NCBI GenBank assembly: GCA_965221655.1
Contig: OZ244906.1
Location: 173,339-237,338 of the forward strand
Length of the DNA: 64,000 bases
DNA from: a bacterium
Lineage (GTDB): Bacteria > UBA8248
Direction of reading: 5' to 3'
Part shown: in pieces, positions 1 to 64,000 of the stretch
How the letters are laid out: the number at the start of each line of letters is the position of its first letter
Position numbering within the stretch: position 1 is the stretch's first letter
Notes under the pieces: generated by a model
Seen by the model: the letters and a program-made list of their open reading frames with translations, nothing else
The model's database searches: none
What the model was told of the DNA's origin: nothing
Program-made: the position numbers and the translations under genes

Positions 1-601
1 GGCACAGGTGCTTGCAGCCTCGGCTCGCCTCGACTGCTCCCGCGAGGTGGTGCTCCCCGCCTCTTTCGAGATGCGCGTAGGAGTGCAGGGCGGGCAGCCC
101 GCCGCGCTCGGGCTTGCGGAGAGGAAACTTTTCGAGGTAGGGACCCGCGGTGTGCTCCCGCGTGGCTGCTCCGGGAATCTCCGCGTCGTCCGAGACGCCC
201 GCGAGTTTTTCCACCAGCCGCAGGAGCGGCCACTCGAACTCCCCGCCGATAGCCGAATCCCCGCCGTTCGCCAGCAGGTAGTCCCTGTTGAGCAGGCCGT
301 AGAGGCCGTAGAAGCAGACGTGGCACCCCGGATTTGCCGCGCGCACCCTGGCGGCCACCTCCACGCCGAGCCTCAAGGCGGTGTGCATCGGCACGCTGAT
401 GCCCACGAACTTCGCGTTGGCGATTCTGTCTGCAGAAAACTCCTCGGCTGCCACGTCCATTGCCCAGGGCTGAAAGCCCGCCGCGCGCAAAAAGGCCAGG
501 GGCGAGGCGAGGGAGATGGGCTGTCGCCCCAACTCGTAGCAGGAGACGAGCACGACGGCGCCCGGCGCCTGCCATTCGCGCGTTTTTCCGCCAGTGTTCA
601 A
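1..601 (-). CDS. B12-binding-domain radical SAM protein, N-terminal part (gene continues past the window start)
   Basis: Minus-strand reading frame is open from a TTG at about 601-599 down to position 1. It is preceded by GGAGGAGGA with a 6-nt spacer. Translation begins LNTGGKTREWQAPGAVVLVSCYELGRQPISLASP... and ends ...VEASRGCKHLC at the window edge, so it runs into a radical-SAM Cys motif. It is absent from the ORF track because there is no stop codon in the window. The plus-strand ORF 8..688 over the same DNA has low-complexity R/G/A composition. Confidence 0.5.
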   Translation of the reverse strand, partial: MNTGGKTREWQAPGAVVLVSCYELGRQPISLASPLAFLRAAGFQPWAMDVAAEEFSADRIANAKFVGISVPMHTALRLGVEVAARVRAANPGCHVCFYGLYGLLNRDYLLANGGDSAIGGEFEWPLLRLVEKLAGVSDDAEIPGAATREHTAGPYLEKFPLRKPERGGLPALHSYAHLERGGEHHLAGAVEASRGCKHLC

Positions 602-622
602 GGCGGCTCCTCCTCCCTCGTC

Positions 623-650
623 AAGAAAAAAGCCCCGGACGAACCGGGGC
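623..650 (-). terminator. GC-rich hairpin plus T-run (minus strand) right after the iscA-like stop and 10 nt upstream of the radical-SAM ribosome-binding site
   Basis: Plus-strand sequence aagaaaaaaGCCCCGGacgaaCCGGGGCttt. Read on the minus strand this is GCCCCGG-ttcgt-CCGGGGC followed by TTTTTTCTT. Confidence 0.4.
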
Positions 651-677
651 TTTCGGCGATAAGGCTCGGCTGCCCGC

Positions 678-1061
678 TCAGGTGGTGAACGACTTGCCGC
701 AGCCGCACATGCCCATGGCGTTGGGGTTGTTGATCTTGAAGCCCGAGCCCTGGAGGCTGTCGACGAAGTCTATCTCCGTACCCGCCAGGACGGGGTAGCT
801 CCCCGGGTCCACGAATACTTCGAACCCCTCGGCGGAGAACACCTTGTCCTCGGGATTGGCCGATTCCTCGAAGTAGAGCCCGTAGTTGTAGCCCGAGCAG
901 CCGCCCGCCGTTACGGCGAGGCGCAGGCCGTGGCCCGTCTTGCCCTCGGCCTCGAGAATCTCGAGCACCTTTCCGCTGGCCACCGGGGTGACCGAAATGC
1001 CCTCGGCGGGCTGGGGCTTGCTCTGGGTCTGATCGAAAAGGTTTATCGTTCCGCTCGACAT
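678..1061 (-). CDS. Fe-S cluster insertion/carrier protein, IscA/ErpA/HesB family
   Basis: 127-aa ORF ending ...MCGCGKSF, the characteristic IscA/HesB C-x-C-G-x-S-F C-terminal motif. Length is typical for the family. Confidence 0.8.
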   Translation of the reverse strand: MSSGTINLFDQTQSKPQPAEGISVTPVASGKVLEILEAEGKTGHGLRLAVTAGGCSGYNYGLYFEESANPEDKVFSAEGFEVFVDPGSYPVLAGTEIDFVDSLQGSGFKINNPNAMGMCGCGKSFTT

Positions 1062-1291
1062 CGTTCGTTTCTCCTTGTTGATGACGATAGGGCTTCGCCA
1101 ATAAACTTTATGGATGATACCACAACTACCTTAACCTTTTTCGCGTCTTGTGCAAAGACCCCCACGTCCCGAAAAACCCCCACGTGCACGGGCGAAGGCT
1201 CCTCCTGGCGTCTATTGTCTACCACGAAGAGGCGGGGCAGGCAACCGCCCAGGAGGAGCCGCAAAATATTTTACTATTTTGCGCAGAAAAG

Positions 1292-1320
1292 TTGACAACA
1301 AAAGACTAAGATTATATATT
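1292..1320 (+). promoter_or_regulatory. sigma70-like promoter upstream of clpB (TTGACA, 17 nt spacer, TATATT)
   Basis: Sequence gTTGACAacaaaagactaagattaTATATTcc lies about 125 nt upstream of the clpB ATG, in an AT-rich patch of an otherwise GC-rich region. Confidence 0.45.
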
Positions 1321-1345
1321 CCTCTTGTGTCGAGAGCACTCCGGA
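1321..1345 (+). promoter_or_regulatory. HAIR-like inverted repeat (possible HspR operator) immediately downstream of the -10 element
   Basis: CTTGTGT-cgagagc-ACTCCGG compared with the HAIR consensus CTTGAGT-N7-ACTCAAG. This is 6/7 and 5/7 half-site matches with the correct 7-nt spacer. hspR is encoded in the same gene run. Confidence 0.25.
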
Positions 1346-1445
1346 GAGCGAGGCTCCCGTCGCGGAAGGGAAAGAATACACGAAGTTTACGATATCCGCT
1401 CCGGGTTCGCACGTGTGGGCTCGGTGGGGGTGTGGAGAGAACGGC

Positions 1446-4067
1446 ATGAATTTCGACCGCTTTACGCACAAGACGCAAGAAGCCCTGCAATACGCCCAGG
1501 AGTCGGCGCGGCAGCACGGACACCAGGGCGTTGCGCCAGCGCACGTACTGCTGGCGCTTCTCGCCCAGCCCGAAGGAGTACTGCCCCCGCTGGTCGAGAA
1601 GGCCGGGGGGGAGTTGCACGTGCTTCACCGCGCCCTGGAGAGTTCCGTCGCGTTGTTGCCTAAGGTGTCGGGTGCCCCCGATAACCTCTACGTAACGCCG
1701 GAGTTGGCGAAGCTTTTCGAGGCGGCCGGCCGCGAGGCGGCGGCCATGGCGGATGAATACGTGAGCGGCGAGCATCTGTTGCTGGCGGCGTTCGAGAGTG
1801 CGGGGGCTGAGGCGGGGCGCATTCTGCGCGAGGCGGGTATCGACCGCGAGGCCGTGCTCGCGGCTCTCAAGGAAATACGGGGCAGCCAGCGCGTTACCGA
1901 CCCGGACGCCGAGAGCCGCTACCAGGCGCTCGAGCGTTTCTCCGTCGACCTCACCGCACAGGCGCGCGCGGGCAAGCTCGACCCCGTCGTGGGTCGGGGC
2001 GAGGAGATCAGGCGGGTGATGCAGGTGCTCTCGCGCCGCTCGAAGAACAACCCGGTGCTCATCGGCGACCCCGGCGTGGGCAAGACGGCCATCGTAGAGG
2101 GGCTGGCCCAACGCATCGTGGACGGCGACGTGCCCGAGGGCTTGCAGGGCAAGCGCTTGATCAGCCTCGATATCGGCTCTCTCGTGGCGGGCTCGAAGTT
2201 CCGGGGCGAGTTCGAGGACAGGCTCAAGGCCGTGCTCCAGGAGGTGAGCGAGTCGGCGGGCGAAATCGTTTTGTTTATCGACGAGCTCCACACCGTCGTC
2301 GGCGCAGGCGCGGCGGAGGGGGCGGTGGACGCCTCGAATCTCCTCAAGCCCGCACTCGCGCGCGGGGAGCTGCACTGCGTGGGCGCAACCACGCTCGACG
2401 AATACCGCAAGCACATCGAGAAAGACGCGGCTCTTGAGCGGCGCTTCCAGCCCGTGCTGGTCGAAGAACCCGGCATGGAGGACACCATCTCCATTCTGCG
2501 GGGTCTCAAGGAGCGCTACGAGATTCACCACGGCGTGCGCATTCTGGACAACGCCCTGGTGGCGGCGGCCGCTCTCTCGCATCGCTACATCGCCGACCGC
2601 TATCTGCCGGACAAGGCCATCGACCTTATCGACGAGGCCGCGAGCGGGCGGCGCCTCGAGCTCGACAGTCTGCCCAAGGAAATCGACGGCCAGGAGCGTG
2701 AACTCGTGCGCCTGCGCATCGAGGAGCACGCACTCGAGCAGGAAGAGGGCGCAGACAGCCGCGAGCGTCTTGAGCGCATACGCGAGCGCATCGCCGTCCT
2801 CGACGAGCAGACGCGCGAGCGGCGCGGCCGGTGGATGGAGGAGAAAGAATCCATCTCGCGGGTGCGCGAGCTCAAAGAGCGCGTCGAGGAGATGCGGGCC
2901 GAAGCCCAGCGCGCCGAGCGCGAGGGAGATTTGGGCCGGGCGGCGGAGTTGCGCTACGGCTCCATCATCGCGGCGGAAAAACAAGTCGAGCAGGCCGAGG
3001 CGCACCTCGAGGCGCACCACAACGGACGGATGCTCAAAGAAGAGATTACCGAGGACGACGTGGCCGCCGTCGTGAGCCGCTGGACGGGCATCAACGTGAG
3101 CAGGCTGCTTGAGACCGAACGCGAGAAGCTCCTCCACATGGAGGAGAACATCCACAAGCGCGTGGTGGGCCAGGAGCGCGCGGTCGAAGCCCTGGCGGAG
3201 GCCGTGCGCCGCGCCCGCGCGGGGGTCATGGACGAGAACAGGCCCATCGGCTCGTTCATCTTCCTGGGTCCCACCGGCGTCGGCAAAACAGAGCTCGCCC
3301 GCGCGCTGGCGGAGTTTTTGTTCGACGACGAGGCGGCCATGGTGCGCGTGGACATGAGCGAGTACATGGAGAAGCACGCCGTCTCGCGGCTCATCGGCTC
3401 CCCGCCCGGATACGTCGGCTACGAGGAGGGCGGGCAACTCACCGAAGCCGTGCGCAGAAGGCCCTACTCGGTGCTCCTGCTTGATGAGATCGAAAAGGCC
3501 CACCCCGAGACGTTCCACCTGCTCTTGCAGCTGCTCGATGAGGGGCGCCTCACCGACGGGCACGGGCGCACGGTTGATTTTCGCAACACCGTGGTCATCA
3601 TGACGAGCAACGTGGGCACGGCGGAGCTCTCCCACACCGAAATCGGCTTCACCGGCGGCGGCGTGGAGGAGGCGGACCGCTCCGGGCAGCTGCTCCGGGA
3701 GCTGCACCGGGTGTTCCGGCCCGAGTTCCTGAACCGGGTGGACGAGATTATCGCCTTCCGCGCCCTCACCCGGGAGCAGATAGGCGAGATCGTCGAGATG
3801 CAGGTGCGCGCTCTGCAAAAGCGCCTCGAGGCGCAAAAAATTACCTTGCGCCTCACCGAGGCCGCGAGAAGCTTCCTCGCCGAGCGCGGCTACGACCCCG
3901 CCTACGGAGCGCGGCCCCTGAAGCGGGCGATGCAGACCCACGTCATGAACCCGCTGAGCACGAAGCTGCTGGCGGGCGAGTTCGAGGCGGGCGAGACCGT
4001 GGAAGTCGACCACGTCGAGGGAGCGGAGATGCTCGCCTTCTCCGCCGCCGAGGCGGTGCGGGCTTGA
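1446..4067 (+). CDS. clpB: ATP-dependent chaperone ClpB
   Basis: Translation [27 protein letters not shown]... shows two AAA+ modules (GDPGVGKT and GPTGVGKT Walker A motifs) and a long middle coiled-coil typical of ClpB. The ATG at 1446 follows GGAGAG. Confidence 0.95.
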
Positions 4068-4176
4068 GCGCCTCCGGCGGGCGTGGCTTCTCTCCCGCAG
4101 GGGGAGGCGACGAAACGCAAGCACAGAATTTTGCGATGGTTTTGACGTACATTCCGGCACATAAGGAGAAAGATAG

Positions 4177-6084
4177 ATGTCGAAGGTAATCGGAATCGAT
4201 TTGGGCACCACCAACTCGGTCGTGTCGGTCATGGAGGGCGGACAGCCGACGGTGATCGCCAACCAGGAGGGCAACCGCACGACGCCCAGCGTCGTGGCGT
4301 TCACCGACGACGGCGAGAAGCTCGTCGGCCTCGTGGCCAAGCGCCAGGCGGTGACGAACCCCACGCGCACCATCTACTCCGTCAAGCGCTTCATGGGCAG
4401 GCGCTTCGACGAGGTGCCCGAGGAGGCGAGCATCGTCCCCTACGAGGTCGTGAAGTCCGACAACGGCGACGCGCGCATTCGCGTGGACGGGAAAGAACAC
4501 GCTCCGCCCGAGATTTCGGCCAGCGTGCTGCAAAAGCTCAAGCAGGCGGCGGAGGACTACCTGGGCGAGCAGGTGGGCGAGGCGGTCGTCACCGTGCCCG
4601 CTTATTTTAACGACAGCCAGCGCCAGGCGACGAAGGACGCGGGCAAGATTGCCGGTCTCGACGTGCGGCGCATCATCAACGAGCCGACGGCGGCGGCCCT
4701 GGCCTACGGCCTCGACAAGAAGACGGATCAGACGATAGCGGTCTACGACTTCGGCGGCGGCACGTTCGACATTTCCATCCTCGAGGTGGGCGACAACGTC
4801 GTCGAGGTGAAGGCGACGAACGGCGACACCCACCTGGGCGGCGACAACATCGACCAGCGGATCATCGAATGGATGGCCGAGGAGTTCCGGAGCGATCAGG
4901 GCATCGACCTCTCGGGCGACCCCATGGCCCTCCAGCGTCTGCGCGAAGAAGCGGAGAAGGCGAAGATCGAGCTCTCCAGCTCGATGGAGACGACCATCAA
5001 CCTGCCCTTCATCACGGCGGACGCCTCGGGGCCGAAGCACCTCAACCTCAAGCTCACGCGCGCAAAGCTCGAACAACTCACGGGCGAGCTGGTGGAGAAG
5101 ACCCTCGCCCCCTGCCGCCGCGCACTGGACGACGCCAAACTCCAGCCGGGCGAGGTTGACGAGGTGGTGCTGGTGGGCGGCTCGACGCGCATGCCGCTCG
5201 TCCAGGAGACGGTGCAAAAGTTCTTCGGCAAGGAGCCGCACAAGGGCGTCAACCCCGACGAGGTGGTGGCCGTGGGCGCGGGCGTGCAGGGCGGCGTGCT
5301 GGCGGGAGACGTGAAGGACGTGCTCCTGCTCGACGTAACCCCGCTCTCGCTGGGCATCGAGACGCTGGGCGGCGTGTTCACCAAGCTCATCGATCGCAAC
5401 ACGACCATACCGGTCAAGAAGAGCGAGATATTCTCCACGGCGGCGGACAGCCAGCCCTCCGTCGAGGTGCACGTGCTCCAGGGCGAGCGCGAGATGGCGA
5501 CGGGCAACCGCACCCTGGGCAAGTTCCACCTGGTGGGCATTCCGCCCGCACCGCGCGGCGTCCCCCAGATTGAGGTGACCTTCGACATCGACGCCAACGG
5601 CATCGTGAACGTCTCCGCCAAGGACCTGGGCACCGGCAAGGAGCAGGCCATCACCATCACGAGTTCGAGCGGGCTTTCCGAGGAGGAGATCAACAACATG
5701 GTCTCCGAGGCGGACGAGCACGCGGAGGAGGACAAGAAGCGCCGCGAGTCCGTCGAAGCCCGCAACATGGCCGACAGCATGGCCTACAACACCGAGAAGA
5801 CGCTCAAGGAGAACGAGGGCAAGGTTTCGCCCGAGGACAAGAAGGAGATAGAAGAGGCCGTTGCCGCCGTGCGCGCGGTGCTGGCGCGCGAGGACGCGAC
5901 GGTCGAGGAAATCACCGAAGCGCAGTCGAAACTCGAAGCCGCCTCCCACAAGCTCGCACAGGCGATGTACGAGCAGGCGAGCCAGGACGCGGGCGAGGGC
6001 GGCGGCGCGACGAACGGCGCCCCCGACGCGGGAGGCGACGTCGTGGACGCGGAGTTCGAGGAGGTCGACAAGGACAAGCCCTGA
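4177..6084 (+). CDS. dnaK: Molecular chaperone DnaK (Hsp70)
   Basis: [22 protein letters not shown]..., DLGGGTFD and a C-terminal [12 protein letters not shown]-type tail. This is unmistakable Hsp70. Confidence 0.97.
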
Positions 6085-6110
6085 CGACCCGCCCCTGATG
6101 AGGATGCACG

Positions 6111-7055
6111 ATGTCGAAGCGTGATTATTACGAGGTGCTCGGAATCGAGCGCGGCGCCTCGGATGCCGAACTCAAGCGCGCCTTCAAGAGGCTCGCGCGC
6201 AAGTGGCACCCCGACGTGAACCCCGGGGACGCGAACGCCGAGGCGCGCTTCAAGGAGATCAGCGAGGCGTACGCCGTGCTCTCCGAACCCGAAAAGCGTC
6301 GCCGCTACGACGCCATGGGGCACGCGGCCTTCGGCGGCGGCAGCCCCTGGGGCGAGGGGGGTGCGCCCGGGGTGGAGGATATCCTGCGCGAGTTCGGGCT
6401 GGGCGACGTCTTCGGCAACATATTCGGCAGCGCGCGCGGCGCGGGCAGGCGCTACGCGCGGCCCGACGCCCCCCGCCGGGGCCAGGACGTGAACTACTCG
6501 ATGGAGATAGGTTTTGACGATTCGCTCAAGGGTCTCGCCACCACCATCACCGTCCCCAAGGACACCCACGAGAACGGCGCGCTGCAGCGCACGACCGAGC
6601 GCATTCAGGTGAAGATACCGCCCGGCGTCTCGAACGGCTCGCGCATTCGTCTGGCGGGCAAGGGAGAAGCCTCGGCGAACGGGGGGGAGCAGGGGGATCT
6701 CTACATCGTCACCAAGGTGCGCGAACACCCCTTCTTCGAGCGCAAGGGGGACAACCTCTACCTCGAACTTCCCGTCAGCCTCGGCGAGGCGCTGCTGGGT
6801 GCGCGCGTCGAGATCAACACCTTCGAGGGCACGACCAAGATGACGATTCCCCCCGGCACCCAGAACAGACAGACGTTCCGGCTGCCGGGCAAGGGCGCCC
6901 CGCAGCTCAAGGGCGGGGGCAGGGGCGATTTGTTCGTGGCCATCAACGTTCGCCTGCCCGAAGGCATGGACGAGGAGAGCCAGGAGATAGTCCGCGAACT
7001 GGAGCGGCGCAACCCCACCGCACCGCGCGCCAAAATGACGGGCGTGAGCATGTAG
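6111..7055 (+). CDS. cbpA: DnaJ-family co-chaperone without zinc finger (CbpA-like, type II J-protein)
   Basis: J domain ([33 protein letters not shown]) and a G/F-rich linker, then DnaJ C-terminal beta domains. No CxxCxGxG repeats are present. Confidence 0.85.
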
Positions 7056-7106
7056 GTCGCAGGGAAGCGAACGAAAGGCCCCCGACGGGGGGCGGAGGAG
7101 GAGACC

Positions 7107-7517
7107 GTGGCGCGCAGAAGGGCGAGAAGCGGACGCTACACCATCGGCGCAGTGGCGGAGATGTTCGAGGTCCACCAGCAGACGCTGCGTTTCTACGAGC
7201 GCGAGGGCCTCATCGTTCCCGCCCGAAGCGAGGGCAGGACGCGCTATTACTCCGAAGAGGACATCGAGCGTCTCGACGTCATCATGACGCTCACGCGCGA
7301 AATGGGCGTGAACCTGGCGGGCGTGCAGATAATCATCGATCTGCGCGAGAAGCTCGTGAAGGCCCTGGGGCGCCTGGGCGAACTCGAGGAATTGCTCGAA
7401 AGCCGTGCGTTCGAGGACTTGCGCGCGCAGATGGACGACGCGACGCCCGAGATGCAGGCCATGATTCCCGCCCTTTCGGGCAAGCTCGTACGCGCCGCCA
7501 GGAGGAGAACATCGTGA
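7107..7517 (+). CDS. hspR: MerR-family heat-shock transcriptional regulator (HspR/CbpM-like)
   Basis: MerR helix-turn-helix motif [49 protein letters not shown]. The gene sits directly after the cbpA-like gene, as in known cbpA-hspR and cbpA-cbpM pairs. GTG start after GGAGGAGGAG. Confidence 0.75.
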
Positions 7518-8368
7518 GCACGAATTCCATCAAGACGTTCTTGTTGCTGGGTTTGCTGACGGGGCTGATTCTGCTGATAGGGAACCTGGTGGGCGGAACG
7601 GTGGGGCTGGTAATCGCCCTGGTGCTGGCAGTGGGCATCAACGGGTACAGCTACTGGTTTTCGGACCAAATCGTGCTCGCGAGCACCGACGCGCGCGAGG
7701 TGCTCCCCGAGCACGCGCCCGAACTCTACGGCATGGTGGAGGAGCTGGCGCGGCGCGCGCACCTGCCGATGCCGCGCGTCTACGTCATCCCCGAGGAGGC
7801 GCCCAACGCCTTCGCCACCGGCCGCAACCCCGAAAACGCGGCCGTGGCCTTCACCGAGGGCATCCTGCGCGATTTGAACCGCGAGGAGCTCGAGGGCGTG
7901 GCCGCGCATGAGCTCGCCCACATCAAAAACCGCGACATACTGCTTTCCACCGTTGCGGCCTCGCTGGCGGGCGCCATCATGTACATCGCGCAGATGGCGC
8001 AGTTCGCCGCGTTTTTTGGCGCATACGGCAGGGGCGACGATGAGGAAGGCGGGGGCGGCGGACTGCTCGGCATCATTCTCGCCGCCATCGTGGCTCCGGT
8101 TGCGGCGACCCTGCTGCAAATGGCGGTGAGCCGCTCGCGGGAGTATCTCGCCGACGCTACCGGGGCGCGCATCGCCGGCACGCCGGTTGGCCTCGCGAAT
8201 GCCCTGGATCGTCTCGATGCGGCCTCGCGCAGGGAGTACCTCTCCTGTGCGAGCGAGGCGACGGCCCATATGTACATCGTCAACCCGCTCGCGGGCGGGG
8301 GACTGGCGAACCTTTTCAGCACGCACCCGCCGATGGAGGAGCGCATTCGGCGGCTCATGGCGATGTGA
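7514..8368 (+). CDS. htpX: Zinc metalloprotease HtpX (M48 family)
   Basis: [10 protein letters not shown] zinc-binding motif, N-terminal transmembrane helices and a C-terminal HPPMEERI. The GTG start overlaps the hspR stop (GTGA). Confidence 0.9.
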
Positions 8369-8396
8369 CGCCCTGGCTTCGGGAGGAAGTGGCTGG

Positions 8397-9089
8397 ATGA
8401 AAGGCGAGAAGGTGGAGGTCAAGACGGAAGGGGACGAAACGCCCCCGACGGAGGAGGAAACTGCCGCCGGGGAGGAGGAGAGGCCGCGCGTCGTCGACAG
8501 GCGGCGGATTCGCGCGGACGGCGAGGCGAGCGAGGAGGCCGACGGAGACGACGCACCTGAGCGGCGCGTGCCCGCCTACGTCGAGCAGTTGCAGGCGAAG
8601 GTCGCCGCGGCCGAGGAGAAGTTTCGGCAATACGTCGAGAAGATCGACAGGGAAACGGCCGAGTTTCGCGCGCGTCAGGAGCGCGAGATGGAGCGGCGCG
8701 CCCGCGAGGTGAAAAAACAGGCGGTGTCGGGCTTTTTGGACATTGCTGATGATCTGGCGCGCGCAACGGCGGCGGCCGAGGGGGGTGCCGCGAACGAGGG
8801 CGCTCTCGAAACCCTGGTGCAGGGTGTGCGGATGATCCAGGGCCGTTTTTTTCAGGAGCTCTCGAATCTGGGGGTGGAGCCCCTGGCGGCAGTGGGTGCG
8901 GCCTTCAACCCCGAGGAGCACGAGGCGGTGCGGGTGGTCGAGGTGAACGAGCAGTCCCGCGACGGCCTCGTGGTCGAGGAGCTCTCCTGCGGCTACAGGC
9001 TGGGTGAGGCGGTTTTGCGGCCCGCGCGCGTCTCGGTGGGCAAGTACGCGAGCGGCTCTGCGCCCCTTGAATCGGGCGGCGGCTCATAG
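8397..9089 (+). CDS. grpE: Nucleotide exchange factor GrpE
   Basis: Acidic N-terminal tail followed by coiled-coil and C-terminal beta domain (...FNPEEHEAV...RLGEAVLRPARVSV). The ATG at 8397 follows GGGAGGAAG. The longer ORF 8187..9089 has a spurious N-terminal extension. Confidence 0.85.
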   Translation: MKGEKVEVKTEGDETPPTEEETAAGEEERPRVVDRRRIRADGEASEEADGDDAPERRVPAYVEQLQAKVAAAEEKFRQYVEKIDRETAEFRARQEREMERRAREVKKQAVSGFLDIADDLARATAAAEGGAANEGALETLVQGVRMIQGRFFQELSNLGVEPLAAVGAAFNPEEHEAVRVVEVNEQSRDGLVVEELSCGYRLGEAVLRPARVSVGKYASGSAPLESGGGS

Positions 9090-9122
9090 TATCTTCGCGT
9101 GTTTCGATTTCCGGGGTAGGGC

Positions 9123-10241
9123 ATGAGCAAGCGTGATTATTACGAAGTGCTGGGCGTAGGGCGCGAGGCGAGCGACGCCGAAATCAAAAAGGCGTATCGC
9201 GTCCTGGCGATGGAGTTGCATCCGGATCGCAACCCGGGCGACGCGAAGGCCGAGGAATCCTTCAAGGAAGCTTCTGAGGCCTACCAGGTGCTGAGCGACC
9301 CCGAGAAGCGCGCGGCCTACGACCGCTTCGGGCACGACGGCCTGCGCGGCATGGGGCACCAGGGGTTCTCGAATTTTGAGGACATCTTCTCCTCATTCGG
9401 CGATATTTTTGGCGATATCTTCGGCGGCGTCTTCTCCGGCGGGCGCGCGCGGCGCGGCGGGCCGCAAAAGGGCCGCGACCTCGCCTACCAGATGGACATG
9501 ACGTTCGAGGAGGCGGCCTCGGGCATCGAGCGCGAGATTGCGTTTGAGCGCTCCGTCGAGTGCGTCTACTGCGGCGGCAGCGGAGCCAAATCCCCCGACG
9601 CCGTGCGCACGTGCAGTGCGTGCGGCGGCAGTGGGCAGATGTCCTACCGCCAGGGGTTCATGACCTATTCCACTACGTGTTCGACCTGTGGGGGAGCGGG
9701 CAGGGAGATTGTGGAACACTGCTCCGAGTGCGAGGGCGCGGGCCGCCGCATGGAGCGGCGAAACGTGAAGGTGCGCATCCCCCCCGGCGTGGACGAGGGG
9801 GCGCGACTCCGCCTCCGCGAGGAGGGAGAAGGAGGGGCCAAGGGCGGCCCTGCGGGCGATTTGTTCGTCGTGGTCTCGCTGCTCGAGCACGAAGAATTCG
9901 AGCGCAACGGGACGGACGTGGCGAGCCGGGTGTCCGTCACCTTCTCCCAGGCGGCGCTCGGCGACACGGTGCGCGTGCGAACGCTGTATGGGGAATCGGA
10001 ACTCGAAATCCCCAGGGGGGTGCAATCCTCCGAGGTGTTGCGCCTCAGGGGCGAGGGTTTTGCGCGCCTCGACGGGCGCGGGCGCGGCGACCACATGTTT
10101 TTGGTGCAGGTGTGCACGCCGAGCAAACTCACCTCCGAGGAGGAGCGCCTGTTCGGCGAGTTGGCGGAAATCGAGCGGGACAAGGCGGAGAAGAACGGAA
10201 AAAAGGGCGTTCTCGGCAAACTGGGTTCTCTTTGGGGATGA
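9123..10241 (+). CDS. dnaJ: Chaperone DnaJ (type I, with four CxxCxGxG zinc-finger repeats)
   Basis: J domain, G/F region, then [24 protein letters not shown] and CSECEGAG repeats, followed by C-terminal domains. Confidence 0.95.
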
Positions 10242-10281
10242 GCACACCCCCCGGGCGAGGTGTACAGGCCGGGTCGGGAGG

Positions 10282-10779
10282 ATGACGATGGAAGAGGAAA
10301 ACGTAGAAAACAAGGGTTTCAAGATTTCGGACAGAAGGCTCTCCGTACGCGGCTACGAGGACGAGGAGGAAGCGGCTGCGCAACCCCCCGCACCTCCCCG
10401 GGAGGATGAGCGGGCGGGCTTCGGCGCACCTGCGCCCGCGCCGCCCGAGGCGCGAGAACCCGCCCCCGCACCGCCGCAGAGGCCGGAGCCGGAGCCTGCC
10501 GGGGAGCCAGAGGACGCAGAGGAGGCGGAGGAGGACAAGAGCTTCGACATGCTCGTCGCCATCATGCAGACCAACGCCCTGGCGGCGATGGGCATCCACC
10601 CCCAGACGGGCGAGCGCATCGGCGCTGCGGACCCGAGAAGCTCAAAAATGTTCGTCGACCTGTTCACGGCCCTCAAGGAGAAGACGCGGGGGAATCTCTC
10701 CGCCGAGGAGGAACAGCTCCTCAACCAGGTGCACTCGGACTTGCAGATGGTGTACGTGCGCGAAGTCGGGTTCGGCTAG
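10282..10779 (+). CDS. DUF1844-like protein (acidic N-terminal region plus conserved C-terminal helical domain)
   Basis: The C-terminal ...FDMLVAIMQTNALAAMGIHPQTGERIGAADPRSSKMFVDLFTALKEKTRGNLSAEEEQLLNQVHSDLQMVYV is DUF1844-like. Start at ATG 10282 or 10288, after GGGAGGA. The listed ORF beginning at 9988 carries a spurious extension. Confidence 0.6.
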   Translation: MTMEEENVENKGFKISDRRLSVRGYEDEEEAAAQPPAPPREDERAGFGAPAPAPPEAREPAPAPPQRPEPEPAGEPEDAEEAEEDKSFDMLVAIMQTNALAAMGIHPQTGERIGAADPRSSKMFVDLFTALKEKTRGNLSAEEEQLLNQVHSDLQMVYVREVGFG

Positions 10780-10835
10780 GGTCGGGCACTGCGCGCGCCG
10801 CCGGTCATACTTTCATCTCTCACGCAGGAGGCGAC

Positions 10836-11108
10836 ATGGCAGCAACGACCTACGACGAGATGTTCGAAGAGGCTCTCCACGTCGTCAAGAACCGCTTTTT
10901 GCTCTCTGTGCTGCTCGCCAAGCGGGTGGCGCAGCTCAGGCGCGGAGCGGAGCCGCTGGTGTTTTCCCACCCCCACGAGACGCCCGAGCAGGTCGTGTTC
11001 CGCGAGATAATCGAGGAGAAGCTCGAGTGGCGCAAGACGGCGTCGGAGTTCGACATGGAGGAGATGGGCCAAAGCCTTGATAGCGGGGGGTTTGACGACG
11101 AGGCTTGA
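10836..11108 (+). CDS. rpoZ: DNA-directed RNA polymerase subunit omega
   Basis: 90-aa protein with KNRFLLSVLLAKRVAQLRRGAEPLV, matching the RpoZ core signature (NRF..V..AA.RARQL..G..P). Ribosome-binding site AGGAGG. Confidence 0.75.
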   Translation: MAATTYDEMFEEALHVVKNRFLLSVLLAKRVAQLRRGAEPLVFSHPHETPEQVVFREIIEEKLEWRKTASEFDMEEMGQSLDSGGFDDEA

Positions 11109-11121
11109 GCCGCCTCTACGG

Positions 11122-11158
11122 CCGCCGTCCGCTGCGCCGGGCGGCGGTTTTTTTTATC
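11122..11158. terminator. Bidirectional rho-independent terminator between rpoZ (+) and the aminotransferase gene (-)
   Basis: GCCGCC-gtccgctgcgccg-GGCGGCGG followed by TTTTTTTTA. Confidence 0.55.
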
Positions 11159-12305
11159 GGCTTGCGAGAAACGCGCCCACCCGCTCCAGCCCCGCCTCGA
11201 TGTTCTCGATGGAATTGCAGTAGGAGAAGCGCAGAAAGCCCTGGCCCGCCGGGCCGAAGTCCGGCCCCGGAGCGATGGCCACGCCGGTGGCGTCGAGAAT
11301 CTCGCGGGCGAGCGCCAGGCTGTCCGCCGCGTGTGCGCGCGCGTCGGCAAAGGCGTAGAACGCCCCCGTCGGCTCGTGCAGCATTTTGAGGCCGATGCCC
11401 TCGAGCCGCGCGAGCATGACCTTGCGCCTCTCGTCATACATCGCGCGCATGCGCTCGGCCTCGGGCACGCCTTCGCGCAGGGCGGCTATCGCCGCGTGCT
11501 GGACGAAGGAGTTGGGCGAGACGAAGTAGTTTTGCTGCAGTATCTCGAGCGTGCGGACGTATGCCTCGGGTGCGATGACGTAGCCGACGCGCCAGCCCGT
11601 CATGGCGAAATACTTGGAAAACCCGTTGATGACAAAACAATCCTGCGTGAACTCGAGCGCGGTGTGCTCCTCCCCGGCGTAGTTGAGGCCGTGGTATATC
11701 TCATCGGACACGATGGTCCTGCCCAGCCCGGCCAGGCTTTCCAGCTCCCCTGCGGAGAGCGACGCCCCCGTGGGGTTCGAGGGGGAGTTCAGGAGGATGG
11801 CGCGGGTCTTCTCGGTGATGAACCCGCGCGCCGCCTCAGCCTCCATGGCGAAGCCCCGCTCCGCGCGCGTGGGCACGCGCACGGGCTTGCCCAGGGCCGA
11901 GAGGATGAAGGCGGGGTAGCAGGCGTAGTGCGGATCGGTGATGAGCACCTCATCCCCCGCCTCTAAGAGTGCGGAGAAGAGCATCAACAGGGCGGGGCTG
12001 GTGCCGTTCGTCACCATGACGCGCGCGGGCGATACCTCCACCCCGTATTTTTCGCCGTAATGCTCTGCAATCGCCTCGCGCAGCGCGGGAATCCCCAGCG
12101 CTGCTGTGTAGTGGGTGTGGCCCGCGCGCAGGGCCTCTTCCGCGGCGCGGAGGACGACCTCGGGGGTGTCGAAGTCGGGTTCGCCGACTTCTAGGTGAAT
12201 CACCTCCCGGCCGGCGGCCTCGAGGCGATGGGCGCGCTTCATGATGTCCATCACCAAAAAGGGCTTGATGCCCGCGACGCGCGCGGGCACTGCATATTCC
12301 GCCAT
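11154..12305 (-). CDS. Pyridoxal-phosphate-dependent class I/II aminotransferase (aspartate aminotransferase-like)
   Basis: SKYFAMTGWRVGY lysine motif and an N-terminal GEPDFDTP-type region. Probable start MAEYAVPARVAGIKPF... (12305). The ORF could extend to 12356. Confidence 0.85.
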   Translation of the reverse strand: MAEYAVPARVAGIKPFLVMDIMKRAHRLEAAGREVIHLEVGEPDFDTPEVVLRAAEEALRAGHTHYTAALGIPALREAIAEHYGEKYGVEVSPARVMVTNGTSPALLMLFSALLEAGDEVLITDPHYACYPAFILSALGKPVRVPTRAERGFAMEAEAARGFITEKTRAILLNSPSNPTGASLSAGELESLAGLGRTIVSDEIYHGLNYAGEEHTALEFTQDCFVINGFSKYFAMTGWRVGYVIAPEAYVRTLEILQQNYFVSPNSFVQHAAIAALREGVPEAERMRAMYDERRKVMLARLEGIGLKMLHEPTGAFYAFADARAHAADSLALAREILDATGVAIAPGPDFGPAGQGFLRFSYCNSIENIEAGLERVGAFLASR

Positions 12306-12502
12306 CTCGGTCGGGCTCCGGGGACTTCGGGTGTGCGGGCGCTTGCTCAGTGGCAAGGCTAGTGATAAAGTTTCCGAAATTCAAGAAGCCTCCGCAATAT
12401 ATCGACAAACTGCCGGTGGACGAACCAGAGGATTCTCGCTTCGCATCTCGTGGAGGTTCGCTTCGTCTCGCGTGAGGCGCCGCCAAAGGGGGAGGGATTC
12501 CC

Positions 12503-12796
12503 ATGACGAAGATCGACATCATCAACCTCGTCTCGGAAGACACCGGCCTCAGCAAGGTGAAGGCGGGTGAGGCCGTCGAGACGATTATCGACACCATCAA
12601 GGAATCGCTCGAGGCGGGCGAATCCGTCATTCTCAGGCGCTTCGGTTCCTTTCAGGTGCGCAACAAGAACGCGCGCGTGGGCCGCAACCCCAAGACGGGC
12701 GAGGAGGCTCCCATCTACGCGCGCAAGGTCGTGCGCTTCAAGGCGGGCAACCACTTCAAGGAAGCGGTGAACGGCGCGGAGGTGAGCTTCTACTGA
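12503..12796 (+). CDS. HU/IHF-family nucleoid-associated DNA-binding protein
   Basis: 97 aa with ...RRFGSFQVRNKNARVGRNPKTGEEAPIYARKVVRFKAG, the HU/IHF beta-arm signature. Ribosome-binding site GGGGGAGGGA. Confidence 0.85.
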   Translation: MTKIDIINLVSEDTGLSKVKAGEAVETIIDTIKESLEAGESVILRRFGSFQVRNKNARVGRNPKTGEEAPIYARKVVRFKAGNHFKEAVNGAEVSFY

Positions 12797-12800
12797 AGCG

Positions 12801-13829
12801 CTAGTCGATCAGCACGGCGTCCCCGTAGGAGTAGAAACGATACCCCTCCCGCACCGCCTCGGCGTAGGCGCGCAGCACGTTCTCCCTGCCTGCGAACGCC
12901 GAGACGAGCATGAGCAGGGTCGAGCGCGGCAGGTGGAAGTTCGTGAGCATGGCGTCCACCACCTGGAAGCGAAACCCGGGCCGGATGAACAGGCCGGCGC
13001 GAAACTCCCCCGTTTTAAGCAGATGCCCCTCCGCGGCCTGGATGCGCGCGGATTCGAGCGTGCGCACCACCGTCGTCCCCACGGCGAGCACGCGGCCGCC
13101 ATGCGCCCTGGTCTCCTCGACGGCGCGTGCGGTCTCCTCGGGCAGGATGCAGCGCTCCGACTCCATCTTGTGGTCTTCTAAGTCTTGCGCCCGCACGGGC
13201 GTGAAGGTGCCCGCCCCCACGTGGAGGGTGAGGCGGGCGAGGCGCGCCCCTGTGCCGCGGATGGCGCCGAGCAGCTCCTCGCTCAGGTGCAGGCCCGCCG
13301 TCGGTGCGGCCACGGCCCCCGGACGCTCGGCGAAGACGGTCTGGTAACGCTCGCGGTCGACGGCCTCGGCCCTTCTGCCGAGGTAGGGCGGAATCGGCAT
13401 CTCGCCCGCGGATTCGAGCCACGCGGGCAGACCCTCGGCGGATTCGAACGCGATTTCGCGCTCCCGGCCCGGCGGCCCGAGGACGGCGCGGCGATTCGGT
13501 ACGAAAAGAATCGTCTCGCCCTCGGCGAGGGGGCGATTCGCGCGCACCATGGCGCGGAATTTGTGTGCGGTGAGCCTCTCGAGCAACAAAACCTCAACCC
13601 CGCCGCCGCTCTCGCGCCTGCCCCGAATGCGCCAGGGGTTTACCCGCGTATCGTTCACGACCAGCAAATCGCCCGCGCGCAGCAGTGCGGGCAGGTCGGT
13701 TATCCCGAGGTGGGAGAGCGGCCCGCCCGCGCGGGGCAGGCGCAGGAGCCGCGCGTCCTCGCGCCGGGGCGGCGGGTAGCGGGCGATGCGGTCCTCAGGC
13801 AGATGGAAGTCGAAGTCGTCGAGGTTCAT
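12801..13829 (-). CDS. queA: S-adenosylmethionine:tRNA ribosyltransferase-isomerase
   Basis: MNLDDFDFHLPEDRIARYPP..., PIPPYLGR and GTTVVRTLES motifs. The true start is the M at residue 137 of the listed ORF (position 13829). The upstream 136 residues are spurious. Confidence 0.85.
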   Translation of the reverse strand: MNLDDFDFHLPEDRIARYPPPRREDARLLRLPRAGGPLSHLGITDLPALLRAGDLLVVNDTRVNPWRIRGRRESGGGVEVLLLERLTAHKFRAMVRANRPLAEGETILFVPNRRAVLGPPGREREIAFESAEGLPAWLESAGEMPIPPYLGRRAEAVDRERYQTVFAERPGAVAAPTAGLHLSEELLGAIRGTGARLARLTLHVGAGTFTPVRAQDLEDHKMESERCILPEETARAVEETRAHGGRVLAVGTTVVRTLESARIQAAEGHLLKTGEFRAGLFIRPGFRFQVVDAMLTNFHLPRSTLLMLVSAFAGRENVLRAYAEAVREGYRFYSYGDAVLID

Positions 13830-14644
13830 GCGTTCGGCGGGAGGTTTTGCCCCTCCTCCGCAGGGGGCGGGCCGGCGTTTTCGGCAGCGTCGGGGTGGAG
13901 GAGCTTCCAGATTGCCTGACGCAGTACGCCGCGCATCACCCGCACCTCGCGCTCGCTGGGTCCCAGCCTGTCGAGCATGCCGCGGAAGGTGCGCGCCACG
14001 CGCGCAGGGTCGTTGTGGGGCACGAAGCCGATGCGCTCCATCGATTCGAGCAGATGATCCACCAAACCCTCTATCTCCTCGCGCGCGGCGGCCTCTTCCG
14101 CCGCCGCCGGGAGCTCGCGGGGCCGGGCCGCCGCCTGGTTCGCGCAGAAAATCTCCCACAAGACGACGAGCACGGCCTGGGAGAGATTGAACGACTCCCC
14201 GCCGGGCAGTGCGGGAATGAGGAGCCGCTCCTGGCACAGGTCCATCTCCTCGGTGAACAGCCCCTTGTCCTCCTGGCCGAAGACGAGGGCGACCCTGGCG
14301 GCGCCTGCGCGCGCGAGCAAGGCGGGGGCGTCCTCTCTCGCGCGCATGGTGGGCTGGCGCTTTCTGCCCAGGCGCCTCGAGGTGCCCACCAGCCAGCCGC
14401 AGTCGCGCGTCGCCGCACGCAGGTCGACAAAGTGTTTCGCCCCCAGAAGGAGGGGCTGCGCGCCCATGGCCATGGAGCGCGCCTCCACGCTCTTCACGTC
14501 GCAGTGGGGGGCGACGACGCGGAGATCCGACACCCCGAAGTGCGACATCACGCGGGCGATGGCGCCCACGTTGCGCGCCCCCCGCGGGCGCACGAGGACG
14601 ACGGCGAAATCGGTCGTCGCATCCAAAGAGAGAGGTTCGTCCAT
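13826..14644 (-). CDS. SpoU/TrmH-family RNA 2'-O-methyltransferase
   Basis: MDEPLSLDATTDFAVVLVRPRGARNVGAIARVM... and a C-terminal LIPALPGGESFNLSQAVLVVLWEI SPOUT-knot region. The stop overlaps the queA start by 4 nt. Confidence 0.75.
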   Translation of the reverse strand: MDEPLSLDATTDFAVVLVRPRGARNVGAIARVMSHFGVSDLRVVAPHCDVKSVEARSMAMGAQPLLLGAKHFVDLRAATRDCGWLVGTSRRLGRKRQPTMRAREDAPALLARAGAARVALVFGQEDKGLFTEEMDLCQERLLIPALPGGESFNLSQAVLVVLWEIFCANQAAARPRELPAAAEEAAAREEIEGLVDHLLESMERIGFVPHNDPARVARTFRGMLDRLGPSEREVRVMRGVLRQAIWKLLHPDAAENAGPPPAEEGQNLPPNA

Positions 14645-14857
14645 TGCGTAGGGCCGGGGCGTCGTGGGAACGGGAACCGTGCTCGCCCGCGCGCGGGAAG
14701 CGTTCTTTCTATAGCACGAACGGCGTGGCCTGTCATAAACGAACCGCAGTCTTGCCCGGAGGTTTTGCCCGGAGCGGGCGCGCCGCCTGGTGCGCCGGGA
14801 AAATTTCCGCCGCCGCCCCGTGCGGTGCGGTGCGCTTTGGCGTAAGATGGCCCCGCC

Positions 14858-15250
14858 ATGACGAACGACATGACCCGAACCTTCGAACGCGGAAACCTGC
14901 ACGAGCTGGCCGCCTTTTTGGTGACGCCCGCCCGTTCGGGCATACTCCTCACGCGCACCCGCATCCGCACGCTCGCGGAGGAGATGGGCCTGCGCGCAGG
15001 CGTGCAGAACCGCGCCAGAATGCTGGAGAACCTCTTTCGGGAGGCGGGTTCGGAGAACCGGGTGGAGGAGTTGCTCGAGCGCGTGGACGCCCTCGCCGCG
15101 CGCAGCCTCGCCCAGTACCGCGACTGGTCGAAGGCGTGCCCGCCCGCGCGCGGTGCGTGGCGCCCGTGGCGCCAGAAGACGCGGGCGTTGCGGCGCCACC
15201 TCGCACAGGCCCGCAACTGGGCGCACGACGCGCAGCAAGACGCTTCGTAG
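14858..15250 (+). CDS. Hypothetical small helical protein (weak call)
   Basis: 130-aa ORF in the intergenic region between the trmH-like and torD-like genes. No recognisable ribosome-binding site. Composition is plausible but unsupported. Confidence 0.3.
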   Translation: MTNDMTRTFERGNLHELAAFLVTPARSGILLTRTRIRTLAEEMGLRAGVQNRARMLENLFREAGSENRVEELLERVDALAARSLAQYRDWSKACPPARGAWRPWRQKTRALRRHLAQARNWAHDAQQDAS

Positions 15251-15289
15251 CTCCCGATACGGGGGCGTCCGCCCTGCCGAAGTTACTTC

Positions 15290-15922
15290 TTAGAGCAGCC
15301 CCGCCACGTATTTTCTGTCCGAGAAGGCGAATTCGCGTATCCACTTCGCCAGTGCGCGGTAGAGGTGCGTTTGGGCGTCTTCTTCCACGCCCGCGGTATA
15401 GAGGGGCATCCACCGCATGAGGTGTTGATCCATAAACTCCGCGGCGGCGGAGAGTTTTTCGCGCGCGGAGTCTGCGCTCTCCTCCCAGGCCAGGGCTTCT
15501 TCGTCCGCGAGACAGGCGAGGAATTCGAGCTCCACGCTCAGATGGTCCATCGCCAGAATGCTGGGGTGGTCGAGACCCGCGCTGCCCCGCCCGGGGTTGT
15601 AGCCGTTCGCCCGGTAGAAGTCGGCCACTGCGTCGGTCGTCTTCGCGTTCAGGTGGCCGCTCTCGTCGATGAGCGCCGCTTCGTAGGGGGGCGAGGAGAG
15701 GACGAAGAGGTTCGTGAAGTCCACCCGCATCTCCCGGAGCGAGGTTTCTGAAACCGCAAAACCCTCGGGAAGCAGGAAGGGGTAGTTCTCACCCAGGAAC
15801 GCGGCGAGTTCCGCGTCTGGCGGATCGAGCATCGCGCAGGCTTGGACCCGGTAGAGTTGCGCGCGCAGCCTGGCCTGTTCGGCGCATTGCGCGGCAGAGG
15901 GGCGCCGCCTCCAGGGGTTCAT
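15290..15922 (-). CDS. TorD/DmsD-family molybdoenzyme maturation chaperone
   Basis: ...YEAALIDESGHLNAKTTDAVADFYRANGY...LSVELEFLACLADEE... The ATG overlaps the stop of the upstream oxidoreductase gene (ATGA). The remainder of the 791-aa ORF 15290..17665 is antisense artefact. Confidence 0.7.
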   Translation of the reverse strand: MNPWRRRPSAAQCAEQARLRAQLYRVQACAMLDPPDAELAAFLGENYPFLLPEGFAVSETSLREMRVDFTNLFVLSSPPYEAALIDESGHLNAKTTDAVADFYRANGYNPGRGSAGLDHPSILAMDHLSVELEFLACLADEEALAWEESADSAREKLSAAAEFMDQHLMRWMPLYTAGVEEDAQTHLYRALAKWIREFAFSDRKYVAGLL

Positions 15923-18795
15923 TCGGAGATGGTGTAGGCCTCGGCCCGCGGCTTGTTCGGCCGCGCGAACCACAGGGGCCGCCGCAGGTTGTCGGGGCCG
16001 GGAGCGGGCCGGGTCATCTCGAGCCACTGCTTGTAGTGCGCAAAGCTCTTCTTCGTGTCCACGCTGATGTCGCCGTAGCGATCCGCAGCCCCCGCCCTTG
16101 TTACGCGCACCTTCTGGTGCCAGCAGTGCATTCCGCTCACCGGGTCGGGGTTGACCGGGAAGGTGAGGTTCTGGTTCACGCCCACCTCGCGCCACCAGAT
16201 GCGCTCGGTGTCGGGGTCGTCGCTGCGGAAGGGCTGGACGCCGTGCACCTGGCGCATGGCGTATTCGCCCTCGGCCTTCTCCTCGATGCGCACGACGGCG
16301 GAGGCGATTCTGGGCGCACCCCGATCCTCGCTGAGGCGCCAGCGCCCCAGGTGGTGGGCCATGGCGACGATGCCGGGCCGCACCCCCTCGGTAACCCAGC
16401 ACCTGGTGACGAAGTGGCCTATCGCCGTCTCGACCTTTGCCAAATCGCCCGTGCGCAGCCCGAGGCGCTTCGCGTCGTCGGTGTGTATCCACAGCGGGTT
16501 GTTGTGGGTGATCTCGTAGAGCCACTTTACCGCCGAGCGCGTGTGGATGAGGGTGGCGAGGCGGTAGTTCGGCAACAGGTCGAACTCGTTCTCGTCGCGG
16601 TTCATGTCGCGCCAGTAGACGTGGGTCTTCATGTATTGGGGCGTGGCCGCCTCGGGCCAGTTCCAGGCTTCCATGGTGGGGCTGTAGAACTCGAGCTTTT
16701 TGGACGGCGTCGGGAAGCCCACCCTCGCCTTGCCCTTGCTCATGTTGCCGATGAGGGCGCCTTCTTTCCAGACGCCGCCTGTCGCCTCGTCCACCTCGGC
16801 GCCTTCCATCTGCTCGCCCGATACCTCGTGCATGTGGGGTTCGTAGACGTTTTCCTGCACGGCGAAAACCCCGTACTTGCGCATGTAATCGAGCGGCGTG
16901 AGCCCCTCCTTGGCGGCGGCTTCGGGAAGGCCCGGCACGCCGTTTTCGAACATCCATTGGTAATACTCGGTAACGGTAATCTTCTCGCCCGGCCTGTAGG
17001 GACTCTCGAAATACCGGCGGATGCCGAGCGAGCCGTCGGGGTCGATGCGCCAGGAGAGCTCGATGTGGAGTTCGTCCTCCTCCCAGACCTCGCCGGGGTT
17101 CGTCTCGCGCGAGGTCTCGAAGGTCTCTCCCATTCTCTCGCGCAGGGAGCGGAGGACAGGCTGGCGGAAGCCCACCCACTTCGTGGGGTGCGTCTCCTGG
17201 CTCTGGTTGTCGTGGCGCTCGGTCGCGTTGCCCATGGGCAGAATGTAGTCGGCGAACCAGGCCGTCTCGCTCCAGGTGGGGGTGAGGGCCACGTGGCAGC
17301 CGATCTTGTCGTGATCCTTGAGCATGTCCACCCACATGAAGCCGTCGGGGTTCGTCCACACCGGGTTGTAGACCCGCGTGAAGTAGACGTCGACGCTGTG
17401 GCCCTTGTCCTTGACGAGGTGGGGCATCAAAAAGCTCATCTCGAAAAACGCGAGGGGGTATTCCCGCGGGAAGAGGAGCTCGTTCCACTCCTCGGGGCCG
17501 GGTGCGGGGTTGGGGTGTTTGGGCACGAACTTGTGCGTGCTCGCCAGGTGGGTGCCGCCCACGGTGCCCACCGCCCCGGTGAGGGAGGGGAGGAAGTGCA
17601 GGCATCGCCCCACCTGCCAGCCGTGGAGGTTGCCCGTGGCGGCCGCGCGCCAGACGTGGACGCACAGACGGCTGCCCGCGCGGGCGACGACCTGGGCGAC
17701 CTCGGCGATGAGGTCTGCGTCGACGCCCGTCTCCTCGGCCGCGTAGGCGAAGGTGAACTCCGCGTATTCTTCCTTGAGCTTCTCGATAAAATTCTCGAAC
17801 GTGGCCTCTTCATCCGGATGGAGGGCGCGCATGTATTCGCCCCAGTTCATCCACTCCTCGACGAACTGCGCGTCGAACTGACCCGTCTCCAGCAGGTAGC
17901 GGACGATGGCGAGCAGAATCGCGCTCTCGGTTCCGCTGTAGGCGGGGAGCCAGTAGTCGGCCTTCGCCGCCGTGTTCGAGAGCCTGGGGTCGATGACGAT
18001 GAGTTTCGCCCCGCTGGTTTGCGCCTCGATGATGCGCTGGGCCGAGGGGTTGTAGTAGTGGCCGGTGTCTAGATGGCTGCTGATGAGCAAAATGGCGTCG
18101 GCGTTGGTGAAATCAGGCGAGGGCCTGTCCGAGCCGTTCCACAGGAACTGGCCGATGCGCGCGGAGGAGCTGCACACGTTCGTGTGGCTGTTGTGGCCGT
18201 CCACGCCCCAGCCCGCCAGCGTGCGGAACATGTAGCCGTCCTCGCCGGGGCGCCCCACGTGGTAGATGACGCCGTTGCGGCGGTCCGCGAGTATCGCCTC
18301 GCGGATGCGGCCTGCGATGTCGTCGAGCGCCTCGTCCCAGCTCACGCGCTCCCACTGGCCGCCGCCGCGTTCGCCCACCCTCTTGAGGGGATGGAAGATG
18401 CGGTCGGGGTCGTAGACCTGGTTGAGCGTAACCCAGCCCTTCGCGCAGTTGCGCCCGCGCGAGGCGGGGTGGAGCGGGTTGCCCTCGATTTTGCGGATCT
18501 TCATGTCGTCCTTGTCGACGTAGGCCAAGAGCCCGCAGCCCGCCTCGCAGTTGAAGCACAGCGTGGGGACGAGGGCGTAGTTGCGCGCCACGCGCCGGGG
18601 CCACTCGGTGCTCTCGTATTCCGTCCAGTGGTCCCACTTGTCCGGGCTCGGATAGGAGACCAGCGCGCCGTTCGTGTTCGTGTAGTCGAGCTGACCCGCC
18701 GGGGCCGGGGGCGGGGCTTTGGCCAGCAGGTCGGGACGACCCAGCGAGGCGACGTCGCGCGCTCCCTTGCCGACTTGGAGATGGCTTGTGCTCAT
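15919..18795 (-). CDS. Molybdopterin oxidoreductase catalytic subunit (MopB/DMSO-reductase superfamily), no Tat signal
   Basis: 958 aa. N-terminal [4Fe-4S] motif CFNCEAGCGLL...C. MopB domain signatures are present throughout. The N-terminus MSTSHLQVGKGARD... lacks an RRxFLK motif. Confidence 0.9.
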   Translation of the reverse strand: MSTSHLQVGKGARDVASLGRPDLLAKAPPPAPAGQLDYTNTNGALVSYPSPDKWDHWTEYESTEWPRRVARNYALVPTLCFNCEAGCGLLAYVDKDDMKIRKIEGNPLHPASRGRNCAKGWVTLNQVYDPDRIFHPLKRVGERGGGQWERVSWDEALDDIAGRIREAILADRRNGVIYHVGRPGEDGYMFRTLAGWGVDGHNSHTNVCSSSARIGQFLWNGSDRPSPDFTNADAILLISSHLDTGHYYNPSAQRIIEAQTSGAKLIVIDPRLSNTAAKADYWLPAYSGTESAILLAIVRYLLETGQFDAQFVEEWMNWGEYMRALHPDEEATFENFIEKLKEEYAEFTFAYAAEETGVDADLIAEVAQVVARAGSRLCVHVWRAAATGNLHGWQVGRCLHFLPSLTGAVGTVGGTHLASTHKFVPKHPNPAPGPEEWNELLFPREYPLAFFEMSFLMPHLVKDKGHSVDVYFTRVYNPVWTNPDGFMWVDMLKDHDKIGCHVALTPTWSETAWFADYILPMGNATERHDNQSQETHPTKWVGFRQPVLRSLRERMGETFETSRETNPGEVWEEDELHIELSWRIDPDGSLGIRRYFESPYRPGEKITVTEYYQWMFENGVPGLPEAAAKEGLTPLDYMRKYGVFAVQENVYEPHMHEVSGEQMEGAEVDEATGGVWKEGALIGNMSKGKARVGFPTPSKKLEFYSPTMEAWNWPEAATPQYMKTHVYWRDMNRDENEFDLLPNYRLATLIHTRSAVKWLYEITHNNPLWIHTDDAKRLGLRTGDLAKVETAIGHFVTRCWVTEGVRPGIVAMAHHLGRWRLSEDRGAPRIASAVVRIEEKAEGEYAMRQVHGVQPFRSDDPDTERIWWREVGVNQNLTFPVNPDPVSGMHCWHQKVRVTRAGAADRYGDISVDTKKSFAHYKQWLEMTRPAPGPDNLRRPLWFARPNKPRAEAYTISE

Positions 18796-18813
18796 GTTCT
18801 CAAAACCCCCCGG

Positions 18814-20334
18814 TTACGAAAGGGGAACGGCCTGGCCGGCCTTCACCCAGATTTTGTCCCACACGTAGGCGCCCGCGGTGGCGAGCACCCCCGCCAGCAC
18901 CGCGCCGTAGCCGCCGAAGCCGAAGAGCCACAACAGGGCGAGGGGCAAAACGCATCCCGCGCCGACGGCGCCCCTCCAGAAATCATCGCTGAACGGCCCG
19001 GTGCGCAGCAGGTCTATCGCCCGCTCGTGGGCCACCGAGCCGAAGCGGTGCACCAGCACCGAGAACACCAGAATCGCCAGGTGCAGCACGAGGAGAACGG
19101 CCAGCAGCCCGCCCAGCACGTTCAGGGCGGCGGCCTGCTGCGCGACGGGGAAGAGCGTGGCGAACAGAATCAGTATGGCGACGCCCTTCAGGCCCGACTG
19201 CACGCCGACGTCGAGCGTGTTCTCGCTGCCCTTCCACAAATCCCGCGCCGACGCCTGGGCGAAGAAAAAGCCCGTGTATATCGAGGAGAGAACCCCCATG
19301 GCGATGGTGGGCCACAGGATGAGGCGCAACAGGCCCGTCGCCCCCGCCATCGCCCCCAGCAGCCACAGGAGGGTGAGGACGCCGTTGAGGGCGATGAACC
19401 ACGTGCCCCACGCCATCCAGCTGCCCCAGTTCGAGCGCAGAAGAATGTAGTAGAACCGCTCGGGCCGCTTGAGATCGGCGATGAGCACCGCTCCCGTAAC
19501 CGCGAGGAGGATGCCGCTCAGCGCGGGCATCCAGAACGAGAACAAAGAGCTCGTGAACCCGAACGCCCACAGAAAGAGGCTCACGACCAGAAGGCCCGTG
19601 CTCGCTCCCTTGGTCATGAGGTAGGTGATGATTTTCGTCTCCCACGGCACGTGGTGAAAGGTGTCGTAGACGGTGCGGCTCTCGCCCGGCTTGTTCTCCC
19701 ACTCGGGGACAGCGTCCTCGCGCTGGGCGTCCATCTCGCCTTGCTTGTAGATGCCCGACTGGCCCGCCTCGGTGGGGTCGAGCAACTGGCGGCTGCCCTC
19801 CAGGTAGTAGATGTTGGGCGCCGTGTTGTACTCGGGCTTGCGCACGTGGTAGGGGCGCTGGGTGGTGAGGCGCGAGATTTTCGAGTCCGCGTCCTCTACG
19901 TCGCCGAACACGCGGCACTGCGTGGGGCAGACGACCACGCAGGCGGGCTCGAGGCCGGCCTCGAGGCGGTTCGCGCAGAAGTTGCACTTCTCGGCCGTCA
20001 GCGTGTCGGGGTCGATGAAGAGCTGGTCGTAGGGACACGCCGCGATGCAGGACTTACACCCGATGCACCAGTCCGCATCCAGATCGACGATGCCGTCGCT
20101 GCGGCGGAAAAGCGCCTTGGTCGGGCAGATGTTCTGGCAGGGCGCGTCGTCGCACTGGTTGCACAAGACGGGCAGGAACTCCCGCCGCGTGCGGGGGAAC
20201 GAACCCTTTTCGACTTCTTTTACCCAGCATCGCCAGACGCCGATGGGGATTTCGTGCTCGGATTTACAGGCGATCGTGCAGGCGTGGCAACCGATGCAGG
20301 ATTCCAGGTCGATTGCCATGGCGTATTTGGTCAT
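18814..20334 (-). CDS. 4x[4Fe-4S] ferredoxin-type subunit (PsrB/NrfC-like) fused to an NrfD/PsrC-like integral membrane anchor
   Basis: N-terminal half carries CIGCHACTIAC, CNQCDDAPC, CIGCKSCIAAC and CNFC...C cluster motifs. The C-terminal ~250 aa is hydrophobic with multiple predicted helices. Ribosome-binding site GAGGA. Confidence 0.85.
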   Translation of the reverse strand: MTKYAMAIDLESCIGCHACTIACKSEHEIPIGVWRCWVKEVEKGSFPRTRREFLPVLCNQCDDAPCQNICPTKALFRRSDGIVDLDADWCIGCKSCIAACPYDQLFIDPDTLTAEKCNFCANRLEAGLEPACVVVCPTQCRVFGDVEDADSKISRLTTQRPYHVRKPEYNTAPNIYYLEGSRQLLDPTEAGQSGIYKQGEMDAQREDAVPEWENKPGESRTVYDTFHHVPWETKIITYLMTKGASTGLLVVSLFLWAFGFTSSLFSFWMPALSGILLAVTGAVLIADLKRPERFYYILLRSNWGSWMAWGTWFIALNGVLTLLWLLGAMAGATGLLRLILWPTIAMGVLSSIYTGFFFAQASARDLWKGSENTLDVGVQSGLKGVAILILFATLFPVAQQAAALNVLGGLLAVLLVLHLAILVFSVLVHRFGSVAHERAIDLLRTGPFSDDFWRGAVGAGCVLPLALLWLFGFGGYGAVLAGVLATAGAYVWDKIWVKAGQAVPLS

Positions 20335-20467
20335 GCCGTATCCTCGGCTTGTGATGAAGCGCGTTTGCTGTAACCTGACTCTGGTAGCCCATTACTAGAA
20401 CTTTGCGGTGGGCGTGTCAACGCGCGGGGGCTGCAAACCGCCTGCGCGCTCTCGAGGGAGGCTGAGC

Positions 20468-21010
20468 ATGGGCAGATGGTGCGTGCCTCTGGCGAGGAGC
20501 CTCACGCTCGGGCGCGTCGCGGCGACGCCCGCGTTCGTGTGGGTCTGGATGCGGCTCGAGGCCGCCCCGCAGGAGGGCGCCGCTCGCCTCGCGCTGCTCG
20601 CCATCTACGTCTACGCGGTGGCGAGCGATTTGGGCGACGGCCCGCTGGCGCGGCGTGGGGGTGCGGTGCGCGCGTCCTGGGGGCGGCTGGACGCCTTCTC
20701 GGACGTGGCCTTTAACGCCGCCGCCCTCGCGGTTGCCGCATGGACGGGGCGCATCGGCCCCTGGGCGGCGCTGGGCGTCGCGGCGCTGGGGGGGAGGTTT
20801 TTGTGGCGCTGCCGAAGCCTGCCCGAAGGCGCGGCCCTGCCCGAGGACGGGCCGGGCAAGTGGGCGGGCGTCGCGTTCTACGCGCTGGTGGGCGCGCTGG
20901 TCGCGGACGCCGCCTTCGCCCCGCCGGGGCTGGGGAGTCTGCTGCCCTGGCTCGCGAACCTGGCCTTTTTCTACACGCTGTGCCTTCTGCTCAGACCCGC
21001 ACCGCGCTAG
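20468..21010 (+). CDS. CDP-alcohol phosphatidyltransferase-family membrane protein
   Basis: D-L-G-D-G-P-L-A-R-R-G-G-...-G-R-L-D-A-F-S-D resembles the DG(x2)AR(x8)G(x3)D(x3)D motif. Hydrophobic. Ribosome-binding site GGGAGG with a 6-nt spacer. Confidence 0.6.
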   Translation: MGRWCVPLARSLTLGRVAATPAFVWVWMRLEAAPQEGAARLALLAIYVYAVASDLGDGPLARRGGAVRASWGRLDAFSDVAFNAAALAVAAWTGRIGPWAALGVAALGGRFLWRCRSLPEGAALPEDGPGKWAGVAFYALVGALVADAAFAPPGLGSLLPWLANLAFFYTLCLLLRPAPR

Positions 21011-21953
21011 CGCGCCCCTTGCCGAACAGGTCCGCATACGCCTTGGGCATGAAGAGCAGGCCGATGGTTCCGTTCGCCAGCATGAAGGTGAGGTGCGAGA
21101 CGAGACTGTAGGCGAGCAGGTCGGCCTCCGCCGCGTAGTCCTGGAAGAAGAAAATCCACGCGGCCTGCGAGGTGCCCAGGTGCGCCACCGTGACGGGCAG
21201 GGCGCCTATCATGAAGACGAGGGGCAGGAACGTCAGAAGCCGGATAAGCGGTATGTCGATGCCGAAGAGCGTGAGCGCGTATTTGTGCACGAACAAGGAG
21301 AGCAGAAACACGCTGCCCTTGAGCGCCAGGACGATGAGCACCTGGCCGGGGCGAATCGCCCGGAACGTCTGCAGCAGGGTGTGGCTCCCGATTTTTCTGC
21401 CCAGGGCTCCCAGACCGCCGCGCGCCACCCGCGTTATGAGCAGCCAGAACGCCGCGAGCCCCACCGGCAGGGCGAAGAGAACGGGCGGCGCTCCGCCCGG
21501 GAAGGCGAGCAGCCCGATGGTGGCGAACGAGAGGAGGTTCGTCACCTCCAGGAGGATGAGCGTGGCGACGGTGCTCGTGATCTCCGCGAGCGGGGTGGAG
21601 AACCGGCGGTGAAAATACAGCGCGAGCGCCACCTGGGCGAGCTGCGTGTTAATGATGGAGACGACGTAGGTAACCGCCCGCACGGGGAGCAGCGTCGGGA
21701 AGGTGAGCGGACCGTGGAACCAGCGAATCATGCGGCTTAAGACGAAGGTGTCCATCAAGAAAAAGCAGATGGAAAAGCACGCCATGAGCGTGAGAAAGGG
21801 TGCGAGCCGCGCCTTCGATATGGCGAGGGCGAACTCGTGGAAGGGAATGCGCCAGAAGATAACGAGAAAGATGACGATGGTGAGCACAATGGGGATGATG
21901 CGCCCCGCCCTGCTCGTCTGGTGTGCGGCTTGCCCGGTTGTTCGTTCGTCCAA
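20991..21953 (-). CDS. Lysylphosphatidylglycerol-synthase-like/UPF0104 flippase-like multi-pass membrane protein
   Basis: Hydrophobic multi-helix protein (...IIPIVLTIVIFLVIFWRIPFHEFALAISKARLAPFL...). The N-terminal 111 residues of the listed ORF are spurious. Best start is TTG at 21953 after GGGGAG with an 8-nt spacer. Confidence 0.6.
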   Translation of the reverse strand: MDERTTGQAAHQTSRAGRIIPIVLTIVIFLVIFWRIPFHEFALAISKARLAPFLTLMACFSICFFLMDTFVLSRMIRWFHGPLTFPTLLPVRAVTYVVSIINTQLAQVALALYFHRRFSTPLAEITSTVATLILLEVTNLLSFATIGLLAFPGGAPPVLFALPVGLAAFWLLITRVARGGLGALGRKIGSHTLLQTFRAIRPGQVLIVLALKGSVFLLSLFVHKYALTLFGIDIPLIRLLTFLPLVFMIGALPVTVAHLGTSQAAWIFFFQDYAAEADLLAYSLVSHLTFMLANGTIGLLFMPKAYADLFGKGRASAVRV

Positions 21954-21976
21954 AGCGTGAGACTCCCCTTGGCGTA

Positions 21977-22855
21977 TCAGGCTTGAGGCGGCAGCGAGAG
22001 GTCGAGCGCCTCGTCCACCCCGGTGCGCGGGATGGGCGGGCCGTCGTCCTCGTAGAGATGTTCGTAGAAAACGACGTCGTACACGGTGCGGCCCATGGGC
22101 GAGGAGGGCGCGACCTTGCCGATGATGGTCGAGACCAGCCGGCCCAACCCCCGGGGAATGGGCACGATGCGCGGCTGCCTGCCCAGCCTGCGCCCCGCGC
22201 GGCGCAGGAGGTCGGCGTAGGGCAGGGTGTCCGGCCCGAGGAGGTGCATGACCCGCAGCGGCTCCTCCGTGTGGAGCAGCGCCCACTCGATGGCGCGCAC
22301 CACGTCGCCCACGTATACGGGCTGTATGCGCACGCGGCCCCCCGCCACCAGGGGTGTGAGCGCCGCGCTTGTGAGCCTGTGCATCTGCCGCACCGCGGGG
22401 GTGTCGGCCCCCAGTATCATCGGAACGCGAAACACCGCGCCCCTCGTGAAGTTTTGGCGAACCAGCGCCTCGGCCTGTCCCTTGGTGCGCAGATATTCGT
22501 TGGAAGAATCGGGGTCGGCACCGGGGAAGCTCAGATAAACAAAGCGCTCGACCCCCCGGGCGAGGCTCGCCTCCACCACGTTGCGGGTGATGGCGAGGTT
22601 CGATTCGGCAAGCGAATCACCACTTCTGGGAACCAGCGCACCCGCAAGATGCGCTACGCCGCGCGCGCCCTTGAGAGCATCCTCCAGACTTTGCGCGTCC
22701 GCGTAGTTCACCTCCACCACTTCGGCGGGCAGGCCGCGCAGGTTTTCCGCCCGCGCAGCGCTTCGCACGAGTGCCCTGGGGCGGGCGTCCGCGCCCAGGC
22801 GTTCGATGAGTGCGCGCCCGACGGCGCCGTTCGCGCCCGTGATGGCGATGTCGAT
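21977..22855 (-). CDS. NAD(P)-dependent epimerase/dehydratase (NmrA/atypical SDR-like), start codon uncertain
   Basis: The Rossmann motif IDIAITGANGAVGRALIERL is encoded in frame upstream of the first listed start (22768). The only start with ribosome-binding-site support is ATC at about 22855 (GGGAGG-cgaacc-ATC). Confidence 0.65.
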   Translation of the reverse strand: MDIAITGANGAVGRALIERLGADARPRALVRSAARAENLRGLPAEVVEVNYADAQSLEDALKGARGVAHLAGALVPRSGDSLAESNLAITRNVVEASLARGVERFVYLSFPGADPDSSNEYLRTKGQAEALVRQNFTRGAVFRVPMILGADTPAVRQMHRLTSAALTPLVAGGRVRIQPVYVGDVVRAIEWALLHTEEPLRVMHLLGPDTLPYADLLRRAGRRLGRQPRIVPIPRGLGRLVSTIIGKVAPSSPMGRTVYDVVFYEHLYEDDGPPIPRTGVDEALDLSLPPQA

Positions 22856-22875
22856 GGTTCGCCTCCCGCGCGTGC

Positions 22876-24102
22876 CTATACCGTGAGGAGCCTATGCGTT
22901 GGCGCCGTCATTCTCTCGATGGGCAGCCCGTGGGTGCAGGAGCCCGCGCACGCCTGGTGGGTGCAGTCCAGGCAAGCCCCCGCGCCTGCCCCCAGCAGGG
23001 AGTACTCCGCCCGGGCGAGGCGCAGGTCGCGATAGTCCCGCGCGTACATGCGGGTGCGCAGCACGTCGGCGATGGGCACGTTTTCCGGACACGCCCCCGC
23101 GCAGTCGTTGCACGCATGGAGGCAGTAGGAGGCGCCGTTCAGCTGTGCGTATTTCTTGAGAATCGGCAGGTCGCGGCGCGAGGTGCGCTTCCAGCCCGAA
23201 CCGCCCAGGAATTCGGTGATGCGCTCTTTGCTCGTCATCGAGATGACGAGGGCGTCCACGTTGGGGTTCGACAGCACCCAGCGGAAGGCGGCCTGCGCGT
23301 AGGTGGCGCCCCCCTGCTCGTAGGGCCGCATGTCGTTGAGGCGCGCGCCCATGAGCGTCTTCATGGCGACGACGCCGATGCCCGCGGCCTTCGCCCGCTC
23401 GAGCGTGCGGGGGAGTGTGGGGAAGCGGGCGATGAAGTCGAAGCCCCGCGTAAAGCGCTGGTAGAAGGCCGGGTCCTGCCCGAAGTTGTAGGCCACGAGG
23501 AACACGTCCACCGCGTTGTGATCGACACAATACTCGAGGCACTCGATGAGGTTGCCCGCGTGGCCAGACATGCCTGAGTACCTGATTTTCCCCTGCTTCT
23601 TCGCGAGGGCCACGAACTCGCTCCACTCGGGGTTCTTCATCCTGTCCACGTCGTTCACGGCGTGGTTGAAGTAGACGTCCACGTAATCCGTCTGGAGCCT
23701 GCGCAGGCTTTCCTCGAGAGAGCGCATCATCGTCGCCTTGTCCTCGCCCGCGCTCGCGTAGGTTTTCGAGATCAGATAGACCTTGTGGCGCTTGCCCTTC
23801 AGAGCGTTGCCGATGGTGACTTCCGACTCGCCGCCCGTGTAGCTCTCCGCCGTGTCGAAGTAGTTGATACCCGAGTCGAGGGCGTGAAGAACGAGGTCCT
23901 CCTCGCCCGCGCCCAGCCTGCTGCCGCCGAAGGAGACGTCGGACATCGTGATGTCCGTCTTGCCCAGGCGCACGTAGCGGCGCACGCGGTTTTGCGCAGC
24001 ACCTGCAGTGCGGGCCAGGGGCAGCAACCCCGCGCCGACGCCCGCGAAGGCGCTTTTTTTGAGAAAATCGCGTCTCGGCAACAGTTTCGAGCGTTCGCTC
24101 AT
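22876..24102 (-). CDS. Tat-secreted aldo/keto reductase with C-terminal Cys-rich (Fe-S-like) extension
   Basis: Tat motif SKLLPRRDFLKKSAFAGVG. AKR core (GINYFDTAESYTGGESE...). C-terminal CLHACNDCAGACP and CLDCTHQACAGSC motifs. True start is M20 of the listed ORF, after GGGGAGG. Confidence 0.8.
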   Translation of the reverse strand: MSERSKLLPRRDFLKKSAFAGVGAGLLPLARTAGAAQNRVRRYVRLGKTDITMSDVSFGGSRLGAGEEDLVLHALDSGINYFDTAESYTGGESEVTIGNALKGKRHKVYLISKTYASAGEDKATMMRSLEESLRRLQTDYVDVYFNHAVNDVDRMKNPEWSEFVALAKKQGKIRYSGMSGHAGNLIECLEYCVDHNAVDVFLVAYNFGQDPAFYQRFTRGFDFIARFPTLPRTLERAKAAGIGVVAMKTLMGARLNDMRPYEQGGATYAQAAFRWVLSNPNVDALVISMTSKERITEFLGGSGWKRTSRRDLPILKKYAQLNGASYCLHACNDCAGACPENVPIADVLRTRMYARDYRDLRLARAEYSLLGAGAGACLDCTHQACAGSCTHGLPIERMTAPTHRLLTV

Positions 24103-24258
24103 CGTCCATCCTCCCCGGCCAGGTGAACGTTCCCCGCGCGCTTGCAAACGGCGCTGCATCCGATCTCAACCCATTTTCACCATCGGGTCAATAGGCAAAA
24201 TTCTCGTTTGCCGCTGCGTGCCCAAAGCGAGGAGGGGAGCCCGCCGCCACGCGCGCAC

Positions 24259-24804
24259 TTATGAGGCGGCGATGAGCATCAACAACGCGGCGGCTATCGC
24301 CGCCAGGATCACCAGCTTGCACCCGCACCCGAGGGCAGACCTCTTCTTCTTCCCGCGTCCCGGTGCGGATCTCCCTTCCGTGAAAACGCGCTCAAAGGGA
24401 ATCGGTTCCACGCCGGTGATCTCACAAAAACGCTCCTCGCTTTGGTCTCTCAGCGACTTGAGGGCTGCCTCGAATTGCGCGGCTTCCGTGCGGGTGGACA
24501 GGGGGCCGGACTGCCAAATCAGTTTCGGGTCGCCGTGGGCGGTGGAGGGAACTTCTCCCTCGCGGTGGGCGCGCAGACGCCCCCGCACGTGGGCGGTGTG
24601 TCCGACGTAGTGGCCGTAGTGGGTCTCGAGCACGTAGACGTAAAACGCACTACGCCCCAGGGCCGCGTCGCGTGCGGCCAGACCCTCGATGCGTTCGGGG
24701 TCGTGCCATCCGCCCCGGCGGCGACGCACGTGGCAGTCGTAGCAGCGGACGTAGCCGCTGCCCATCGGCCCTCCGCAATCGGGGCAAACCCTCGATGCGC
24801 ACAC
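24259..24804 (-). CDS. GIY-YIG nuclease-domain protein with N-terminal zinc ribbon and C-terminal transmembrane helix
   Basis: N-terminal CPDCGG...CYDCH zinc ribbon. GIY-YIG core FYVYVLETHYGHYVGHTAHVRGRLRAHREG. C-terminal KLVILAAIAAALLMLIAAS hydrophobic helix. Confidence 0.55.
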   Translation of the reverse strand: MCASRVCPDCGGPMGSGYVRCYDCHVRRRRGGWHDPERIEGLAARDAALGRSAFYVYVLETHYGHYVGHTAHVRGRLRAHREGEVPSTAHGDPKLIWQSGPLSTRTEAAQFEAALKSLRDQSEERFCEITGVEPIPFERVFTEGRSAPGRGKKKRSALGCGCKLVILAAIAAALLMLIAAS

Positions 24805-24820
24805 GCAGCCGCCCGGTCCC

Positions 24821-26053
24821 CTATGCGTCGATGATGCGGAAGGTTCTGTCCTGGGGAATCAGCGGCTCCCAGCCGTTTTCCTTCACGATGACCGAGTACT
24901 CGATCTGGTATCCGCCGTAGCCGAACGTGCCCACCGGGGCTTCGATGTTGATCACCGAATCGACGGGCAGGGGAATTTCCGAGGTTTCGGGATAAAACGG
25001 CTGCTCGTGTCTGGATTCCGGCCCCATGATGAAGGGAAACTCGCGCGCCTCGAGCCCCACCGTGTGGCCCGCGAAGGGGGCGTCGAACTCCGGGAAGCGC
25101 GACTGAATGCCCCGCAGCAGCGCCTGGTATATCTGGTTGCCCGTACAGCCCGCCTTGATGACGTCCAGGCACTCGTGAAAGCCCTCCTCGATGCCCTTCC
25201 ACTCGCGCAGCGTCTGCGCGCTCGGCTCGCCGATGGAGCCGCAGCTGCCCGTGTCGGCGTTGTAGTTGCGGTAGAAGAGCCCTGCGTCGAACATGAAGTG
25301 GTCGCCGCGCTCGAGCTTTCTCTCCGTGGGCGGGAAGATAAAGACGCTCCTGGGGCCGCTGTTGAAGTGGAACCAGTGCCACATGCCGCCGGGCTTCGCC
25401 ACGGCCTCGCGCCAGACCTCGGCCACCTCGCGCTCGCTCACGCCCGCGCGCACGAAGTCGAACACCCGGCCGATGGCGTCTTCGTTCACCTGCGCCGCCT
25501 CGCGCAGGCGCTCGAGTTCTTCCGCCGTCTTGACGAGCCGCGTCATCAAAAACAGGCCCGAGCCGGGGATGAACTCGCAATTCGGCAGCTTCTCTCTGAG
25601 TGCGGCGAACAGGCTGTCCGGACAACCCTCCTCATCCAGGGCGATTCTGCCCGAGGTGATGCCGCGGGCCTTAAGCGCCGCGAGGAGCCCGTCGAGCAGG
25701 GTGGCGTGCTTCGCCCCGCTCTCGTGGAGTGCGCGGTACCGGCGCATCTCCTCGTCGTGGGCTTCGTAGCCTGCGGGTTCGATGTGATACGCCTGCCCGC
25801 CCCAGACGTAGACGTTCTCGGCGTGTCCGCCGTAGGCGGCGTAATAGGTGTTGTCCGCGCGGTTCATGATGAGGTCGGTGCCCGCTCCTGGGTCGTTCGC
25901 CATCACGGCGTAGCTCTTGCGCGCGCGGTAGACGCGCTGCGCCCAGCCGATGTGGCCCGTCAGGTAGGTTACGTTCTCAAGCGTCGTGCCGATCATCGCG
26001 ACGACGTCGTTCTCCCGCATCAGTTCCAGTGCGCGCTGCCTGTTGTAGAGCAT
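24821..26053 (-). CDS. M24-family metallopeptidase (creatinase/Xaa-Pro aminopeptidase-like)
   Basis: N-terminal creatinase-like domain. C-terminal pita-bread fold with HTVGLEAREFP and IEYSVIVKENGWEPL. Probable start MLYNRQRALELM (26053) after TGGAGA. Confidence 0.8.
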   Translation of the reverse strand: MLYNRQRALELMRENDVVAMIGTTLENVTYLTGHIGWAQRVYRARKSYAVMANDPGAGTDLIMNRADNTYYAAYGGHAENVYVWGGQAYHIEPAGYEAHDEEMRRYRALHESGAKHATLLDGLLAALKARGITSGRIALDEEGCPDSLFAALREKLPNCEFIPGSGLFLMTRLVKTAEELERLREAAQVNEDAIGRVFDFVRAGVSEREVAEVWREAVAKPGGMWHWFHFNSGPRSVFIFPPTERKLERGDHFMFDAGLFYRNYNADTGSCGSIGEPSAQTLREWKGIEEGFHECLDVIKAGCTGNQIYQALLRGIQSRFPEFDAPFAGHTVGLEAREFPFIMGPESRHEQPFYPETSEIPLPVDSVINIEAPVGTFGYGGYQIEYSVIVKENGWEPLIPQDRTFRIIDA

Positions 26054-26184
26054 GGCGTTCTCCAGGGGGTCATGGAAAAAGGTGTATGCGGCCAAGCGTC
26101 CCGATGCCGCATATGTAGCACAACCCCCGCGCGCCGCGCGAGGCGGGAGGGCCTTGACACGAACGCCGCGAAACGCAAGGGTTT

Positions 26185-26505
26185 GGTGCTGCGTGCGTTG
26201 GACATCAGGCTGTGTTTCGCGGAGCGGAGACTGCGCAGAGAGGAGCCGGGCGCGCGGGGCAGAGTATGCTGCGTGCGTCGGACGTCAGCCCGTGTTTTGT
26301 GAGGCGAAGGCCGCGCGGGGAGCAATCGACCGCGCGGGGCGGAGCATACTTCGTGCGCCAGGCGGCGGATCGTGTTTTGTGAGGCGAAGGCCAAGCGGGG
26401 AGTGGCGCTTTGCGGGGAGGAGCCGGGCGCGGGCCCGAACCATGCTTCGCACGTGCCGGAGCAGGGGACGTTCGGCGGAGCGGGACAGCGAGGGGAGGAG
26501 GCGAG
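26185..26505. repeat. Degenerate ~83-bp tandem repeat, 3-4 copies, in a divergent intergenic region
   Basis: The units share blocks such as (c)atgcttcgtgcg...ggacgtc...CGTGTTTTGTGAGGCGAAGGCC...gcggggag... About 75% identity between copies, with a 22-nt identical core in copies 2 and 3. Confidence 0.5.
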
Positions 26506-26506
26506 C

Positions 26507-27082
26507 GTGGAACTGGATCGTGCGCGTGCCGAAGCGCTTTTGTTCGAGTGGACGAAAAGCCCGAACCTCAGGGCGCACGCCCGGGCGGTGGAGGCCGCAC
26601 TGCGCGCCTACGCGCGCAGGTTCGGGGAGGACGAGGAGCTCTGGGGCATCACGGGCCTGCTCCACGACATGGACTACGAGAAGCACCCCACGCCCGAGGA
26701 GCACCCCGAGACCGGCTGCGCGGTGCTGCGCGAGGCGGGCTATCCCGAGGAGATGATACAGGCGATTCTCGGGCACGCGCAGTATCTCGGCGTGGTGCGG
26801 GAGACGCGCCTGGCCCGCGCGCTTTTCGCCGTGGACGAACTGGTGGGCCTCATCACCGCCGTTGCGCTGGTGAACCCCGCGAAGGACGTGCGCGCGGTGA
26901 AGCCGAAAAGCGTGCGCAAAAAATGGAAGGACAAGGCCTTCGCCCGGGGCGTGGACCGCGGCGACGTGGAAAGGGGCGCGGCCGAACTCGGCGTGCCGCT
27001 CGATGAGCACGTCGCCTTCACGCTCGAGGCCATGCAGGGGGCGGCGGCCGAGCTGGGGCTCGACGGCGCGCTCGCGCGTTGA
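26507..27082 (+). CDS. HD-domain (HDIG) metal-dependent phosphohydrolase
   Basis: ...ITGLLHDMDYEKHPTPEEHPETGCAVLREAGYPEEMIQAILGHAQY... carries the H-D signature. GTG start at 26507 after GGGGAGGAGG. The longer ORF starting at 26372 runs through the repeat tract. Confidence 0.7.
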   Translation: MELDRARAEALLFEWTKSPNLRAHARAVEAALRAYARRFGEDEELWGITGLLHDMDYEKHPTPEEHPETGCAVLREAGYPEEMIQAILGHAQYLGVVRETRLARALFAVDELVGLITAVALVNPAKDVRAVKPKSVRKKWKDKAFARGVDRGDVERGAAELGVPLDEHVAFTLEAMQGAAAELGLDGALAR

Positions 27083-27123
27083 GGCGCGGCCGGATTTTTT
27101 TATGAAAAAAATTTTATTTTGCG

Positions 27124-27152
27124 TTGACGGGCCGCAAGGTTTTGCGCATAAT
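27124..27152 (+). promoter_or_regulatory. sigma70-like promoter with AT-rich UP-like element upstream of korA
   Basis: TTGACG, 17 nt spacer, CATAAT. It is preceded by ggatttttttatgaaaaaaattttatttt and lies about 155 nt upstream of the korA ATG. Confidence 0.4.
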
Positions 27153-27307
27153 CGGCGGTCGGCTGAACGGTCAACCAAACACATCGCTCGTACACGGAAT
27201 GGACATCGGCGAAGACATGCGCTACACACGGCGTTTCGCAACGATGAGAATCCCTCCTGAAAGCGCTCCCACACCAGAGTCGAACAAGATAGAGGACATC
27301 CGAAACG

Positions 27308-29164
27308 ATGGCTGAATCTTCACGTAAAAACGGGGCTGCAAAGCAGCTGGTCGAACTCGAAACGGTGGCGATTCGCTTCGCGGGCGACTCCGGCGACGGA
27401 ATGCAGCTCACGGGCGACAGGTTCACGAACGCGGCGGCCATCGCCGGCAACGACCTGAGCACGTTTCCCGACTTTCCCGCCGAGATTCGCGCGCCCGTGG
27501 GCACCCTGGCGGGCGTGAGCGGATTCCAGATCAACTTCTCGAGCAAGGACATCCACACGCCGGGCGACGCCGTGGACGTTCTCGTGGCGATGAACCCCGC
27601 CGCGCTCAAGACCAGCATCGGCGACCTCAAGAGCGGCGGCATCGTCATCGCCAACGTGGACAACTTCGGCGCGAAGAACCTCCAGAAGGCGGGCTATGAG
27701 TCCAACCCGCTTGAGGATGAGGATTTTCAGAACAACTACCAGGTGCACGAGGTGAAGATTACCTCCATGACGCGCCAGGCGCTCGAGGACATGGAGCTGC
27801 AGTCGAACCTCGCCGACAGGTGCAAGAACTTCTTCGCCCTGGGGCTGATGTACTGGATGTATTCGCGCCCCCTCGAGCCGACCCGCCAATGGATAGAGGA
27901 GAAGTTCGGCAAGCGCCCCGAGTTCGTCCAGGCCAACACGCGCGCCCTTGAGGCGGGGTATTTCTTCGGCGAGAACACCGAGGTCTTTACCAGCAACTAC
28001 ATCGTGCGCGAGGCGACCTACCCGGCGGGCAGATACCGCAACATATCGGGCAACGTGGCCCTGGCCTACGGCTTCATCGCCGCGACGAAGAAGATGGGCC
28101 TGAACCTTTTCTGGGGTGCGTATCCGATAACGCCCGCGAGCGACGTTTTGCACGAGCTCTCGCGCCACAAAAACTTCGGCGTGCACACCTTCCAGGCAGA
28201 AGATGAGATAGCCGCCGTATCCGCGGCCCTGGGAGCCTCCTTCACCGGTGCGCTGGGCGTTACGTGCTCGAGCGGGCCGGGCATCGCGCTCAAGGCCGAG
28301 GCCATGGGGCTGGGCGTGATGACCGAACTCCCCATGGTCATCGCCGACATCCAGCGCGGCGGCCCCAGCACGGGCCTTCCCACCAAGACCGAGCAGGCCG
28401 ACCTGCTCCAGGTGATGTTCGGGCGCAACAGCGAAAGCCCGCTGCCCATCGTGGCGGCGGCGACGCCGGGCGATTGCTTCTGGACGGCCATCGAGGCCTG
28501 CCGCCTGGCGGTCAAGTACATGACGCCCGTGGTGTTGCTGAGCGACGGCTACCTCGCCAACGGCTCGGAGCCCTGGCTGCTGCCCAAGGCGTCGGACATT
28601 CCCGAAATGCCCGTAACCTTCCGCACGGACCCCGAGGGTTTCCTGCCCTATGAGCGCGACCCCGAAACCCTCGCGCGCCCGTGGGCGGTTCCCGGCACGC
28701 CGGGGCTTGAGCACAGAATCGGCGGCATCGAGAAACAAGACGGCACGGGCAACGTCAACTACGAGCCCGAGAACCACGAGTTCATGGTGCGCACGCGCGC
28801 GGCGAAAATCGCAGGCATCGCCAAGGACATCCCGCCTGCCGAGGTCATCGGCGAGAGCAGCGGCAAGGTGCTCGTCATCGGCTGGGGCGGCACCTTCGGC
28901 GCCATCACGGCGGCGGTGGAGGCGCTGCAGGCGCGGGGCGCCTCGGTCTCCCAGGTGCACCTGCGCCACCTCAACCCCTTGCCGGCGAACCTCGAGGAGG
29001 TGATGGCGGGTTTCGAGAAGATTCTCGTGCCCGAGCTCAACATGGGGCAGCTCTCGAAGATGCTGCGCTACGAGTACATGGTCGAGACGATTGGCTTCAA
29101 CAAGATTCAGGGCAAACCCTTCAAGGTCGGAGAACTGATTACCAAGATTGAGGAGCTACTCTGA
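27308..29164 (+). CDS. korA: 2-oxoacid (2-oxoglutarate):ferredoxin oxidoreductase alpha subunit
   Basis: 618 aa. MAESSRKNGAAKQLVELETVAIRFAGDSGDGMQLTGDRFTNAAA... is typical of the KorA/OFOR alpha subunit (fused alpha/gamma architecture). Confidence 0.9.
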   Translation: MAESSRKNGAAKQLVELETVAIRFAGDSGDGMQLTGDRFTNAAAIAGNDLSTFPDFPAEIRAPVGTLAGVSGFQINFSSKDIHTPGDAVDVLVAMNPAALKTSIGDLKSGGIVIANVDNFGAKNLQKAGYESNPLEDEDFQNNYQVHEVKITSMTRQALEDMELQSNLADRCKNFFALGLMYWMYSRPLEPTRQWIEEKFGKRPEFVQANTRALEAGYFFGENTEVFTSNYIVREATYPAGRYRNISGNVALAYGFIAATKKMGLNLFWGAYPITPASDVLHELSRHKNFGVHTFQAEDEIAAVSAALGASFTGALGVTCSSGPGIALKAEAMGLGVMTELPMVIADIQRGGPSTGLPTKTEQADLLQVMFGRNSESPLPIVAAATPGDCFWTAIEACRLAVKYMTPVVLLSDGYLANGSEPWLLPKASDIPEMPVTFRTDPEGFLPYERDPETLARPWAVPGTPGLEHRIGGIEKQDGTGNVNYEPENHEFMVRTRAAKIAGIAKDIPPAEVIGESSGKVLVIGWGGTFGAITAAVEALQARGASVSQVHLRHLNPLPANLEEVMAGFEKILVPELNMGQLSKMLRYEYMVETIGFNKIQGKPFKVGELITKIEELL

Positions 29165-29165
29165 G

Positions 29166-30188
29166 ATGGCTACCACGACGCCGAAGAACGGGGGCGGGCT
29201 GGGACTCACCCGTAAGGATTTTCAGTCCGACCAGGTGGTGCGCTGGTGCCCGGGTTGCGGGGATTACGCGATTCTCGCCCAGATGCAAAAGGTGTTGCCG
29301 GCTCTCGAGATTCCCCGCGAGAAGTTTGTCTTCGTCTCCGGCATCGGGTGTGCGGCGCGCTTCCCCTACTATATGAACACCTTCGGTTTCCACACGATCC
29401 ACGGGCGCGCGCCTGCGTTCGCCACGGGTGTTAAGGTGAGCAACCCCGATCTGTCGGTCTGGGTCATCAGCGGCGACGGCGACGCGCTGAGCATCGGCGG
29501 CAACCACCTCATCCACTCCATGCGGCGCAACGTGGGCGTGAAGATCGTGTTGTTCAACAACCGCGTCTACGGCCTGACCAAGGGCCAGTACTCGCCGACC
29601 TCGCTTTTGGGCTCGCGCACGAAGTCCACGCCCATCGGCTCGGTGGACTACCCTCTCCACCCGCTCACGCTGGCTCTGGGGGCGGAGTGCAGTTTCGTCG
29701 CGCGCACCTCGGACAGGGATCAGCGCCACATGGCCGCGATGTTCGAGGAGATGGCGAACCACGAGGGCACGTCTCTCCTCGAGGTGCTGCAAAACTGCAT
29801 CGTCTTCAACGACGGCGCGTGGCACAAGTACACAGAAAAGGGCCTGAAGGAGCAGAACGTCATCTATCTCGAAGACGGCCAGCCGCTCGTCTTCGGCCCC
29901 GAGGACGACCGCAAGGGCATTGCGCTCGATGACTACAAGGTGCGCCTGGTGGAAGCGGATTCTCCCGAGGTGACGGTCCACCGCGTGAACGACGAGACGG
30001 GCGGCTACGCCCACACGCTCAGCCGCGTCGAGCTCGAGGGCGGCCCGGTGCCCCTGGGCATCTTGCGAAAAGTCGAACGCCCCCCCTTCGAGGAACTCAT
30101 GACCGAGCAGGTCGTCTCGGCCCAGGGCAAGGGCGAGGGCGACATCGACGCACTCCTGAGCTCCGGAGACACCTGGGAGCACCACTAG
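29166..30188 (+). CDS. korB: 2-oxoacid:ferredoxin oxidoreductase beta subunit (TPP-binding)
   Basis: CPGCGDYAILAQMQK..., the GIGCAARFPYY TPP motif and GDGDALSIGGNH. The ATG lies 1 nt after the korA stop. Confidence 0.9.
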   Translation: MATTTPKNGGGLGLTRKDFQSDQVVRWCPGCGDYAILAQMQKVLPALEIPREKFVFVSGIGCAARFPYYMNTFGFHTIHGRAPAFATGVKVSNPDLSVWVISGDGDALSIGGNHLIHSMRRNVGVKIVLFNNRVYGLTKGQYSPTSLLGSRTKSTPIGSVDYPLHPLTLALGAECSFVARTSDRDQRHMAAMFEEMANHEGTSLLEVLQNCIVFNDGAWHKYTEKGLKEQNVIYLEDGQPLVFGPEDDRKGIALDDYKVRLVEADSPEVTVHRVNDETGGYAHTLSRVELEGGPVPLGILRKVERPPFEELMTEQVVSAQGKGEGDIDALLSSGDTWEHH

Positions 30189-30202
30189 CCGCGATCACAC
30201 CT

Positions 30203-30238
30203 GCAAAGGCCGCCGGGATTCGTCGCGGCGGCCTTTTT
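30203..30238 (+). terminator. Rho-independent terminator after korB
   Basis: GGCCGCCG-ggattcgt-CGCGGCGGCC followed by TTTTTG. Confidence 0.6.
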
Positions 30239-30266
30239 GCGCGCCTTCAGGCGCGCGCGGAACCCC

Positions 30267-31127
30267 ATGTCCAAAACATTTACTCTCCTTCTCGTCCACG
30301 CCCATCCCGACGACGAGTGCAGCGGCACCGGCGGCCTGATCGCAAAGAGTGCGCGCGCAGGCCACCGCGTTGTTCTCATCACCTGCACGAACGGAGAGAT
30401 GGGGGAGACGAAGCACCTCGGGCTCGACGCGAAGGTGGAGGCCGACAGGGAGCGGCTCGGCGCGGCCAGGTGCGAGGAATTGGCGCAAGCGGCGCGCATA
30501 TTGGGCGTCGCGCACCTACACCCGCTCGGCTACCGCGATTCAGGCATGGAGGGCTGGGAGGGGAACGGCGACCCGCGCGCCTTCATGAACGCGGAAGAAG
30601 GCGAAGTCGTCGGCAAGCTCGTCGCCCATCTGCGCCGCTACCGTCCCGAGGTGGTCATCACCTACAACGAAGGCGGCGGCTATGGCCACCCCGATCACGT
30701 GATGGCCAACAAGGCCACGACGAAAGCGCTCGAGGCCGCGGCCGACCCCGCATTCTATCCCGAGGCGGGCGAGGCGTGGCGCACGCCCAAGTTTTACCAC
30801 ACGGCGTGGGCGCGCTCGCGCATGATGCGCACCTGGCGGTGGATGCGCTTTTTCGGGCGCAAGACGCCGCTGGACGACCCCGACTTTCGGGAAGACAAGT
30901 ACGGCACGCCGGATGAGGTTATCACCACGCGCGTGAACGTGGGCAAGCACCTGCGGCGCAAATGGCGCGCCCTGAACGCGCACAAGAGCCAGATAACGGG
31001 CAACTTTTTCTGGTGGTTCATTCGGCTGACGGGCCGCTGGCTCTATGAGGAGGAAACCTTCGTGCGCGTCCGCTCGGACGTGGAGACGCCCGAAGAAGAA
31101 CGCTCGGTGTTCGATGGTCTATCCTAG
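30267..31127 (+). CDS. PIG-L/LmbE-family N-acetylglucosaminyl deacetylase/amidase
   Basis: LLLVHAHPDDECSGTGG, the HPDDE zinc-binding signature, and a downstream GHPDHV histidine motif. Confidence 0.8.
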   Translation: MSKTFTLLLVHAHPDDECSGTGGLIAKSARAGHRVVLITCTNGEMGETKHLGLDAKVEADRERLGAARCEELAQAARILGVAHLHPLGYRDSGMEGWEGNGDPRAFMNAEEGEVVGKLVAHLRRYRPEVVITYNEGGGYGHPDHVMANKATTKALEAAADPAFYPEAGEAWRTPKFYHTAWARSRMMRTWRWMRFFGRKTPLDDPDFREDKYGTPDEVITTRVNVGKHLRRKWRALNAHKSQITGNFFWWFIRLTGRWLYEEETFVRVRSDVETPEEERSVFDGLS

Positions 31128-31499
31128 CGGCCTGCTCATCTCGATCAGGAACCCGCTCGGGTCCTCGACCATGAACATGCGCACCCCCCAGGGCACGTCG
31201 CGCGGGGGAAACAGGGGCGCCACCCCTTTTTCGAGGAGGCGTTCGTACGCGGCGTCCACGTCCTCGGGCGTGAGGGTAACCACCACCCCCGCGCCCCTTG
31301 GCTCACGCAAGGGGGGGAGGTTCCATTTGCGCATTTCCGCATCGGGTATCGGCGCGTGGACGACGAGTGCCGCGCTCCCCAGGTCGTAGCGCACGTGGTC
31401 TTTCGCCCGGCTCGCTTCTTTCAGTTCCAGCGTTTCGGTATAAAAAAGACGTGAGGCCGCAAAGTCCGTGGCGATGAGGAATACGGTGGACAAAAGCAA
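31119..31499 (-). CDS. VOC-family (glyoxalase/bleomycin-resistance fold) protein
   Basis: ...ATDFAASRLFYTETLELKE...GVRMFMVEDPSGFLIEM. TTG start at 31499 after AGGGAG with a 7-nt spacer. The longer listed ORF would overlap the divergent ABC gene start. Confidence 0.6.
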   Translation of the reverse strand: MLLSTVFLIATDFAASRLFYTETLELKEASRAKDHVRYDLGSAALVVHAPIPDAEMRKWNLPPLREPRGAGVVVTLTPEDVDAAYERLLEKGVAPLFPPRDVPWGVRMFMVEDPSGFLIEMSRPLG

Positions 31500-31542
31500 G
31501 ACGAATCTCCCTGATTTGCGCGGACGCGCGCCCGGAGAAACC

Positions 31543-32220
31543 ATGCCCCTGATAGAGATGCAAGAAGTCAGCAAGCACTACGCCGGGGGCGACGCTCCCG
31601 TGCGGGCGCTTGTGGACGTGCGCTTTCGCGCCGGGCAGGGGGAGTTTATCACGGTCTCGGGGCCGAGCGGCTCGGGCAAGAGTACGTTCCTGCATCTGCT
31701 GGGGGCGGTGGACGTCCCTTCAAGCGGGCAGGTGTTCTTCGACGGACGCGACATCTCGCGCCTGAGCGATGAGGCGCTCAGCCGCATTCGGCTCGAGGAG
31801 ATGGGCTTCGTCTACCAGTTTTTTCACCTCATGCCCACGATGACCGCGCACGAGAACGTGGCCCTGCCGCTCATCCTGCAGGGCAGGCGGCGCGCAGAAG
31901 CTGCGCGGACCGCCGAGGAAGCCCTGTCTCGCGTGGGGCTCGGGGACCGTATGCGGCACTACCCCTCCCAGCTCTCGGGCGGGGAGATGCAAAGGGTGGC
32001 CGTCGCGCGCGCCGTTGTCCACGGCCCCCGCCTCGTGCTGGCGGATGAGCCGACGGGCAACCTGGATTCGGAAAACTCCCACCGGGTGATGGACCTCGTC
32101 TCGCAGTTGCACGAAGAGGACGGCTTCACCATCGTCATGGCGACCCACGACAAGATGCCCCTGCGCTACGCCACCCGGCGCCTCGAGGTCGTCGACGGAC
32201 GCTTGCGGGAGGAGGCGTGA
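31543..32220 (+). CDS. ABC transporter ATP-binding protein (LolD/MacB-type)
   Basis: MPLIEMQEVSKHYAGGDAPVRALVDV..., GPSGSGKST Walker A, LSGGEMQRVAVARA signature and LVLADEPTGNLD Walker B. Confidence 0.85.
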   Translation: MPLIEMQEVSKHYAGGDAPVRALVDVRFRAGQGEFITVSGPSGSGKSTFLHLLGAVDVPSSGQVFFDGRDISRLSDEALSRIRLEEMGFVYQFFHLMPTMTAHENVALPLILQGRRRAEAARTAEEALSRVGLGDRMRHYPSQLSGGEMQRVAVARAVVHGPRLVLADEPTGNLDSENSHRVMDLVSQLHEEDGFTIVMATHDKMPLRYATRRLEVVDGRLREEA

Positions 32221-34811
32221 GCGCCCTCGTTTCGCTCCTGCGCCTTTTGGCCTGGCGGAGACTCAGGCAAGAGCCCTTCCGGCTGCTCCTCACGCTGGTG
32301 GGCGTGGGGCTGGGCGTCGCCGTTTTCATCGCCATCAAGCTGGCGAACACGGCCTCGGTGCAGGCGTTTCAGAACAGCCTGGAGGTCATCTCGGGCAAGA
32401 CGCAACTGGAAGTCTCGGGCGGCGACCCGGGCGTGGCCGAAGACCTGATTCTCACGCTCGCGGCCATGCCGGAGGTGAAGCGCGCCTCTCCGGTCATCCG
32501 CGGCCACGTGTGGGTGCGCAAGGCGGGCGTTTCGGACGCGCGGTGGCGCCGCGGGGCTTCCTCTGAGGGGCGCTCCGCCCTCGTGCTCGGACTCGACCTG
32601 TTGGGGGATTCGGATTTTCGCACCTATTCGTTCGAGCGCGACTACGTGCGCGACGAGGTGCTTGAGCGCATCGCCGACCCGGAGGGCGTTTTTCTCACGC
32701 GGACGATGGCGCGCGCGATGGGCGTGAAGGCGGGCGATTTCGTCGAAATCGAAGCCGGGCGCAGAATGCGCTTTCGCGTGCGCGGCGTTATGAAGCCCGA
32801 AGGGGTGGCGAAGTCGATGGACGGCCGCCTCCTCATGATGGACGTGGCCGTCGCACAAGAAGCCCTGGATCGCCTGGGCAAACTCGACCGCATCGACCTG
32901 ATTCTCAAAAACGCGGGCGAAGTGGAGGCGGCGCGCGAGAAGATTCGCGCCGTGTTGCCGCCCGGCGTGGTGGTGTCGCGGCCCGAGAGGCGCGGGCGCG
33001 ACGTGGAGAAGATGCTGGCGTCGTTTCAGCTCAACCTCACGGTGCTGAGCGTCATCGCGCTGCTGGCGGGCTGTTTTCTCATCTACAACACCATGTCGGC
33101 CTCGGTACTCAGGCGCAGGGGGGAGATAGCCACCCTGCGCGGGCTGGGGGTGACGGCCAGAGGCGTCGCGCTCCTCTACGGGGCGGAGGCGCTCTGCATC
33201 GGGCTTGCGGGTGCGTGCCTGGGCCTTGCGGCGGGGGCGTTCATGGCCCGGGGCGCGCTTTCGGTCGTCTCGCAGACGATCAGCAACCTCTTCGCGTTTC
33301 TGGAGGTGGGCCGCGTCGCCCCCACGGGCGTCGACCTTCTGGAGGGGCTCGGCGTGGGGGTGGGCGTCGCGTTCGTATCGGGCGTTTTTCCCGCGGTGGT
33401 CGCCGCGCGCCAAAGCCCGCGCCGGGGTCTGGCCGAGCGGGGCGGCAAGGTGCAGGTGCGCCCGCGCACCGTGGCGCTCCTGCTCGGCGGCGCACTCCTC
33501 GCGGGCGCCGTCGCCTGGTGGCTGGGAGGGCAGGCGCTCGCCCGCGGCACGCCGGCGCCCGGCTATCTCGCGGCGGGTGCGGTGATTACCGCCACCGCCC
33601 TGGCGAGCCTCCCGCTCCTCTTATCGGGTTCGTTTGCGCTGCGCGAGGCGCGGGGTCTTTCGGTAAACGGCAGGCTCGCCGCCCACGGCCTGGGCAGACA
33701 CCCGCAGAGAAACGCCGTTACCCTCGCCTCGCTGGCCATCGCCGTTTCCATGCTGGTGAGCCTTTTGCTGATGATAGAGAGCTTCCGCTCGACGGTGGAA
33801 GTCTGGACGCACCAGACGCTGCGGGCGGATTTTTACGCCGCACCCGCTTCGGGCTTTATCAAGGGTGCGCGCACGAGCGTTTCCGAAAACTTGCTGCGCT
33901 CCGTGCGGAGCGTGCCGGGCGTCGCGGCGGTAGATGGCTTTCGCGCGATGCGCCTGCCCTGGCGCGGGGAGCGCATCTCGCTTGCGGGGGGTGATTTTCG
34001 CATCGTGGCCGAGCGGGGCAGGTTGTTGTTCCTGGAAGGCGACGCACGCGCGATTCTCACGCGGGCGCGGACGCGCGGAGAGGCGGTGATAACCGAGACC
34101 TTCGCCAACGCCCACGGAATCAGGCGCGGTGACGTGCTCACGCTTCCCGCACCCGCGGGCGAGGTGCGCGTGCGCGTGGCGGGCGTCTATTACGACTACA
34201 CCACTGACGGCGGCTACGTGGTGGTGGATCGCGCGTTTCTCAAAAAGCACTGGGGCGACGCCCGCCTGAATTCGCTCGCCGTGTACATCGAGGAGGGTGC
34301 GCGGCCCCAGGCGGTGCGCGCCGGGCTCGAGAGCGTTCTCGACCCCGCCGTGGCCATCGTCTCGAACGCGCGCCTCAAGCGGCGCGTGCTGCGCATTTTC
34401 GATCAGACGTTCGCCATCACCTATGCGCTCGAGTTCATCGCCGTTTTGGTGGCCCTGCTCGGCGTCGCCACCGGGCTGGGTTCGAACGTGGTGGAGCGCG
34501 CGCACGAAATCGGCGCGCTGCGCGCGATGGGCGCGACGCGCGCGCGGGTGGGGGCCATCGTCATGGGCGAGGCGGCCATGCTGGGTGCGCTCTCGGTGTT
34601 GCTCGGCCTTGCGGCGGGGGTGTGCCTCGCCTCCATCCTGATCTTCGTCGTCAACAAGCTGAGCTTCGGGTGGACGATTCAGTACGTCTTCCCCTGGCGC
34701 GAGGTGGGGGCCTATCTGCTGCTCGTGGTGTTCGCGGCGCTGGCTGCGGGCTGGCTGCCCGCCCGGGCGGCGGCGCGCGTCTCCATCGGGGAGGCTGTGG
34801 GACGGGAATGA
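32217..34811 (+). CDS. ABC transporter permease with duplicated FtsX domains (MacB-like, two 4-TM modules)
   Basis: 864 aa. Two hydrophobic FtsX-like blocks separated by large extracytoplasmic domains. GTG start overlaps the ATPase stop (GTGA). Confidence 0.85.
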   Translation: MSALVSLLRLLAWRRLRQEPFRLLLTLVGVGLGVAVFIAIKLANTASVQAFQNSLEVISGKTQLEVSGGDPGVAEDLILTLAAMPEVKRASPVIRGHVWVRKAGVSDARWRRGASSEGRSALVLGLDLLGDSDFRTYSFERDYVRDEVLERIADPEGVFLTRTMARAMGVKAGDFVEIEAGRRMRFRVRGVMKPEGVAKSMDGRLLMMDVAVAQEALDRLGKLDRIDLILKNAGEVEAAREKIRAVLPPGVVVSRPERRGRDVEKMLASFQLNLTVLSVIALLAGCFLIYNTMSASVLRRRGEIATLRGLGVTARGVALLYGAEALCIGLAGACLGLAAGAFMARGALSVVSQTISNLFAFLEVGRVAPTGVDLLEGLGVGVGVAFVSGVFPAVVAARQSPRRGLAERGGKVQVRPRTVALLLGGALLAGAVAWWLGGQALARGTPAPGYLAAGAVITATALASLPLLLSGSFALREARGLSVNGRLAAHGLGRHPQRNAVTLASLAIAVSMLVSLLLMIESFRSTVEVWTHQTLRADFYAAPASGFIKGARTSVSENLLRSVRSVPGVAAVDGFRAMRLPWRGERISLAGGDFRIVAERGRLLFLEGDARAILTRARTRGEAVITETFANAHGIRRGDVLTLPAPAGEVRVRVAGVYYDYTTDGGYVVVDRAFLKKHWGDARLNSLAVYIEEGARPQAVRAGLESVLDPAVAIVSNARLKRRVLRIFDQTFAITYALEFIAVLVALLGVATGLGSNVVERAHEIGALRAMGATRARVGAIVMGEAAMLGALSVLLGLAAGVCLASILIFVVNKLSFGWTIQYVFPWREVGAYLLLVVFAALAAGWLPARAAARVSIGEAVGRE

Positions 34812-35905
34812 AAAAAACGCTTGCCTGCTTTATGGCGGCGCTCCTGCTTGCGAGCGCCGCGGCCGCCTGGGCCGACGCTTGGCGCCGCGCCCTGCCGGGC
34901 TATCGCTACGCTTTTCCGCGCGATCACGGCGCGCACCCCGCGTTTCGCACGGAGTGGTGGTATTTTTCGGGAAATCTCCAAGACGCGCGCGGGGGAAAAT
35001 ACCCCTTCATGCTCACCTTCTTTCGGGCGGGGCTGCGCCCCCCCGGCGCGGGGCGAAAATCAAAGAGCCGCTGGGCGCTGCGCAACATCTACGCCGCGCA
35101 CTTCTCCGTTCTCGACGCCCAAAGCGGAGAACACCGCACCTCGGAGCGTATGAGCCGCGGCGCGCTCGAGCAAGCCGGAGCGGAACAAGGGAACTTGCGC
35201 GTCTGGCTGGGCGCGTGGCGCGCGCACAGCACAGGCGGCGCGTTTCGCGTCGAGGCGTCAGGCGAGAAGGCCGCCCTGCGCCTCACGCTCACTCCGCAAA
35301 AGCCCCTCGTGGTGCACGGAGAGGACGGCGTGAGCCAAAAGGCGCCCGGTGCGGGGCGCGCCTCGCACTACTACTCGTTCACGCGGCTGCGCGCCGGGGG
35401 CGTGCTCGAACTCGACGGGAAAACCATTCCCGTGCGGGGGACGGCGTGGATGGACCACGAGTTCGGCTCGAACCAACTCGGCCCCGCCCAGGCGGGGTGG
35501 GACTGGGTGAGCCTGCAGTTGTCCGACGGGCGGGATTTGATGTTATATCTTCTGAGACGAAAAGACGGGGGCGTGGAGCCTACGAGCAGCGGCACCATCG
35601 TCGAGGCGGACGGGCGCGCCGTCCATCTGCGCCTGGGGGATTTTACGCTGCGCGCGACGGGCACCTGGAAGAGCCCGAAGAGCGGGGCGGTCTACCCCAT
35701 GGGGTGGATGGTCGAAGTGCCCGCCCACGGCCTGCGCCTGCGGGTGGAGCCCTACGCCCGCGCACAGGAGATAGAAACGCCGGGCAGCACGCGCATCACC
35801 TACTGGGAGGGGGGCGTGTTCGCCGAAAGCCCCGCGGGCGGCCCCGCCGGCGTGGGTTTTATCGAAATGACGGGCTACGCCTCCGAGGGGCGGCCCAGGT
35901 TTTGA
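34808..35905 (+). CDS. AttH/CrtC-like lipocalin-fold secreted protein
   Basis: Signal peptide MKKTLACFMAALLLASAAAAWA. TEWWYFSGNL and WMDHEFGSN motifs match the AttH/hydroxyneurosporene-synthase-like family. The ATG overlaps the permease stop (ATGA). Confidence 0.75.
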   Translation: MKKTLACFMAALLLASAAAAWADAWRRALPGYRYAFPRDHGAHPAFRTEWWYFSGNLQDARGGKYPFMLTFFRAGLRPPGAGRKSKSRWALRNIYAAHFSVLDAQSGEHRTSERMSRGALEQAGAEQGNLRVWLGAWRAHSTGGAFRVEASGEKAALRLTLTPQKPLVVHGEDGVSQKAPGAGRASHYYSFTRLRAGGVLELDGKTIPVRGTAWMDHEFGSNQLGPAQAGWDWVSLQLSDGRDLMLYLLRRKDGGVEPTSSGTIVEADGRAVHLRLGDFTLRATGTWKSPKSGAVYPMGWMVEVPAHGLRLRVEPYARAQEIETPGSTRITYWEGGVFAESPAGGPAGVGFIEMTGYASEGRPRF

Positions 35906-35944
35906 TTTCTGCGGGGTTGCGCCCCGCGAGCGTGGAGAGAAGAC

Positions 35945-36841
35945 ATGGCGGACGGCGCAAGCGTCGGAATCGTGGGGCTCGGGCTGATGGGAACGGCCAT
36001 GAGCCAAAAGCTCATGGAAGCGGGCTACCGGGTGCAGGGGTTCGACGTCGATGGGAGCAGAATGGAGGTGCTGGCCCAAAACGGTGGCACCCCCGCCGCA
36101 TCTGCGGGCGAGACGGCCCGGGACGCGGACTTCGTGCTCGTCTCGCTGCTCTACAGCAGCGTCGTGCGCGAGGTGTGCCTGGGCGAGGGGGGCGTGGCGG
36201 ACTCTGCGCGCGCGGGGCTCGTCGTCATCGACACTTCGACGTCCAGCCCTGATGATTCCGAGCGTCTCGGTGCGGATTTGCGCGCGCGCGGGGTCGGCTT
36301 CGTGGACGCCAGCCTCAGCGGCTCGCGCAACCAGGTGCTTGAGGGCAACATCGTCTCGGTGGCGGGCGGGGAGCAGGGCGATTTTGACGCGGCAAAGCCG
36401 CTGCTTGCCACCTTCGCCCGCTCCATCCACCACATGGGGCCGAACGGGGCCGGGGCGCGGACGAAGCTCGTCATCAACCTCGTGCTTGGCCTCACGCGCC
36501 TGGCCCTCTCGGAGGGGCTCGTGCTCGGCATGAAGTCGGGCCTCGAGATGGAAGGCCTGCTCGAGGTGCTCAAGGACAGCGCGGCCTACAGCAAGGCGAT
36601 GGATCAGCGCGGCGCGCGAATGGTGCACGCCGACTACGACGAACCCCTCTCGCGCATACGCCAGCACCACAAGGACGTGCGCCTCATCATCGAGCAGGGC
36701 CAAAAGCTCGGCGCGCCGATGCTGCTGAGCTCGATCCACCAGCAAGTACTCCAGGCCGCCGAGATGGGCGGGCTGGGCGACGCGGACAACTCGGCGGTCA
36801 TCGAAGTACTCAGGCGCATGGCGGGCATTCCCTCCCGCTAG
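35945..36841 (+). CDS. NAD-binding beta-hydroxyacid dehydrogenase (3-hydroxyisobutyrate/2-hydroxy-3-oxopropionate reductase family)
   Basis: VGIVGLGLMGTAMSQKL Rossmann motif plus a 6-phosphogluconate-dehydrogenase-like C-terminal helical domain. Confidence 0.85.
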   Translation: MADGASVGIVGLGLMGTAMSQKLMEAGYRVQGFDVDGSRMEVLAQNGGTPAASAGETARDADFVLVSLLYSSVVREVCLGEGGVADSARAGLVVIDTSTSSPDDSERLGADLRARGVGFVDASLSGSRNQVLEGNIVSVAGGEQGDFDAAKPLLATFARSIHHMGPNGAGARTKLVINLVLGLTRLALSEGLVLGMKSGLEMEGLLEVLKDSAAYSKAMDQRGARMVHADYDEPLSRIRQHHKDVRLIIEQGQKLGAPMLLSSIHQQVLQAAEMGGLGDADNSAVIEVLRRMAGIPSR

Positions 36842-36860
36842 CGCGTACATGGGAGGAAGA

Positions 36861-38441
36861 ATGGTGAAGGATATATCCCCGGTTGAACTCAAGAGCCTGA
36901 TGGAAAGCGGCGGCGCGTACGCGGTGCTCGACGTGCGCGACCCGATGGAATTTCACGAAAAACAAATATTCATGACGACGAACGCCCCGCGCTCCGCACT
37001 GGAGTTTCTCGCCCCCCGCCTCGTGCCCGTACGCGCGACGCGCGTGGTGGTGGTGGACGAGGGCGGCCCCCGCGCCGGGCGCGCGGCGGCCCTGCTCGCA
37101 GAGAGCGGCTACGCGGACGTCTCGGTGCTCACAGGCGGCCTGCGCGCCTGGGAGGAGGCGGGCTTCGCGACGGTATCGGGCACCAACGTGCCGAGCAAGG
37201 ACTTCGGCGAGCGGGTGCACGTGGAAAACGCCGTGCCCGAGATTACGGCGGAAGACCTCTTCGCACTCATCGAGGCCGACCCGCCGCCGCGCATATTCGA
37301 CACGCGCACCGAGGTGGAGTTCGAGCGCTTCTGCGTCCCCACCGGGCGCAACCTGCCCGGCGGGGAGCTGATTCTCCACGCCTGGGATTTGGCCCAGGAC
37401 ACCGAGACGCCTCTCATCATCAACTGCGCGGGCCGCACCCGCAGCATCATCGGCACGCAGGCGCTCCACCGTCTGGGCGTCACCCAGGCGCGCGCTCTCA
37501 AAAACGGCGGCATGGGCATCATGCTGGCCGGGCTGCCGCTGGCAGAAGGCGTGGCGAGCGAGATTCCCGCACCCTCCGCGCAAAGCCGCGCCCACGGGGA
37601 GACGCTCGGCGCACAAATTGCGGAGGAGGAGGGAATTCCCTTCGTCTCGCCCGAAGAGCTGCGCGCACTCATCGACGGGGCGGAGAACGAGACCCTCTAT
37701 CTGCTCGACGTGCGCCTGGCGCCCGAATTCTCAGGCGGCCATCTGCCGGGGGCGATCTCCATCCCCGGCGGGCAGGCCGCCCAGCGCACGGATGAGGTAA
37801 TCGCCGTGCGCGCGGGACGGGTGGTGACCTATTGCGACCAGAACGCGCGCGGGATTATGGCGGCCTACTGGCTGCGGCAGATGGGGCTCGACGTAAGCGT
37901 CCTGCGCGGGGGGCTCGCCGCGTGGACGCAAGCCGGCGGCGCACTGGAGAAATCCGACGCCGCCGCCTCGGGCGAAAGCCCCGCCCAGGCCGCGGGCGTC
38001 CTGGGACTGGAAGAAGCCATGCGCGCGGCGCGCGCGTATACGGCACAAGAAACGGCGGAGTGCGGAGTCGTGCTCGACGTGGATACGAGCGCCTCCTACG
38101 AGGGCGGCCACCTGCCGGGCTCAAGCTGGGTGTCGAGGGGGCTCATAGAAGAAGAAGCGCCCGCACAAGCGGGCGACGCACCCCTGGTCTGCGTCTGCGA
38201 GGATGGGCGCAAGTCCGCCCTGAGCGCGCACGCACTCGCGCGGCTGGGCCACGACGCGGGCTACCTCGCGGGCGGCAAGGCGGCCTGGCGGGCGGCGGGC
38301 CGCACACTGCAAACCGGGCGCGCAGGGCTGGGCGACAAACCGAAGGACGTGCAGCTCAAGCCCTACGACATCGGGCGCGGCGCCATGGAGGCCTACCTCA
38401 CCTGGGAGGAGAACCTGGGCCACAAGTACGAGCGCAAGTAG
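36861..38441 (+). CDS. Multi-domain rhodanese (sulfurtransferase) protein, about four tandem rhodanese domains
   Basis: Repeated ...YxxGHIPGA... and CxxGxR active-site loops (NCAGRTRS, YCDQNARG, VCEDGRKS). Confidence 0.85.
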   Translation: MVKDISPVELKSLMESGGAYAVLDVRDPMEFHEKQIFMTTNAPRSALEFLAPRLVPVRATRVVVVDEGGPRAGRAAALLAESGYADVSVLTGGLRAWEEAGFATVSGTNVPSKDFGERVHVENAVPEITAEDLFALIEADPPPRIFDTRTEVEFERFCVPTGRNLPGGELILHAWDLAQDTETPLIINCAGRTRSIIGTQALHRLGVTQARALKNGGMGIMLAGLPLAEGVASEIPAPSAQSRAHGETLGAQIAEEEGIPFVSPEELRALIDGAENETLYLLDVRLAPEFSGGHLPGAISIPGGQAAQRTDEVIAVRAGRVVTYCDQNARGIMAAYWLRQMGLDVSVLRGGLAAWTQAGGALEKSDAAASGESPAQAAGVLGLEEAMRAARAYTAQETAECGVVLDVDTSASYEGGHLPGSSWVSRGLIEEEAPAQAGDAPLVCVCEDGRKSALSAHALARLGHDAGYLAGGKAAWRAAGRTLQTGRAGLGDKPKDVQLKPYDIGRGAMEAYLTWEENLGHKYERK

Positions 38442-38447
38442 GGCGCT

Positions 38448-38804
38448 CTACGCGGAGGGTGTGTCCGCTTTTGCCGCTCCTTGTGCGCGGGATTCCGCGT
38501 TGTACGCGCGCACCTGTCTGGGAATGGTGAATAAATCCACGAATCGCCACATGGTGTAGGGCAAAAAGGCGATGAAGATGATTGCTTTCGTCTGCACGCC
38601 CATGTCGGGCAGGGATATCGAGGTGAGAAAGCCGACAAAAAACGCGGCGGAATAAAGCAGGGCTGAGCGCGGTTTTTCCAGATAGAAGTGGTGTGCCCCC
38701 AGCCAGTCCAAGGCGAGCCACAGCACATAAGCCAAGGCGATCGATTTTTCGCGCGGGCCGGAGCCGCCTCTGCTGGAGACGTGGGGCTTGCCTGCGTTCA
38801 TCAT
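38448..38804 (-). CDS. TM2-domain membrane protein (paralogue 4, shorter and diverged)
   Basis: ...WLALDWLGAHHFYLEKPRSALLY... TM2 signature (G-x-H-x-FYLG) and shared C-terminal motif WRFVDLFTIPRQVRAYN. Confidence 0.7.
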   Translation of the reverse strand: MMNAGKPHVSSRGGSGPREKSIALAYVLWLALDWLGAHHFYLEKPRSALLYSAAFFVGFLTSISLPDMGVQTKAIIFIAFLPYTMWRFVDLFTIPRQVRAYNAESRAQGAAKADTPSA

Positions 38805-39277
38805 CGCCCGTGGGTGCGGGGGGCGTCCGGAAAGCGGCCGGAGAGCCCCTCGGGCGCGGGGTCGGGCGTCGTTCCGGACGCCGGCAGGGAGGCGATGATC
38901 TCCATCTCCAGGTTTTCGTTATAGGCGCGCACCTGCCGGGGGATGGTGAACAGGTCCACGAACCACCACGCGCTGAAGGCGAGCAGGCCGAGCAAACCGA
39001 TGGCGATGGGGACGAGCGCCGCCTGGGAAGAGGTTTCCGCCAACGCACCGCCCGCCGCGATGAATACGACCGCAACGAAAGACTCGATGACGTAGAGAAT
39101 GCCTTTGCGCTTCTTGCCTAAATAAAATTTATGAGAACCGAACCCGCTCAGGAAAAACCACAAGGCGTAGGTGGTGAGCGTGGATTTTCTGCGCCGCCTG
39201 AGTTCGCTCTCCACCGCGCGGAGTTCGTGCGGACTGAGCCTGCTCTTCATGGCGGGGAGTGTGGTTGCCGGCTGCAT
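38801..39277 (-). CDS. TM2-domain membrane protein (paralogue 3)
   Basis: YALWFFLSGFGSHKFYLGKKRKGILY... and WWFVDLFTIPRQVRAYNENLE. Confidence 0.75.
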   Translation of the reverse strand: MQPATTLPAMKSRLSPHELRAVESELRRRRKSTLTTYALWFFLSGFGSHKFYLGKKRKGILYVIESFVAVVFIAAGGALAETSSQAALVPIAIGLLGLLAFSAWWFVDLFTIPRQVRAYNENLEMEIIASLPASGTTPDPAPEGLSGRFPDAPRTHGR

Positions 39278-39321
39278 TTTTTGTTTCTCCTCTCAGAAGC
39301 GGGTCTGCCTGTTTTCGCTCA

Positions 39322-39798
39322 TCATCGCCCGTGGGTGCGGGGGGCGTCCGGAAAACGGCCGGAGAGCCCCTCGGGCGGGGAGTCGGGCGTCGTTCCGGAC
39401 GCCGGCAGGGAGGCGACGATCTCCATCTCCAGGTTTTCGTTGTAGGCGCGCACCTGCCGGGGGATGGTGAACAGGTCCACGAACCACCACGCGCCGAAGG
39501 CGAGCAGGCCCAGCAAACCGATGGCGATGGGGACGAGCGCCGCCTGGGGAGAGGTTTCCGCCAACGCACCGCCCGCCGCGATGAATACGACCGCAACGAA
39601 AGACTCGATGACGTAGAGGATGCCTTTGCGCTTCTTGCCTAAATAAAATTTATGAGAACCAAACCCGCCCAGGAAAAACCACAAGGCGTAGGTGGTGAGC
39701 GTGGATTTTCTGCGCCGCTTGAATTCGCTCTCCACCGCGCGGAGTTCTTGCGGACTGAGGCTGCTCTTTATGGCGGGGAGTGTGGTTGCCGGCTGCAT
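39322..39798 (-). CDS. TM2-domain membrane protein (paralogue 2, about 93% identical to paralogue 3)
   Basis: Near-identical protein encoded by a near-identical ~525-bp DNA unit. Confidence 0.75.
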   Translation of the reverse strand: MQPATTLPAIKSSLSPQELRAVESEFKRRRKSTLTTYALWFFLGGFGSHKFYLGKKRKGILYVIESFVAVVFIAAGGALAETSPQAALVPIAIGLLGLLAFGAWWFVDLFTIPRQVRAYNENLEMEIVASLPASGTTPDSPPEGLSGRFPDAPRTHGR

Positions 39799-39851
39799 TT
39801 TTTGTTTCTCCTCTCAGAAGCGGGGCAGGCGGGTCTGCCTGTTTTCGCTCA

Positions 39852-40346
39852 TCATCGCCCGTGGGTGCGGGGGCCGTCCGGAAAGCGGCCCGAGAGCCTC
39901 TCGGGCGGGGAGTCGGGCGTCGTTCCAGGCGTCGGCAGGGAGGCGATGATCTCCATCTCCAGTCTTTCGTTATAGGCGTTCACCTGCCGGGGGATGGTGA
40001 ACAGATCCACCAGCCACCATATCCCGTAGGCGAGCAGGCCGAGCAAACCGACGGCGGTGGGTGCGACCGCCGCATTGGGAGAGGTTTCCGCCGCCGCGAC
40101 GCCCGCAAAGATGAAGACGACCGCAACGAAGGGCCCGATGACGTAGAGGATGCCTATGCCCGGCTTGCCCAAATAGAATTTATGAATCCCGAACCCGCTC
40201 AGGAAAAACCACAGGCCGTAGGTGAGCAGCGTGGACTTTCTGCGCCGCACGAGTTCGCTCTCCAGTACGAGGAGTTCGTGCGCACTCAGCCTGCTCTTCA
40301 TGGCGGGGAGTGGGGTTGTCGGTCGCATGTTCGTTTTTCCTCTCAA
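39852..40346 (-). CDS. TM2-domain membrane protein (paralogue 1, more diverged)
   Basis: YGLWFFLSGFGIHKFYLGKPGIGILY... and WWLVDLFTIPRQVNAYNERLE. Confidence 0.7.
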   Translation of the reverse strand: MRGKTNMRPTTPLPAMKSRLSAHELLVLESELVRRRKSTLLTYGLWFFLSGFGIHKFYLGKPGIGILYVIGPFVAVVFIFAGVAAAETSPNAAVAPTAVGLLGLLAYGIWWLVDLFTIPRQVNAYNERLEMEIIASLPTPGTTPDSPPERLSGRFPDGPRTHGR

Positions 40347-40362
40347 AAGCGGGTTTGCGTGG

Positions 40363-41028
40363 TCATTCCCATTTTCTGCGCATCATCCGGACGAGTTCGG
40401 TTCCCGATTCACCCGCATCGAACCTGCGGGTGAACTCCTCTTCTACTTCCATCACGATGCGGGTGCGCTCGCGCACGGCCTCGGCGTGGTCGAGCGGCAC
40501 CACGGCCACGCCGTCCGCGTCGGCAACGACAATGTCTCCCGCCGCGACTTGTACGCCGCAGCATATGACGGGCGCGTCGCGCTCGACCAGCACCAGCCGC
40601 CGCGAGTAGGGCAGGGGCCGCACGCCGCAGGACCATACGGGCAGGCCGAGTGCGCGGATTTCGAGCACGTCGCGCGCCCTGGCGTCCGTCACCACGCCCG
40701 CGGCTCCGCGCCTGTGGATGACGCGCGCCCCGTTCGCCCCCAAAACGGCCATGTCGCTCCCGCCGGTGGCGATCACCACGAACCTGCCCGGCGGCGTCTG
40801 CTCGTGAGCGCCGTAGAGGCTCACGCGCTCGGGCGGCATCTCCCCCGCGTCGTCCACGGGTGCGAAGCGCATGGTGGCGGCGGGGGCGGCCACCCGCGTC
40901 TGCGTGAAGGGCGTGAGGGGGGCGACGTCGCGCATCACCAGGTCCAGCCCCAGGTAAATCGAGGCGTCCGCGATGGCGGTGGTCGGTGCGCGCGAGAAGA
41001 ATTCCAGGGCGTCGTGCATGGCGTTCAC
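40363..41028 (-). CDS. RraA-family protein (RNase E inhibitor / 4-hydroxy-4-methyl-2-oxoglutarate aldolase-like)
   Basis: ...GRFVVIATGGSDMAVLGANGARVIHRRGAAGVVTDARARD... is the RraA/MenG-like fold signature. The start overlaps the cyclase stop. Confidence 0.8.
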   Translation of the reverse strand: MNAMHDALEFFSRAPTTAIADASIYLGLDLVMRDVAPLTPFTQTRVAAPAATMRFAPVDDAGEMPPERVSLYGAHEQTPPGRFVVIATGGSDMAVLGANGARVIHRRGAAGVVTDARARDVLEIRALGLPVWSCGVRPLPYSRRLVLVERDAPVICCGVQVAAGDIVVADADGVAVVPLDHAEAVRERTRIVMEVEEEFTRRFDAGESGTELVRMMRRKWE

Positions 41029-41717
41029 TCCACGACGGCCACGGCCCGGCAGGGGGAGCCTTCCACGCCGGGCATCTTGAGCGGCAGGGCGATGACCTCG
41101 AAGCGCTCGCGTCCGATGGCCGCAAGGTTCGTCATGTGCTCGATCTGGACGACCCCGTTTTCGAGCAGCGTTCGGTGGACGACGTACCGCTCGGGCACGT
41201 TGTGGGGAATCTTCTTCACCTCCTCTTCCTGGAGAAAATCAAAGCCCGCCGCCTTCGCCCCCTTGTCCACGAGCCAGCGCGCGCCCTCGCCCGTGAGGTA
41301 GGGCGAGTGGCGCAGGTAGGCGTCCGAACCCCAGAATTTGTCGGTGAAATCGGTGCGCAGGAGCACGATGTCGCCTGCGCGCACCAAGGGAGCATACGCC
41401 TCCAGATCGTCCGCGGTGATGGCGTCGTCGCGCCCTTTGGCCGAGAAATCGAGCAGACAGGCCGGACCCATGAAGCGCTCCAGAGGCACCTGGTCGGTTG
41501 TCTGCCCCCAGCGAAAGATGTGGCGCGGGCAGTCCAGATGCGTACCCGCGTGGGCGAATATGGAGAGCCAGCTGTCCACGAAGACCACGTCGGGCTCTTC
41601 GCGCGGCGGGAAATACTTGCGCCGCACGGAGGTTTCCGCCCCCATCATCTGGCCGACGGCGGCGGCCACCGGGTCCATCTCGTCGTAGTGGGCGAGGCTC
41701 AGGTCGATGACGGGCAT
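41025..41717 (-). CDS. Putative cyclase-family metal-dependent hydrolase (kynurenine-formamidase-like)
   Basis: ...SIFAHAGTHLDCPRHIF... is the HxGTHxDxPxH motif. True start MPVIDLSLAHY (41717) after GGAGAGGAG. Confidence 0.8.
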   Translation of the reverse strand: MPVIDLSLAHYDEMDPVAAAVGQMMGAETSVRRKYFPPREEPDVVFVDSWLSIFAHAGTHLDCPRHIFRWGQTTDQVPLERFMGPACLLDFSAKGRDDAITADDLEAYAPLVRAGDIVLLRTDFTDKFWGSDAYLRHSPYLTGEGARWLVDKGAKAAGFDFLQEEEVKKIPHNVPERYVVHRTLLENGVVQIEHMTNLAAIGRERFEVIALPLKMPGVEGSPCRAVAVVE

Positions 41718-42093
41718 GGGGCTCCTCTCCCGCGTGGGCGTCGATGCTCCCATGGTGTCATAAAGCGGGCGGTTTGAGAATCTGCGGCAGAGCAGGCGGC
41801 GAAACCCGCGAGAATTGATAAGCGTGGGCGCGACCTCTCCGTACAAATCGGGTTGTAGTGAGGTGGCTTTCTCAAAGGGTGCGGATTTTTCAGTGTGCGG
41901 CCCCGTTCATGCCTGTGTTTCGTCGGTTTGCAGAAAAGCGGTGCGCCCTATGGCCTCTCAACGAAATCCCGCCTGCGGCGGACGGAGCCTGAACCGAAGG
42001 CCATGCGCAGCCGCGGTTTATGGAGGGGCGCGGAGGTTCTCCCTCTGCAGTTTGTTTCTTGCGATCCGTTCGCGTGGGTTCGGTGCGACGGGT

Positions 42094-44349
42094 TCAGGCC
42101 TTTTCCACTTCGACGCGGTAGCTGTTGAAGGTGGCGTTTTCGTATTCGGAGAGCGCGTCGCCGGTGACGTGGTTCGCCGCGCCGTCCTCGGGCAGTCCGC
42201 CCGCGGGCACGTGCACGACGCCGGGGCGGATGTCCTCGCTCACCCTGGCCTGGAAGACGGAGGCGCCGAAATGGTTCTTGAGGCGTACGCGGTCGCCGGA
42301 GGCGATGCCGCGCGCGCCGGCGTCTTGTGGATGGAGCGTCGCCACGTTCCACCCGTGGCGCAGCAGCTTGCGCGCGTTGTTGAAGGTGGAACTCGCCCGA
42401 AAGTATGTCTTGGGCGTGAGGAGGTGGAGGGGGTGTAGGGCGTCGTCCGCCTCCTGTTGGGGCGGGAAGTGCGCGGGCACGCGCTCTGCGAGATTCTCAA
42501 AGTACACCTGCGCGCGCCCGTGCGGGGTGTCGAGGCGCCAGCTCGGGCGGGCTTCGGGGACGTTCAGGGTAACGTAGCCCTCCGCCTCGAGGCGCTCGAG
42601 CGTAACGTCTTTGAACCAGGGGAAGCGCGCGTCCGCGCGCGCCGCGCCGAGGAGCTCCTCCACCCACTCCCTGGATGATTTCCACGGAAAATGCGCGCCG
42701 TAGCCCATCTTCTCCGCCAGGCGGCAGACGATCTCGAAATCATCGAGAGACTCCCCGCGCGGGGGGAGGGCGCCCGGCGTGTAGAGGAGGACGTGCTGCG
42801 GCTGCATCTCCGGTATGAGGTGGTGGAAGGTCGCGCCCGTCTCGAGCCCCTCGGTGATCGCGCAGCGCTCGAGCCACGTCGAGGCGGGCAGCACCACGTC
42901 GGCGCAGCGGGCCGTGGGCGTCATGAAGACGTCGGCCACCGCGCAGAAATCGAGCGAGCGCAGGGCGCGCTCGGTCTTGCGGGCGTTGCCCGCCTGGCCG
43001 ACCGGGTTGCCCCACATGATGAGGGCGGCGTGCACGGGGCCGCCGTAGGACTCAGGCTGCAGGATGGCCTCGCCGACGCGCCCGGTGGGAATCGTGCGGG
43101 CGACGGGGTTGGGCACCGCCCAGCGCTCGGCCATCACCTGGGCGAGGCCGGTGCCGTGCGCCGTCGCGGGCAGGCCCGCCCCGTGGCGCAGCACCCCGCC
43201 GAAGCCGCCCGTCACCAGGTTCAGGACGTGGAGGGCGCGCACGGCCTGCTCGCCGTGCAGGGTGCGCTGGTAGGAGCCGTAGTAGACGATCACCTTGCCC
43301 CTGGCGAGTGCGCGGGCGAGCGCGCGCACGTGCGCCGTCGATACGCCGCATTCTCGCGCCGCGCGCTCGGGCGTCCAGGCTTCCGCCGCCGCGCGCAGGT
43401 GATCGAACGCGGTGGCGCAGCGCGCATCTCCCACGCGAAAAGAGCCGCGCAGCGCAGGCTTCGCGCAGGCGGTGAAGGGCCGTGCGGCCCCGGTGTTCTC
43501 GTCCCAGACGAGGGGTGCGCCGCCCGCGTCGGTGCGGAAGCGCCCCGTCTCCTCTTCCACCAAAAACGCGGCGTTGGTGCGCGCGCGCAAAAACTCCTCG
43601 TCGAGGGTTTCTTCGGCGAGGATGAGGCGCAGCACGGCCAGGGCGAGGGCCGTGTCCGTCGAGGGGCGCACCGGCACGTGAAGCTCGGCGAAGCGCTCCG
43701 CCGTGCGCGTGCGCACCGGGTCGACGACGATGAAGCGCGTTCCCCCGCGCTTCGCGTCCTGAAGCGATTGCAGCAGGCCGCGGTAGCCCGTCTCGACGGG
43801 GTTGTTCCCCCACAAGACGATCCACTCGCACTCCGCGTTTGGTCTGTGGCGCACCTGCCAGTGGCCGAATACGTCCTCGCTCCCTCCGAGATACGCTTTC
43901 CAGCACAGGCTGCCGCGCACGTAGGGCTGCACGGCGCCTCCCCACATGTTGAGCAGGCGCATGATGGTGGCGGGCTCGGCGTCGCGCCCACCGGGCAGGG
44001 TGTGCTGGGCGGAGTAGTGATACATCATCACGGACTCGTTGCCGCCCTTCGCCTTCGCCGCCTCGAGACCCTGTGCGACGGTTTCGAGCGCCTCGTCCCA
44101 GCTCACGCGCTCGAAGCGGTTTGCACCCCCCTTGCCCGAACCCTTCGCACCCACGCGCCGCAGGGGATAGAGCAGCCTGTCGGGGTGGCTGTATCTGTCG
44201 GGCAGCTGAAAGCCCTTGATGCAGGGTTTGATGCGCATCCGGCTGTTCGCGCCGAACGAGGCGATTTCCCCACCTCGCGTCTCGACCTCGAAGCTGCACG
44301 GGTTGTTCCCGCAGTGGGGGGAGCAGAGCGTGAAGGTTTTCTCGGGCAT
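42094..44349 (-). CDS. Cytoplasmic molybdopterin oxidoreductase (MopB superfamily, formate-dehydrogenase/assimilatory-nitrate-reductase-like)
   Basis: 751 aa. N-terminal CSPHCGNNPCSFEV...C [4Fe-4S] motif, MopB core and a C-terminal molybdopterin-dinucleotide-binding beta barrel. No signal peptide. Confidence 0.85.
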   Translation of the reverse strand: MPEKTFTLCSPHCGNNPCSFEVETRGGEIASFGANSRMRIKPCIKGFQLPDRYSHPDRLLYPLRRVGAKGSGKGGANRFERVSWDEALETVAQGLEAAKAKGGNESVMMYHYSAQHTLPGGRDAEPATIMRLLNMWGGAVQPYVRGSLCWKAYLGGSEDVFGHWQVRHRPNAECEWIVLWGNNPVETGYRGLLQSLQDAKRGGTRFIVVDPVRTRTAERFAELHVPVRPSTDTALALAVLRLILAEETLDEEFLRARTNAAFLVEEETGRFRTDAGGAPLVWDENTGAARPFTACAKPALRGSFRVGDARCATAFDHLRAAAEAWTPERAARECGVSTAHVRALARALARGKVIVYYGSYQRTLHGEQAVRALHVLNLVTGGFGGVLRHGAGLPATAHGTGLAQVMAERWAVPNPVARTIPTGRVGEAILQPESYGGPVHAALIMWGNPVGQAGNARKTERALRSLDFCAVADVFMTPTARCADVVLPASTWLERCAITEGLETGATFHHLIPEMQPQHVLLYTPGALPPRGESLDDFEIVCRLAEKMGYGAHFPWKSSREWVEELLGAARADARFPWFKDVTLERLEAEGYVTLNVPEARPSWRLDTPHGRAQVYFENLAERVPAHFPPQQEADDALHPLHLLTPKTYFRASSTFNNARKLLRHGWNVATLHPQDAGARGIASGDRVRLKNHFGASVFQARVSEDIRPGVVHVPAGGLPEDGAANHVTGDALSEYENATFNSYRVEVEKA

Positions 44350-44495
44350 GGCGTCTCCCCCCGTTTCGGTGCGGACGTGCGCTTTACACGGCATGTTCGG
44401 CATTCTACCATAGGCATTATTCCCTTTGCGGGCAAATGCCGTTCGGTGCCGTCGCCGCTTCGGTCTCCATTCGAATTTCGGGAGGAAAACAGAGA

Positions 44496-45656
44496 ATGGC
44501 CAAGGAAGAAACGACCCAAACCGAGGAGTTCGTGCCCCCCACCTGGGACACCAAGATGCCTCTGCCGTCGAACCCCGAGACGGGCGAGGACGCGAACGAC
44601 TACTACATCATCGACTGCGAAACGCACGTGATGCCCGAGGACTACCGCCGCTTCATCAAGTACTTCGAGGGCACGAGCACCTTCGAGTACGCCCACAAGA
44701 TGTGCAACCAGTGGCAGTGGATCGACCACCGCAACAACAGGCCCTCCGCCATCCACCCGGGCATGGACTGGCACATCGACAAGATTATCGGCGACATGAA
44801 CCGCTCGGGCGTGGACCAGATTGCCCTCATGCGCGAGTCGTTCATCGACACGGCGGGCGACAGTGCGCCCTTCTCGACGAACCAGCACGTCATCGACGCC
44901 ATCGAGAAATACCCCGACCGCGTCATCGGCGTCTCGAACGTCGGGCCCTTCTCGAAGCGCAAGACCAAGGATTTCCTGTGGGAGATGGAGTACCTCCACG
45001 ACAACTACAACTTCAAGTTCACCAAATTCTATCAGCCCGAAGACTGCCCCATTAACGATCGCAGGCTCTGGCCGGCGTACGAGATGTGCCAGGACAAGGG
45101 CATCGTCGCCTTCTTCCACACGGGCATCACCATCCGCATGGGGCCGACGCGCTACACCCTGCCGATTCTGCTCGACGAGGTGGCCTCGGACTTCCCCGAC
45201 CTCAAGATCGTGGCCTACCACGGCGGCTATCCCTACTGGGAAGACCTCGTCATGCTGCTGTGGAAGCACCCCAACGTCTACGTGAGCTACTCGATTCTGC
45301 TGCCCTGGCTCATGCGCGCCCCGCATCGTTTCGCCCACATGGTCGGCACGACGCTGCAAATCGCCGGTCCCGACCGCTTCGTGTGGGGCAGCGACTGGCC
45401 CGCCTCCGACCCCTATCAGTCGGTCGAGGCGATTTTGAAACTCTACATCGACGAGGAACTGCAGGAGAAGTGGGGCTATCCCGCCATCACCAAGAGCGAC
45501 AAGGCGAACTTCCTGGGCGGCACGCTCGCGCGGCTGGCGGGCATCGACCCGGTGAAGAACCACCTGAAATTCCCGGGCATGAACGGCGCTCCGAAGGGAA
45601 AGACGCCCGAGGGCGACATCACCCGCGCCATCATGGCGAAGCGCTCTGCCGAATAG
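44496..45656 (+). CDS. Amidohydrolase-2 family (TIM-barrel metal-dependent hydrolase/decarboxylase)
   Basis: ...YIIDCETHVMPEDY..., FHTGITIRMG and AYHGGYPYWEDL match PF04909-like proteins. Confidence 0.8.
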   Translation: MAKEETTQTEEFVPPTWDTKMPLPSNPETGEDANDYYIIDCETHVMPEDYRRFIKYFEGTSTFEYAHKMCNQWQWIDHRNNRPSAIHPGMDWHIDKIIGDMNRSGVDQIALMRESFIDTAGDSAPFSTNQHVIDAIEKYPDRVIGVSNVGPFSKRKTKDFLWEMEYLHDNYNFKFTKFYQPEDCPINDRRLWPAYEMCQDKGIVAFFHTGITIRMGPTRYTLPILLDEVASDFPDLKIVAYHGGYPYWEDLVMLLWKHPNVYVSYSILLPWLMRAPHRFAHMVGTTLQIAGPDRFVWGSDWPASDPYQSVEAILKLYIDEELQEKWGYPAITKSDKANFLGGTLARLAGIDPVKNHLKFPGMNGAPKGKTPEGDITRAIMAKRSAE

Positions 45657-45676
45657 GCATGCAGTACCGGAACCAC

Positions 45677-45708
45677 GCCCCGCCCGGCGCGCCCGGGCGG
45701 GGCTTTTT
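45677..45708 (+). terminator. Rho-independent terminator (convergent gene pair)
   Basis: GCCCCGCCCGG-cgcg-CCCGGGCGGGGC followed by TTTTTCG. Confidence 0.6.
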
Positions 45709-45769
45709 CGTCTGCTGGGGAATCGCCGGTCTCGCGGTTGGCCGCGTCGGCGCCGCGCCGGGGAGGCGG

Positions 45770-46522
45770 CTAGAATTTCGCCAGGGCGAACTTGACCACG
45801 AGGCTCGTGGCGATCAGGAACAGAAAAACGCGGATGAGCCTGAAGAACAGCGCCTGATCGATGCGCTCGCGCACGCGAATCCCCGCCCAGTAGCCCACGT
45901 AGACGGGCACGATGGCGAGCAGCCCCTCCGCCAGGCGCGGCTTGGTGTAGAGGCCCGCCAGGGCGAGGCTCGCTATCATCACCGTCATCCCTACCGAGTT
46001 GAAGGCGTTCATCAGAAAGATGAAGGGGTTTTTCGGCAGGCGGAGCATGCTGAAGTAGATGGTATTTATCGCTCCGCTGATGGTCGTCGTCCCGTAGACG
46101 AAGCCCAGCGTCGCGCCCATGAGCGCGCCGAGTGCGCGCTGCAGCCCCGCACCCAGTTCCCGAAACGAGCCGAGGCGGCTCTCCACGACGAGGTAGGCGT
46201 AGGCCATGAGGCCCATCATCAAGCGGATGGCGTCCGGATCCCCGAAGCCCAGATACCATACCCCCACCGGTATGCAGGCGAGGGCGCATGCCAGGTAGAG
46301 CCGTATTTCGCCGAGGGCGCGCCACTCTGCGCGCAGCCGCCAGGTGTCGGTGACGTTCGAGACCAAAAGCGAGATCGCGAGCAGCGTGGCGACGTTTCTG
46401 GGCGGCAGGAGAAGTGCGAGAAACGGAGCAGCCACCAGCGGCGTGCCGAAGCCGATGGAGCCCTTTACGAACCCGCCCAGCAGGAGAACGCAGACGACGA
46501 AAATGGTTTCGGGATGGGTCAT
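45770..46522 (-). CDS. TauE/SafE (TSUP, DUF81) family sulfite/anion exporter-like membrane protein
   Basis: 250 aa, 7-8 hydrophobic helices, GFVKGSIGFGTPLVAAPFLALL and the internal duplication typical of TSUP proteins. Confidence 0.8.
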   Translation of the reverse strand: MTHPETIFVVCVLLLGGFVKGSIGFGTPLVAAPFLALLLPPRNVATLLAISLLVSNVTDTWRLRAEWRALGEIRLYLACALACIPVGVWYLGFGDPDAIRLMMGLMAYAYLVVESRLGSFRELGAGLQRALGALMGATLGFVYGTTTISGAINTIYFSMLRLPKNPFIFLMNAFNSVGMTVMIASLALAGLYTKPRLAEGLLAIVPVYVGYWAGIRVRERIDQALFFRLIRVFLFLIATSLVVKFALAKF

Positions 46523-46646
46523 GTCGTGCCCGAAAAAGGGGAGGCGCTGCGCGGCGGCCGCGCACGTCCGCTCGGCGGTGCATCACGCGCGGGGCGGGGG
46601 CTCCTCCCCGCGGGGAAAGGGAGAAGCGCTCCCGGGTGTGTGCGCC

Positions 46647-47453
46647 TCAGCCCGCGATGTCCTCGCCCCCGTCCACGCGAATCAGGTCTCCCGTCATCCA
46701 CTGGGTGCCCGAGGTGGCGAGGACTGCAATGGCGTCGGCGACTTTTTGCGGCGTCGTCAACTCTCCGTGGGGGTTTATGGTCTTGGTGTGGGCGATCATC
46801 TCGGCGTTTCCGGGAATCTTGCGCAAAGCGGGCGTGTCGGTAACACCCGCCTGGATGCTGTTCGCCGTGATGCCCAGAGGAGCGAGCTCGACGGCGAGCT
46901 GGCGTATGTGGCTCTCGAGTGCCGCCTTGGCCGCCGAGACGGCGCCGTAGGTCTTCCAGATGCGGTGTCCGCCCGCACTCGTCATGGCGTAGATGCGGCC
47001 TCCGCGGCCCATCAGCCCGCGCCGTACGAGCGACTGCGTCCAGTAGACGAGGCTGTTCGCCATGACGTCGAGCGTCATCTCGAGTTGTTTGGGCGCAATG
47101 GCGTCCTTCTCCTCCTCGGCGATGTAGGGCTTGAGCGTGCCGAAGGCCAGGCTGTGCAGCAGAATGCGCACCGCCCCCTGCGCATCCGCGCCCAGGTGCG
47201 CCTCCATCCGGTCGAGCACGTCTTCGCGCTCCTCGTGGCCCGCCGCGTTGACGTTGAAGAACATCTCCTCCGCGCCGTTTTGCCTGATGCCCTCCTGAAT
47301 GCGCTCGACGTTGGGCAGCGTGGCCCTTCTGTCGAGATGAACGCCGAAGACGTTGACGCCCAGGCTCGAGAGCTTGAGCGCGTTCGCCTCACCGAAACCA
47401 CTGCTCGCGCCCAGTATGAGCGCCCAGCTTCCCGCCGCGTCCGTTTTGCTCAC
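46647..47453 (-). CDS. Short-chain dehydrogenase/reductase (SDR) family oxidoreductase
   Basis: ALILGASSGFGEANALKL glycine-rich motif. YGAVSAAKAALES is the catalytic YxxxK motif. Confidence 0.85.
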   Translation of the reverse strand: MSKTDAAGSWALILGASSGFGEANALKLSSLGVNVFGVHLDRRATLPNVERIQEGIRQNGAEEMFFNVNAAGHEEREDVLDRMEAHLGADAQGAVRILLHSLAFGTLKPYIAEEEKDAIAPKQLEMTLDVMANSLVYWTQSLVRRGLMGRGGRIYAMTSAGGHRIWKTYGAVSAAKAALESHIRQLAVELAPLGITANSIQAGVTDTPALRKIPGNAEMIAHTKTINPHGELTTPQKVADAIAVLATSGTQWMTGDLIRVDGGEDIAG

Positions 47454-47593
47454 CTTGGCTGTCTCCTTTCGGGCTGCGTCAATCGCTGTTCCGGTGGTTT
47501 ATAGCACATCCCCCCGCCTCGTGCGCGTGCAGCAGCAGGGGGCAGAGATGCCGCCGCAAAACCCCTCTGGCCTCACGGGGAGGAGCCGCCCGA

Positions 47594-47875
47594 AGATTTT
47601 ATGGCTCGAAGATTTTATGGCTTGAAGGCTTTATGGCTTATGGGGAAGACTGCATGGGGAAGACTCTGTAGGGAGGCGCGCCGCACGGCCCACTCCTGCC
47701 GGGCATTCGCGCTGGCGGTCTCCACGGGTGCGCGGTCGATGCGTCGGGCGTATCTGCCGAATTCCTCGAATCGAAACGGGAGGGCGCACGGGTTTTCCCG
47801 CATGAAATGCAAAAAATGCCATAAACCCGGGAAAACCCGGTAAAACCCGGGAAAACTCGCAAAAACACGGGAACG
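47594..47875. repeat. Intergenic short tandem repeats (TTTTATGGCT x3, GGGGAAGACT x2, AAAACCCGG x3) with a flanking inverted repeat
   Basis: The first tract reads agATTTTATGGCTcgaagATTTTATGGCTtgaaggCTTTATGGCTtatGGGGAAGACTgcatGGGGAAGACTctg. The second reads CGGGTTTTCCCG ... ataAACCCGGgAAAACCCGGtAAAACCCGGgaaaac. Confidence 0.6.
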
Positions 47876-48115
47876 AAAAAAGGCGGTTCGATTGAAATTT
47901 TTAATGAATGGCGGCGTTTCATGCGGGAGGTGTGGCGGGCCGGGAGCGGGGTTCGACGCATTCTGCGAGAAAAGACTCGATTTTCCCCACGCGGGATGCT
48001 AGGTTATGAAGGAGCAGAGATGAAAGGGAGAGGACTCTGCCGTGGGTGCGCCCGGCGGGCATTTCGAGCCGGGTGCAGGTGCGCAAAGCCAAGAACCGAT
48101 GGGAGATGGAGAGTC

Positions 48116-48373
48116 ATGCAAAAGACGATGGGTACGTTTCTGGCGGTGTTGCTTTTGCTGGTTGCGGGGTGTGCAGTCCCGCATAACGTGTGGGTAAAGC
48201 AGGACGTGAGCATGGAGCAGGCACTCAAGGAGATGAGCGCGTGTGCCGAGAAGGCGGGGCTGGTCTACCTCTCAAAGACCGAGTCGGGCGATCCCGAGGT
48301 TGTCGGTGCCCTGGGCAGCCGCGTTTCCGATTTTGAGCCCTGCATGAAGGACAACGGGTTCAAGAAGAAGTAG
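48116..48373 (+). CDS. Small lipoprotein (85 aa)
   Basis: MQKTMGTFLAVLLLLVAGCAVP is a signal peptide plus lipobox (LVAGC). Ribosome-binding site GGAGATGGAGAG. Confidence 0.5.
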   Translation: MQKTMGTFLAVLLLLVAGCAVPHNVWVKQDVSMEQALKEMSACAEKAGLVYLSKTESGDPEVVGALGSRVSDFEPCMKDNGFKKK

Positions 48374-48408
48374 ACGTCCCCGCGCGCGCGCCGGGCGAGG
48401 AGACGAAC

Positions 48409-48966
48409 ATGAACCAGGCGGACGGCCCGTCGCGCGGAGAGGTCGAGCGAGCGGCGGAGCGCAGGACGTTCGAGGAGCACCGCGCCGAGGGGCCCGACGT
48501 CGTTACGTGCGGTGTACTCACGGTGAGCGATACGCGCACCGAGGAGACCGACACGAGCGGCAAGCTCATCCGCAACATGCTCGTCGACGCAGGCCACGAT
48601 GTCGCCTTCTACCGCATCGTGAAGGACGAACCCACGCAGATTCGCGAGTCGTTGCTCGAAGCCTGCGCGAACCCCGAGATACAGGTGGTGATATCGAACG
48701 GGGGGACGGGCATCACGAAACGGGACACGACGTACGACGTCGTGGTCTCCTTGCTCGAGAAGGAGATGCCCGGCTTCGGCGAGTTGTTCCGCCACGTGAG
48801 TTTTGGGGAAATCGGCACCGCCGCCATGCTCACCCGTGCGACTGCGGGGACGTGCCGCGACACGATCATCATGACGCTTCCGGGTTCGGGAAACGCCTGC
48901 CGCACGGGGATGGAGAAAATCATCCTGCCCGAAATCAGCCACATGGTGCGCGAGGTGCTGAAGTAA
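48409..48966 (+). CDS. moaB: Molybdenum cofactor biosynthesis protein MoaB/MogA family
   Basis: ...GVLTVSDTRTEETDTSGKLI... and VVISNGGTGITKRD...MPGFGELFRHVS match the MoaB/MogA fold. Confidence 0.85.
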   Translation: MNQADGPSRGEVERAAERRTFEEHRAEGPDVVTCGVLTVSDTRTEETDTSGKLIRNMLVDAGHDVAFYRIVKDEPTQIRESLLEACANPEIQVVISNGGTGITKRDTTYDVVVSLLEKEMPGFGELFRHVSFGEIGTAAMLTRATAGTCRDTIIMTLPGSGNACRTGMEKIILPEISHMVREVLK

Positions 48967-49109
48967 GGGCGACGCGGGCCGCCGGGCGACCGCCTGCCTT
49001 TGGCCTCCCAAGTTGACACGCAGCCTCCAAAGCGACTAGGTTGAACGCGGTTTTCGCACGGGTCGGTGCGTTCCAGCCGGCCCGCCCGCTCGGAACAAGG
49101 TGCGTTTGC

Positions 49110-49595
49110 ATGGAAAGTCACGCCGTCTACCCCGGAACGTTCGATCCGCCCACGAAGGGGCATTTCGACATCGTTCGCAGAAGCCAGAGGCTTTTCTCGA
49201 AAGTCACCGTGGCGATTTCCGCGCATCCCTCGAAAACCCCCTTGTTCTCCTTCGATGAACGCAAGAACTTCTTTTTGGAGGAGTTCGGCGCCTCCGACCG
49301 CCTCGAGGTCACGGGCTTCGAGCGCGAACTCCTCGTGGACTTCGCCGTCAACGTGAACGCACAGGCCATCATCCGCGGCCTGCGCGCGGTGAGCGACTTC
49401 GACTACGAGATGCAGATGACGCTCATGAACAGGAGGCTGAACGAGGAGATCGAGACGATTTTTCTCATGCCCAGCGAGCAGTTCAGCTTCCTGAGTTCGA
49501 GCCTGGTCAAGGAAGTCGCCTCCCTGGGAGGAGACGTGAGCGAACACGTGTCCTCATCCGTGCGCGATGCCCTGAGTGCGCGCTTTCGCCGCTGA
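49110..49595 (+). CDS. coaD: Phosphopantetheine adenylyltransferase
   Basis: AVYPGTFDPPTKGHFDIVRRS is the T/HxGH nucleotidyltransferase motif. About 160 aa. Confidence 0.9.
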   Translation: MESHAVYPGTFDPPTKGHFDIVRRSQRLFSKVTVAISAHPSKTPLFSFDERKNFFLEEFGASDRLEVTGFERELLVDFAVNVNAQAIIRGLRAVSDFDYEMQMTLMNRRLNEEIETIFLMPSEQFSFLSSSLVKEVASLGGDVSEHVSSSVRDALSARFRR

Positions 49596-49626
49596 CGCCC
49601 CCTTTTTCGCAACCCGGAGTTTCCCC

Positions 49627-50823
49627 ATGCGCTTCGCATCCAGAATGAGCAAGCTGCCCCCGATTCCGACGCTGGCCATGAACACCAAGGCGGCGGAAAT
49701 GAAGGCCCAGGGAGTCGACGTCATTTCCTTCGCGGCGGGCGAGCCCGATTTCGACACGCCCGAGCACATCAAGGAGGGCGCCATCCAGGGGCTGCGCGAC
49801 GGGGCCACGAAATACACGGCGGTGCGGGGGTTGCCCGCCCTGCGCGAGGCGATTTGCGACTGGGTGGAGGAGCACAAGGGGCTGCGCTACGACCCGAAGA
49901 CCGAGGCCATCGTCACCGTGGGCGGCAAGCAGTCGGTCTTCAACGTCTTGCACGTGCTCGTGGAGGAGGGCGACGAGGTGGTGGTGCCCGCCCCCATCTG
50001 GGTGGCCTACGAGCCCGTCGCCACGCTCACGGGGGCGACGCCGGTTCTGGTGCAGACCACCGAGGAGAACGGCCACAAGATGACCGCCGCGCAACTGCGC
50101 GCCGCCATATCCCCGCGCACGCGGATCGTGGTGCTCAACAGCCCGTGCAACCCTTCGGGCTGCGTTTACACGCGCGCGGAACTCGAGGCCATCGCCGAGG
50201 TGGTGCTCTCCACCGACGCCATGGTGTTGTCTGATGAGATTTACGGGAAGATCACCTACGACGGCGAGGAGCACGTCTCGATAGCGAGCCTCTCGCCCGA
50301 GATGAAGGCGCGCACCCTGTTGCTCGACGGATTCTCGAAGACCTACGCGATGACGGGCTGGCGCCTGGGCTACACGCTCGCCGACGCGCGAATCGTCGAG
50401 GCCATGGACACCCTCCAGGGCCAGAGCACGAGCAACGCCACCTCGTTCGCCCAGCACGGGGGAATCGCGGCCCTGCGCGGCTCGCACGATTTTCTCGCGG
50501 AGTGGCTGGCGCAATACGACGAGAGGAGGCGGGCCATCGTCGCGGGCTTCGGCGCCATGGAGGGCGTCAGCGTCGTCAACCCCAAGGGGGCGTTCTACGT
50601 CTTTCCCCGGGTGAGCGGGATATTCGGGCGTCAGGGGCCGAACGGGGTATTGAAAAATTCAATGGATGTGGGGCTGTATCTTTTGGAGCACGCCCACTGC
50701 GCCGGCGTCCCCGGCGCAGGATTCGGCAACGACGATTACGTGCGCTTCTCCTACGCGACCTCTCTCGAAAACGTAAAAGAGGGCATAGATCGCATCAAGG
50801 CGGCTTTGGGACAACTGGGCTGA
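49627..50823 (+). CDS. Aspartate/aromatic aminotransferase (class I)
   Basis: ...DVISFAAGEPDFDTPEHIKE..., the SKTYAMTGWRLGY lysine motif and NPKGAFYVFP. Start at 49627 or 49645. Confidence 0.85.
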   Translation: MRFASRMSKLPPIPTLAMNTKAAEMKAQGVDVISFAAGEPDFDTPEHIKEGAIQGLRDGATKYTAVRGLPALREAICDWVEEHKGLRYDPKTEAIVTVGGKQSVFNVLHVLVEEGDEVVVPAPIWVAYEPVATLTGATPVLVQTTEENGHKMTAAQLRAAISPRTRIVVLNSPCNPSGCVYTRAELEAIAEVVLSTDAMVLSDEIYGKITYDGEEHVSIASLSPEMKARTLLLDGFSKTYAMTGWRLGYTLADARIVEAMDTLQGQSTSNATSFAQHGGIAALRGSHDFLAEWLAQYDERRRAIVAGFGAMEGVSVVNPKGAFYVFPRVSGIFGRQGPNGVLKNSMDVGLYLLEHAHCAGVPGAGFGNDDYVRFSYATSLENVKEGIDRIKAALGQLG

Positions 50824-51030
50824 TGTATGGTCTGGGGCGCGCTCTACAAATCCTCGCCATGGTGGATTGTGCCATTGCGCTGTTCGTCGGCATGGTGAAT
50901 CCTGCGGCCTATGCCGTACAACTCGCCATTCTGGGGTCGGCTGTCGTCTTGTTCGCCGCCGGGCGTTTGATACAGCAAAAGGCGCCCGCGCCGGGTAGAC
51001 GTCGTCTCTCCTCCGCGCGGGAGAGCGAAT
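50824..51030 (+). CDS. Hypothetical small membrane protein (69 aa, weak)
   Basis: The ATG directly follows the aminotransferase stop. Two hydrophobic helices (LAMVDCAIALFVGMV..., LAILGSAVVLFAAG). Confidence 0.3.
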
Positions 51031-52417
51031 GAGGGCGTCTCGCCTGGGACGGCGCAGGGCGTTTTATGATTGGTGGGAATCGTCCTCTCAGTTTTACTTC
51101 CGCGAGAATTTCGGTGATGTAGGCGAGGAAATTAGAAAAAATTTCGCCGAAATACTTTTCCCTCCTCACGCGGAACCTACACTGCCTGAGCTGGCCTTGC
51201 CGGTTTCTTTCATCCATTTGAGGCTCTTGGCCGGGGAGGAGCTGGGTTTCGTGTTGCGACGAGTGGAAAACCTGGCGGCGCTTTTCGGCGCGCGGGCCGC
51301 AAAGCCTACGATCGGCCTCTTGTATCTGGTCTTGACGGCTCTCACGTCCAGACACGCGAAACTCTCGTCCATGGCGAGGGCGCAAACCGCGTTCTTCAGC
51401 CTGTTGCTTCGCCGCGTGGCGCATATGCTCGATGACGGAGTAGATGAAGATACCATACGCGAAGAGCTTTCCGGTGTATGGGAGATTCGTACTGAAGCGA
51501 TCGCAAACGCCACGCTGGCGAGTGGTCGCGGTCTTTGGCGACGCCTCGGCGATGCGCATCTTGGATTGACGCCTTTGCCCATGAACCTGGACGTGTGGCT
51601 GGAGAGCAACGGGCTGACCAATAGGGTGGCCCGGACCCGAAAAACGTACGGGAGGGTGGAGGAGAGCCATCATCTGTTCGAGGTATTCAATCGTCTGGCG
51701 GCGATAGAGGGTTTGGGAATTGCCATGGCGTCCGCAGAGTGTGCTGGCAGAGAGGCGGCATGGGAAGACGTGCGGATTGGCTTGGTGAGGAGTTTGGAGG
51801 GCGCCATGAATGGCATTACGCCCTGGGAGTCGGCGGTTTTGCGTGCCGGGTCGCCACGACTGCTTTCCCTGCTTTCATGGGCGAACAAACTCCAGTTGTT
51901 GCATGAGGGGGAAACACCCACGGCTTACCCCGGACGTGAGAAACTCCCCGATTGGCTGGAGGATTTTCTGAGCGACAAAAACGAAAATGAAAACGACGGT
52001 ATTCTCTCGTCGGGGCGATTCATCGTGGGCGGAGAAACGTACATCGTGGTCGGGGTCGATGCGGCGGCTTCGCCCGAGTTGCTGTCGGTGGCTTTGGGTG
52101 CACCTGAGTGTGTCGAGGCGAATGTGCTGGGTCTCGGGGTTCGTTTCGGGGACGGGACGCACAGGTCGTTTCCCTTTCGACTCGATGAGGGGAAAGACCT
52201 TTTGGCGGCGATATATTTGGCCGAGCAGGATGACGTGCGGCTGGACTTTATCGTTCGAGGGGAGGACAGGAATTGGCGGTTCGGCGCCTCTTCGTATCTG
52301 GTGATGACGCAAGAGCATCGAAAGATGTGGGTGGCATGTCTGCTTTCTTATCTGTCGAAAAAATTCCAAGGCGATGAAGGCAGGATTCAGCTGGAAATTT
52401 TGAGGGGCATGAAGTGA
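51029..52417 (+). CDS. Hypothetical protein (462 aa, no recognised domain)
   Basis: Long ORF with ordinary amino-acid composition in the lower-GC block. No motif I can assign. Confidence 0.5.
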   Translation: MRASRLGRRRAFYDWWESSSQFYFRENFGDVGEEIRKNFAEILFPPHAEPTLPELALPVSFIHLRLLAGEELGFVLRRVENLAALFGARAAKPTIGLLYLVLTALTSRHAKLSSMARAQTAFFSLLLRRVAHMLDDGVDEDTIREELSGVWEIRTEAIANATLASGRGLWRRLGDAHLGLTPLPMNLDVWLESNGLTNRVARTRKTYGRVEESHHLFEVFNRLAAIEGLGIAMASAECAGREAAWEDVRIGLVRSLEGAMNGITPWESAVLRAGSPRLLSLLSWANKLQLLHEGETPTAYPGREKLPDWLEDFLSDKNENENDGILSSGRFIVGGETYIVVGVDAAASPELLSVALGAPECVEANVLGLGVRFGDGTHRSFPFRLDEGKDLLAAIYLAEQDDVRLDFIVRGEDRNWRFGASSYLVMTQEHRKMWVACLLSYLSKKFQGDEGRIQLEILRGMK

Positions 52418-52483
52418 GAAAGTAATGGATGTCGACGCCGTTGCGCTGGTGAGGCGCACAGACTTTCGGCGGGGATTGCTCCA

Positions 52484-53761
52484 TTAGGCGCGCACTCTCC
52501 AGACGAGGGCTACGGCAATGAATCTGCTCGCCGCCATGGCCGTGAACACCCAAAACCATCCGTCCGAAACGCTGAGAGACAGCCATCCGAAGAATATTGC
52601 CTGAAGGGCTCCGTAAATGTAGCCATGGGCGTCCAATACGCCCGCGGCCGTTCCGGCGAGTCGTCTGCCGGCGAGATCGACGCCCAGTGCCTGCACGGTG
52701 GACATGTTGACGCAAAATCCGCCGACGATCAGCAAAACGACGGCGAGTGGAATGTTATCGGCGGGCGCATAAGCGATTCCTATCATCGCGGCAGCGCTCA
52801 AAAAAGCGGCGAGGATGATGACGATGGAGCGGTTGCTCTTGAAGAATCGATCGGAAATGATGCCGCCAAATATAGGGCCGAATAAATATCCAAGCGGATA
52901 GGCGAAGGTGAGCAGACCCATTTGCTTCAGGTTGAAACCGCCCATTTGTGCGTAATACAAGGGCGCCCAGGAGACGACGCCGTAGCGAACTACGTTGTCC
53001 AGCCCTTTTACGTGGCACGCCAGGAAGAAGCGCAAATTGGTCATTAGGTGCAAGTATGCCTTTAGGCCACGCTCACTCTCTTCGCCTGCTGTTTCCGCTT
53101 CCCGGGAGACGGCGTCTGCTTCCTGATATTCGGGAAGGTTCAGTTCTGCGGGCTTGTCTTTCGCGATGACGTAAAAAATGATTCCCATGAAGGCGATGAT
53201 CATCGGGGGATAGCGAATCGCGGCGCGCCAGCCGTATTGCGCCGCCACCCAGGGTACGATTGCCCAAACGATGAGGAGAGCTATTCCCGCGGACGTTCCC
53301 ACGAGTCCAATCGCCTGGCCGCGCTCACGTCTGGGCCACCATTGCGCCACGAGGCCGAGCCCTGGCCCCCACGTCGCCGCGTTCACGAAACCAACCACCG
53401 CCCAGGGGATGGCAAGTGTGGAGATGGAATTGCCGAAGCTTGCCACGAAGTTGAAAAGCGACGTGGTGATTGCGGCAAAGAGAATTGTGTTTCGATACCC
53501 TACTTTTTCTGCGATTCGCCCAAAGATCAGATCACCGAAGGCGAATCCCCAAAACATCCACGAGTTGATCCATCCGGTATCGGCTCGCGTGATGCCCAAA
53601 TCCTGGATGACGGCGTATTGCACCAGGCTGAAGTTGAATCTGCCCAGATAGTTGAAGGCATAGAAAACGCAAAAGGCGATGAGAACGCGCCATTTCCATC
53701 GATGAAACTCGGGAGGCAGGTCGTGATATTCGACTTGGTTCGGATTTCCCGGAGTATTCAT
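52484..53761 (-). CDS. MFS transporter (oxalate/formate or organophosphate antiporter-like)
   Basis: 425 aa, 12 hydrophobic segments, YLGRFNFSLV and GFAFGDLIFGRIAEKVGYR motifs. Confidence 0.85.
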   Translation of the reverse strand: MNTPGNPNQVEYHDLPPEFHRWKWRVLIAFCVFYAFNYLGRFNFSLVQYAVIQDLGITRADTGWINSWMFWGFAFGDLIFGRIAEKVGYRNTILFAAITTSLFNFVASFGNSISTLAIPWAVVGFVNAATWGPGLGLVAQWWPRRERGQAIGLVGTSAGIALLIVWAIVPWVAAQYGWRAAIRYPPMIIAFMGIIFYVIAKDKPAELNLPEYQEADAVSREAETAGEESERGLKAYLHLMTNLRFFLACHVKGLDNVVRYGVVSWAPLYYAQMGGFNLKQMGLLTFAYPLGYLFGPIFGGIISDRFFKSNRSIVIILAAFLSAAAMIGIAYAPADNIPLAVVLLIVGGFCVNMSTVQALGVDLAGRRLAGTAAGVLDAHGYIYGALQAIFFGWLSLSVSDGWFWVFTAMAASRFIAVALVWRVRA

Positions 53762-53889
53762 GTTCGGAGGGTTTCATCGGCAGATTCGAGACGCGCGCTC
53801 GTTTTACCCGTCTGTGGATGTCTGGCGTTTTTCAAGGAAGTATTGCTCACCTCGCGTACAAGAGTGTAATGGGTGGTGCCCATATCGAC

Positions 53890-55155
53890 TTATCGCTCGA
53901 ACTCTATCAGATGGTAGTTCTTTTTTCCCTTTCTCAAAAGAACATATCGATTGAAGAGTATGTCGTCGACGGACAACATACTGTCCTCCCCCGTAATACG
54001 GCGATTGTTCACGTAAATTCCGCCGCCTTTCAGGTCTTTGCGCGCCAGGGACTTCGACTTGCAAAGCCCGGTTTCCACCAGTGCGTCGATCAGGGGATAG
54101 GGTGGTGATCCTACTTGTCGGGTGCTCGGCATTTCCTCTGCCGCCGATAGCAAGTCGTTTTTCTCGATACCGTCGAGTTCGGCGCCAAAAAGAATTTTAG
54201 CGGCACGCTCCGCACTCCGCGCCACGTCTGCGCCATGCACGAGCGTCGTCAATTCCCTGGCGAGGCGGCGTTGTCCCTTCCGTTTTTCCGGCGACTCGAG
54301 ATGCTCCCTTTCGATTTCGTCGATCTCCCGGGTTGACAAGAAGGTAAAGTATTTCAAGAACCTGCCTACGTCCCTGTCGTCGGTTTGAATCCAGTATTGC
54401 GAGAATCGATATGGGCTCGTCCGCTTCGTGTCCAGCCAGATATTTCCTTCTTCCGTCTTGCCGAATTTTCTCCCGTCCGAAGTGGTGATGAGCGGAAAAG
54501 TCATTCCGTATGCGGGTTTTCCGTGCGTACGGCGAATCAATTCGATTCCTGCCGTGATGTTACCCCACTGATCGGAGCCGCCGATTTGCAGGGTGCAATT
54601 CTCCCGTTCGAATAAATGAAGGAAGTCATATGCCTGGAGCACCATGTAGCTGAACTCGGTGTACGATATGCCAGCATCGGCGATGCGTGCCTTGACGGAT
54701 TCTTTCGCCATCATGTAACCGATGGGAAAATGCTTGCCTACGCTACGAAAAAAATCGATGAGGGGCATTTGGTTCAGCCATTCCGCGTTGTTCAACATCC
54801 GCGCGGCATAAGGGCCTGCCCCGAAATCCAGGAACTTCTCCAGTTGGGTTCTGATGCCTTGGAGGTTGTGCTCTAACACTTCCGGGGTCAGGAGGTTTCT
54901 TTCTTCGGATTTCCCCGAGGGGTCTCCTATCATACCGGTTCCGCCTCCAACGAGCGCTATGGGTCGGTGCCCCGCGCGCTGAAAACGCATGAGTCCCATG
55001 ATGGGAACCAAATTGCCGATGTGCAGGCTGTCGGACGTGGGGTCGAAGCCGCAATAGAGGCTCATGCCGCCTTTTTCAAGAGCTCCCTGCATCTCCGCCT
55101 GATCCGTATGATCATGCACGAGGCCGCGAACTCTCAGTTCATCCAGCAAACTCAT
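53890..55155 (-). CDS. tyrS: Tyrosine--tRNA ligase
   Basis: YCGFDPTSDSLHIGNLV is the HIGH motif region. KFGKTE is the KMSKS-equivalent. C-terminal S4-like domain. Confidence 0.9.
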   Translation of the reverse strand: MSLLDELRVRGLVHDHTDQAEMQGALEKGGMSLYCGFDPTSDSLHIGNLVPIMGLMRFQRAGHRPIALVGGGTGMIGDPSGKSEERNLLTPEVLEHNLQGIRTQLEKFLDFGAGPYAARMLNNAEWLNQMPLIDFFRSVGKHFPIGYMMAKESVKARIADAGISYTEFSYMVLQAYDFLHLFERENCTLQIGGSDQWGNITAGIELIRRTHGKPAYGMTFPLITTSDGRKFGKTEEGNIWLDTKRTSPYRFSQYWIQTDDRDVGRFLKYFTFLSTREIDEIEREHLESPEKRKGQRRLARELTTLVHGADVARSAERAAKILFGAELDGIEKNDLLSAAEEMPSTRQVGSPPYPLIDALVETGLCKSKSLARKDLKGGGIYVNNRRITGEDSMLSVDDILFNRYVLLRKGKKNYHLIEFER

Positions 55156-55315
55156 GGGTACTCTCCGGATTGCTCCCGTTATTTCGAAGCAGTTGGATAA
55201 TGTTTCCCGTCAGGGAAATATGTAATCCTTCCGCCGATATTGTATCTTATTCGATATATATCAAGGCACGGGACTTGCCGAAAGTTGAATCACTCATTTC
55301 GAGAGAAACGGGATA

Positions 55316-56059
55316 GTGCTTCGGTTTGATTTTCAGGGCAGAAAAGTGGTTCTGACGGGGGCCACGGGGGATGTAGGCAAGGCGCTTGCCCAGGGATTTC
55401 TGGACGTGGGGGCGAAAGTCGTCGTCACGGGGAGAAATTCGGAGAAATTGCGTCTCATTGCGGGTTCCTACGAAATGATGAAGAAAATACCCTGCGATTT
55501 GGAAAATCTCGATGAAGTGAAAGCCATGATTGGGGAGGCAACTGCATGGCTGGGAGGATGTGACATCTTCGTGCACGCGGCAGCGAATATGGTGGTGAAG
55601 CCCCCTCTCTCGCTTGATGCGTTTGATTGGAGGCGTGCGCTGCATGTAAATCTCCTTGCTCCCTATTTTTGCATTCAGGGGGTGCTGCCGGCGCTCAAGA
55701 CTTCTCCGGCGGGGCGAATAATTCTCTATGGTTCCGGAGCCGGGAAATCGGGCGGCTTGGGCCATAATCTCACATACGGAGCTTCGAAAGGCGGTATTTT
55801 GGCCATGACGTTCAATCTCGCTCGTGCCTTGGCGAAAACGAAGGTGACGGTGAACTGTCTGGTTCCCGGTCCGATCGATGGGTCGTTGATGCGGGAGTTC
55901 GGCCCGGATTTGTATGACAAGGCGATAAAGAAACATCCCATGGGCAGATTCGCCCTGCCCTCAGAATTGGTGCCTGCTACCCTGTTTCTCGCCAGTGAGG
56001 AAGCCGCCCACATCACGGGAGAAGCACTGGACGTCAATGGAGGCTATTTTACCGATTAG
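55316..56059 (+). CDS. SDR-family oxidoreductase (3-oxoacyl-ACP-reductase-like)
   Basis: VVLTGATGDVGKAL glycine motif. YGASKGGILAMT is the YxxxK catalytic motif. Confidence 0.8.
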   Translation: MLRFDFQGRKVVLTGATGDVGKALAQGFLDVGAKVVVTGRNSEKLRLIAGSYEMMKKIPCDLENLDEVKAMIGEATAWLGGCDIFVHAAANMVVKPPLSLDAFDWRRALHVNLLAPYFCIQGVLPALKTSPAGRIILYGSGAGKSGGLGHNLTYGASKGGILAMTFNLARALAKTKVTVNCLVPGPIDGSLMREFGPDLYDKAIKKHPMGRFALPSELVPATLFLASEEAAHITGEALDVNGGYFTD

Positions 56060-56129
56060 GTATGTTCCCAGAAAATGGGAGCGGAACGTTCTCATCTTTC
56101 AAGAAACGATTTCAGGCGGGGAGTGAATT

Positions 56130-57098
56130 TTGCACGATCAAACGGCAGGCAATGAAGAATCAGGGGCACGGATCCTTGAAATAGCCGGCATATCTTTGCG
56201 TTTAAGCAGGCCTGCTGAGCAAGATCTAGAGTGGATCGGTCAGACAGAAGTGTTGCGCCAACTTCACGCTTGTTGGCTGGTCGTGGCGGAAGAGGATTTT
56301 GCTCTCTCCCCGAGAATCGTCGGTCCCCCGGGAATCGGGAAAACGACCTTGGCGATGGCAGCGGCACGGGAGAGAAATCAGGAACTTTTTATTTTTCAGT
56401 GTACTTCCGATACCCGCCCGGAGGATTTGTTGATTACGCCCGTGCTGGCGGAATCGGGGAAAATTGCCTATCACGCATCCCCTCTGGTTACGGCGATGAT
56501 AAGGGGGGGAGTCTGCGTGCTGGATGAAGGCAACCGCATGAGCGAAAAGAGCTGGGCTTCGCTGGCGCCGCTGCTCGATCATCGTCGTTACGTGGAGTCC
56601 ATCGTGGCGGGCATTACGATAAGGGCGCACCCGGATTTTCGCTGTTGCGTGACCATGAACGAGGATGCCTCGACGTACGAAGTGCCCGATTACATTCTAT
56701 CGAGGCTACACCCCACTTTGGAGCTTGCGTTCCCAAACAGGAGAGACGAACTGTCTATCCTCAAATATCATTTGCCGTTTGCTCCAAGCGAGATGTTGGC
56801 CTTGACAGTGGAATTCTTGCAGGAGTCCCATGAGTTGGATCTCGATTATTCTCCCCGGGACGGAATTCATCTTCTTCAATACGCACTAAAACGTCTCGCG
56901 CAGGACCCGGAGCATCCGCTTTCGCAAGACGAAGCCTGGAGAGAAGCACTCGCGAAGGTTCTGGGGGATGAAGCATTGGATCTGAAGGAGCTTGCGCGCA
57001 GGAGGCGCAAAGCACTCGGTGACGAACCGCCACCGATCGATTTCGGAGATCTGTTTTTTGGCGGCGACGCCCCGCTGCCTCCTGAACACGGCGATTGA
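56130..57098 (+). CDS. MoxR/CbbQ/NorQ-type AAA+ ATPase (AAA_5)
   Basis: [11 protein letters not shown] Walker [11 protein letters not shown] Walker B (the LDE.NR form typical of the MoxR clade). TTG start after GGGGAG. Confidence 0.8.
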
Positions 57099-57101
57099 TC
57101 C

Positions 57102-59075
57102 ATGAGTGCGCAAGATTTTCTTGCAATCACTAATCGAATCATCGTCCTCCCCGTCGTCCACGGCTCGGGAGATTTCGCCGTTGAAGTGCGCGACAGGATT
57201 TTGGAAATCGAGCCTGATTGCGTTGCGGTTCCACTGCCACCTTCTTTCCAGGAGGAAGTAGAGGCGGGAGTGGATGCTCTTCCGTATGTATCCATGGTGT
57301 CGGTACATGAGGATGTCGAACCTCATCTCCAGGGCGACGATACGTATCCGGATGTATCATGGGACGCTTATCCGCCTCTGGAAGGTGATGCGCAAGACGA
57401 AGAAAAATTCTCGTCGAATGAATCCGACGCATCTTCTCATAATTATGTGCCTATCGACCCATGTCAGCCTGTAATTTCTGCTCTCAGGGTGGCGATGGGA
57501 GAGCATATCCCCAGGGCTTTCGTTGATTTGGAAGTGGGGCGGTTTCATGCAGAAACTCATGCACTGCCCGATCCCTATGGACTCAAGAAAGTACCGCTGG
57601 AAGCGTTTGCCGCTTCTCTCTTGACGGTAGCACCAAGACCCTCCGCTTTGTCACAACGTGCGGCGAGAATCCGCTGGATGGCCAACGCCTTACTGGAACT
57701 CGAAACGAAATACGAGCGCATCGTCTTCGTCTGCTCCGCGATGGATTGGCCCTGGATTCGGGCGGCTTGCCGCAACGGATCATCGGGTGATGAAACATTG
57801 TTCGAATCCCATATGGGTGTATCTCTCCACGAACCTCGAAGGCACGGGGTATCGGAGAATACCCTGGCTTTTTTTCTGGGCGAACTTCCTTACCTAACGC
57901 ATTTGTATGAGGAGAAGCGTGAACAATTCATGGTTGATTCAAATTTGGGTATTGACGGCGTCAAAGAACTTCTCATGGAGGCGAGAGCGGCGTGGCTCGC
58001 AGAATATCGACCGACCCGGAATTGGGCTACCCCCCAAAGGCTCCAGATATTTTTGCAATATGCCCGAAATTTGACGCTTCAAGGCAGAAGGTTGACGCCG
58101 GACTTATTTACCCTTGTCCTTGCCGCCAAGCAGACTGTCGGCGATGCCTTCGCTCTCTCGCTGCTCGAGACCGCTAGGGAATATCCCTATCAACGTGAAG
58201 GTTCTTCATTTGCTGAAGATGAACTTGTCCACGTAGGCGTGGGTCGTGCATTGTTCCCCGACGAGGGTGTCGGAATCACCAAAAACAGGTTAGGGGGCTC
58301 GGCTGTCGTTTGGAGGAGCATTTCCCTCAAACCAAAGCCCACCCCGTTTGAAAAACGCAAATGGGCACAGAGGTGGAACCCCTTTGGCATGTGTTCCTGG
58401 CCACCGGAAGATCAAGCCATAGAAAGTTTTCATACCCATGTGCGTGAGCAGGCCAAAGCGCTCCTGGGAGAGGATTTGGCCCGCACCGAAAAGTTCACGA
58501 CGTCCATAAAGGATGGCCTCGACATCAGGGAAACGCTCCGCAACTGGCATACGGGCGATCTGTACGTAAAGGACATTCCTCCGGCGCGCGGGGGTCTGGA
58601 AGTCGTCGTTTTTTTATTCGATACCCCAGCGGATGCCGAGAAATATTCGTGGCGTACGATGTGGTACGCGGAACACGAAAATGAATCGACTCTTTGTATG
58701 TATGCCACCCCGTTCGAGAACGATTTGGTGGGACCGGGGATTGCGGAATCGCAATACGGCGGGGCGTTTTTTGTTTTCCCTCCCCGGCACGTTGAAGATG
58801 TGTGGCGGGATGCGCGATTTCAGTATACGCACACGCTGGAGGAGCGGTTGATTGCCGGGGCCTGTTTTCACTCCCGAGAGCGGTTCATCGCCCTGGTGAG
58901 TCCGCATCCACCTGGTGCGAGTTGGCGCCGCATTGCAAGGTTTTATCAAAAGCACTTGATCTACATCCCCATCGCTCGATTTTCCGGAGAAACCATCGCA
59001 CGCATCCGTCGCTTTCATGTTCTCGGAGGAAAGAACGTCAGAAGCTATGCCGCGAAGTTCATTAGAGAGATGTAA
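57102..59075 (+). CDS. Uncharacterised 657-aa partner of the AAA+ ATPase (possible degenerate VWA-like C-terminus)
   Basis: The ATG lies 3 nt after the ATPase stop. There is no MIDAS DxSxS motif. A VWA-shaped stretch LEVVVFLFDTPADAEKYS sits where a MIDAS loop would be. Confidence 0.6.
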   Translation: MSAQDFLAITNRIIVLPVVHGSGDFAVEVRDRILEIEPDCVAVPLPPSFQEEVEAGVDALPYVSMVSVHEDVEPHLQGDDTYPDVSWDAYPPLEGDAQDEEKFSSNESDASSHNYVPIDPCQPVISALRVAMGEHIPRAFVDLEVGRFHAETHALPDPYGLKKVPLEAFAASLLTVAPRPSALSQRAARIRWMANALLELETKYERIVFVCSAMDWPWIRAACRNGSSGDETLFESHMGVSLHEPRRHGVSENTLAFFLGELPYLTHLYEEKREQFMVDSNLGIDGVKELLMEARAAWLAEYRPTRNWATPQRLQIFLQYARNLTLQGRRLTPDLFTLVLAAKQTVGDAFALSLLETAREYPYQREGSSFAEDELVHVGVGRALFPDEGVGITKNRLGGSAVVWRSISLKPKPTPFEKRKWAQRWNPFGMCSWPPEDQAIESFHTHVREQAKALLGEDLARTEKFTTSIKDGLDIRETLRNWHTGDLYVKDIPPARGGLEVVVFLFDTPADAEKYSWRTMWYAEHENESTLCMYATPFENDLVGPGIAESQYGGAFFVFPPRHVEDVWRDARFQYTHTLEERLIAGACFHSRERFIALVSPHPPGASWRRIARFYQKHLIYIPIARFSGETIARIRRFHVLGGKNVRSYAAKFIREM

Positions 59076-59284
59076 AGACGGTTTCCCCTCTCGAAGTTTC
59101 TTCGCAGGCGATGATTGCACGTTGTGAACGCCACTTTGCTCACCGGGTTTCGTACGTAACGCAGTCCATGGTTATCCCCAAAGAGCTAAAACCCCTCGAC
59201 CCGGCAGGGGTGCTCACGCAACGTATGGTAGACTGCGCAGGTGATTGCATTTGAAGCGAGCCACCCAATCAAGGAGTTGCGGCG

Positions 59285-59620
59285 ATGAACGTCCAGGAAC
59301 TCGTAGCCAGATTTCCCGAAATCCCCGAAGATTTGCTTGGTGAGGAAGTGTTGGCGCAATTTGCGGATGTTTTTGGCTATCCTCTTTCTATCGCCCAGAA
59401 ACCCTCTGCATGTTCCACGGAATACGACTCGGGAAACCACTATTACATGAAACTTGTAAACCCGATGGGCATCTATCGTATCGGATTGATGAAGCGCGAT
59501 ATGTTGCTCGCCCAAATAGGCGAGTTGGTCGAAAAACAGCAGGCGGACCCGAGTTTTGCCGAGACGTTGGTGCCGTCCGATGTCGCGGTGAGAGAGGTTA
59601 GGGGGCCAGGCTGTGGATGA
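59285..59620 (+). CDS. Hypothetical protein (111 aa)
   Basis: Plus-strand ORF with a ribosome-binding site (AAGGAG), preferred over the competing minus-strand ORFs that have low-complexity sequence. Confidence 0.4.
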   Translation: MNVQELVARFPEIPEDLLGEEVLAQFADVFGYPLSIAQKPSACSTEYDSGNHYYMKLVNPMGIYRIGLMKRDMLLAQIGELVEKQQADPSFAETLVPSDVAVREVRGPGCG

Positions 59621-59695
59621 GGGTAGCGTGTGTAGAAATTCCCTGGCTCCCTTAGGGAAAAGCGGGTTTTTCCCGCTGGGTACAGCAATCCTTTC

Positions 59696-60643
59696 ATGAT
59701 GCAGGTCTCTGCTTTGCCGAACATTTCCCGAGTGGTTCTTGCAGGATCGTTCGCCAAGGAATTTCTCGACGCACCGGGCAAAGCGCGAATCATCAGTGTA
59801 TTCCGCAGAAGTTTGTACGTGGAAAATACGTCCGGGCGAATCGTGTGCATCGGGGCACGGGATATCGGCCCGGGACCGTTGAACGCGCTTTGTGAATTCT
59901 CCGGCGACGTGGATTTCAAAAAACAAATGCTCTCTTCGGTGGACGCTTTGGTCGCAAACGGTTTTGTTCGCCTCGGCCAGGGCGTAGGGCTCGATACCTC
60001 GCAAATCGAAGAATGGAAACCTGAGCCCTTCCCCGTTTTCCGGGATTTTGAGTCTCTGCTATGTAATCTCTCTTTTGTCGCTGCGTGGATAGACGATAGA
60101 GGGCCTCGAGAAGGTCTGGCTCCACTCGTTCCGCACATTATAAGATGTGAAGATCTGTCAAGCGACGACGTTTTTCGACAAATTGCGTGGAAGGCGATTT
60201 CTGAACTCGGCAACTGGTTGTCGCGTCGCCTGAGCGGAAGGGCAAGTCTCGATTTTTCCTCGGTGGACAATCAACTCGTCGGTCTGGGGCCGGGGCTCAC
60301 TCCGTCCGGAGATGATTTTTGGTGTGGTGTGATGATAGCGCTGTCTGCTCTGGGACGTTTTGACGTCTTGGGGGAGGTGGGCACTACCTTATTGCAACAG
60401 GCCAGGGCGCGAACGAACAAAATCAGTTGCGCGCATTTGGAATGTGCGGCCAATGGACAGGGAGCGCATGCCCTGCATGAAGTGCTCGCGGCGATTACCA
60501 CAAAGGGTGAGCATCTTGTGGGTCGCGCCTTGCGTGTGCTGGGTAGAATCGGACACACCTCCGGCTGGGATTCTCTGGCCGGGCTGGTGTGTGTTTTGAT
60601 GTGTATGCCGTCTTTGCTGCAATGCCGGCGTGTTTCGACATAA
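59696..60643 (+). CDS. Hypothetical protein with GLTPSGDD motif (possibly DUF2877/AllH-like)
   Basis: 315 aa. The central LGPGLTPSGDDFWCGVMIAL stretch is the basis for the tentative family guess, which comes from memory only. Confidence 0.45.
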   Translation: MMQVSALPNISRVVLAGSFAKEFLDAPGKARIISVFRRSLYVENTSGRIVCIGARDIGPGPLNALCEFSGDVDFKKQMLSSVDALVANGFVRLGQGVGLDTSQIEEWKPEPFPVFRDFESLLCNLSFVAAWIDDRGPREGLAPLVPHIIRCEDLSSDDVFRQIAWKAISELGNWLSRRLSGRASLDFSSVDNQLVGLGPGLTPSGDDFWCGVMIALSALGRFDVLGEVGTTLLQQARARTNKISCAHLECAANGQGAHALHEVLAAITTKGEHLVGRALRVLGRIGHTSGWDSLAGLVCVLMCMPSLLQCRRVST

Positions 60644-60662
60644 ACCTCATGGATGGGGACAC

Positions 60663-61553
60663 ATGAGCAAGGTAGCGGTGTTGGGAGTCGGGGCGATTGG
60701 TGGTGTGTTCGGGGTTCGGTTGTGCCGAGCGGATGGGCACGACGTGACACTCTGCGTGCGAAAGCCCATCGATAGGCTCGTGGTGGAAACACCCGGGTCG
60801 GTTGTCGAATCCAGGGTGACATGCGCTACGGAACCCTCACAGATAGGAGCCGTCGATTGCGTCATCCTTGCGGTGAAGGGGTACCAGGTGCGAGGTGTTG
60901 CTTCTTGGCTCGAAACCCTTATAGGGGCCGATACCATCGTCGCCGTTTTGCAAAATGGTGTGGAACACGAAGAAAGAGTCGCCCCATACGCCAAAGGAGC
61001 AGAAGTCGTTCCGGTGGTGGTGAATTGTCCGGCGGACAGGTTGGCTCCCGGTCATGTGGTGCAGCAGGGAGGCGCCCAACTTGTTCCCCAAGAGGGTCGG
61101 GGAGCACGTTTTCTCGTGTCCCTTTTCGAGGGTACGGACATTCCGGTGAGGCCGACAACTGATTTCACGACTGCTTCTTGGGCGAAGTTGTGCAACAACA
61201 TCGGCGCCGGTCCCGCCACTGCGCTGACCGATAAGGGGAGAGGGGTGCTGCACGAGCCCGACATTGCCGAACTTTGTTGCGCGCTCGTACGTGAATGTGC
61301 CTCGGTGGGCAGGGCAGAGGGTGCGAAATTGGCGGACGACATTGCCGAGCGAACGATAGAGCGTCTCCACGATGCGGACCCGGAGGCGACTACCTCCATG
61401 CTCGTCGACAGAAGATCGGGGCGAAGAATCGAGGCGGACGTCATGACGGGGGCGGTCGTTCGCTTGGGTGCCAAGCATGGAATCGCCACACCCCTCAACA
61501 GTGCGGTTCACGCCCTCCTTTGTTCCATCAACATGGCCGGCAATATAAAATAA
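60663..61553 (+). CDS. panE: 2-dehydropantoate 2-reductase (ketopantoate reductase, PanE/ApbA family)
   Basis: MSKVAVLGVGAIGGVFG Rossmann motif. C-terminal ApbA_C-like helical domain with ...ASMLVDRRSGRRIEAD. Confidence 0.8.
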   Translation: MSKVAVLGVGAIGGVFGVRLCRADGHDVTLCVRKPIDRLVVETPGSVVESRVTCATEPSQIGAVDCVILAVKGYQVRGVASWLETLIGADTIVAVLQNGVEHEERVAPYAKGAEVVPVVVNCPADRLAPGHVVQQGGAQLVPQEGRGARFLVSLFEGTDIPVRPTTDFTTASWAKLCNNIGAGPATALTDKGRGVLHEPDIAELCCALVRECASVGRAEGAKLADDIAERTIERLHDADPEATTSMLVDRRSGRRIEADVMTGAVVRLGAKHGIATPLNSAVHALLCSINMAGNIK

Positions 61554-61592
61554 GACGGTTGTCTGGAAACGAGATTTCGTTTGTGGTGCGAT

Positions 61593-62153
61593 TCAGGGTT
61601 TCCAGGCCTTCGGCGGATCGGCAGCGTCCCGGGCGTGGCCGTCCCGGGCTAGCCGATCTCGGAACCACGTTTCGTTAATTCGGTTCGTATAAGGGTCCAT
61701 GACGGCCAAGTCGCAGAAGATTTCGATGCAATTCCCGGACGGGTCCGAGATGTAGAGTGCGTGATTCTCGCCCCAGAATCCGTCTCCCTCGGGATGCGTC
61801 GGGCTGTGGATGGACGGTCCCCAGAAAATTTCTATTTCTTTGTCGCTCAGATATGAGGCCCAGGCTTCGAGTTCGGTTCTGTCGTTTACCTGAAACGCGA
61901 TGTGATGAAGCCCCGTTCGAAGGGTGTCGAAGGTGCGCCCCTCGGGTGGGGGAGGACCCTCTCCCTCCGGCCAGAATACGAGATTAAGGTCGTGGTGAAG
62001 TTCCGTGCACCTCATGAAGCACAAGCCGAAAGGAAAATCCCCCACTGTGCCAGGCGGGTAGATTTCCGAGATACTGAAGCCCAGGATATTTACGTAGAAA
62101 TTCTTTGCTGCCTCGATGTCATGTACCTTGATGGCGGCATGCTGAAGTCGCAT
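61593..62153 (-). CDS. VOC-family enzyme (extradiol-dioxygenase/glyoxalase-like, two-module)
   Basis: MRLQHAAIKVHDIEAAKNFYVNILGF in the first module and LHHIAFQVND in the second. Confidence 0.75.
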   Translation of the reverse strand: MRLQHAAIKVHDIEAAKNFYVNILGFSISEIYPPGTVGDFPFGLCFMRCTELHHDLNLVFWPEGEGPPPPEGRTFDTLRTGLHHIAFQVNDRTELEAWASYLSDKEIEIFWGPSIHSPTHPEGDGFWGENHALYISDPSGNCIEIFCDLAVMDPYTNRINETWFRDRLARDGHARDAADPPKAWKP

Positions 62154-62195
62154 TAAACCCTGTGATGGTCTTTGCATGAAAATTCTCCCCTGGTA

Positions 62196-63335
62196 TCACG
62201 AGTCGATGCACGTCCAGGAATCCCGGCCCAAATCTCCCAATCCCTCGCACCCGTCTTGTGTGACGGCGACCGCATCTTCAATCTTCACATGACCGACCTC
62301 CGGATGGCGGATGTCGCATTCTACCGAAACCACCATGCCTGCCTCGAGGGTTCGGTTCACCTCGGGGCCGAAGCGTGGCAATTCCTGCTGCACCATGCCT
62401 ATTCCGTGCACTTCAAAGATCCCGAAATCGGAAAACCCCGTATCCTGAAATGCCCGATACCCGCGCTCATGAACCGAAGCGCAACTGGCTCCGTGCCGGA
62501 TGGCGTCTCGGCATTGATTGACGGAATGGAGACAGGCCTTATGTAATTCCTCGGCGAGAGGAGATGGTTGGCCCCGGACCCCCATGCGACAGATGTCCGA
62601 CATGTAGCCCGCCTCCGAGCCGCCTGCGTCGATGTGAAGAATTTCTCCCCTTTCCCAGATTGTATCGGATGGCTCACGCCGCATGGCAGCTCCTGCGGCG
62701 GTGAAGGCGTAGTGAAAATGGAGCCCGCGTCGCACCATCTCTTCTTCTACTCTGCGGGCCACCTCCCGTGTGGTGACGTCTTGCGTACCGGCTTGAAAGC
62801 CGGCCTGTATGGCTTCTGCGTCCGCAAGGGCGGCACGTCGAAATATCTCCAGTTCGTCTTCTCTTTTTACGGCGCGGAGTTCTTCGAGAATTTCGAGTGA
62901 ATCGACGAATCGGGCACCGCGCATCTCGTTCGCTAGCGTTTCCATCGCATCGACCGGCAAGAAAGCGCGCTCGACGGCTATGGTCCCCCCGTCCAGGGCC
63001 CGATTTCGAATTGCTTCGGCAGCCGTTTTCGCTGCGCCGACCGTTCCTCTTGCCTTCGTATAAATGACGTCGGGTACCCAGGTTTTTACCTCGTTGCGAG
63101 GAGACGCTTCGACGCGCCAAGCGACTTGAAAGGAGGTTTCCGTACGTTTTTGGGGAATCCCGACGAAGGGGAGGTACTGACTTGGGCCAATCGCGGCTAT
63201 CCTCTCGCGAAAGTGAAAGTAGTACCCCCCCGTCAGATAACGAAGGTTGTGGGGCGTGTGCGCGAGTATCAGATCGACGCCGGCTTCTTCCATCAGGCGT
63301 TCGAGTTTGGTCTGGTCATAAGGGGGCTTTATCAT
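62196..63335 (-). CDS. M24-family metallopeptidase (creatinase/prolidase-like), paralogue 2
   Basis: ILHIDAGGSEAGYMSDICRMG and HGIGMVQQELP motifs. Probable start MIKPPYDQ (63335), overlapping the upstream M24 stop as ATGA. The ORF could extend to 63350. Confidence 0.8.
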   Translation of the reverse strand: MIKPPYDQTKLERLMEEAGVDLILAHTPHNLRYLTGGYYFHFRERIAAIGPSQYLPFVGIPQKRTETSFQVAWRVEASPRNEVKTWVPDVIYTKARGTVGAAKTAAEAIRNRALDGGTIAVERAFLPVDAMETLANEMRGARFVDSLEILEELRAVKREDELEIFRRAALADAEAIQAGFQAGTQDVTTREVARRVEEEMVRRGLHFHYAFTAAGAAMRREPSDTIWERGEILHIDAGGSEAGYMSDICRMGVRGQPSPLAEELHKACLHSVNQCRDAIRHGASCASVHERGYRAFQDTGFSDFGIFEVHGIGMVQQELPRFGPEVNRTLEAGMVVSVECDIRHPEVGHVKIEDAVAVTQDGCEGLGDLGRDSWTCIDS

Positions 63336-64000
63336 TCGACTACGACCCAATCTTCGCGTCCCAGATCCCCTAGAGGTTCATATCCATCGGTTGTCACCGC
63401 CACGGCGTCTTCCACTTTGACGTAACCGACCTCGGGGTGTCGGATGTCGGTCTCTATCGAAATCACCATTCCCTCTTCGAGTTTTCTCTCGATTCCCGGA
63501 CCGAAATGCGGCTGTTCGTGCGAGACCATGCCGATGCCGTGGATGATGAAATGGCCATATTCACCGTGTCCGGTGCTTTTAAGTTGATTCCAGCCCCGTT
63601 CGTAGATGTCGCCGCACACTGCACCCGGACGCAATGCGCTTCTCACGTGGTCTTGCGTGTGCAGGCAGGCCTTGTAGAGTTCATCGGCCAGGGCAGATGG
63701 TTTTCCTCTCACGCCCATTCGGCAGATGTCGGTGAGGTAGTCGGCCTCCGAACCACCTGCATCGAGATGCAGTACTTCGCCCTTTTCCCACACTTTCTGG
63801 GAGGGGGCGCGCAACATTCCCGGCCCTGCTGCTGCAAAGACCCACAAGAAGTGCAGACCTCTGTTCGTCATGCCCCTTTCCACGGCATGGGCGACTTCCC
63901 TCGTGGTCGCCCCGGGTTTCGCAGTTTCGAAGCCTTCACGGATTGCCTCGGCGTCCGACTGAGAAATACGGCGGTAGCGCTCGATTTCCTCTGGCGTTTT
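63332..64000 (-). CDS. M24-family metallopeptidase, paralogue 3 (C-terminal part; gene continues past the window end)
   Basis: ...VLHLDAGGSEADYLTDICRMGV...HGIGMVSHEQPHFGP... The stop is at 63332. Confidence 0.7.
   Translation of the reverse strand, partial: KTPEEIERYRRISQSDAEAIREGFETAKPGATTREVAHAVERGMTNRGLHFLWVFAAAGPGMLRAPSQKVWEKGEVLHLDAGGSEADYLTDICRMGVRGKPSALADELYKACLHTQDHVRSALRPGAVCGDIYERGWNQLKSTGHGEYGHFIIHGIGMVSHEQPHFGPGIERKLEEGMVISIETDIRHPEVGYVKVEDAVAVTTDGYEPLGDLGREDWVVVE

Follow-up and report, generated by a model that had tools for sequence, protein, structure and literature searches.

In the HspR systems described elsewhere, hspR lies within the dnaK or cbpA operon and clpB is under HspR control. 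In Helicobacter pylori the hspR gene follows cbpA, and its product binds DNA to repress the cbpA-hspR promoter from which it is itself expressed; the operator consensus is known as HAIR (CTTGAGT-N7-ACTCAAG; PMC6102357). The MerR-like CbpM and DafA proteins are also encoded directly after cbpA or dnaJ genes, but they bind chaperones, and their target is the J-protein, not DNA (PMC3125180). The locus described here lies in a 64-kb stretch of bacterial DNA (the window) and appears to share both features of HspR systems. Its hspR also occupies the gene position typical of CbpM/DafA-type modulators. We suggest that here a Nitrospinota-like bacterium carries its main heat-shock locus, organized as an HspR-type autoregulated super-operon. 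We hold this explanation as a whole, including the role proposed for DUF1844, with moderate confidence.

Gene content and conserved order

Pfam and NCBIfam searches identified nine genes, all on the forward strand between 1446 and 11108, in the order clpB-dnaK-cbpA-hspR-htpX-grpE-dnaJ-DUF1844-rpoZ:

1446-4067, + strand: clpB, disaggregase, 873 aa (TIGR03346, 1294 bits, cut-off 1232; Pfam domains)
4177-6084, + strand: dnaK, 635 aa (HSP70, 876 bits)
6111-7055, + strand: cbpA-like class-B J-protein gene, 314 aa (J domain and DnaJ_C, without zinc finger)
7107-7517, + strand: hspR, candidate MerR-family heat-shock repressor, 136 aa (NCBIfam HeatShock_HspR; MerR_1 helix-turn-helix, 8e-22)
7514-8368, + strand: htpX, M48 membrane zinc protease, 284 aa (NF002826, 364 bits, cut-off 369; Pfam M48)
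8397-9089, + strand: grpE, 230 aa (Pfam GrpE, 1.2e-30)
9123-10241, + strand: dnaJ, class A with zinc finger, 372 aa (TIGR02349, 413 bits, cut-off 377)
10288-10779, + strand: DUF1844 gene, 163 aa (PF08899, 54.6 bits, cut-off 27)
10836-11108, + strand: rpoZ, RNA polymerase omega subunit, 90 aa (PF01192, 37.5 bits, cut-off 26)

Against NF001579, rpoZ scores 48.6 bits, under the cut-off of 58. For DUF1844, the start at 10288 gives the best ribosome-binding-site spacing, and an in-frame ATG at 10282 is an alternative. The intergenic gaps are, in gene order, 109, 26, 51, -4, 28, 33, 46 and 56 nt. The original prediction of nine co-directional and tightly spaced genes is thus borne out by the domain searches and by a largest gap of 109 nt. 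It was right about the tight spacing around grpE and dnaJ, although the true gaps of 28 and 33 nt differ by one each from the 29 and 34 bp given. Its starting point of 1292 is valid as a promoter position and not as a gene start, since clpB begins at 1446. The predicted GTGA overlap is real: the htpX start overlaps the hspR stop by 4 nt, which would translationally couple hspR and htpX. Among the relatives with both genes, a single one departs from this arrangement.

Gene order was compared across 27 related loci (L001-L027) from Nitrospinota/Tectomicrobia-like genomes. The complete nine-gene order was matched in 19 of the 27, and L020 and L026 also match all nine once a corrected grpE query is used. 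The other six lie on short contigs and show the identical order as far as their DNA extends. Given this match across related loci, among which DUF1844 identity falls to 46%, the arrangement is not due to chance. rpoZ follows DUF1844 in every related locus reaching that far, and the dnaK-cbpA gap is nearly constant (~24-36 nt). The regulon had been called unusually consolidated, which holds for the exact gene order but not for its ingredients, each of which is known from other HspR systems.

The clpB promoter and its putative operator

Three features precede clpB:

1292-1320, + strand: P1, sigma-70-type promoter TTGACA-17-TATATT, 11 of 12 consensus bases
1291-1311, + strand: putative HspR operator GTTGACA-N7-ACTAAGA, with HAIR geometry, overlapping the P1 -35 hexamer and spacer
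1321-1445, + strand: clpB leader, a 5' UTR of ~120 nt, starting with CTTGTGTCG, conserved as CTTGYGTCA in the alignment

As predicted, P1 is the single convincing promoter of its type, being the sole sigma-70-type consensus match in 600-12600; just two matches with at least 10 of 12 bases occur across the entire window. It is kept in all 21 relatives with DNA upstream of clpB, and with a weight matrix derived from it each 20-kb locus yields a single strong site, which invariably lies 5' of clpB. Conservation extends into the P1 spacer, where the block GACTAAGAT is 80-95% conserved among relatives and the first six spacer bases just 40-60%. The pattern TTGAYA-N7-ACTMA is present in 19 of 21 relatives. 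P1 is probably controlled by a repressor, and from its sequence the conserved block is a candidate HspR operator. With this block located 5.8 kb upstream of hspR, the distal autoregulation proposed for hspR is possible, with binding of HspR as the inferred step. The one canonical-type HAIR match, at 1324-1344, has a right arm that is not conserved in relatives. The clpB leader does not fold more stably than its shuffled versions (z = -1.09).

Alternatively, the block could set promoter strength, act as a spacer element or bind another regulator, with the hspR product acting mainly as a CbpM/DafA-like modulator of CbpA. Agreement of the block with the HAIR consensus is weak, with 8 of 14 bases identical in the window and 7-10 of 14 in relatives, and the tyrS promoter (55236-55265) has AATAAGATA in its spacer, in common with P1. 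The hspR product scores 99 bits against HeatShock_HspR, under the equivalog cut-off of 105, and MerR-like genes directly after cbpA or dnaJ can encode chaperone-binding proteins (PMC3125180). However, HspR is the best NCBIfam match of this product by 50 bits, with other MerR subfamilies scoring at most 46, and the product contains a full MerR_1 helix-turn-helix (model positions 1-66 of 69). Exactly seven bases (N7) separate the half-sites in 19 of 21 genomes, the same distance as in HAIR, and an HspR encoded after cbpA in H. pylori truly binds and represses its own promoter (PMC6102357). We therefore regard the alternative as unlikely. Under HspR control, the repressor, encoded midway along the transcript, would bind TTGACA-N7-ACT(A/C)A over the P1 -35 box and spacer and so repress the operon that encodes it. 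If Streptomyces and Helicobacter are a guide, the co-transcribed DnaK and/or CbpA might help HspR, and heat might draw them off the repressor and so de-repress the operon.

Transcript extent and the element at the grpE stop

Three further features bear on the extent of the transcript:

4068-4176, + strand: 109-nt spacer between clpB and dnaK, lacking a conserved promoter and a strong terminator
9065-9092, + strand: P2, a pair of conserved boxes, CCTTGAA(C/T)-N13-ATAGTAT, that spans the grpE stop; first box CCTTGAAT here
11120-11157, + strand: intrinsic terminator after rpoZ, with a 12-bp stem (9 G-C pairs), a 6-nt loop and T8; hairpin 11120-11149

P1 as a very strong sigma-70 promoter would transcribe clpB, dnaK, cbpA, hspR, htpX and grpE, and read-through would reach dnaJ, DUF1844 and rpoZ before ending at the lone strong terminator. 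A terminator scan found no strong terminator inside the nine-gene run. The claim that the only strong one follows rpoZ is well founded, as its 12-bp stem and T8 (-31.4 kcal/mol) are kept in relatives with compensatory stem changes. The next gene is a convergent aminotransferase gene (11154-12356).

The original prediction had named the regions before dnaK and grpE as places to look for internal promoters. No conserved motif was found before dnaK, cbpA, hspR, htpX or grpE among the relatives compared, and the conserved element lies instead at the 3' end of grpE. P2 has a single occurrence in the window and is found at the same place in 17 relatives in a tolerant scan; a stricter pattern finds it in 16 relatives with no further site. 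Neither the two boxes nor the distance between them varies, whereas the spacer bases vary freely. It is conserved whatever the grpE stop, which may be a TGA in the -35 box, an earlier TAA or TAG, or a TAG in the -10 box. The hexamers are 14 nt apart, which is neither sigma-70 nor sigma-32 geometry. P2 probably serves dnaJ-DUF1844-rpoZ as an internal promoter, and the run is thus likely not strictly one transcript. The idea of one potential transcript served by no other promoter retains the single strong sigma-70 promoter and terminator in its favor, but is made doubtful by P2. Expression from P2 independent of P1 would suit rpoZ, since the omega subunit is a housekeeping protein.

P2 might instead act at the RNA level as a processing site, a stabilizer or a component of an RNA thermometer that governs translation of dnaJ. 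Conservation runs on from P2 into the U-rich TCGCGTGTTTTCGATTTT, whose bases can pair with the Shine-Dalgarno sequence of dnaJ, GAAGGGAAAG, and the 14-nt spacing is abnormal for promoters. We consider such a role quite improbable: folding of the consensus gives a very weak structure (-2.4 kcal/mol), two-sided changes occur in just 2 of 14 predicted pairs and an Rfam search matched no family. Fixed boxes around a free spacer of fixed length are the signature of a protein-recognized DNA site and not of a helix.

Besides P2, the clpB-dnaK spacer raises the question of whether this is a gene cluster rather than an operon. Three units (clpB, dnaK-cbpA-hspR-htpX-grpE and dnaJ-DUF1844-rpoZ) might each have their own non-consensus promoter, with the close packing of the genes a sign of no more than a compact genome; the promoter scan covered sigma-70 consensus sites. 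The promoter-like P2 would fit the third unit, and the spacer holds one weak terminator-like hairpin (4116-4135). In relatives the spacer measures 85-693 nt, is unalignable and carries REP-like palindrome insertions, which is unusual within a tightly co-transcribed unit; the long insertions could hold promoters or terminators. Yet in the window the spacer folds at the level of shuffled sequence (z = 0.08), and the dnaK-to-grpE gaps of -4 to 51 nt leave scant room for promoters. The P1 matrix site and the HAIR-like block occur solely before clpB, so that with separate units and HspR as the regulator, dnaK and hspR would be without an operator. Separate units are hence somewhat unlikely, and we prefer the super-operon driven from P1 with P2 as a putative internal promoter.

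The DUF1844 protein and its GrpE-like motif

DUF1844 is a large family (7,984 clusters). A homologue search with the protein encoded here found 86, and an identical protein is encoded on a 2.93-Mb contig. The protein consists of an N-terminal motif, an acidic, proline-rich disordered linker and a C-terminal three-helix bundle. In the AF2 model the three helices fall in residues 74-160, with pLDDT of 89-95 per 10-residue block over 81-160, and residues 1-73 are of low confidence. A fold search with the three-helix domain gave generic matches only. The N-terminal motif resembles one in the GrpE encoded by the same locus:

8484-8525, + strand: GrpE N-tail motif PRVVDRRRIRADGE, residues 30-43
10312-10356, + strand: DUF1844 N-terminal motif KGFKISDRRLSVRGY, residues 9-23

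Across the DUF1844 family the motif has the consensus GFKVxDRRRFxxxGE, and D[RK]R occurs within the first 80 residues in 142 of 147 representatives. A profile built from just this motif finds one match in the PDB, residues 13-32 of Mycobacterium tuberculosis GrpE (E = 0.0045), and among 6,936 six-frame ORFs it matches solely DUF1844 and GrpE ORFs. To our knowledge, DnaK is the only partner of GrpE. Without its N-terminal 42 residues, M. tuberculosis GrpE is blocked in releasing substrate from DnaK (PMC10803776). The E. coli GrpE tail occupies the canonical DnaK substrate site (PMC12915176), although its motif (IIM) is unlike that of DUF1844 in sequence. Because the tail motif is common to GrpE, DUF1844 may be an unrecognized DnaK partner, and its role as a DnaK-docking cofactor is a directly testable hypothesis. 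DUF1844 would then work in the cytosol as an accessory to the DnaK system, and its GFKVxDRRRF would be a short linear motif shared with the disordered GrpE N-tail, which docks in the DnaK substrate cleft. The acidic linker would tether the three-helix domain to this motif.

DUF1844 could also be unrelated to DnaK. Its basic motif might target the ribosome, RNA polymerase, nucleic acid or a membrane, or represent a degron, and the likeness to GrpE might reflect another shared partner or convergence. The adjacent rpoZ recalls RNA polymerase as a partner, and the motif core holds an acidic residue. Acidic residues are disfavored in DnaK binding cores. In M. tuberculosis, mapping of the DnaK contact extends to the 42-residue tail and does not single out the motif (PMC10803776). 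Some family members occur in non-proteostasis contexts: neighbors in Verrucomicrobia-like contigs are MazG and an MBL-fold hydrolase, so proteostasis synteny is not universal, and DUF1844 has been linked to D-Tyr-tRNA deacylase in Deinococcus-Thermus (PMC9425974). HtpX and HtrA, the commonest DUF1844 neighbors, work on membrane or periplasmic proteins. Against this reading stand the specificity of the motif profile for DUF1844 and GrpE and the location of DUF1844 beside dnaK, dnaJ, grpE or clpB in several independent arrangements. We doubt that DUF1844 is unrelated to DnaK and favor the docking cofactor.

The neighbors of DUF1844 in unrelated lineages, together with the GrpE-like motif, considerably strengthen the earlier proposal of DUF1844 as a proteostasis candidate. 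Each of the 10 loci from distant genomes has htpX, dnaK or clpB next to DUF1844, which has also been seen adjoining HtrA/DegP and, elsewhere, a peptidase M16. In a survey of 80 metagenome loci, which are not phylogenetically independent, a proteostasis gene is the immediate neighbor in 47 of 74, HtrA/DegP lies at most 500 nt downstream in 39 of 57 and htpX is immediately upstream in 17 of 59. This synteny elsewhere suggests that the partner of the three-helix domain lies within HtpX/HtrA protein quality control. M48 and DUF1844 have also been found fused in one ORF.

Conservation of the nine-gene heat-shock cluster

An ORF listing combined with Pfam and NCBIfam scans recognised nine co-directional genes on the + strand, which bears out the single run of heat-shock genes claimed in the original prediction. 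The genes are as follows.

clpB, 1446-4067, + strand, disaggregase
dnaK, 4177-6084, + strand, Hsp70
cbpA, 6111-7055, + strand, class-B J-protein without zinc finger
hspR, 7107-7517, + strand, MerR-family protein; best NCBIfam match HspR (99 bits, cut-off 105)
htpX, 7514-8368, + strand, M48 membrane protease
grpE, 8397-9089, + strand, nucleotide exchange factor
dnaJ, 9123-10241, + strand, class-A J-protein
DUF1844, 10288-10779, + strand, PF08899 protein
rpoZ, 10836-11108, + strand, RNA polymerase omega

From clpB to rpoZ, the intergenic gaps are 109, 26, 51, -4, 28, 33, 46 and 56 nt in order. The proposed tight spacing stands, with all gaps at most 109 nt, and hspR and htpX do overlap by GTGA (-4 nt); the gaps given as 29 and 34 bp are each off by one (28 and 33 nt). 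The DNA examined has about 66% G+C, and long antisense ORFs are thus the usual high-GC artefacts.

The gene order is shared widely among relatives. One genome per species was scanned with the DUF1844 alignment, yielding 37 loci, and the window proteins were compared by tblastn. Among the 27 Nitrospinota and Tectomicrobia-like loci (L001-L027), 19 match the complete nine-gene order and a corrected grpE query adds L026 and L020, the latter an uncultured Nitrospinaceae MAG; the other six are short contigs that keep the order to the end of the available DNA. DUF1844 identity across these loci ranges from 70% down to 46%, and the divergent Fe-S assembly gene upstream of the cluster is also retained in most of them. 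The hspR/htpX overlap measures -4 nt in all but one locus carrying both genes. In relatives, dnaK and cbpA are consistently 24-36 nt apart, and the clpB-dnaK gap spans 85-693 nt. The placement of hspR between cbpA and htpX, downstream of dnaK and with gaps of at most 51 nt, is kept in all relatives. The shared order and spacing therefore identify the cluster as an old, selected arrangement of the lineage. In a second assembly, apparently of the same organism (L128; ENA ERZ26695483 contig_8), clpB and dnaK are split by frameshifts and cbpA-hspR-htpX are merged into one called gene. The frames are intact in the window copy, and the split and merged genes are probably long-read assembly errors.

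The clpB promoter and a candidate HspR operator

The sigma-70-type promoter before clpB (P1; TTGACA-17-TATATT, 1292-1320) is the only sigma-70 consensus match within 600-12600, and one of two matches of at least 10/12 in the full 64-kb window. Across an alignment of the clpB upstream regions of the window and 21 relatives, the non-coding DNA is otherwise poorly conserved and one block stands out, AAAACTTGACA-nnnnnn-GACTAAGATATTATATT-TTTCTTGYGTCA. Column conservation reaches 80-100% in both hexamers (-35 and -10) and in the downstream half of the spacer (GACTAAGAT), and only 40-60% in its upstream half. A sequence-specific block within the spacer suggests a protein site. The pattern TTGAYA-N7-ACTMA is present in 19 of 21 genomes, overlapping the -35 hexamer and the spacer, with its left arm doubling as the -35 hexamer. 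Sequences in and around the putative operator (1291-1311) include TTGACA, ACTAAG and CTTGTGTC.

The HspR operator HAIR has the consensus CTTGAGT-N7-ACTCAAG (PMC6102357). The P1 block has the same half-site spacing of N7, and its match to the consensus is weak (7-10 of 14 bases across the genomes, 8/14 in the window). With so few bases in agreement, binding of HspR to this block is something we only infer by reasoning. The hspR product itself has a complete MerR_1 HTH; its score for HspR (NF047375) lies just below the cut-off, and the next MerR subfamilies reach at most 46 bits. The predicted autoregulation of hspR through a distal operator is plausible, with the conserved N7 block in its favour and the weak agreement with HAIR against it.

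A position weight matrix of the P1 block finds one strong site per 20-kb locus, invariably before clpB. Elsewhere in the window there is a single, much weaker match at the tyrS promoter. This region (55236-55265, - strand; CTTGATATATATCGAATAAGATACAATATC) has AAGATA in its spacer in common with P1, so part of the P1 spacer block is possibly a general promoter feature of the lineage. A search for canonical HAIR with at most three mismatches gave a single match at 1324-1344, just past the -10 hexamer. Its right arm is unconserved in all relatives, and the candidate was therefore dropped for the block at the -35 hexamer and spacer. The 64-kb window contains no CIRCE element, and the clpB leader folds no better than shuffled sequences (z = -1.09).

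Several repeats lie around P1. Upstream of clpB, a direct repeat of two AAAGACCCCCACGT copies (1154-1185) precedes a perfect 12-nt inverted repeat, GGCTCCTCCTGG/CCAGGAGGAGCC, with arms 40 nt apart (1197-1260), and a perfect 9-nt inverted repeat, CGCAAAATA/TATTTTGCG, that abuts the -35 hexamer (1260-1283). In relatives, conservation is seen instead at another block, TTTTTGCAAAGGCTTGA..CCCATATATCTTTGAAAT, some 120 nt before P1; it may act as an additional promoter or as the one for the divergent Fe-S assembly gene. In L002-L018, the clpB 5' UTR carries two to four tandem-like AAATTTATCGAAAT units some 60-150 nt before the ATG. These units may be bound by a regulator or work as an RNA element; the window leader has only one degenerate copy, GAAGTTTACGATAT (1384-1397).

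Internal signals and comparison with known HspR systems

Internal promoters before dnaK or grpE had been suggested as candidates, and comparison with relatives reveals no conserved motif at either position. The clpB-dnaK spacers of relatives are unalignable and in many cases full of REP-like palindromes; the window spacer folds at the level of shuffled sequence (z = 0.08). Such REP/MITE-like palindromes (e.g., GTAGGGGCCGCATATATGCGGCCC and GTAGGGACAGGTCGCGACCTGTCCCTAC) represent repeated insertions into the spacers of the heat-shock cluster in relatives. Palindrome-bearing clpB-dnaK spacers occur in L002, L003, L008-L010, L012, L015, L016 and L018, expanded up to 693 nt. L003 has palindromes in the cbpA-hspR spacer too, and the window spacers have none there.

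The grpE 3' end carries a strikingly conserved two-box element, P2, of the form CCCTTGAAC-N13-(C)ATAGTAT, with TCGCGTGTTTTCGATTTT after it. The window has a single copy (9065-9092), and 17 relatives have it at the same place by a tolerant scan, or 16 by a stricter pattern. In L004, L006 and L008 the tolerant scan gives an additional, weaker match, CCATGAAC-N13-ATAGTTT, some 6.6 kb farther downstream; the stricter pattern finds no second site. The box sequences and the distance between them are fixed, and the spacer sequence is variable. Conservation is independent of the grpE reading frame: in many genomes grpE ends at a TGA within the first box, others terminate it earlier with TAA or TAG, and in the window the stop is a TAG within the second box. 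Fixed boxes, a free spacer and frame independence form a promoter signature, which makes P2 a putative internal promoter for dnaJ-DUF1844-rpoZ.

The type of promoter was considered further. Only 14 nt separate the hexamers TTGAAC and TAGTAT. The E. coli sigma-32 consensus consists of CTTGAAA and CCCCATNT separated by 13-15 nt. As a sigma-32 (RpoH) promoter, P2 has a fitting -35 box (CCCTTGAA), but its -10 box is CATAGTAT, and aligning CC.CAT in any way shortens the spacer to only 9-10 nt, so this assignment was rejected. An ECF promoter was discarded for its unfitting geometry. A first count suggested that relatives have another P2-class site ahead of P1, but the strict pattern scan gave no confirmation.

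Alternatively, P2 might act at the RNA level. A U-rich stretch, TTTTCGATTTTC, in the window (9093-9125) and in homologous leaders can base-pair, much like a fourU element, with the Shine-Dalgarno sequence of dnaJ, GAAGGGAAAG. The consensus fold of the dnaJ leader amounts to only -2.4 kcal/mol, though, with 2 of 14 predicted pairs changed on both sides, and a search for RNA thermometers and leaders (ROSE, fourU and others) gave no Rfam match in 1-14000 and no conserved structure masking the Shine-Dalgarno sequence. The Rfam scan of that region returned only two sub-threshold snoRNA chance hits. A strong terminator, formed by a hairpin (11120-11149) followed by T8, stands after rpoZ and is kept in relatives with compensatory stem changes; the gene beyond it is convergent. 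Only weak terminator-like sites occur within the run, in agreement with the single strong terminator originally proposed. In the proposed model, P1 would drive clpB through rpoZ, and P2 would add independent expression of dnaJ-DUF1844-rpoZ. The claim of one promoter and one transcript is weakened by the conserved P2 before dnaJ.

By analogy, the regulatory logic of the cluster appears to match that of known HspR systems. In actinobacteria, HspR targets both clpB and the dnaK-grpE-dnaJ-hspR operon, and H. pylori HspR represses the promoter of its own cbpA-hspR genes (PMC6102357). Streptomyces and Mycobacterium likewise encode a MerR-type HspR in the dnaK operon, which it autoregulates. Their operator consists of inverted half-sites separated by N7, the left one (TTGA..) also serving as the -35 element (PMC6102357), a geometry that the P1 block resembles. 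Compared with these genera, the window has a class-B J-protein before hspR and several features new in the lineage: clpB stands first in a nine-gene unit, htpX is translationally coupled to hspR, grpE and dnaJ follow hspR, and DUF1844 and rpoZ are appended. The putative operator, diverging from HAIR at all but 7-10 of 14 bases, and the promoter-like P2 would be further novelties. Helicobacter pylori and Campylobacter share the cbpA-hspR pair, with HspR binding beside the start site of its own promoter. They differ in having separate dnaK, grpE and groESL operons that are also under HrcA/CIRCE, an element absent from the window.

The Thermus thermophilus operon dnaK-grpE-dnaJ-dafA-clpB and E. 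coli cbpA-cbpM offer another parallel, in that the DnaK system and ClpB share an operon. Both dafA in Thermus and cbpM in E. coli are small accessory genes after a J-protein gene, as found in the window. CbpM is MerR-like. DafA was described as a CbpM analogue (PMC3125180), and it thus matches the position of hspR rather than DUF1844; on these descriptions, the idea that DUF1844 is the Thermus DafA was rejected. The operon documents heat-shock wiring in a little-studied phylum (Nitrospinota, Tectomicrobia-like organisms). One HspR-type repressor acting at one promoter apparently covers the disaggregase, the full Hsp70 system, a membrane protease and the repressor itself, which would be an extreme case of negative feedback via a putative distal operator.

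DUF1844 and its relation to the GrpE tail

The more valuable outcome concerns DUF1844, a large, compact family without assigned function. The window protein scores 54.6 bits against PF08899 (gathering cut-off 27). An identical protein is encoded on a 2.93-Mb contig, and 86 homologues are known from the search, of which those with names belong to MAGs of Nitrospinota and Tectomicrobia. A profile search of 1.84 billion representatives retrieved 7,984 clusters at 50% identity, nearly all of 140-180 residues. The family alignment consists of a near-invariant N-terminal motif, a variable acidic, proline-rich linker and a C-terminal domain of about 85 residues with the conserved loops GxxPxTGE and EKTxGNLxxxE. 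In an AlphaFold2 model, residues 74-160 form a three-helix bundle (pLDDT 89-95 in 10-residue blocks over 81-160), and residues 1-73, of low confidence, are probably disordered. The three-helix domain has no specific structural similarity to BAG domains, which removed a BAG-domain-like Hsp70 nucleotide exchange factor from consideration. The only paper found to name DUF1844 does so in passing, in connection with D-Tyr-tRNA deacylase in Deinococcus-Thermus (PMC9425974), and the literature searched made no mention of its proteostasis synteny or of a GrpE-like motif.

The N-terminus of the family reads (acidic)5-10-(K/R)GF(K/R)VxD(R/K)R(R)Fxx(E/D)G(E/D). In the window, the motif peptide is ENKGFKISDRRLSVRGYED, including motif residues F11, I13, D15, R16 and R17, and its counterpart in GrpE is ERPRVVDRRRIRADGE. 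The disordered GrpE N-tail carries PRVVDRRRIRADGE at residues 30-43, conserved in relatives. DUF1844 and GrpE are the only carriers of the pattern among the real genes of the window, and apart from GrpE no other protein in the window or in the fetched loci has the N-terminal motif. More broadly, [ILVF]xD[RK][RK] falls within the N-terminal 110 residues of 97/107 GrpE homologues retrieved (e.g., KGFTVKDRRFWAG and IRVVDRRWWA). A profile built from the 26-residue DUF1844 motif alone has a sole match among 177,635 distinct PDB sequences, residues 13-32 of M. tuberculosis GrpE (E = 0.0045). Against 6,936 six-frame ORFs from every fetched locus, all matches up to E = 10 are DUF1844 or GrpE, and the window GrpE scores E = 0.015-0.022 at PDB-sized Z. 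Many of the GrpE homologues P0270-P0330 have DRRWWA in place of DRRRV/F, and this set carries a second conserved tail block, (R)KP(T/S)YVE(Q/E)LE, just before the long helix.

The GrpE tail has a known role at DnaK. Removal of the 42-residue N-tail from Mtb GrpE blocks substrate release from DnaK (PMC10803776), and in E. coli the tail uses a short hydrophobic motif, 17-IIM-19, to bind at the canonical substrate site in the substrate-binding domain of DnaK (PMC12915176). As in these tails, the DUF1844 motif sits near the start of a disordered acidic region, and the two share (hydrophobic)-x-V-x-D-(R/K)-R-R-(hydrophobic)-x-x-x-G-E. Substrate and GrpE tail are competitors for the substrate-binding domain of DnaK. 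From the motif identity and the synteny we infer that the DUF1844 N-terminus docks there in the same manner. The GrpE tail is carried on a GrpE dimer, whereas the DUF1844 motif is joined to a three-helix bundle, and DUF1844 thus lacks a nucleotide-exchange domain.

The genomic neighbourhood forms a second line of evidence. The genome scan included 10 distant loci, from Myxococcota and other 'delta' MAGs, and in these DUF1844 directly adjoins htpX (5), dnaK (4) or clpB (1). HtrA/DegP lies immediately downstream of DUF1844 in a Deltaproteobacteria MAG, a peptidase M16 gene immediately upstream in a Verrucomicrobia genome, and MazG and an MBL-fold hydrolase are its neighbours on other Verrucomicrobia-like contigs. 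An independent metagenome scan with different family members covered 80 DUF1844 loci, with neighbours assigned by tblastn with reference proteins; these loci are phylogenetically non-independent and the counts are to be read accordingly. HtrA/DegP lies at most 500 nt downstream in 39 of 57 assessable loci (31 co-directional), htpX is immediately upstream and co-directional in 17/59, and at least one proteostasis gene is an immediate neighbour in 47 of 74. The order htpX-DUF1844-htrA is a recurrent pattern among these metagenome loci. The association of DUF1844 with protein quality control is not universal, yet it recurs in several different arrangements.

The original proposal of DUF1844 as a candidate proteostasis component now draws on two independent computational lines, the GrpE-tail motif and synteny. 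We tentatively propose, while holding it somewhat less than probable, that DUF1844 is a widespread, unrecognised bacterial Hsp70 co-factor that inserts the GrpE-tail-like motif GFKVxDRRRF into the substrate-binding cleft of DnaK, its three-helix domain linking DnaK to HtpX/HtrA, quality-control proteases of the membrane and envelope, or tuning it with respect to them. It could serve as an adaptor or as a substrate-release or competition factor. A large family without function thereby gains a concrete, directly testable hypothesis, based on a short linear motif shared with the GrpE tail and on synteny with htpX, htrA, dnaK and clpB in independent lineages. If true, DUF1844 would be a new co-chaperone class in the bacterial Hsp70 network. 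The same motif in GrpE tails of many phyla would then define how many GrpE proteins contact the DnaK substrate-binding domain, as a general, previously undefined DnaK-docking motif of non-enterobacterial GrpE.

Unusual domain architectures occur among the retrieved homologues. In one case (P0096), a single ORF joins the C-terminal part of a peptidase M48 (HtpX) to DUF1844, a fusion that could be real or could reflect a sequencing artefact or a stop codon lost in the metagenome contig. Three further proteins (P0088, P0090 and P0113) have two DUF1844 domains each.

What the first reader, a model, noticed from the sequence alone, without database searches (positions are those of the whole stretch)
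15290..20334. Three-gene molybdoenzyme module with fused FeS/NrfD subunit and Tat-less catalytic subunit
The gene order is (4x[4Fe-4S] ferredoxin fused to an NrfD/PsrC-type membrane anchor), then MopB catalytic subunit, then TorD-like chaperone, with the chaperone start overlapping the catalytic stop. Neither the catalytic nor the FeS subunit has a recognisable Tat or Sec signal. That predicts a cytoplasm-facing Mo site anchored to the membrane by the fused subunit. This is the reverse of classic periplasmic Psr/Phs/Ttr/Dms complexes and different from ACIII, where MopB-like and FeS domains are fused. The catalytic subunit has an unusually long (about 75-aa) Pro/Ala-rich N-terminal extension before the first cysteine motif. 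The substrate is not inferable.
Basis: partly seen in the sequence, partly recalled or inferred. Interest (0 to 1): 0.5.

Follow-up and report, generated by a model that had tools for sequence, protein, structure and literature searches.

The report
Cytoplasm-facing sulfite dehydrogenase-like molybdoenzyme, fused anchor
The three genes are real. They encode a membrane-bound molybdenum enzyme that faces the cell interior and most likely oxidises toxic sulfite to sulfate, but this fused layout is widespread and was already described in green sulfur bacteria, so it is an ordinary member of a known kind.

Summary
On the minus strand lie a fused 4x[4Fe-4S]/NrfD gene (18814-20334), a 958-aa MopB gene (15919-18795) and a TorD/NarJ-like gene (15290-15922). 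The TorD-like ATG overlaps the MopB stop. None of the three has a Tat or Sec signal, and both large ORFs are already maximal. Cytoplasmic orientation is supported: lysine/arginine bias in the NrfD loops is the reverse of that in periplasm-facing NrfD proteins.

The fused-anchor + MopB pair occurs in more than 590 species-level genomes across many bacterial phyla and in haloarchaea, including Chlorobium, Rhodococcus jostii RHA1 and Thermomicrobium roseum. In green sulfur bacteria this two-gene unit is known as PSRLC3, inferred to oxidise sulfite and treated as the SoeABC counterpart. Basal Nitrospinota are already reported to carry soeA.

The substrate is inferable. Relatives sit next to persulfide dioxygenase-rhodanese, SQR-like, DsrE, TusA, TauE, SulP and cysteine dioxygenase genes.

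Only the TorD-like gene and the first ~46 residues of MopB are particular to this lineage. I could not compare the protein directly with a characterised SoeA, and found no biochemical study of the fused form.

The parts
18814..20334 (-). Gene for the fused electron-transfer/anchor subunit (506 aa): PsrB-like four-cluster ferredoxin domain, linker, and 8-helix NrfD/PsrC-like quinone-interacting membrane domain
   Evidence: ORF; Pfam Fer4_11 and NrfD above cutoffs; one ORF in 72 of 74 related loci; all 120 best homologues carry both domains
19780..20334 (-). FeS domain (aa 1-185), 16 Cys in four [4Fe-4S] motifs, no signal peptide (first motif at residue 13)
   Evidence: Cys motifs; profile vs PDB: 2vpw_B PsrB residues 1-182, E 3e-61; NCBIfam best hit TtrB 184 bits, below cutoff 416
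19660..19779 (-). Charged, non-hydrophobic linker (aa 186-225) between the FeS and membrane domains; low-confidence in the model
   Evidence: Sequence; pLDDT below 50 for 180-226
18817..19659 (-). NrfD/PsrC-like domain (aa 226-506), 8 transmembrane helices, predicted N-in/C-in, i.e. inverted relative to periplasm-facing NrfD proteins
   Evidence: AF2 helices 231-502; Foldseek 2vpw_C TM 0.70 and ActC chains; K+R bias
15919..18795 (-). Gene for the Mo/W-bisPGD catalytic subunit (MopB, 958 aa), no Tat signal, predicted cytoplasmic
   Evidence: Pfam; NCBIfam: no family reaches its cutoff (best PhsA 198 vs 694); more than 8000 homologous clusters; closest solved folds ArrA, acetylene hydratase and PsrA at about 20% identity
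18658..18795 (-). Clade-specific N-terminal tail of MopB (aa 1-46), predicted disordered, contains the short Pro/Ala run; candidate binding peptide for the TorD-like protein (inference)
   Evidence: Present and conserved only in the 77-90% identical relatives; pLDDT below 50
18559..18657 (-). Family-wide conserved segment before the cluster motif (aa 47-79, 'SYPxPxxWD..YES..WP.RR'), modelled as a beta-hairpin; holds the RR that is not a Tat motif
   Evidence: Invariant columns P49, P51, W54, D55, E61, S62, W65, P66; strands 57-64 and 67-79
18445..18558 (-). FS0 [4Fe-4S] binding motif C80-x2-C83-x3-C87-x29-C117
   Evidence: Molybdop_Fe4S4 Pfam hit 75-128; all four Cys invariant
18172..18174 (-). 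Codon of Cys208, predicted Mo ligand (followed by Ser, not His)
   Evidence: Cys208 aligns with the single Cys in the corresponding segments of PsrA (2vpw_A) and ArrA (6cz7_A); that these Cys are the Mo ligands is from my own knowledge. Invariant in 42 sequences
15290..15922 (-). TorD/NarJ-family maturation chaperone gene (210 aa), start overlaps the MopB stop (ATGA); lineage-specific accessory
   Evidence: Pfam PF02613 63.6 bits; overlap; found in 6 of the roughly 80 species-level loci; homologous to the TorD genes of the unfused Sulfurovum (E 6e-15) and Azoarcus (E 3e-7) clusters
20391..20420 (-). Possible promoter (TTGACA, 17 nt, TAGTAAT) upstream of the fused gene; GAGGA lies 6 nt before the ATG. 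Weak: sequence reading only
   Evidence: the consensus scan did not call it

Best explanation
The locus encodes a quinone-reducing, membrane-bound sulfite dehydrogenase of the SoeABC / PSRLC3 type, with SoeB-like and SoeC-like parts fused into one polypeptide.

Proposed mechanism:
1. Sulfite made in the cytoplasm is oxidised to sulfate at a Mo-bisPGD centre ligated by Cys208 of the 958-aa subunit.
2. The two electrons pass through the FS0 cluster (C80/C83/C87/C117).
3. They continue through the four [4Fe-4S] clusters of the fused subunit's N-terminal domain.
4. [quoted passage not shown] That domain sits in the membrane upside-down compared with Psr/Nrf/Dms anchors, so the redox chain and the quinone site both face the cytoplasm.
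5. The TorD-like protein keeps apo-MopB competent for cofactor insertion. It probably binds the clade-specific N-terminal tail, as NarJ does with Tat-less NarG.

Shown here: the domain content, the cofactor-binding motifs, the absence of export signals, the inverted charge bias, the conservation of the fused pair, and the sulfur-gene neighbourhoods of relatives.

Inferred: sulfite as substrate, the direction of electron flow, the position of the quinone site, and the chaperone's target.
For: Architecture and orientation:
- Domains and motifs.
- No signals and maximal ORFs.
- K+R bias is 12 vs 2 in the window, 14 vs 0 in Rhodococcus RHA1 and 17 vs 0 in Chlorobium N1. Periplasm-facing controls give 6 vs 13 (E. 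coli NrfD) and 3 vs 10 (Azoarcus, Tat-bearing MopB).

Conservation:
- FeS and NrfD are in one ORF directly upstream of MopB in 72 of 74 loci.
- More than 593 species-level genomes hold a relative.

Sulfur context of relatives:
- Persulfide dioxygenase-like MBL+rhodanese in 17 loci, SulP sulfate permease in 14, TauE in 10, SQR-like in 7, DsrE-like in 5.
- TauE plus cysteine dioxygenase in Acidobacteria.
- DsrE-TusA-fused-MopB flanked by MBL hydrolases and ArsR regulators on Rhodococcus jostii RHA1 pRHL3.
- MopB-TauE-DsrE-TusA in Chlorobium.
- A metal-sensitive (CsoR-type) regulator upstream in Thermomicrobium roseum.

Literature:
- PSRLC3 is '2 genes' and an 'alternative sulfite-oxidizing system' in green sulfur bacteria (PMC5473276, PMC6338057, PMC9324843).
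- SoeABC is said to be universally present in purple and green sulfur bacteria (PMC8232776, restating Dahl 2013).
- SoeAB lie on the N-side and SoeC is expected to be inverted (PMC8076601).
- soeA/soeB are reported in basal Nitrospinota (PMC10203281). The closest named relatives of the window genes are Nitrospinota MAGs.
Against: - I could not align the protein with a characterised SoeA (A. vinosum D3RNN8/ADC63403.1, A. aeolicus aq_1234). No reference sequence was reachable, the afdb50 library was unavailable, and the representative search gave no names.
- No NCBIfam model reaches its cutoff. The best partial hits are PhsA and TtrB.
- The gene order (BC-A) and the fusion differ from soeA-soeB-soeC.
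- A census of SoeC listed only Proteobacteria, Clostridia and Aquificae (PMC8076601), so the fused family may be a separate clade.
- I found no biochemical or genetic study of the fused form.
- In the window itself the module sits among housekeeping genes. The nearest sulfur-related genes (a 4x rhodanese at 36.8 kb and a TauE at 45.8 kb) are 17-26 kb away.
- The FeS domain was modelled poorly, so its docking onto the NrfD face is not shown.
Confidence: 0.68

Rival explanations
1. It has the same cytoplasm-facing architecture but acts on a different sulfur compound. For example it could be a thiosulfate, polysulfide/persulfide or tetrathionate oxidoreductase working with the quinone pool, in either direction.
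For: The best NCBIfam partial matches are PhsA (198 bits) and TtrB (184 bits). The closest solved sequence relative is PsrA. The DsrE, TusA and rhodanese neighbours handle sulfane sulfur, not sulfite. Persulfide dioxygenase-rhodanese fusions also yield thiosulfate (own knowledge).
Against: All those matches are far below the family cutoffs. TauE, SulP and cysteine dioxygenase neighbours fit sulfite/sulfate better. The literature assigns the Chlorobium orthologues to sulfite oxidation (PMC6338057, PMC9324843). Known Psr/Phs/Ttr enzymes are Tat-exported (own knowledge).
Confidence: 0.15
2. In this Nitrospinota-like lineage the enzyme has taken on a new, non-sulfur substrate. The added TorD-like gene, the new N-terminal tail and the loss of sulfur-gene neighbours would be signs of that change.
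For: No sulfur genes flank the module here or in the 90% identical relatives. The TorD-like gene and the 46-residue tail are specific to this clade.
Against: Identity to Chlorobium, Rhodococcus and Acidobacteria orthologues is 56-65% over the full length, with several hundred invariant positions including the Mo-ligand region. Basal Nitrospinota are reported to combine rDsr with soeA (PMC10203281). TorD genes also accompany the more distant unfused clusters, so the chaperone looks ancestral rather than new.
Confidence: 0.08
3. It is a formate:quinone oxidoreductase, as some older database names ('formate dehydrogenase') for homologues suggest.
For: One homologue is named 'formate dehydrogenase' by NCBI (P0025). 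The NCBIfam Fdh-alpha model gives a partial hit of 176 bits.
Against: The hit is far below the cutoff of 666. The predicted Mo ligand Cys208 is followed by Ser-Ser-Ser, not by the catalytic His that follows (Se)Cys in formate dehydrogenases (own knowledge). No formate-related neighbours recur.
Confidence: 0.03
4. It is a conventional periplasm-facing Psr/Phs-like reductase, exported through an unrecognised signal or by piggy-backing on another protein.
For: Relatives at 33% identity (Azoarcus pAZKH) have a Tat signal on MopB, separate FeS and NrfD genes and a TorD gene. TorD-family proteins usually serve Tat substrates (own knowledge).
Against: The ORFs cannot be extended. No RR motif with a hydrophobic region is present. 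The FeS domain is covalently joined to an NrfD domain whose charge bias puts that end in the cytoplasm, opposite to the periplasm-facing controls. N-termini across about 70 species start directly at the first cluster motif.
Confidence: 0.03

Closest known systems
PSRLC3 (polysulfide-reductase-like complex 3) of green sulfur bacteria
   Same: A two-gene unit of a PsrA-like Tat-less MopB plus one gene for the FeS and NrfD parts. The Chlorobium sp. N1 and Chlorobium MAG orthologues are 56-57% identical over residues ~21-958 of the 958-residue query, with the fused gene directly upstream. Inferred to oxidise sulfite in the cytoplasm (PMC5473276, PMC6338057, PMC9324843).
   Different: Chlorobium has no TorD-like gene. 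TauE, DsrE-like and TusA genes follow MopB there. Its N-terminal tail is a different sequence ('KPTLIESLAEK..'). PSRLC3 itself has not been characterised biochemically, as far as I found.
SoeABC sulfite:quinone oxidoreductase (Allochromatium vinosum genetics; Aquifex aeolicus biochemistry)
   Same: A MopB with an N-terminal FeS cluster, a four-cluster FeS protein and an NrfD/PsrC anchor, none with a Tat signal. The peripheral subunits lie on the N-side and the anchor is expected to be inverted (PMC8076601, PMC5114278). It matches the sulfur-oxidation context of relatives here.
   Different: SoeABC has three separate genes in the order A-B-C. Here B and C are fused and precede A. Sequence relatedness to a characterised SoeA was not measured here.
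PsrABC polysulfide reductase of Thermus thermophilus (PDB 2VPW)
   Same: The best solved sequence relative for all parts: PsrA E 6e-38, PsrB E 3e-61 over its whole length, PsrC fold TM 0.70. The equivalent Cys is conserved.
   Different: Psr is Tat-exported, faces the periplasm, has separate subunits and reduces polysulfide with quinol. MopB identity is only about 20-25%, and the window protein is about 200 residues longer.
NarGHI with NarJ (respiratory nitrate reductase)
   Same: A cytoplasm-facing CISM enzyme without Tat export that still needs a TorD/NarJ-family chaperone binding the N-terminal tail of the catalytic subunit (own knowledge). This is the functional analogy for the TorD-like gene here.
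   Different: Nar has a different anchor (dihaem NarI, not NrfD), an Asp Mo ligand, and belongs to a different MopB clade (narG hit only 26 bits).
Unfused B-C-A-TorD clusters (Sulfurovum mangrovi plasmid; Azoarcus sp. KH32C pAZKH)
   Same: The same gene order as here (FeS, NrfD, MopB, TorD). MopB is 38% and 33% identical. The TorD genes are homologous to the window's. Sulfurovum MopB also lacks a Tat signal and shares the conserved pre-cluster segment.
   Different: FeS and NrfD are separate genes. Azoarcus MopB has a clear Tat signal (TRRTFLK) and so faces the periplasm. Their functions are unknown.

Membership tests
MopB / complex iron-sulfur molybdoenzyme catalytic subunits | Molybdop_Fe4S4, Molybdopterin and Molydop_binding domains | tested here: met
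   All three Pfam domains are above their gathering scores.
MopB / complex iron-sulfur molybdoenzyme catalytic subunits | N-terminal four-Cys FS0 motif and a Mo-ligating residue at the conserved position | tested here: met
   C80/C83/C87/C117. Cys208 aligns with the single Cys in the corresponding segments of PsrA and ArrA; that this Cys is the Mo ligand is from my own knowledge. All are invariant.
Four-cluster FeS subunits (PsrB/NrfC/DmsB type) | Four [4Fe-4S] Cys motifs and full-length similarity to PsrB | tested here: met
   16 Cys in four motifs. Profile vs 2vpw_B residues 1-182 of 195, E 3e-61.
NrfD/PsrC membrane anchors | NrfD profile match and an 8-helix, two four-helix-bundle fold without haem ligands | tested here: met
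   Pfam NrfD 54.6 bits vs cutoff 25.8. Eight confident helices. Foldseek 2vpw_C TM 0.70, probability 1.00.
PSRLC3 of green sulfur bacteria | Two-gene unit of a PsrA-like subunit plus a PsrB/PsrC-like gene, as found in Chlorobiaceae genomes | tested here: met
   Chlorobium loci L069, L081 and L085 hold the fused ORF (517-535 aa) directly upstream of a MopB 56-57% identical to the window's. '2 genes encoding PSRLC3' (PMC5473276). That these Chlorobium genes are the ones named PSRLC3 is inferred from the architecture, not from locus tags.
PSRLC3 of green sulfur bacteria | No export signal on the catalytic subunit (cytoplasmic) | tested here: met
SoeABC sulfite:quinone oxidoreductase | No Tat/Sec signal on the A and B parts; peripheral subunits on the cytoplasmic side; anchor inverted | tested here: met
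   No signals. K+R bias is opposite to the periplasm-facing NrfD controls. This is a prediction, not an experiment.
SoeABC sulfite:quinone oxidoreductase | Catalytic subunit groups with characterised SoeA (A. vinosum D3RNN8, A. aeolicus aq_1234) in a MopB phylogeny | not testable with these tools
   No SoeA reference sequence could be obtained: no NCBIfam model, afdb50 unavailable, no names. Only literature equivalence is available (PMC8232776, PMC9324843, PMC10203281).
SoeABC sulfite:quinone oxidoreductase | Three separate subunits encoded as soeA-soeB-soeC | tested here: not met
   The B-like and C-like parts are one ORF and precede A.
SoeABC sulfite:quinone oxidoreductase | Sulfite-dependent quinone reduction | not testable with these tools
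   Needs enzymology. Only neighbourhood evidence is available.
TorD/NarJ redox-enzyme maturation proteins | PF02613 profile match | tested here: met
   63.6 bits vs cutoff 22.2. NCBIfam hits (DMSO_red_II_cha, TorD) are all below their cutoffs.
TorD/NarJ redox-enzyme maturation proteins | Binds the N-terminal peptide of its cognate MopB | not testable with these tools
   Only co-occurrence of the gene with the clade-specific tail is seen.
Tat-exported Psr/Phs/Ttr/Arr/Dms complexes | Twin-arginine signal on the catalytic (or FeS) subunit | tested here: not met
   No such motif is present and the ORFs cannot be extended. A Tat signal is easily seen in the Azoarcus relative and in the window's own aldo/keto reductase.
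Alternative complex III (ActB) | MopB-like and FeS domains fused in one polypeptide, with multihaem subunits | tested here: not met
   MopB and FeS are separate genes and FeS is fused to NrfD instead. No cytochrome genes are adjacent.

The most novel reading that the evidence does not exclude
The fused family may be a distinct, never-characterised sister clade of proteobacterial SoeABC. It would be the main cytoplasmic sulfite-detoxifying or energy-conserving enzyme of many non-proteobacterial phyla (Acidobacteriota, Chloroflexota, Bacteroidota, Gemmatimonadota, Planctomycetota, Actinomycetota, haloarchaea). It is missed by current curated models and censuses. The covalent FeS-NrfD link offers a direct route to test whether NrfD anchors can work upside-down. 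The Nitrospinota-type version, with its TorD-like gene and extra N-terminal tail, would preserve an intermediate of the periplasm-to-cytoplasm flip.
Probability: 0.3. Interest if true: 0.45.

Novelty: new member of a known kind. Interest (0 to 1): 0.22.

Why it matters
As a discovery it matters little. The architecture and its likely role have been in the green-sulfur-bacteria and SoeABC literature since about 2008-2013, and the window copy is one of thousands.

Three practical points are worth recording:
- The family is very widespread. More than 590 species-level genomes carry it, and 1045 50%-identity clusters score E<=1e-30.
- It still receives only generic names ('molybdopterin-dependent oxidoreductase', '4Fe-4S dicluster domain-containing protein'). 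No NCBIfam model reaches its cutoff. Sulfite-oxidising capacity in soil and sediment phyla is therefore probably under-counted.
- The fusion fixes the FeS domain and the NrfD N-terminus on the same side. With the reversed charge bias, this is clean sequence-level support for the proposed inverted orientation of Soe-type anchors. Cultured carriers (Rhodococcus jostii RHA1, Thermomicrobium roseum, Chlorobium, Natrinema) make that testable.

Tried and rejected
- Direct comparison with a characterised SoeA failed. NCBIfam has no Soe model that hits. The afdb50 structure library was not installed. The exhaustive representative search returns no names, and ten full-length representatives at 33-58% identity carried only generic names.
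- tblastn on plasmids found no classical soeABC. The Caballeronia and Rhizobium partial hits turned out to be unrelated cytoplasmic MopBs.
- Gregersen et al. 2011 (PSRLC3) is not in the paper library.
- The AlphaFold model of the fused subunit gave a confident membrane domain but an unusable FeS domain (pLDDT below 50), so docking of the FeS domain on the NrfD face could not be examined.
- phmmer of the NrfD domain against PDB sequences found nothing. Only fold comparison worked.
- The promoter/terminator scan gave nothing above the shuffled expectation.
- I considered and rejected the RR at MopB residues 67-68 as a hidden Tat motif.
- I considered whether the 'FqoABC' group of Calisto and Pereira is this family. 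From my own knowledge it is more likely PSRLC1 (three separate subunits, present in C. tepidum). This is left unresolved.


Full report
**What is in the sequence**

On the minus strand of 15290-20334 there are three tightly packed ORFs.

The first (18814-20334, 506 aa) has a four-cluster ferredoxin domain. It carries 16 Cys in four motifs, the first starting at residue 13. Pfam scores it as Fer4_11 at 85 bits. A charged 40-residue linker follows, then an NrfD domain (Pfam 54.6 bits against a cutoff of 25.8). A profile of the family matches the whole of Thermus PsrB (2vpw_B, residues 1-182, E 3e-61). The AlphaFold model of the membrane part is confident and has eight helices. It superposes on PsrC (2vpw_C, TM 0.70) and on ActC chains.

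The second ORF starts 18 nt downstream (15919-18795, 958 aa). It has the three MopB domains and the FS0 motif C80/C83/C87/C117. Cys208 aligns with the single Cys in the corresponding segments of PsrA and ArrA; from my own knowledge that Cys is their Mo ligand.

The third ORF (15290-15922, 210 aa) is a TorD/NarJ-family protein (PF02613, 63.6 bits). Its ATG overlaps the MopB stop as ATGA.

**Export signals and orientation**

Both large ORFs already begin at the first start codon after an in-frame stop, so no longer N-terminus is possible.

MopB has no hydrophobic stretch. Its only RR (residues 67-68) lies 12 residues before the first cluster Cys, in a family-conserved segment that the model folds as a beta-hairpin. 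That is not a Tat signal.

The organism does use canonical Tat signals. The aldo/keto reductase at 22876-24159 begins ...LLPRRDFLKKSAFAGVGAGLL.

For the membrane domain I counted Lys+Arg in the loops.
- In the window protein the loops on the side of the N-terminus, where the FeS domain is attached, hold 12, and the other side holds 2.
- The mean over 36 family members is 11.7 against 1.8.
- Rhodococcus gives 14 vs 0 and Chlorobium 17 vs 0.
- Two anchors of periplasm-facing systems give the opposite bias. E. coli NrfD scores 6 vs 13. The NrfD of an Azoarcus cluster whose MopB has a TRRTFLK signal scores 3 vs 10.

By the positive-inside rule the fused protein is N-in/C-in. The FeS domain and MopB are then cytoplasmic, and the NrfD domain is inverted relative to the classical ones. 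This is the orientation that Calisto and Pereira expected for SoeC (PMC8076601).

**How common it is**

The MopB protein has more than 8000 homologous 90%-identity clusters. The best is 90% identical and lies in the same gene order and the same housekeeping neighbourhood. An exhaustive search gives 1045 50%-identity representatives at E<=1e-30.

They come from Nitrospinota, Acidobacteriota, Chloroflexota, Bacteroidota, Chlorobiaceae, Gemmatimonadota, Planctomycetota, Methylomirabilota, Binatia, Calditrichota, Actinomycetota and others.

In 72 of 74 loci with enough upstream sequence, the FeS and NrfD parts are one ORF directly upstream of MopB. That ORF starts straight at 'MxYGFxID..CIGCHAC'. 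All 120 best homologues of the fused subunit carry both domains.

Cultured carriers include:
- Thermomicrobium roseum DSM 5159 (57% identical),
- Rhodococcus jostii RHA1 plasmid pRHL3 (56%),
- several haloarchaea (about 50%),
- Chlorobium sp. N1 and Flavilitoribacter nigricans.

**What is conserved and what is lineage-specific**

The segment 47-79 before the cluster motif is conserved throughout. The tail in front of it is variable in length and sequence. Relatives have 36 to about 107 residues before the first Cys. Bacteroidota and Chlorobi share a 'KPSFIEKIAEKLGLIPNLH' motif. The window's first ~46 residues are shared only with the 77-90% identical relatives and are modelled as disordered.

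A TorD-like ORF was detected in only 6 of the roughly 80 species-level loci, even with iterated searching.

Other lineages have a different third gene:
- Mrp/NBP35 in Rhodococcus and Natrinema,
- TauE in Chlorobium,
- a GAF histidine kinase in Acidobacteria.

The window's TorD-like protein is homologous to the TorD genes of more distant, unfused FeS-NrfD-MopB-TorD clusters in Sulfurovum (MopB 38% identical, no Tat signal) and Azoarcus (33%, Tat signal). The chaperone therefore looks like an ancestral partner kept in this lineage. The real unit is a two-gene core plus a variable third gene.

**Substrate**

The window itself gives little. The module sits among queA, HU, an aminotransferase, rpoZ, dnaJ/grpE and lipid-synthesis genes.

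Relatives are more informative. De novo clustering of flanking ORFs followed by Pfam shows:
- a metallo-beta-lactamase plus double rhodanese protein (persulfide dioxygenase type) in 17 loci from at least six phyla,
- SulP sulfate permease in 14,
- the TauE/SafE sulfite-exporter family in 10,
- an SQR-like flavoprotein in 7,
- DsrE-like proteins in 5.

Acidobacterial loci add cysteine dioxygenase. Rhodococcus pRHL3 has DsrE-TusA-fused subunit-MopB flanked by MBL hydrolases and ArsR regulators. Chlorobium has MopB-TauE-DsrE-TusA. T. roseum has a metal-sensitive (CsoR-type) regulator directly upstream.

These are the genes that make sulfite in the cytoplasm or move sulfite and sulfate. Sulfite oxidation to sulfate is the reading that fits them all.

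Formate is unlikely because Cys208 is followed by Ser rather than the catalytic His of formate dehydrogenases (the His rule is from my own knowledge).

**Comparison with what is known**

In green sulfur bacteria a two-gene 'polysulfide-reductase-like complex 3' is described as an alternative sulfite-oxidising system. The sources are PMC5473276 ('2 genes encoding PSRLC3'), PMC6338057 and PMC9324843, citing Frigaard and Bryant 2008 and Gregersen et al. 2011. The Chlorobium loci found here have exactly that layout.

The Dahl et al. 2013 conclusion, as restated in PMC8232776, is that SoeABC genes are universally present in purple and green sulfur bacteria. This equates PSRLC3 with SoeABC.

SoeABC is the accepted cytoplasm-facing MopB/FeS/NrfD sulfite:quinone oxidoreductase (PMC8076601, PMC5114278). 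Basal Nitrospinota are reported to encode soeA and soeB alongside rDsr (PMC10203281). The nearest named relatives of the window genes are Nitrospinota MAGs.

So the architecture is not the reverse of everything known. It is the fused variant of a known cytoplasm-facing class.

**What remains open**

- I could not align the protein with a characterised SoeA. Whether the fused family is nested in SoeA or is a sister clade is unknown.
- The published SoeC census lists only Proteobacteria, Clostridia and Aquificae (PMC8076601), which hints that the fused family was not counted there.
- I found no biochemistry on the fused form.
- The closest solved structures are only about 20% identical (ArrA, acetylene hydratase, PsrA).

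**Verdict**

This is a real, well-formed operon and an ordinary member of a very large, already recognised family. Its most likely function is cytoplasmic sulfite:quinone oxidoreductase (confidence about 0.7). The lineage-specific features, a TorD-like chaperone and an extra N-terminal tail that fits a NarJ/NarG-like maturation step, are minor variations. Interest is low. The residual value is the annotation gap and the topological argument for inverted NrfD anchors.

Noticed in passing
window 51000-64000: Base composition drops from GC 0.63-0.70 to 0.54-0.57, and the third-position GC of called ORFs falls from about 0.87 to about 0.63 from the ORF at 51029 onward. This may be a foreign island or a chimeric assembly join.
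   Followed up: no
window 40363-47453: There is a second, smaller MopB (42094-44403, minus strand, 769 aa). It has no Molybdop_Fe4S4 hit and no NCBIfam model reaches its cutoff. It is flanked by RraA-like, cyclase, amidohydrolase_2, a TauE/SafE-family permease (45770-46522) and an SDR. This may be a cytoplasmic molybdoenzyme of unknown substrate.
   Followed up: partly
window 36849-38441 (+): A 530-aa protein made of four rhodanese domains is the nearest sulfur-transfer gene to the module, about 17 kb away.
   Followed up: partly
window 38448-40346 (-): Four tandem paralogous small genes each carry a TM2 domain; three are 158-164 aa and nearly identical at their N-termini.
   Followed up: partly
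window 22876-24159 (-): An aldo/keto reductase has a textbook twin-arginine signal (RRDFLKKSAFAGVGAGLL) and a Cys-rich C-terminus. It was used as an internal positive control for Tat motifs.
   Followed up: partly
L090 (Rhodococcus jostii RHA1 pRHL3) 8811-9980; L094 (Natrinema halophilum) 8936-10096: In Rhodococcus and haloarchaea the gene overlapping the MopB stop is an Mrp/NBP35 FeS-carrier ATPase instead of a TorD-like chaperone (43% identical between the two). Different lineages have recruited different maturation factors.
   Followed up: partly
L089 (Sulfurovum mangrovi plasmid) 4968-8154: The MopB of the unfused, Tat-less FeS-NrfD-MopB-TorD cluster is split over two reading frames and is not annotated in the record. 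This is either a frameshift/pseudogene or a sequencing error.
   Followed up: no
literature, PMC8076601: The tentatively named 'FqoABC' group of NrfD complexes (Actinobacteria, 88% of Chlorobi, Chloroflexi, Crenarchaeota, Deltaproteobacteria) has a taxon spread resembling that of the fused family here. Whether the two overlap was not resolved.
   Followed up: no

What the first reader, a model, noticed from the sequence alone, without database searches (positions are those of the whole stretch)
26185..26505. Degenerate ~83-bp tandem repeat tract in a divergent promoter region
Three to four head-to-tail copies of an ~83-bp unit lie between the divergently transcribed M24 peptidase and HD-hydrolase genes. 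The units share atgcttcgtgcg..., ggacgtc and a 22-nt identical core (CGTGTTTTGTGAGGCGAAGGCC). They are too long and too degenerate to be CRISPR or REP elements. They do not encode a convincing ORF, because the long listed ORFs crossing them are low-complexity. Candidates are an array of regulator-binding sites, a structured leader or riboswitch-like element of the HD gene, or a decaying minisatellite. The last unit merges into the HD-gene ribosome-binding site, which favours a leader RNA role.
Basis: seen in the sequence. Interest (0 to 1): 0.55.

Follow-up and report, generated by a model that had tools for sequence, protein, structure and literature searches.

The report
Strain-specific 80-bp repeat in a leader
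The region just upstream of a small HD-hydrolase gene has been copied head-to-tail about four times in this one lineage; the copies are drifting apart, they are absent from every sampled relative, and this looks like an ordinary bacterial minisatellite rather than a riboswitch or a regulatory array.

Summary
The repeat is real. Three clear units and one degenerate unit of about 80 bp (not 83) fill 26187-26506, between the M24 peptidase gene (- strand) and the HD gene (+ strand, start GTG 26507). Adjacent units are 75-76% identical, far above shuffled controls. The last unit carries the gene's true ribosome-binding site and start codon. Units 1 and 3 carry homologous ribosome-binding-site-like stretches with GCG where the start codon would be. 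The unit is therefore a copy of the gene's own ~80-nt leader. A promoter-like block conserved across the clade ends where the tract begins, so the tract is probably transcribed as a ~320-nt leader (inferred).

About 18 relatives with the same gene order (71-88% protein identity, Nitrospinota-type genomes assembled from metagenomes) have leaders of about 47-90 nt and no trace of the unit. The unit occurs nowhere else in the window, in GTDB species representatives or in JGI metagenomes. There is no Rfam match, no excess folding stability and no coding signal. Evidence for a hairpin shared by the units is weak.

The units differ from each other less (24-25%) than this genome differs from its relatives at fourfold-degenerate sites (35-47%). 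That fits a duplication that arose after the split and is decaying neutrally. Verdict: an ordinary lineage-specific minisatellite.

The parts
26153..26187 (+). Promoter-like block of the HD gene, conserved across the clade (TTGACA at 26153-26158, then CGAACGCCGCGAAACGCAAGGGTTTGGT). The repeat tract begins at its 3' end.
   Evidence: The block GCGCCTTGACAG..CCGAAGCGCAAGGTTTAAT is nearly invariant in 10 aligned relatives and recognisable in the window. The sigma-70 consensus scan does not call it, so the promoter role is inferred from conservation and position.
26187..26266 (+). Unit 1 (80 nt). It contains a ribosome-binding-site-like stretch, AGAGAGGAGCCGGGCGCG, with GCG at the position homologous to the start codon.
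   Evidence: 76% identical to U2; 67% and collinear with U4.
26267..26346 (+). Unit 2 (80 nt). It contains the 22-nt core at 26291-26312 and an internal ~20-nt sub-repeat, CCGCGCGGGG(A/C)...
26347..26442 (+). Unit 3 (96 nt; it carries a 16-nt insertion). It contains the 22-nt core at 26371-26392 and a ribosome-binding-site-like stretch, GGGGAGGAGCCGGGCGCGG.
   Evidence: (family D3).
26443..26506 (+). Unit 4 (degenerate). It carries the functional Shine-Dalgarno sequence GGGGAGGAGG (26491-26500) immediately upstream of the start codon.
   Evidence: Collinear with U1 at 44/66, z 4.0. The ribosome-binding site and GTG align with those of all relatives.
26507..27082 (+). HD/HDIG-domain metalloprotein gene (191 aa), start GTG 26507.
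   Evidence: Pfam HD 3.8e-08; TIGR00277 HDIG; homologues are 191-194 aa long; the start is conserved in relatives. A terminator-like hairpin lies at 27072-27089.
24821..26053 (-). Divergently transcribed M24 peptidase/creatinase-type gene. It is a neighbour, not part of the repeat.
   Evidence: Pfam Peptidase_M24 and Creatinase_N. The same divergent arrangement occurs in all close relatives.

Best explanation
The tract is a lineage-specific minisatellite. It arose by tandem amplification of the HD gene's own ~80-nt 5' leader, Shine-Dalgarno region included, probably through replication slippage or unequal recombination in a G-rich, internally repetitive stretch. The result is four head-to-tail leader copies downstream of one unduplicated promoter. 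The gene is therefore probably transcribed with a ~320-nt purine-rich leader. That leader contains three decayed pseudo-ribosome-binding sites that lack a usable in-frame start, followed by the real site. The copies have since diverged by point mutations and small indels at about the neutral rate. No specific function needs to be invoked. Any effect would be a strain-specific change in translation or mRNA stability of the HD transcript. What is shown: the repeat, its homology to the real ribosome-binding-site unit, its absence from relatives and from the other databases searched, and the lack of a structural or coding signal. What is inferred: transcription from the conserved promoter block, the slippage mechanism, and neutrality.
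For: (1) The repeat is statistically solid. (2) Unit 4, which holds the true ribosome-binding site and start, aligns along its whole length with unit 1 (67%, z 4.0). Units 1 and 3 carry GAGGAGCCGGGCGCG, homologous to GAGGAGGCGAGCGTG. The unit is therefore a leader-plus-ribosome-binding-site copy. (3) The unit length (80 nt) matches the leader length in relatives, 47-90 nt. (4) The conserved promoter-like block is present once, immediately 5' of unit 1. (5) About 18 relatives with the same gene order, at 71-88% HD identity, lack the unit (nhmmer, covariance model, direct reading). There are no hits in GTDB representatives. In JGI metagenomes there is nothing except one unrelated 19-mer match. 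(6) The same spacer shows independent small tandem duplications in relatives: 14 bp x2 over the -35 box in L004, and 16 bp x2 in the leaders of L012 and L015. The region is duplication-prone across the clade. (7) Adjacent units differ by 24-25%, whereas fourfold-site divergence to the nearest relatives is 35-47%. An origin after the split followed by neutral decay is enough to explain this. (8) There is no folding excess, no Rfam family and no codon-position GC signal (0.63/0.76/0.71, against a third-position GC of 0.88 in real genes).
Against: Units 2 and 3 share a 22/22 identical core while their flanks are only about 60-70% identical. That is somewhat more uneven than uniform neutral decay predicts; my rough estimate is about 0.04. 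It could reflect selection on the core, or gene conversion, or a later partial duplication. RNAalifold on the four units finds a shared hairpin that scores better than column shuffles (z -1.8 to -2.7) and has 7 pairs changed on both sides. Units 1-3 show no significant similarity to the leaders of relatives, so the origin from the leader rests on the similarity among units inside this genome. Transcription of the tract has not been shown.
Confidence: 0.72

Rival explanations
1. Each unit is a functional structured RNA module: a hairpin or three-way junction built around the 5' GCTGCGTGCG and the mid-unit CGCGCGG. The array would be a tandem cis-regulatory leader, riboswitch-like or protein- or sRNA-binding, that controls HD translation.
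For: The RNAalifold consensus hairpin across the four units has 91% of cells paired against 82% in shuffles, and 7 pairs with changes on both sides. The column-shuffle z is -1.8 to -2.7. The 22-nt core is identical in two units. The tract lies in the probable 5' untranslated region.
Against: The structure was selected on the same four sequences that were then scored. Single units and the whole tract fold no better than dinucleotide shuffles (z -1.1 to +1.1, and 0.01). G-rich sequence offers many G-U alternatives. There is no Rfam match. The covariance model finds nothing significant in about 18 relatives; the weak hits lie only over the ribosome-binding site and start. A regulatory RNA important for this widespread gene would be expected in at least some relatives.
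Confidence: 0.1
2. The units are an array of DNA binding sites for a transcription factor that controls the divergent M24 and HD promoters.
For: The location is a divergent intergenic region, and an identical 22-bp core recurs at 80-bp spacing.
Against: The core has no dyad symmetry (read directly from the sequence). Only two of the four units keep it. The tract lies downstream of the conserved HD promoter-like block and far from the M24 promoter region. Relatives regulate the same gene pair from a spacer as short as about 190-240 bp that lacks the core. No regulator gene lies next to it.
Confidence: 0.05
3. The tract is coding. Either it is an N-terminal extension of the HD protein, as in the deposited 236-aa model that starts at 26372, or it encodes small upstream ORFs such as the one starting at ATG 26266 (38 aa).
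For: Gene callers extended the ORF to 26372 (P0001). Open frames cross the tract. ATG 26266 lies a few bases downstream of a GGGG run.
Against: Nearly all close homologues are 191-194 aa and start at the aligned GTG behind a conserved ribosome-binding site. No frame shows the third-position GC of 0.88 and second-position GC of 0.44 seen in real genes. An 80-nt period is not a multiple of 3. Long open frames are expected at 70% GC.
Confidence: 0.04
4. The tract is an assembly artefact: a collapsed or mis-joined repeat.
For: The source is a genome assembled from a metagenome. Only two records hold this sequence, and they may derive from the same reads.
Against: The units are 24-33% diverged, so they are easy to assemble and cannot come from read stuttering. 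A second record, ERZ26695483 contig_8, is identical over 8.7 kb. The flanks are collinear with those of relatives.
Confidence: 0.03

Closest known systems
Bacterial intergenic minisatellites / VNTR loci, for example MIRU-VNTR loci of Mycobacterium tuberculosis (own knowledge; described as minisatellites in PMC3635867)
   Same: The units are tens of bp long (MIRU units are about 40-100 bp) and lie head-to-tail in an intergenic region next to a gene start. They probably arise by slippage or unequal recombination. Presence or copy number differs between lineages.
   Different: MIRUs form a dispersed family with many loci per genome and nearly identical units whose copy number varies. Here a single locus is visible, no other copy exists in 64 kb or in any collection searched, and the units are already 24-33% diverged. 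This makes it an old array, probably no longer expanding or contracting.
Tandem riboswitch or tandem leader architectures (glycine riboswitch, tandem T-boxes; own knowledge)
   Same: Repeated modules sit in series in a 5' leader upstream of one gene.
   Different: Those modules are conserved across phyla, have defined folds with covariation, and have Rfam models. This tract meets none of those tests.
Short tandem duplications in the orthologous spacer of related genomes (L004 14 bp x2; L012 and L015 16 bp x2)
   Same: They lie in the same intergenic region of the same gene pair and are tandem duplications of promoter or leader segments.
   Different: Their units are five times shorter, occur in only two copies, and are unrelated in sequence to the 80-bp unit.

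Membership tests
Riboswitch / known cis-regulatory RNA family | Match to a curated covariance model | tested here: not met
   Rfam 15 at E-value up to 10 gives no hit inside 26054-26506. There are no gathering-threshold hits in 15 orthologous loci.
Riboswitch / known cis-regulatory RNA family | Conservation of the element upstream of orthologous genes | tested here: not met
   About 18 relatives with the same gene order lack it.
Riboswitch / known cis-regulatory RNA family | A defined fold supported by stability or covariation | tested here: inconclusive
   Minimum-free-energy z-scores are about 0. The four paralogous units share a weak hairpin with some changes on both sides of a pair, but the structure was chosen on the same sequences it was scored on.
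Minisatellite / VNTR | Head-to-tail copies of a 10-100 bp unit, significantly similar to each other | tested here: met
   Period 80, score 215; z 15 and 11.6 for adjacent units.
Minisatellite / VNTR | Presence or copy number varies between related genomes | tested here: met
   The array is present here and absent, with a single leader, in all sampled relatives. Variation among strains of the same species could not be tested: the only two records are identical.
Dispersed repeat (REP / MITE / MIRU-type family) | Multiple copies at unlinked loci | tested here: not met
   nhmmer and the covariance model find no other copy in the 64-kb window. Pattern scans of GTDB representatives and JGI metagenomes find none. 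The rest of the 2.9-Mb genome could not be read.
CRISPR array | Near-identical 23-50 bp repeats separated by unique spacers of similar length | tested here: not met
   The units are contiguous 80-bp copies that are homologous along their whole length, so there are no unique spacers.
Iteron or operator array | Short repeats, often with dyad symmetry, next to a rep or regulator gene and conserved with it | tested here: not met
   The neighbours are a peptidase, an HD hydrolase, a GIY-YIG protein and an oxidoreductase. Only 2 of the 4 units keep the core. Protein binding itself cannot be tested with these tools.
Protein-coding sequence | Codon-position composition like that of host genes, and homologues of the product | tested here: not met
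   GC by phase is 0.63/0.76/0.71, against 0.77/0.45/0.88 for HD. The N-terminal extension of P0001 is not matched in length by homologues, nearly all of which are 191-194 aa.

The most novel reading that the evidence does not exclude
The four units are functional copies of a new, lineage-restricted RNA hairpin module that includes the 22-nt core. Together with the decoy Shine-Dalgarno sequences they would act in series, for example as ribosome standby or sequestration sites or as a multi-site platform for an RNA-binding protein, to tune translation of the HD hydrolase. This would be a cis-regulatory array born recently from duplication of the leader.
Probability: 0.07. Interest if true: 0.5.

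Novelty: new member of a known kind. Interest (0 to 1): 0.15.

Why it matters
It matters little beyond annotation. It shows that the deposited 236-aa HD gene model is over-extended into the repeat; the real start is GTG 26507. It also gives a clean example of a 5' leader, ribosome-binding site included, being amplified in tandem and then decaying, in a spacer that is duplication-prone across a clade of Nitrospinota-type genomes. If copy number varies among strains, the locus could serve as a strain marker. If the long leader with its decoy ribosome-binding sites altered expression, it would be a small case study of how new 5' regulatory sequence is born. Nothing here points to a new class of element.

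Tried and rejected
(1) I thought by eye that the units were copies of the first ~20 codons of the HD gene. Local alignment against shuffles did not support this for units 1 and 2 (z below 0). Only the ribosome-binding-site stretch of unit 3 scored, marginally (26 of 500 shuffles). I rejected this in favour of a leader-plus-ribosome-binding-site origin.

(2) I tested whether units 1-3 are homologous to the leaders of relatives. They are not significantly so. Only unit 4 scores, through the ribosome-binding site and start, and nhmmer on a leader-only database found nothing.

(3) I searched for the unit in public collections. A degenerate 38-position pattern gave 0 hits in GTDB representatives and 0 in JGI metagenomes. 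The exact 19-mer core gave one hit in a low-GC 1.3-kb contig with no flanking similarity, which I take to be chance.

(4) The exact-protein look-up of the 191-aa HD product failed because the database holds the 236-aa gene model. P0001 then retrieved the locus.

(5) I considered a G-quadruplex. GGGG runs are frequent, but most are 13-60 nt apart, and only one relaxed candidate exists (26397-26435). I did not pursue it.

(6) I looked for internal promoters. The -10-like hexamers at unit starts (TATGCT, CATACT) have no -35 partner, and the scan calls nothing in the tract.

(7) One literature search failed on syntax and I did not repeat it.

Full report
OBSERVATION

The intergenic region between the M24 peptidase/creatinase-type gene (- strand, 24821-26053) and the HD/HDIG gene (+ strand) is 453 bp long. 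Tandem Repeats Finder reports an array at 26187-26402 with period 80, 2.7 copies, 77% matches and score 215. It is the only long-period array in the 64-kb window.

I divide the tract into four units:
- U1: 26187-26266.
- U2: 26267-26346.
- U3: 26347-26442, which is 16 nt longer than the others.
- U4: 26443-26506, a degenerate unit that runs straight into the start codon GTG at 26507.

Against dinucleotide-preserving shuffles:
- U1-U2 are 59/78 identical (z 15).
- U2-U3 are 60/80 identical (z 11.6).
- U1-U4 are 44/66 identical and collinear end to end (z 4.0; 1 of 1000 shuffles does as well).
- U2-U4 and U3-U4 are not individually significant.

The 22-nt core occurs exactly twice and has no near-matches elsewhere in the window.

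WHAT THE UNIT IS

U4 ends in the functional Shine-Dalgarno sequence and start, GGGGAGGAGGCGAGCGTG. U1 has AGAGAGGAGCCGGGCGCG at the homologous position. U3 has GGGGAGGAGCCGGGCGCGG at its 3' end. These are the same element with GCG in place of the GTG start codon. Each unit is therefore a copy of the gene's leader plus its ribosome-binding site.

My first idea was that the units copy the first codons of the coding sequence. It did not survive a shuffle test. The tract is G-rich (146 G against 79 C in 320 nt; GC skew about +0.3). It contains nested ~20-nt sub-repeats of the GCGGGGAG type, which is the kind of sequence prone to slippage.

CONTEXT FROM RELATIVES

The protein search found the same gene (P0001, annotated as 236 aa from GTG 26372) and many homologues, nearly all of 191-194 aa. 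I retrieved loci for six of them. A GTDB scan added relatives labelled as metagenome-assembled Nitrospinota or Tectomicrobia genomes.

L001 is identical to the window over 8.7 kb. All relatives with 71-88% HD identity keep the divergent M24/HD arrangement. Their intergenic regions are about 190-390 bp long. Among those at 84-88% identity:
- They share a strongly conserved block, GCGCCTTGACAG..CCGAAGCGCAAGGTTTAAT, which is nearly invariant in 10 aligned species.
- That block is followed by a variable leader of about 47-90 nt and then a conserved ribosome-binding site and GTG.

The window has the same block at 26153-26187, once, and U1 starts where it ends. I infer that this block is the HD promoter. 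The sigma-70 consensus scan does not call it, so this rests on conservation and position. If the inference holds, the whole tract is transcribed as a ~320-nt leader.

None of the relatives contains the unit. nhmmer run with --max on all 86 loci finds only the window's own copies. A covariance model built from the four units finds only weak hits (E about 1-6) over the ribosome-binding site and start of some relatives. A degenerate pattern for the unit found nothing in GTDB species representatives or in JGI metagenomes. The exact 19-mer core hit one unrelated low-GC contig.

IS IT A STRUCTURED RNA?

- Rfam gives nothing in the tract or in 15 orthologous loci.
- The whole tract folds no better than shuffles: z is 0.01 on the + strand and +1.98 on the - strand.
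- Single units give z between -1.06 and +1.10.
- RNAalifold on the four units proposes a hairpin with two small inner stems. In it, 91% of cells pair against 82% in shuffles, and 7 pairs are changed on both sides.
- Column shuffling gives z of -1.8 to -2.7 for sensible trims.

With only four paralogous G-rich sequences, and a structure chosen on the same data it was scored on, this is a hint and not evidence. I carry it as the main rival at about 10%.

IS IT CODING?

No. GC by codon phase is flat (0.63/0.76/0.71), whereas real genes here show 0.44-0.45 at position 2 and 0.88-0.89 at position 3. The period is not a multiple of 3. The N-terminal extension in the 236-aa model is not reflected in the lengths of homologues.

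AGE AND MECHANISM

Uncorrected divergence at fourfold-degenerate sites between this genome and its nearest relatives is 35-47%, for both HD and M24. Adjacent units differ by 24-25%, and U1 and U4 differ by 33%. The amplification therefore fits after, or around, the split from the sampled relatives. Its present state is what neutral decay would give.

The same spacer carries independent small tandem duplications in relatives: 14 bp x2 across the -35 box in L004, and 16 bp x2 (TCTTTGATTSGTCATC) in the leaders of L012 and L015. Alignment indels of 12-28 nt also change the copy number of a TTTGATTG-like motif. The region is thus recurrently prone to duplication.

One feature is not fully explained by uniform decay: the 22/22 identical core shared by U2 and U3 sits within flanks that are about 60-70% identical. 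Gene conversion, a later partial duplication, or weak selection could each account for it.

COMPARISON WITH KNOWN KINDS

The tract behaves like a bacterial intergenic minisatellite or VNTR. MIRU-type loci are the textbook analogue (own knowledge; PMC3635867 describes them as minisatellites). Unlike MIRUs, it is not visibly a dispersed family, and its units are old and diverged. It fails the tests for riboswitch, CRISPR, a REP/MITE family, an iteron array and coding sequence; the membership table gives the details.

VERDICT

This is a real but ordinary feature: a lineage-specific tandem amplification of the 5' leader, ribosome-binding site included, of an HD-hydrolase gene, now decaying. Its practical value is to correct the gene start to 26507 and possibly to serve as a strain marker. 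Interest is 0.15. Confidence in the main explanation is about 0.72.

Noticed in passing
window 26153-26187; L007 2899-2935 and the equivalent positions in L006-L017: The block GCGCCTTGACAG-N-CCGAAGCGCAAGGTTTAAT upstream of the HD gene is almost invariant across 10 species, while the leader after it varies freely. The 'spacer' between TTGACA and TTTAAT is 21 nt and is as conserved as the hexamers. It contains CCTTG...CAAGG inverted pentamers. This suggests an operator overlapping the promoter, or a promoter that is not of the standard sigma-70 type.
   Followed up: partly
L015 2939-2990, L011, L010, L012, L008 (leaders of the HD gene in relatives): The leaders of relatives carry one to three copies of a YTTTGRTTG motif at a spacing of about 12-16 nt. 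Copy number differs between species. TRF calls a 16-bp x2 repeat in L012 and L015. The window's core GTGTTTTGTGAGG begins like the GTGTTTGATTG of L015, but homology is not demonstrable.
   Followed up: partly
L004 2938-2966: The closest relative (88% HD identity) has a 14-bp tandem duplication, GCCTTGACTRGAAG x2, which duplicates the -35 box of the HD promoter-like block.
   Followed up: partly
window 24259-24804 (- strand): A 181-aa protein with a Cys-rich N-terminus and a GIY-YIG nuclease domain sits between the aldo/keto reductase and M24 genes. Among the loci compared it is present only here and in the identical locus L001. L003 has an ankyrin-repeat gene at that place, and L002, L004, L005 and L006 have nothing. 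This is a variable, possibly mobile, insertion site next to the repeat locus.
   Followed up: no
window 26372-27082: The public gene model for the HD protein (P0001, 236 aa) starts at GTG 26372, inside repeat unit 3. Relatives and the conserved ribosome-binding site indicate that the true start is GTG 26507 (191 aa).
   Followed up: yes
L002 3608-4000: In L002/L016 the M24-HD spacer is 393 bp because about 190 bp of unrelated sequence lies between the M24-proximal conserved TGTATCACA motif and the HD promoter-like block. This is another independent expansion of the same spacer.
   Followed up: no
window 47591-47638 and 47823-47873: Two short tandem arrays lie close together: a 16-bp unit CGAAGATTTTATGGCT x3 (90% matches) and a 10/20-bp unit AAACCCGGGA x5. 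Both are AT-richer than the surrounding sequence.
   Followed up: no
window 27072-27152: A terminator-like hairpin followed by a T-run overlaps the end of the HD gene (27072-27089). The only sigma-70-like promoter called in this region (TTGACG-17-CATAAT, 27124-27152) precedes the 2-oxoacid:ferredoxin oxidoreductase genes. The HD gene therefore looks monocistronic.
   Followed up: no
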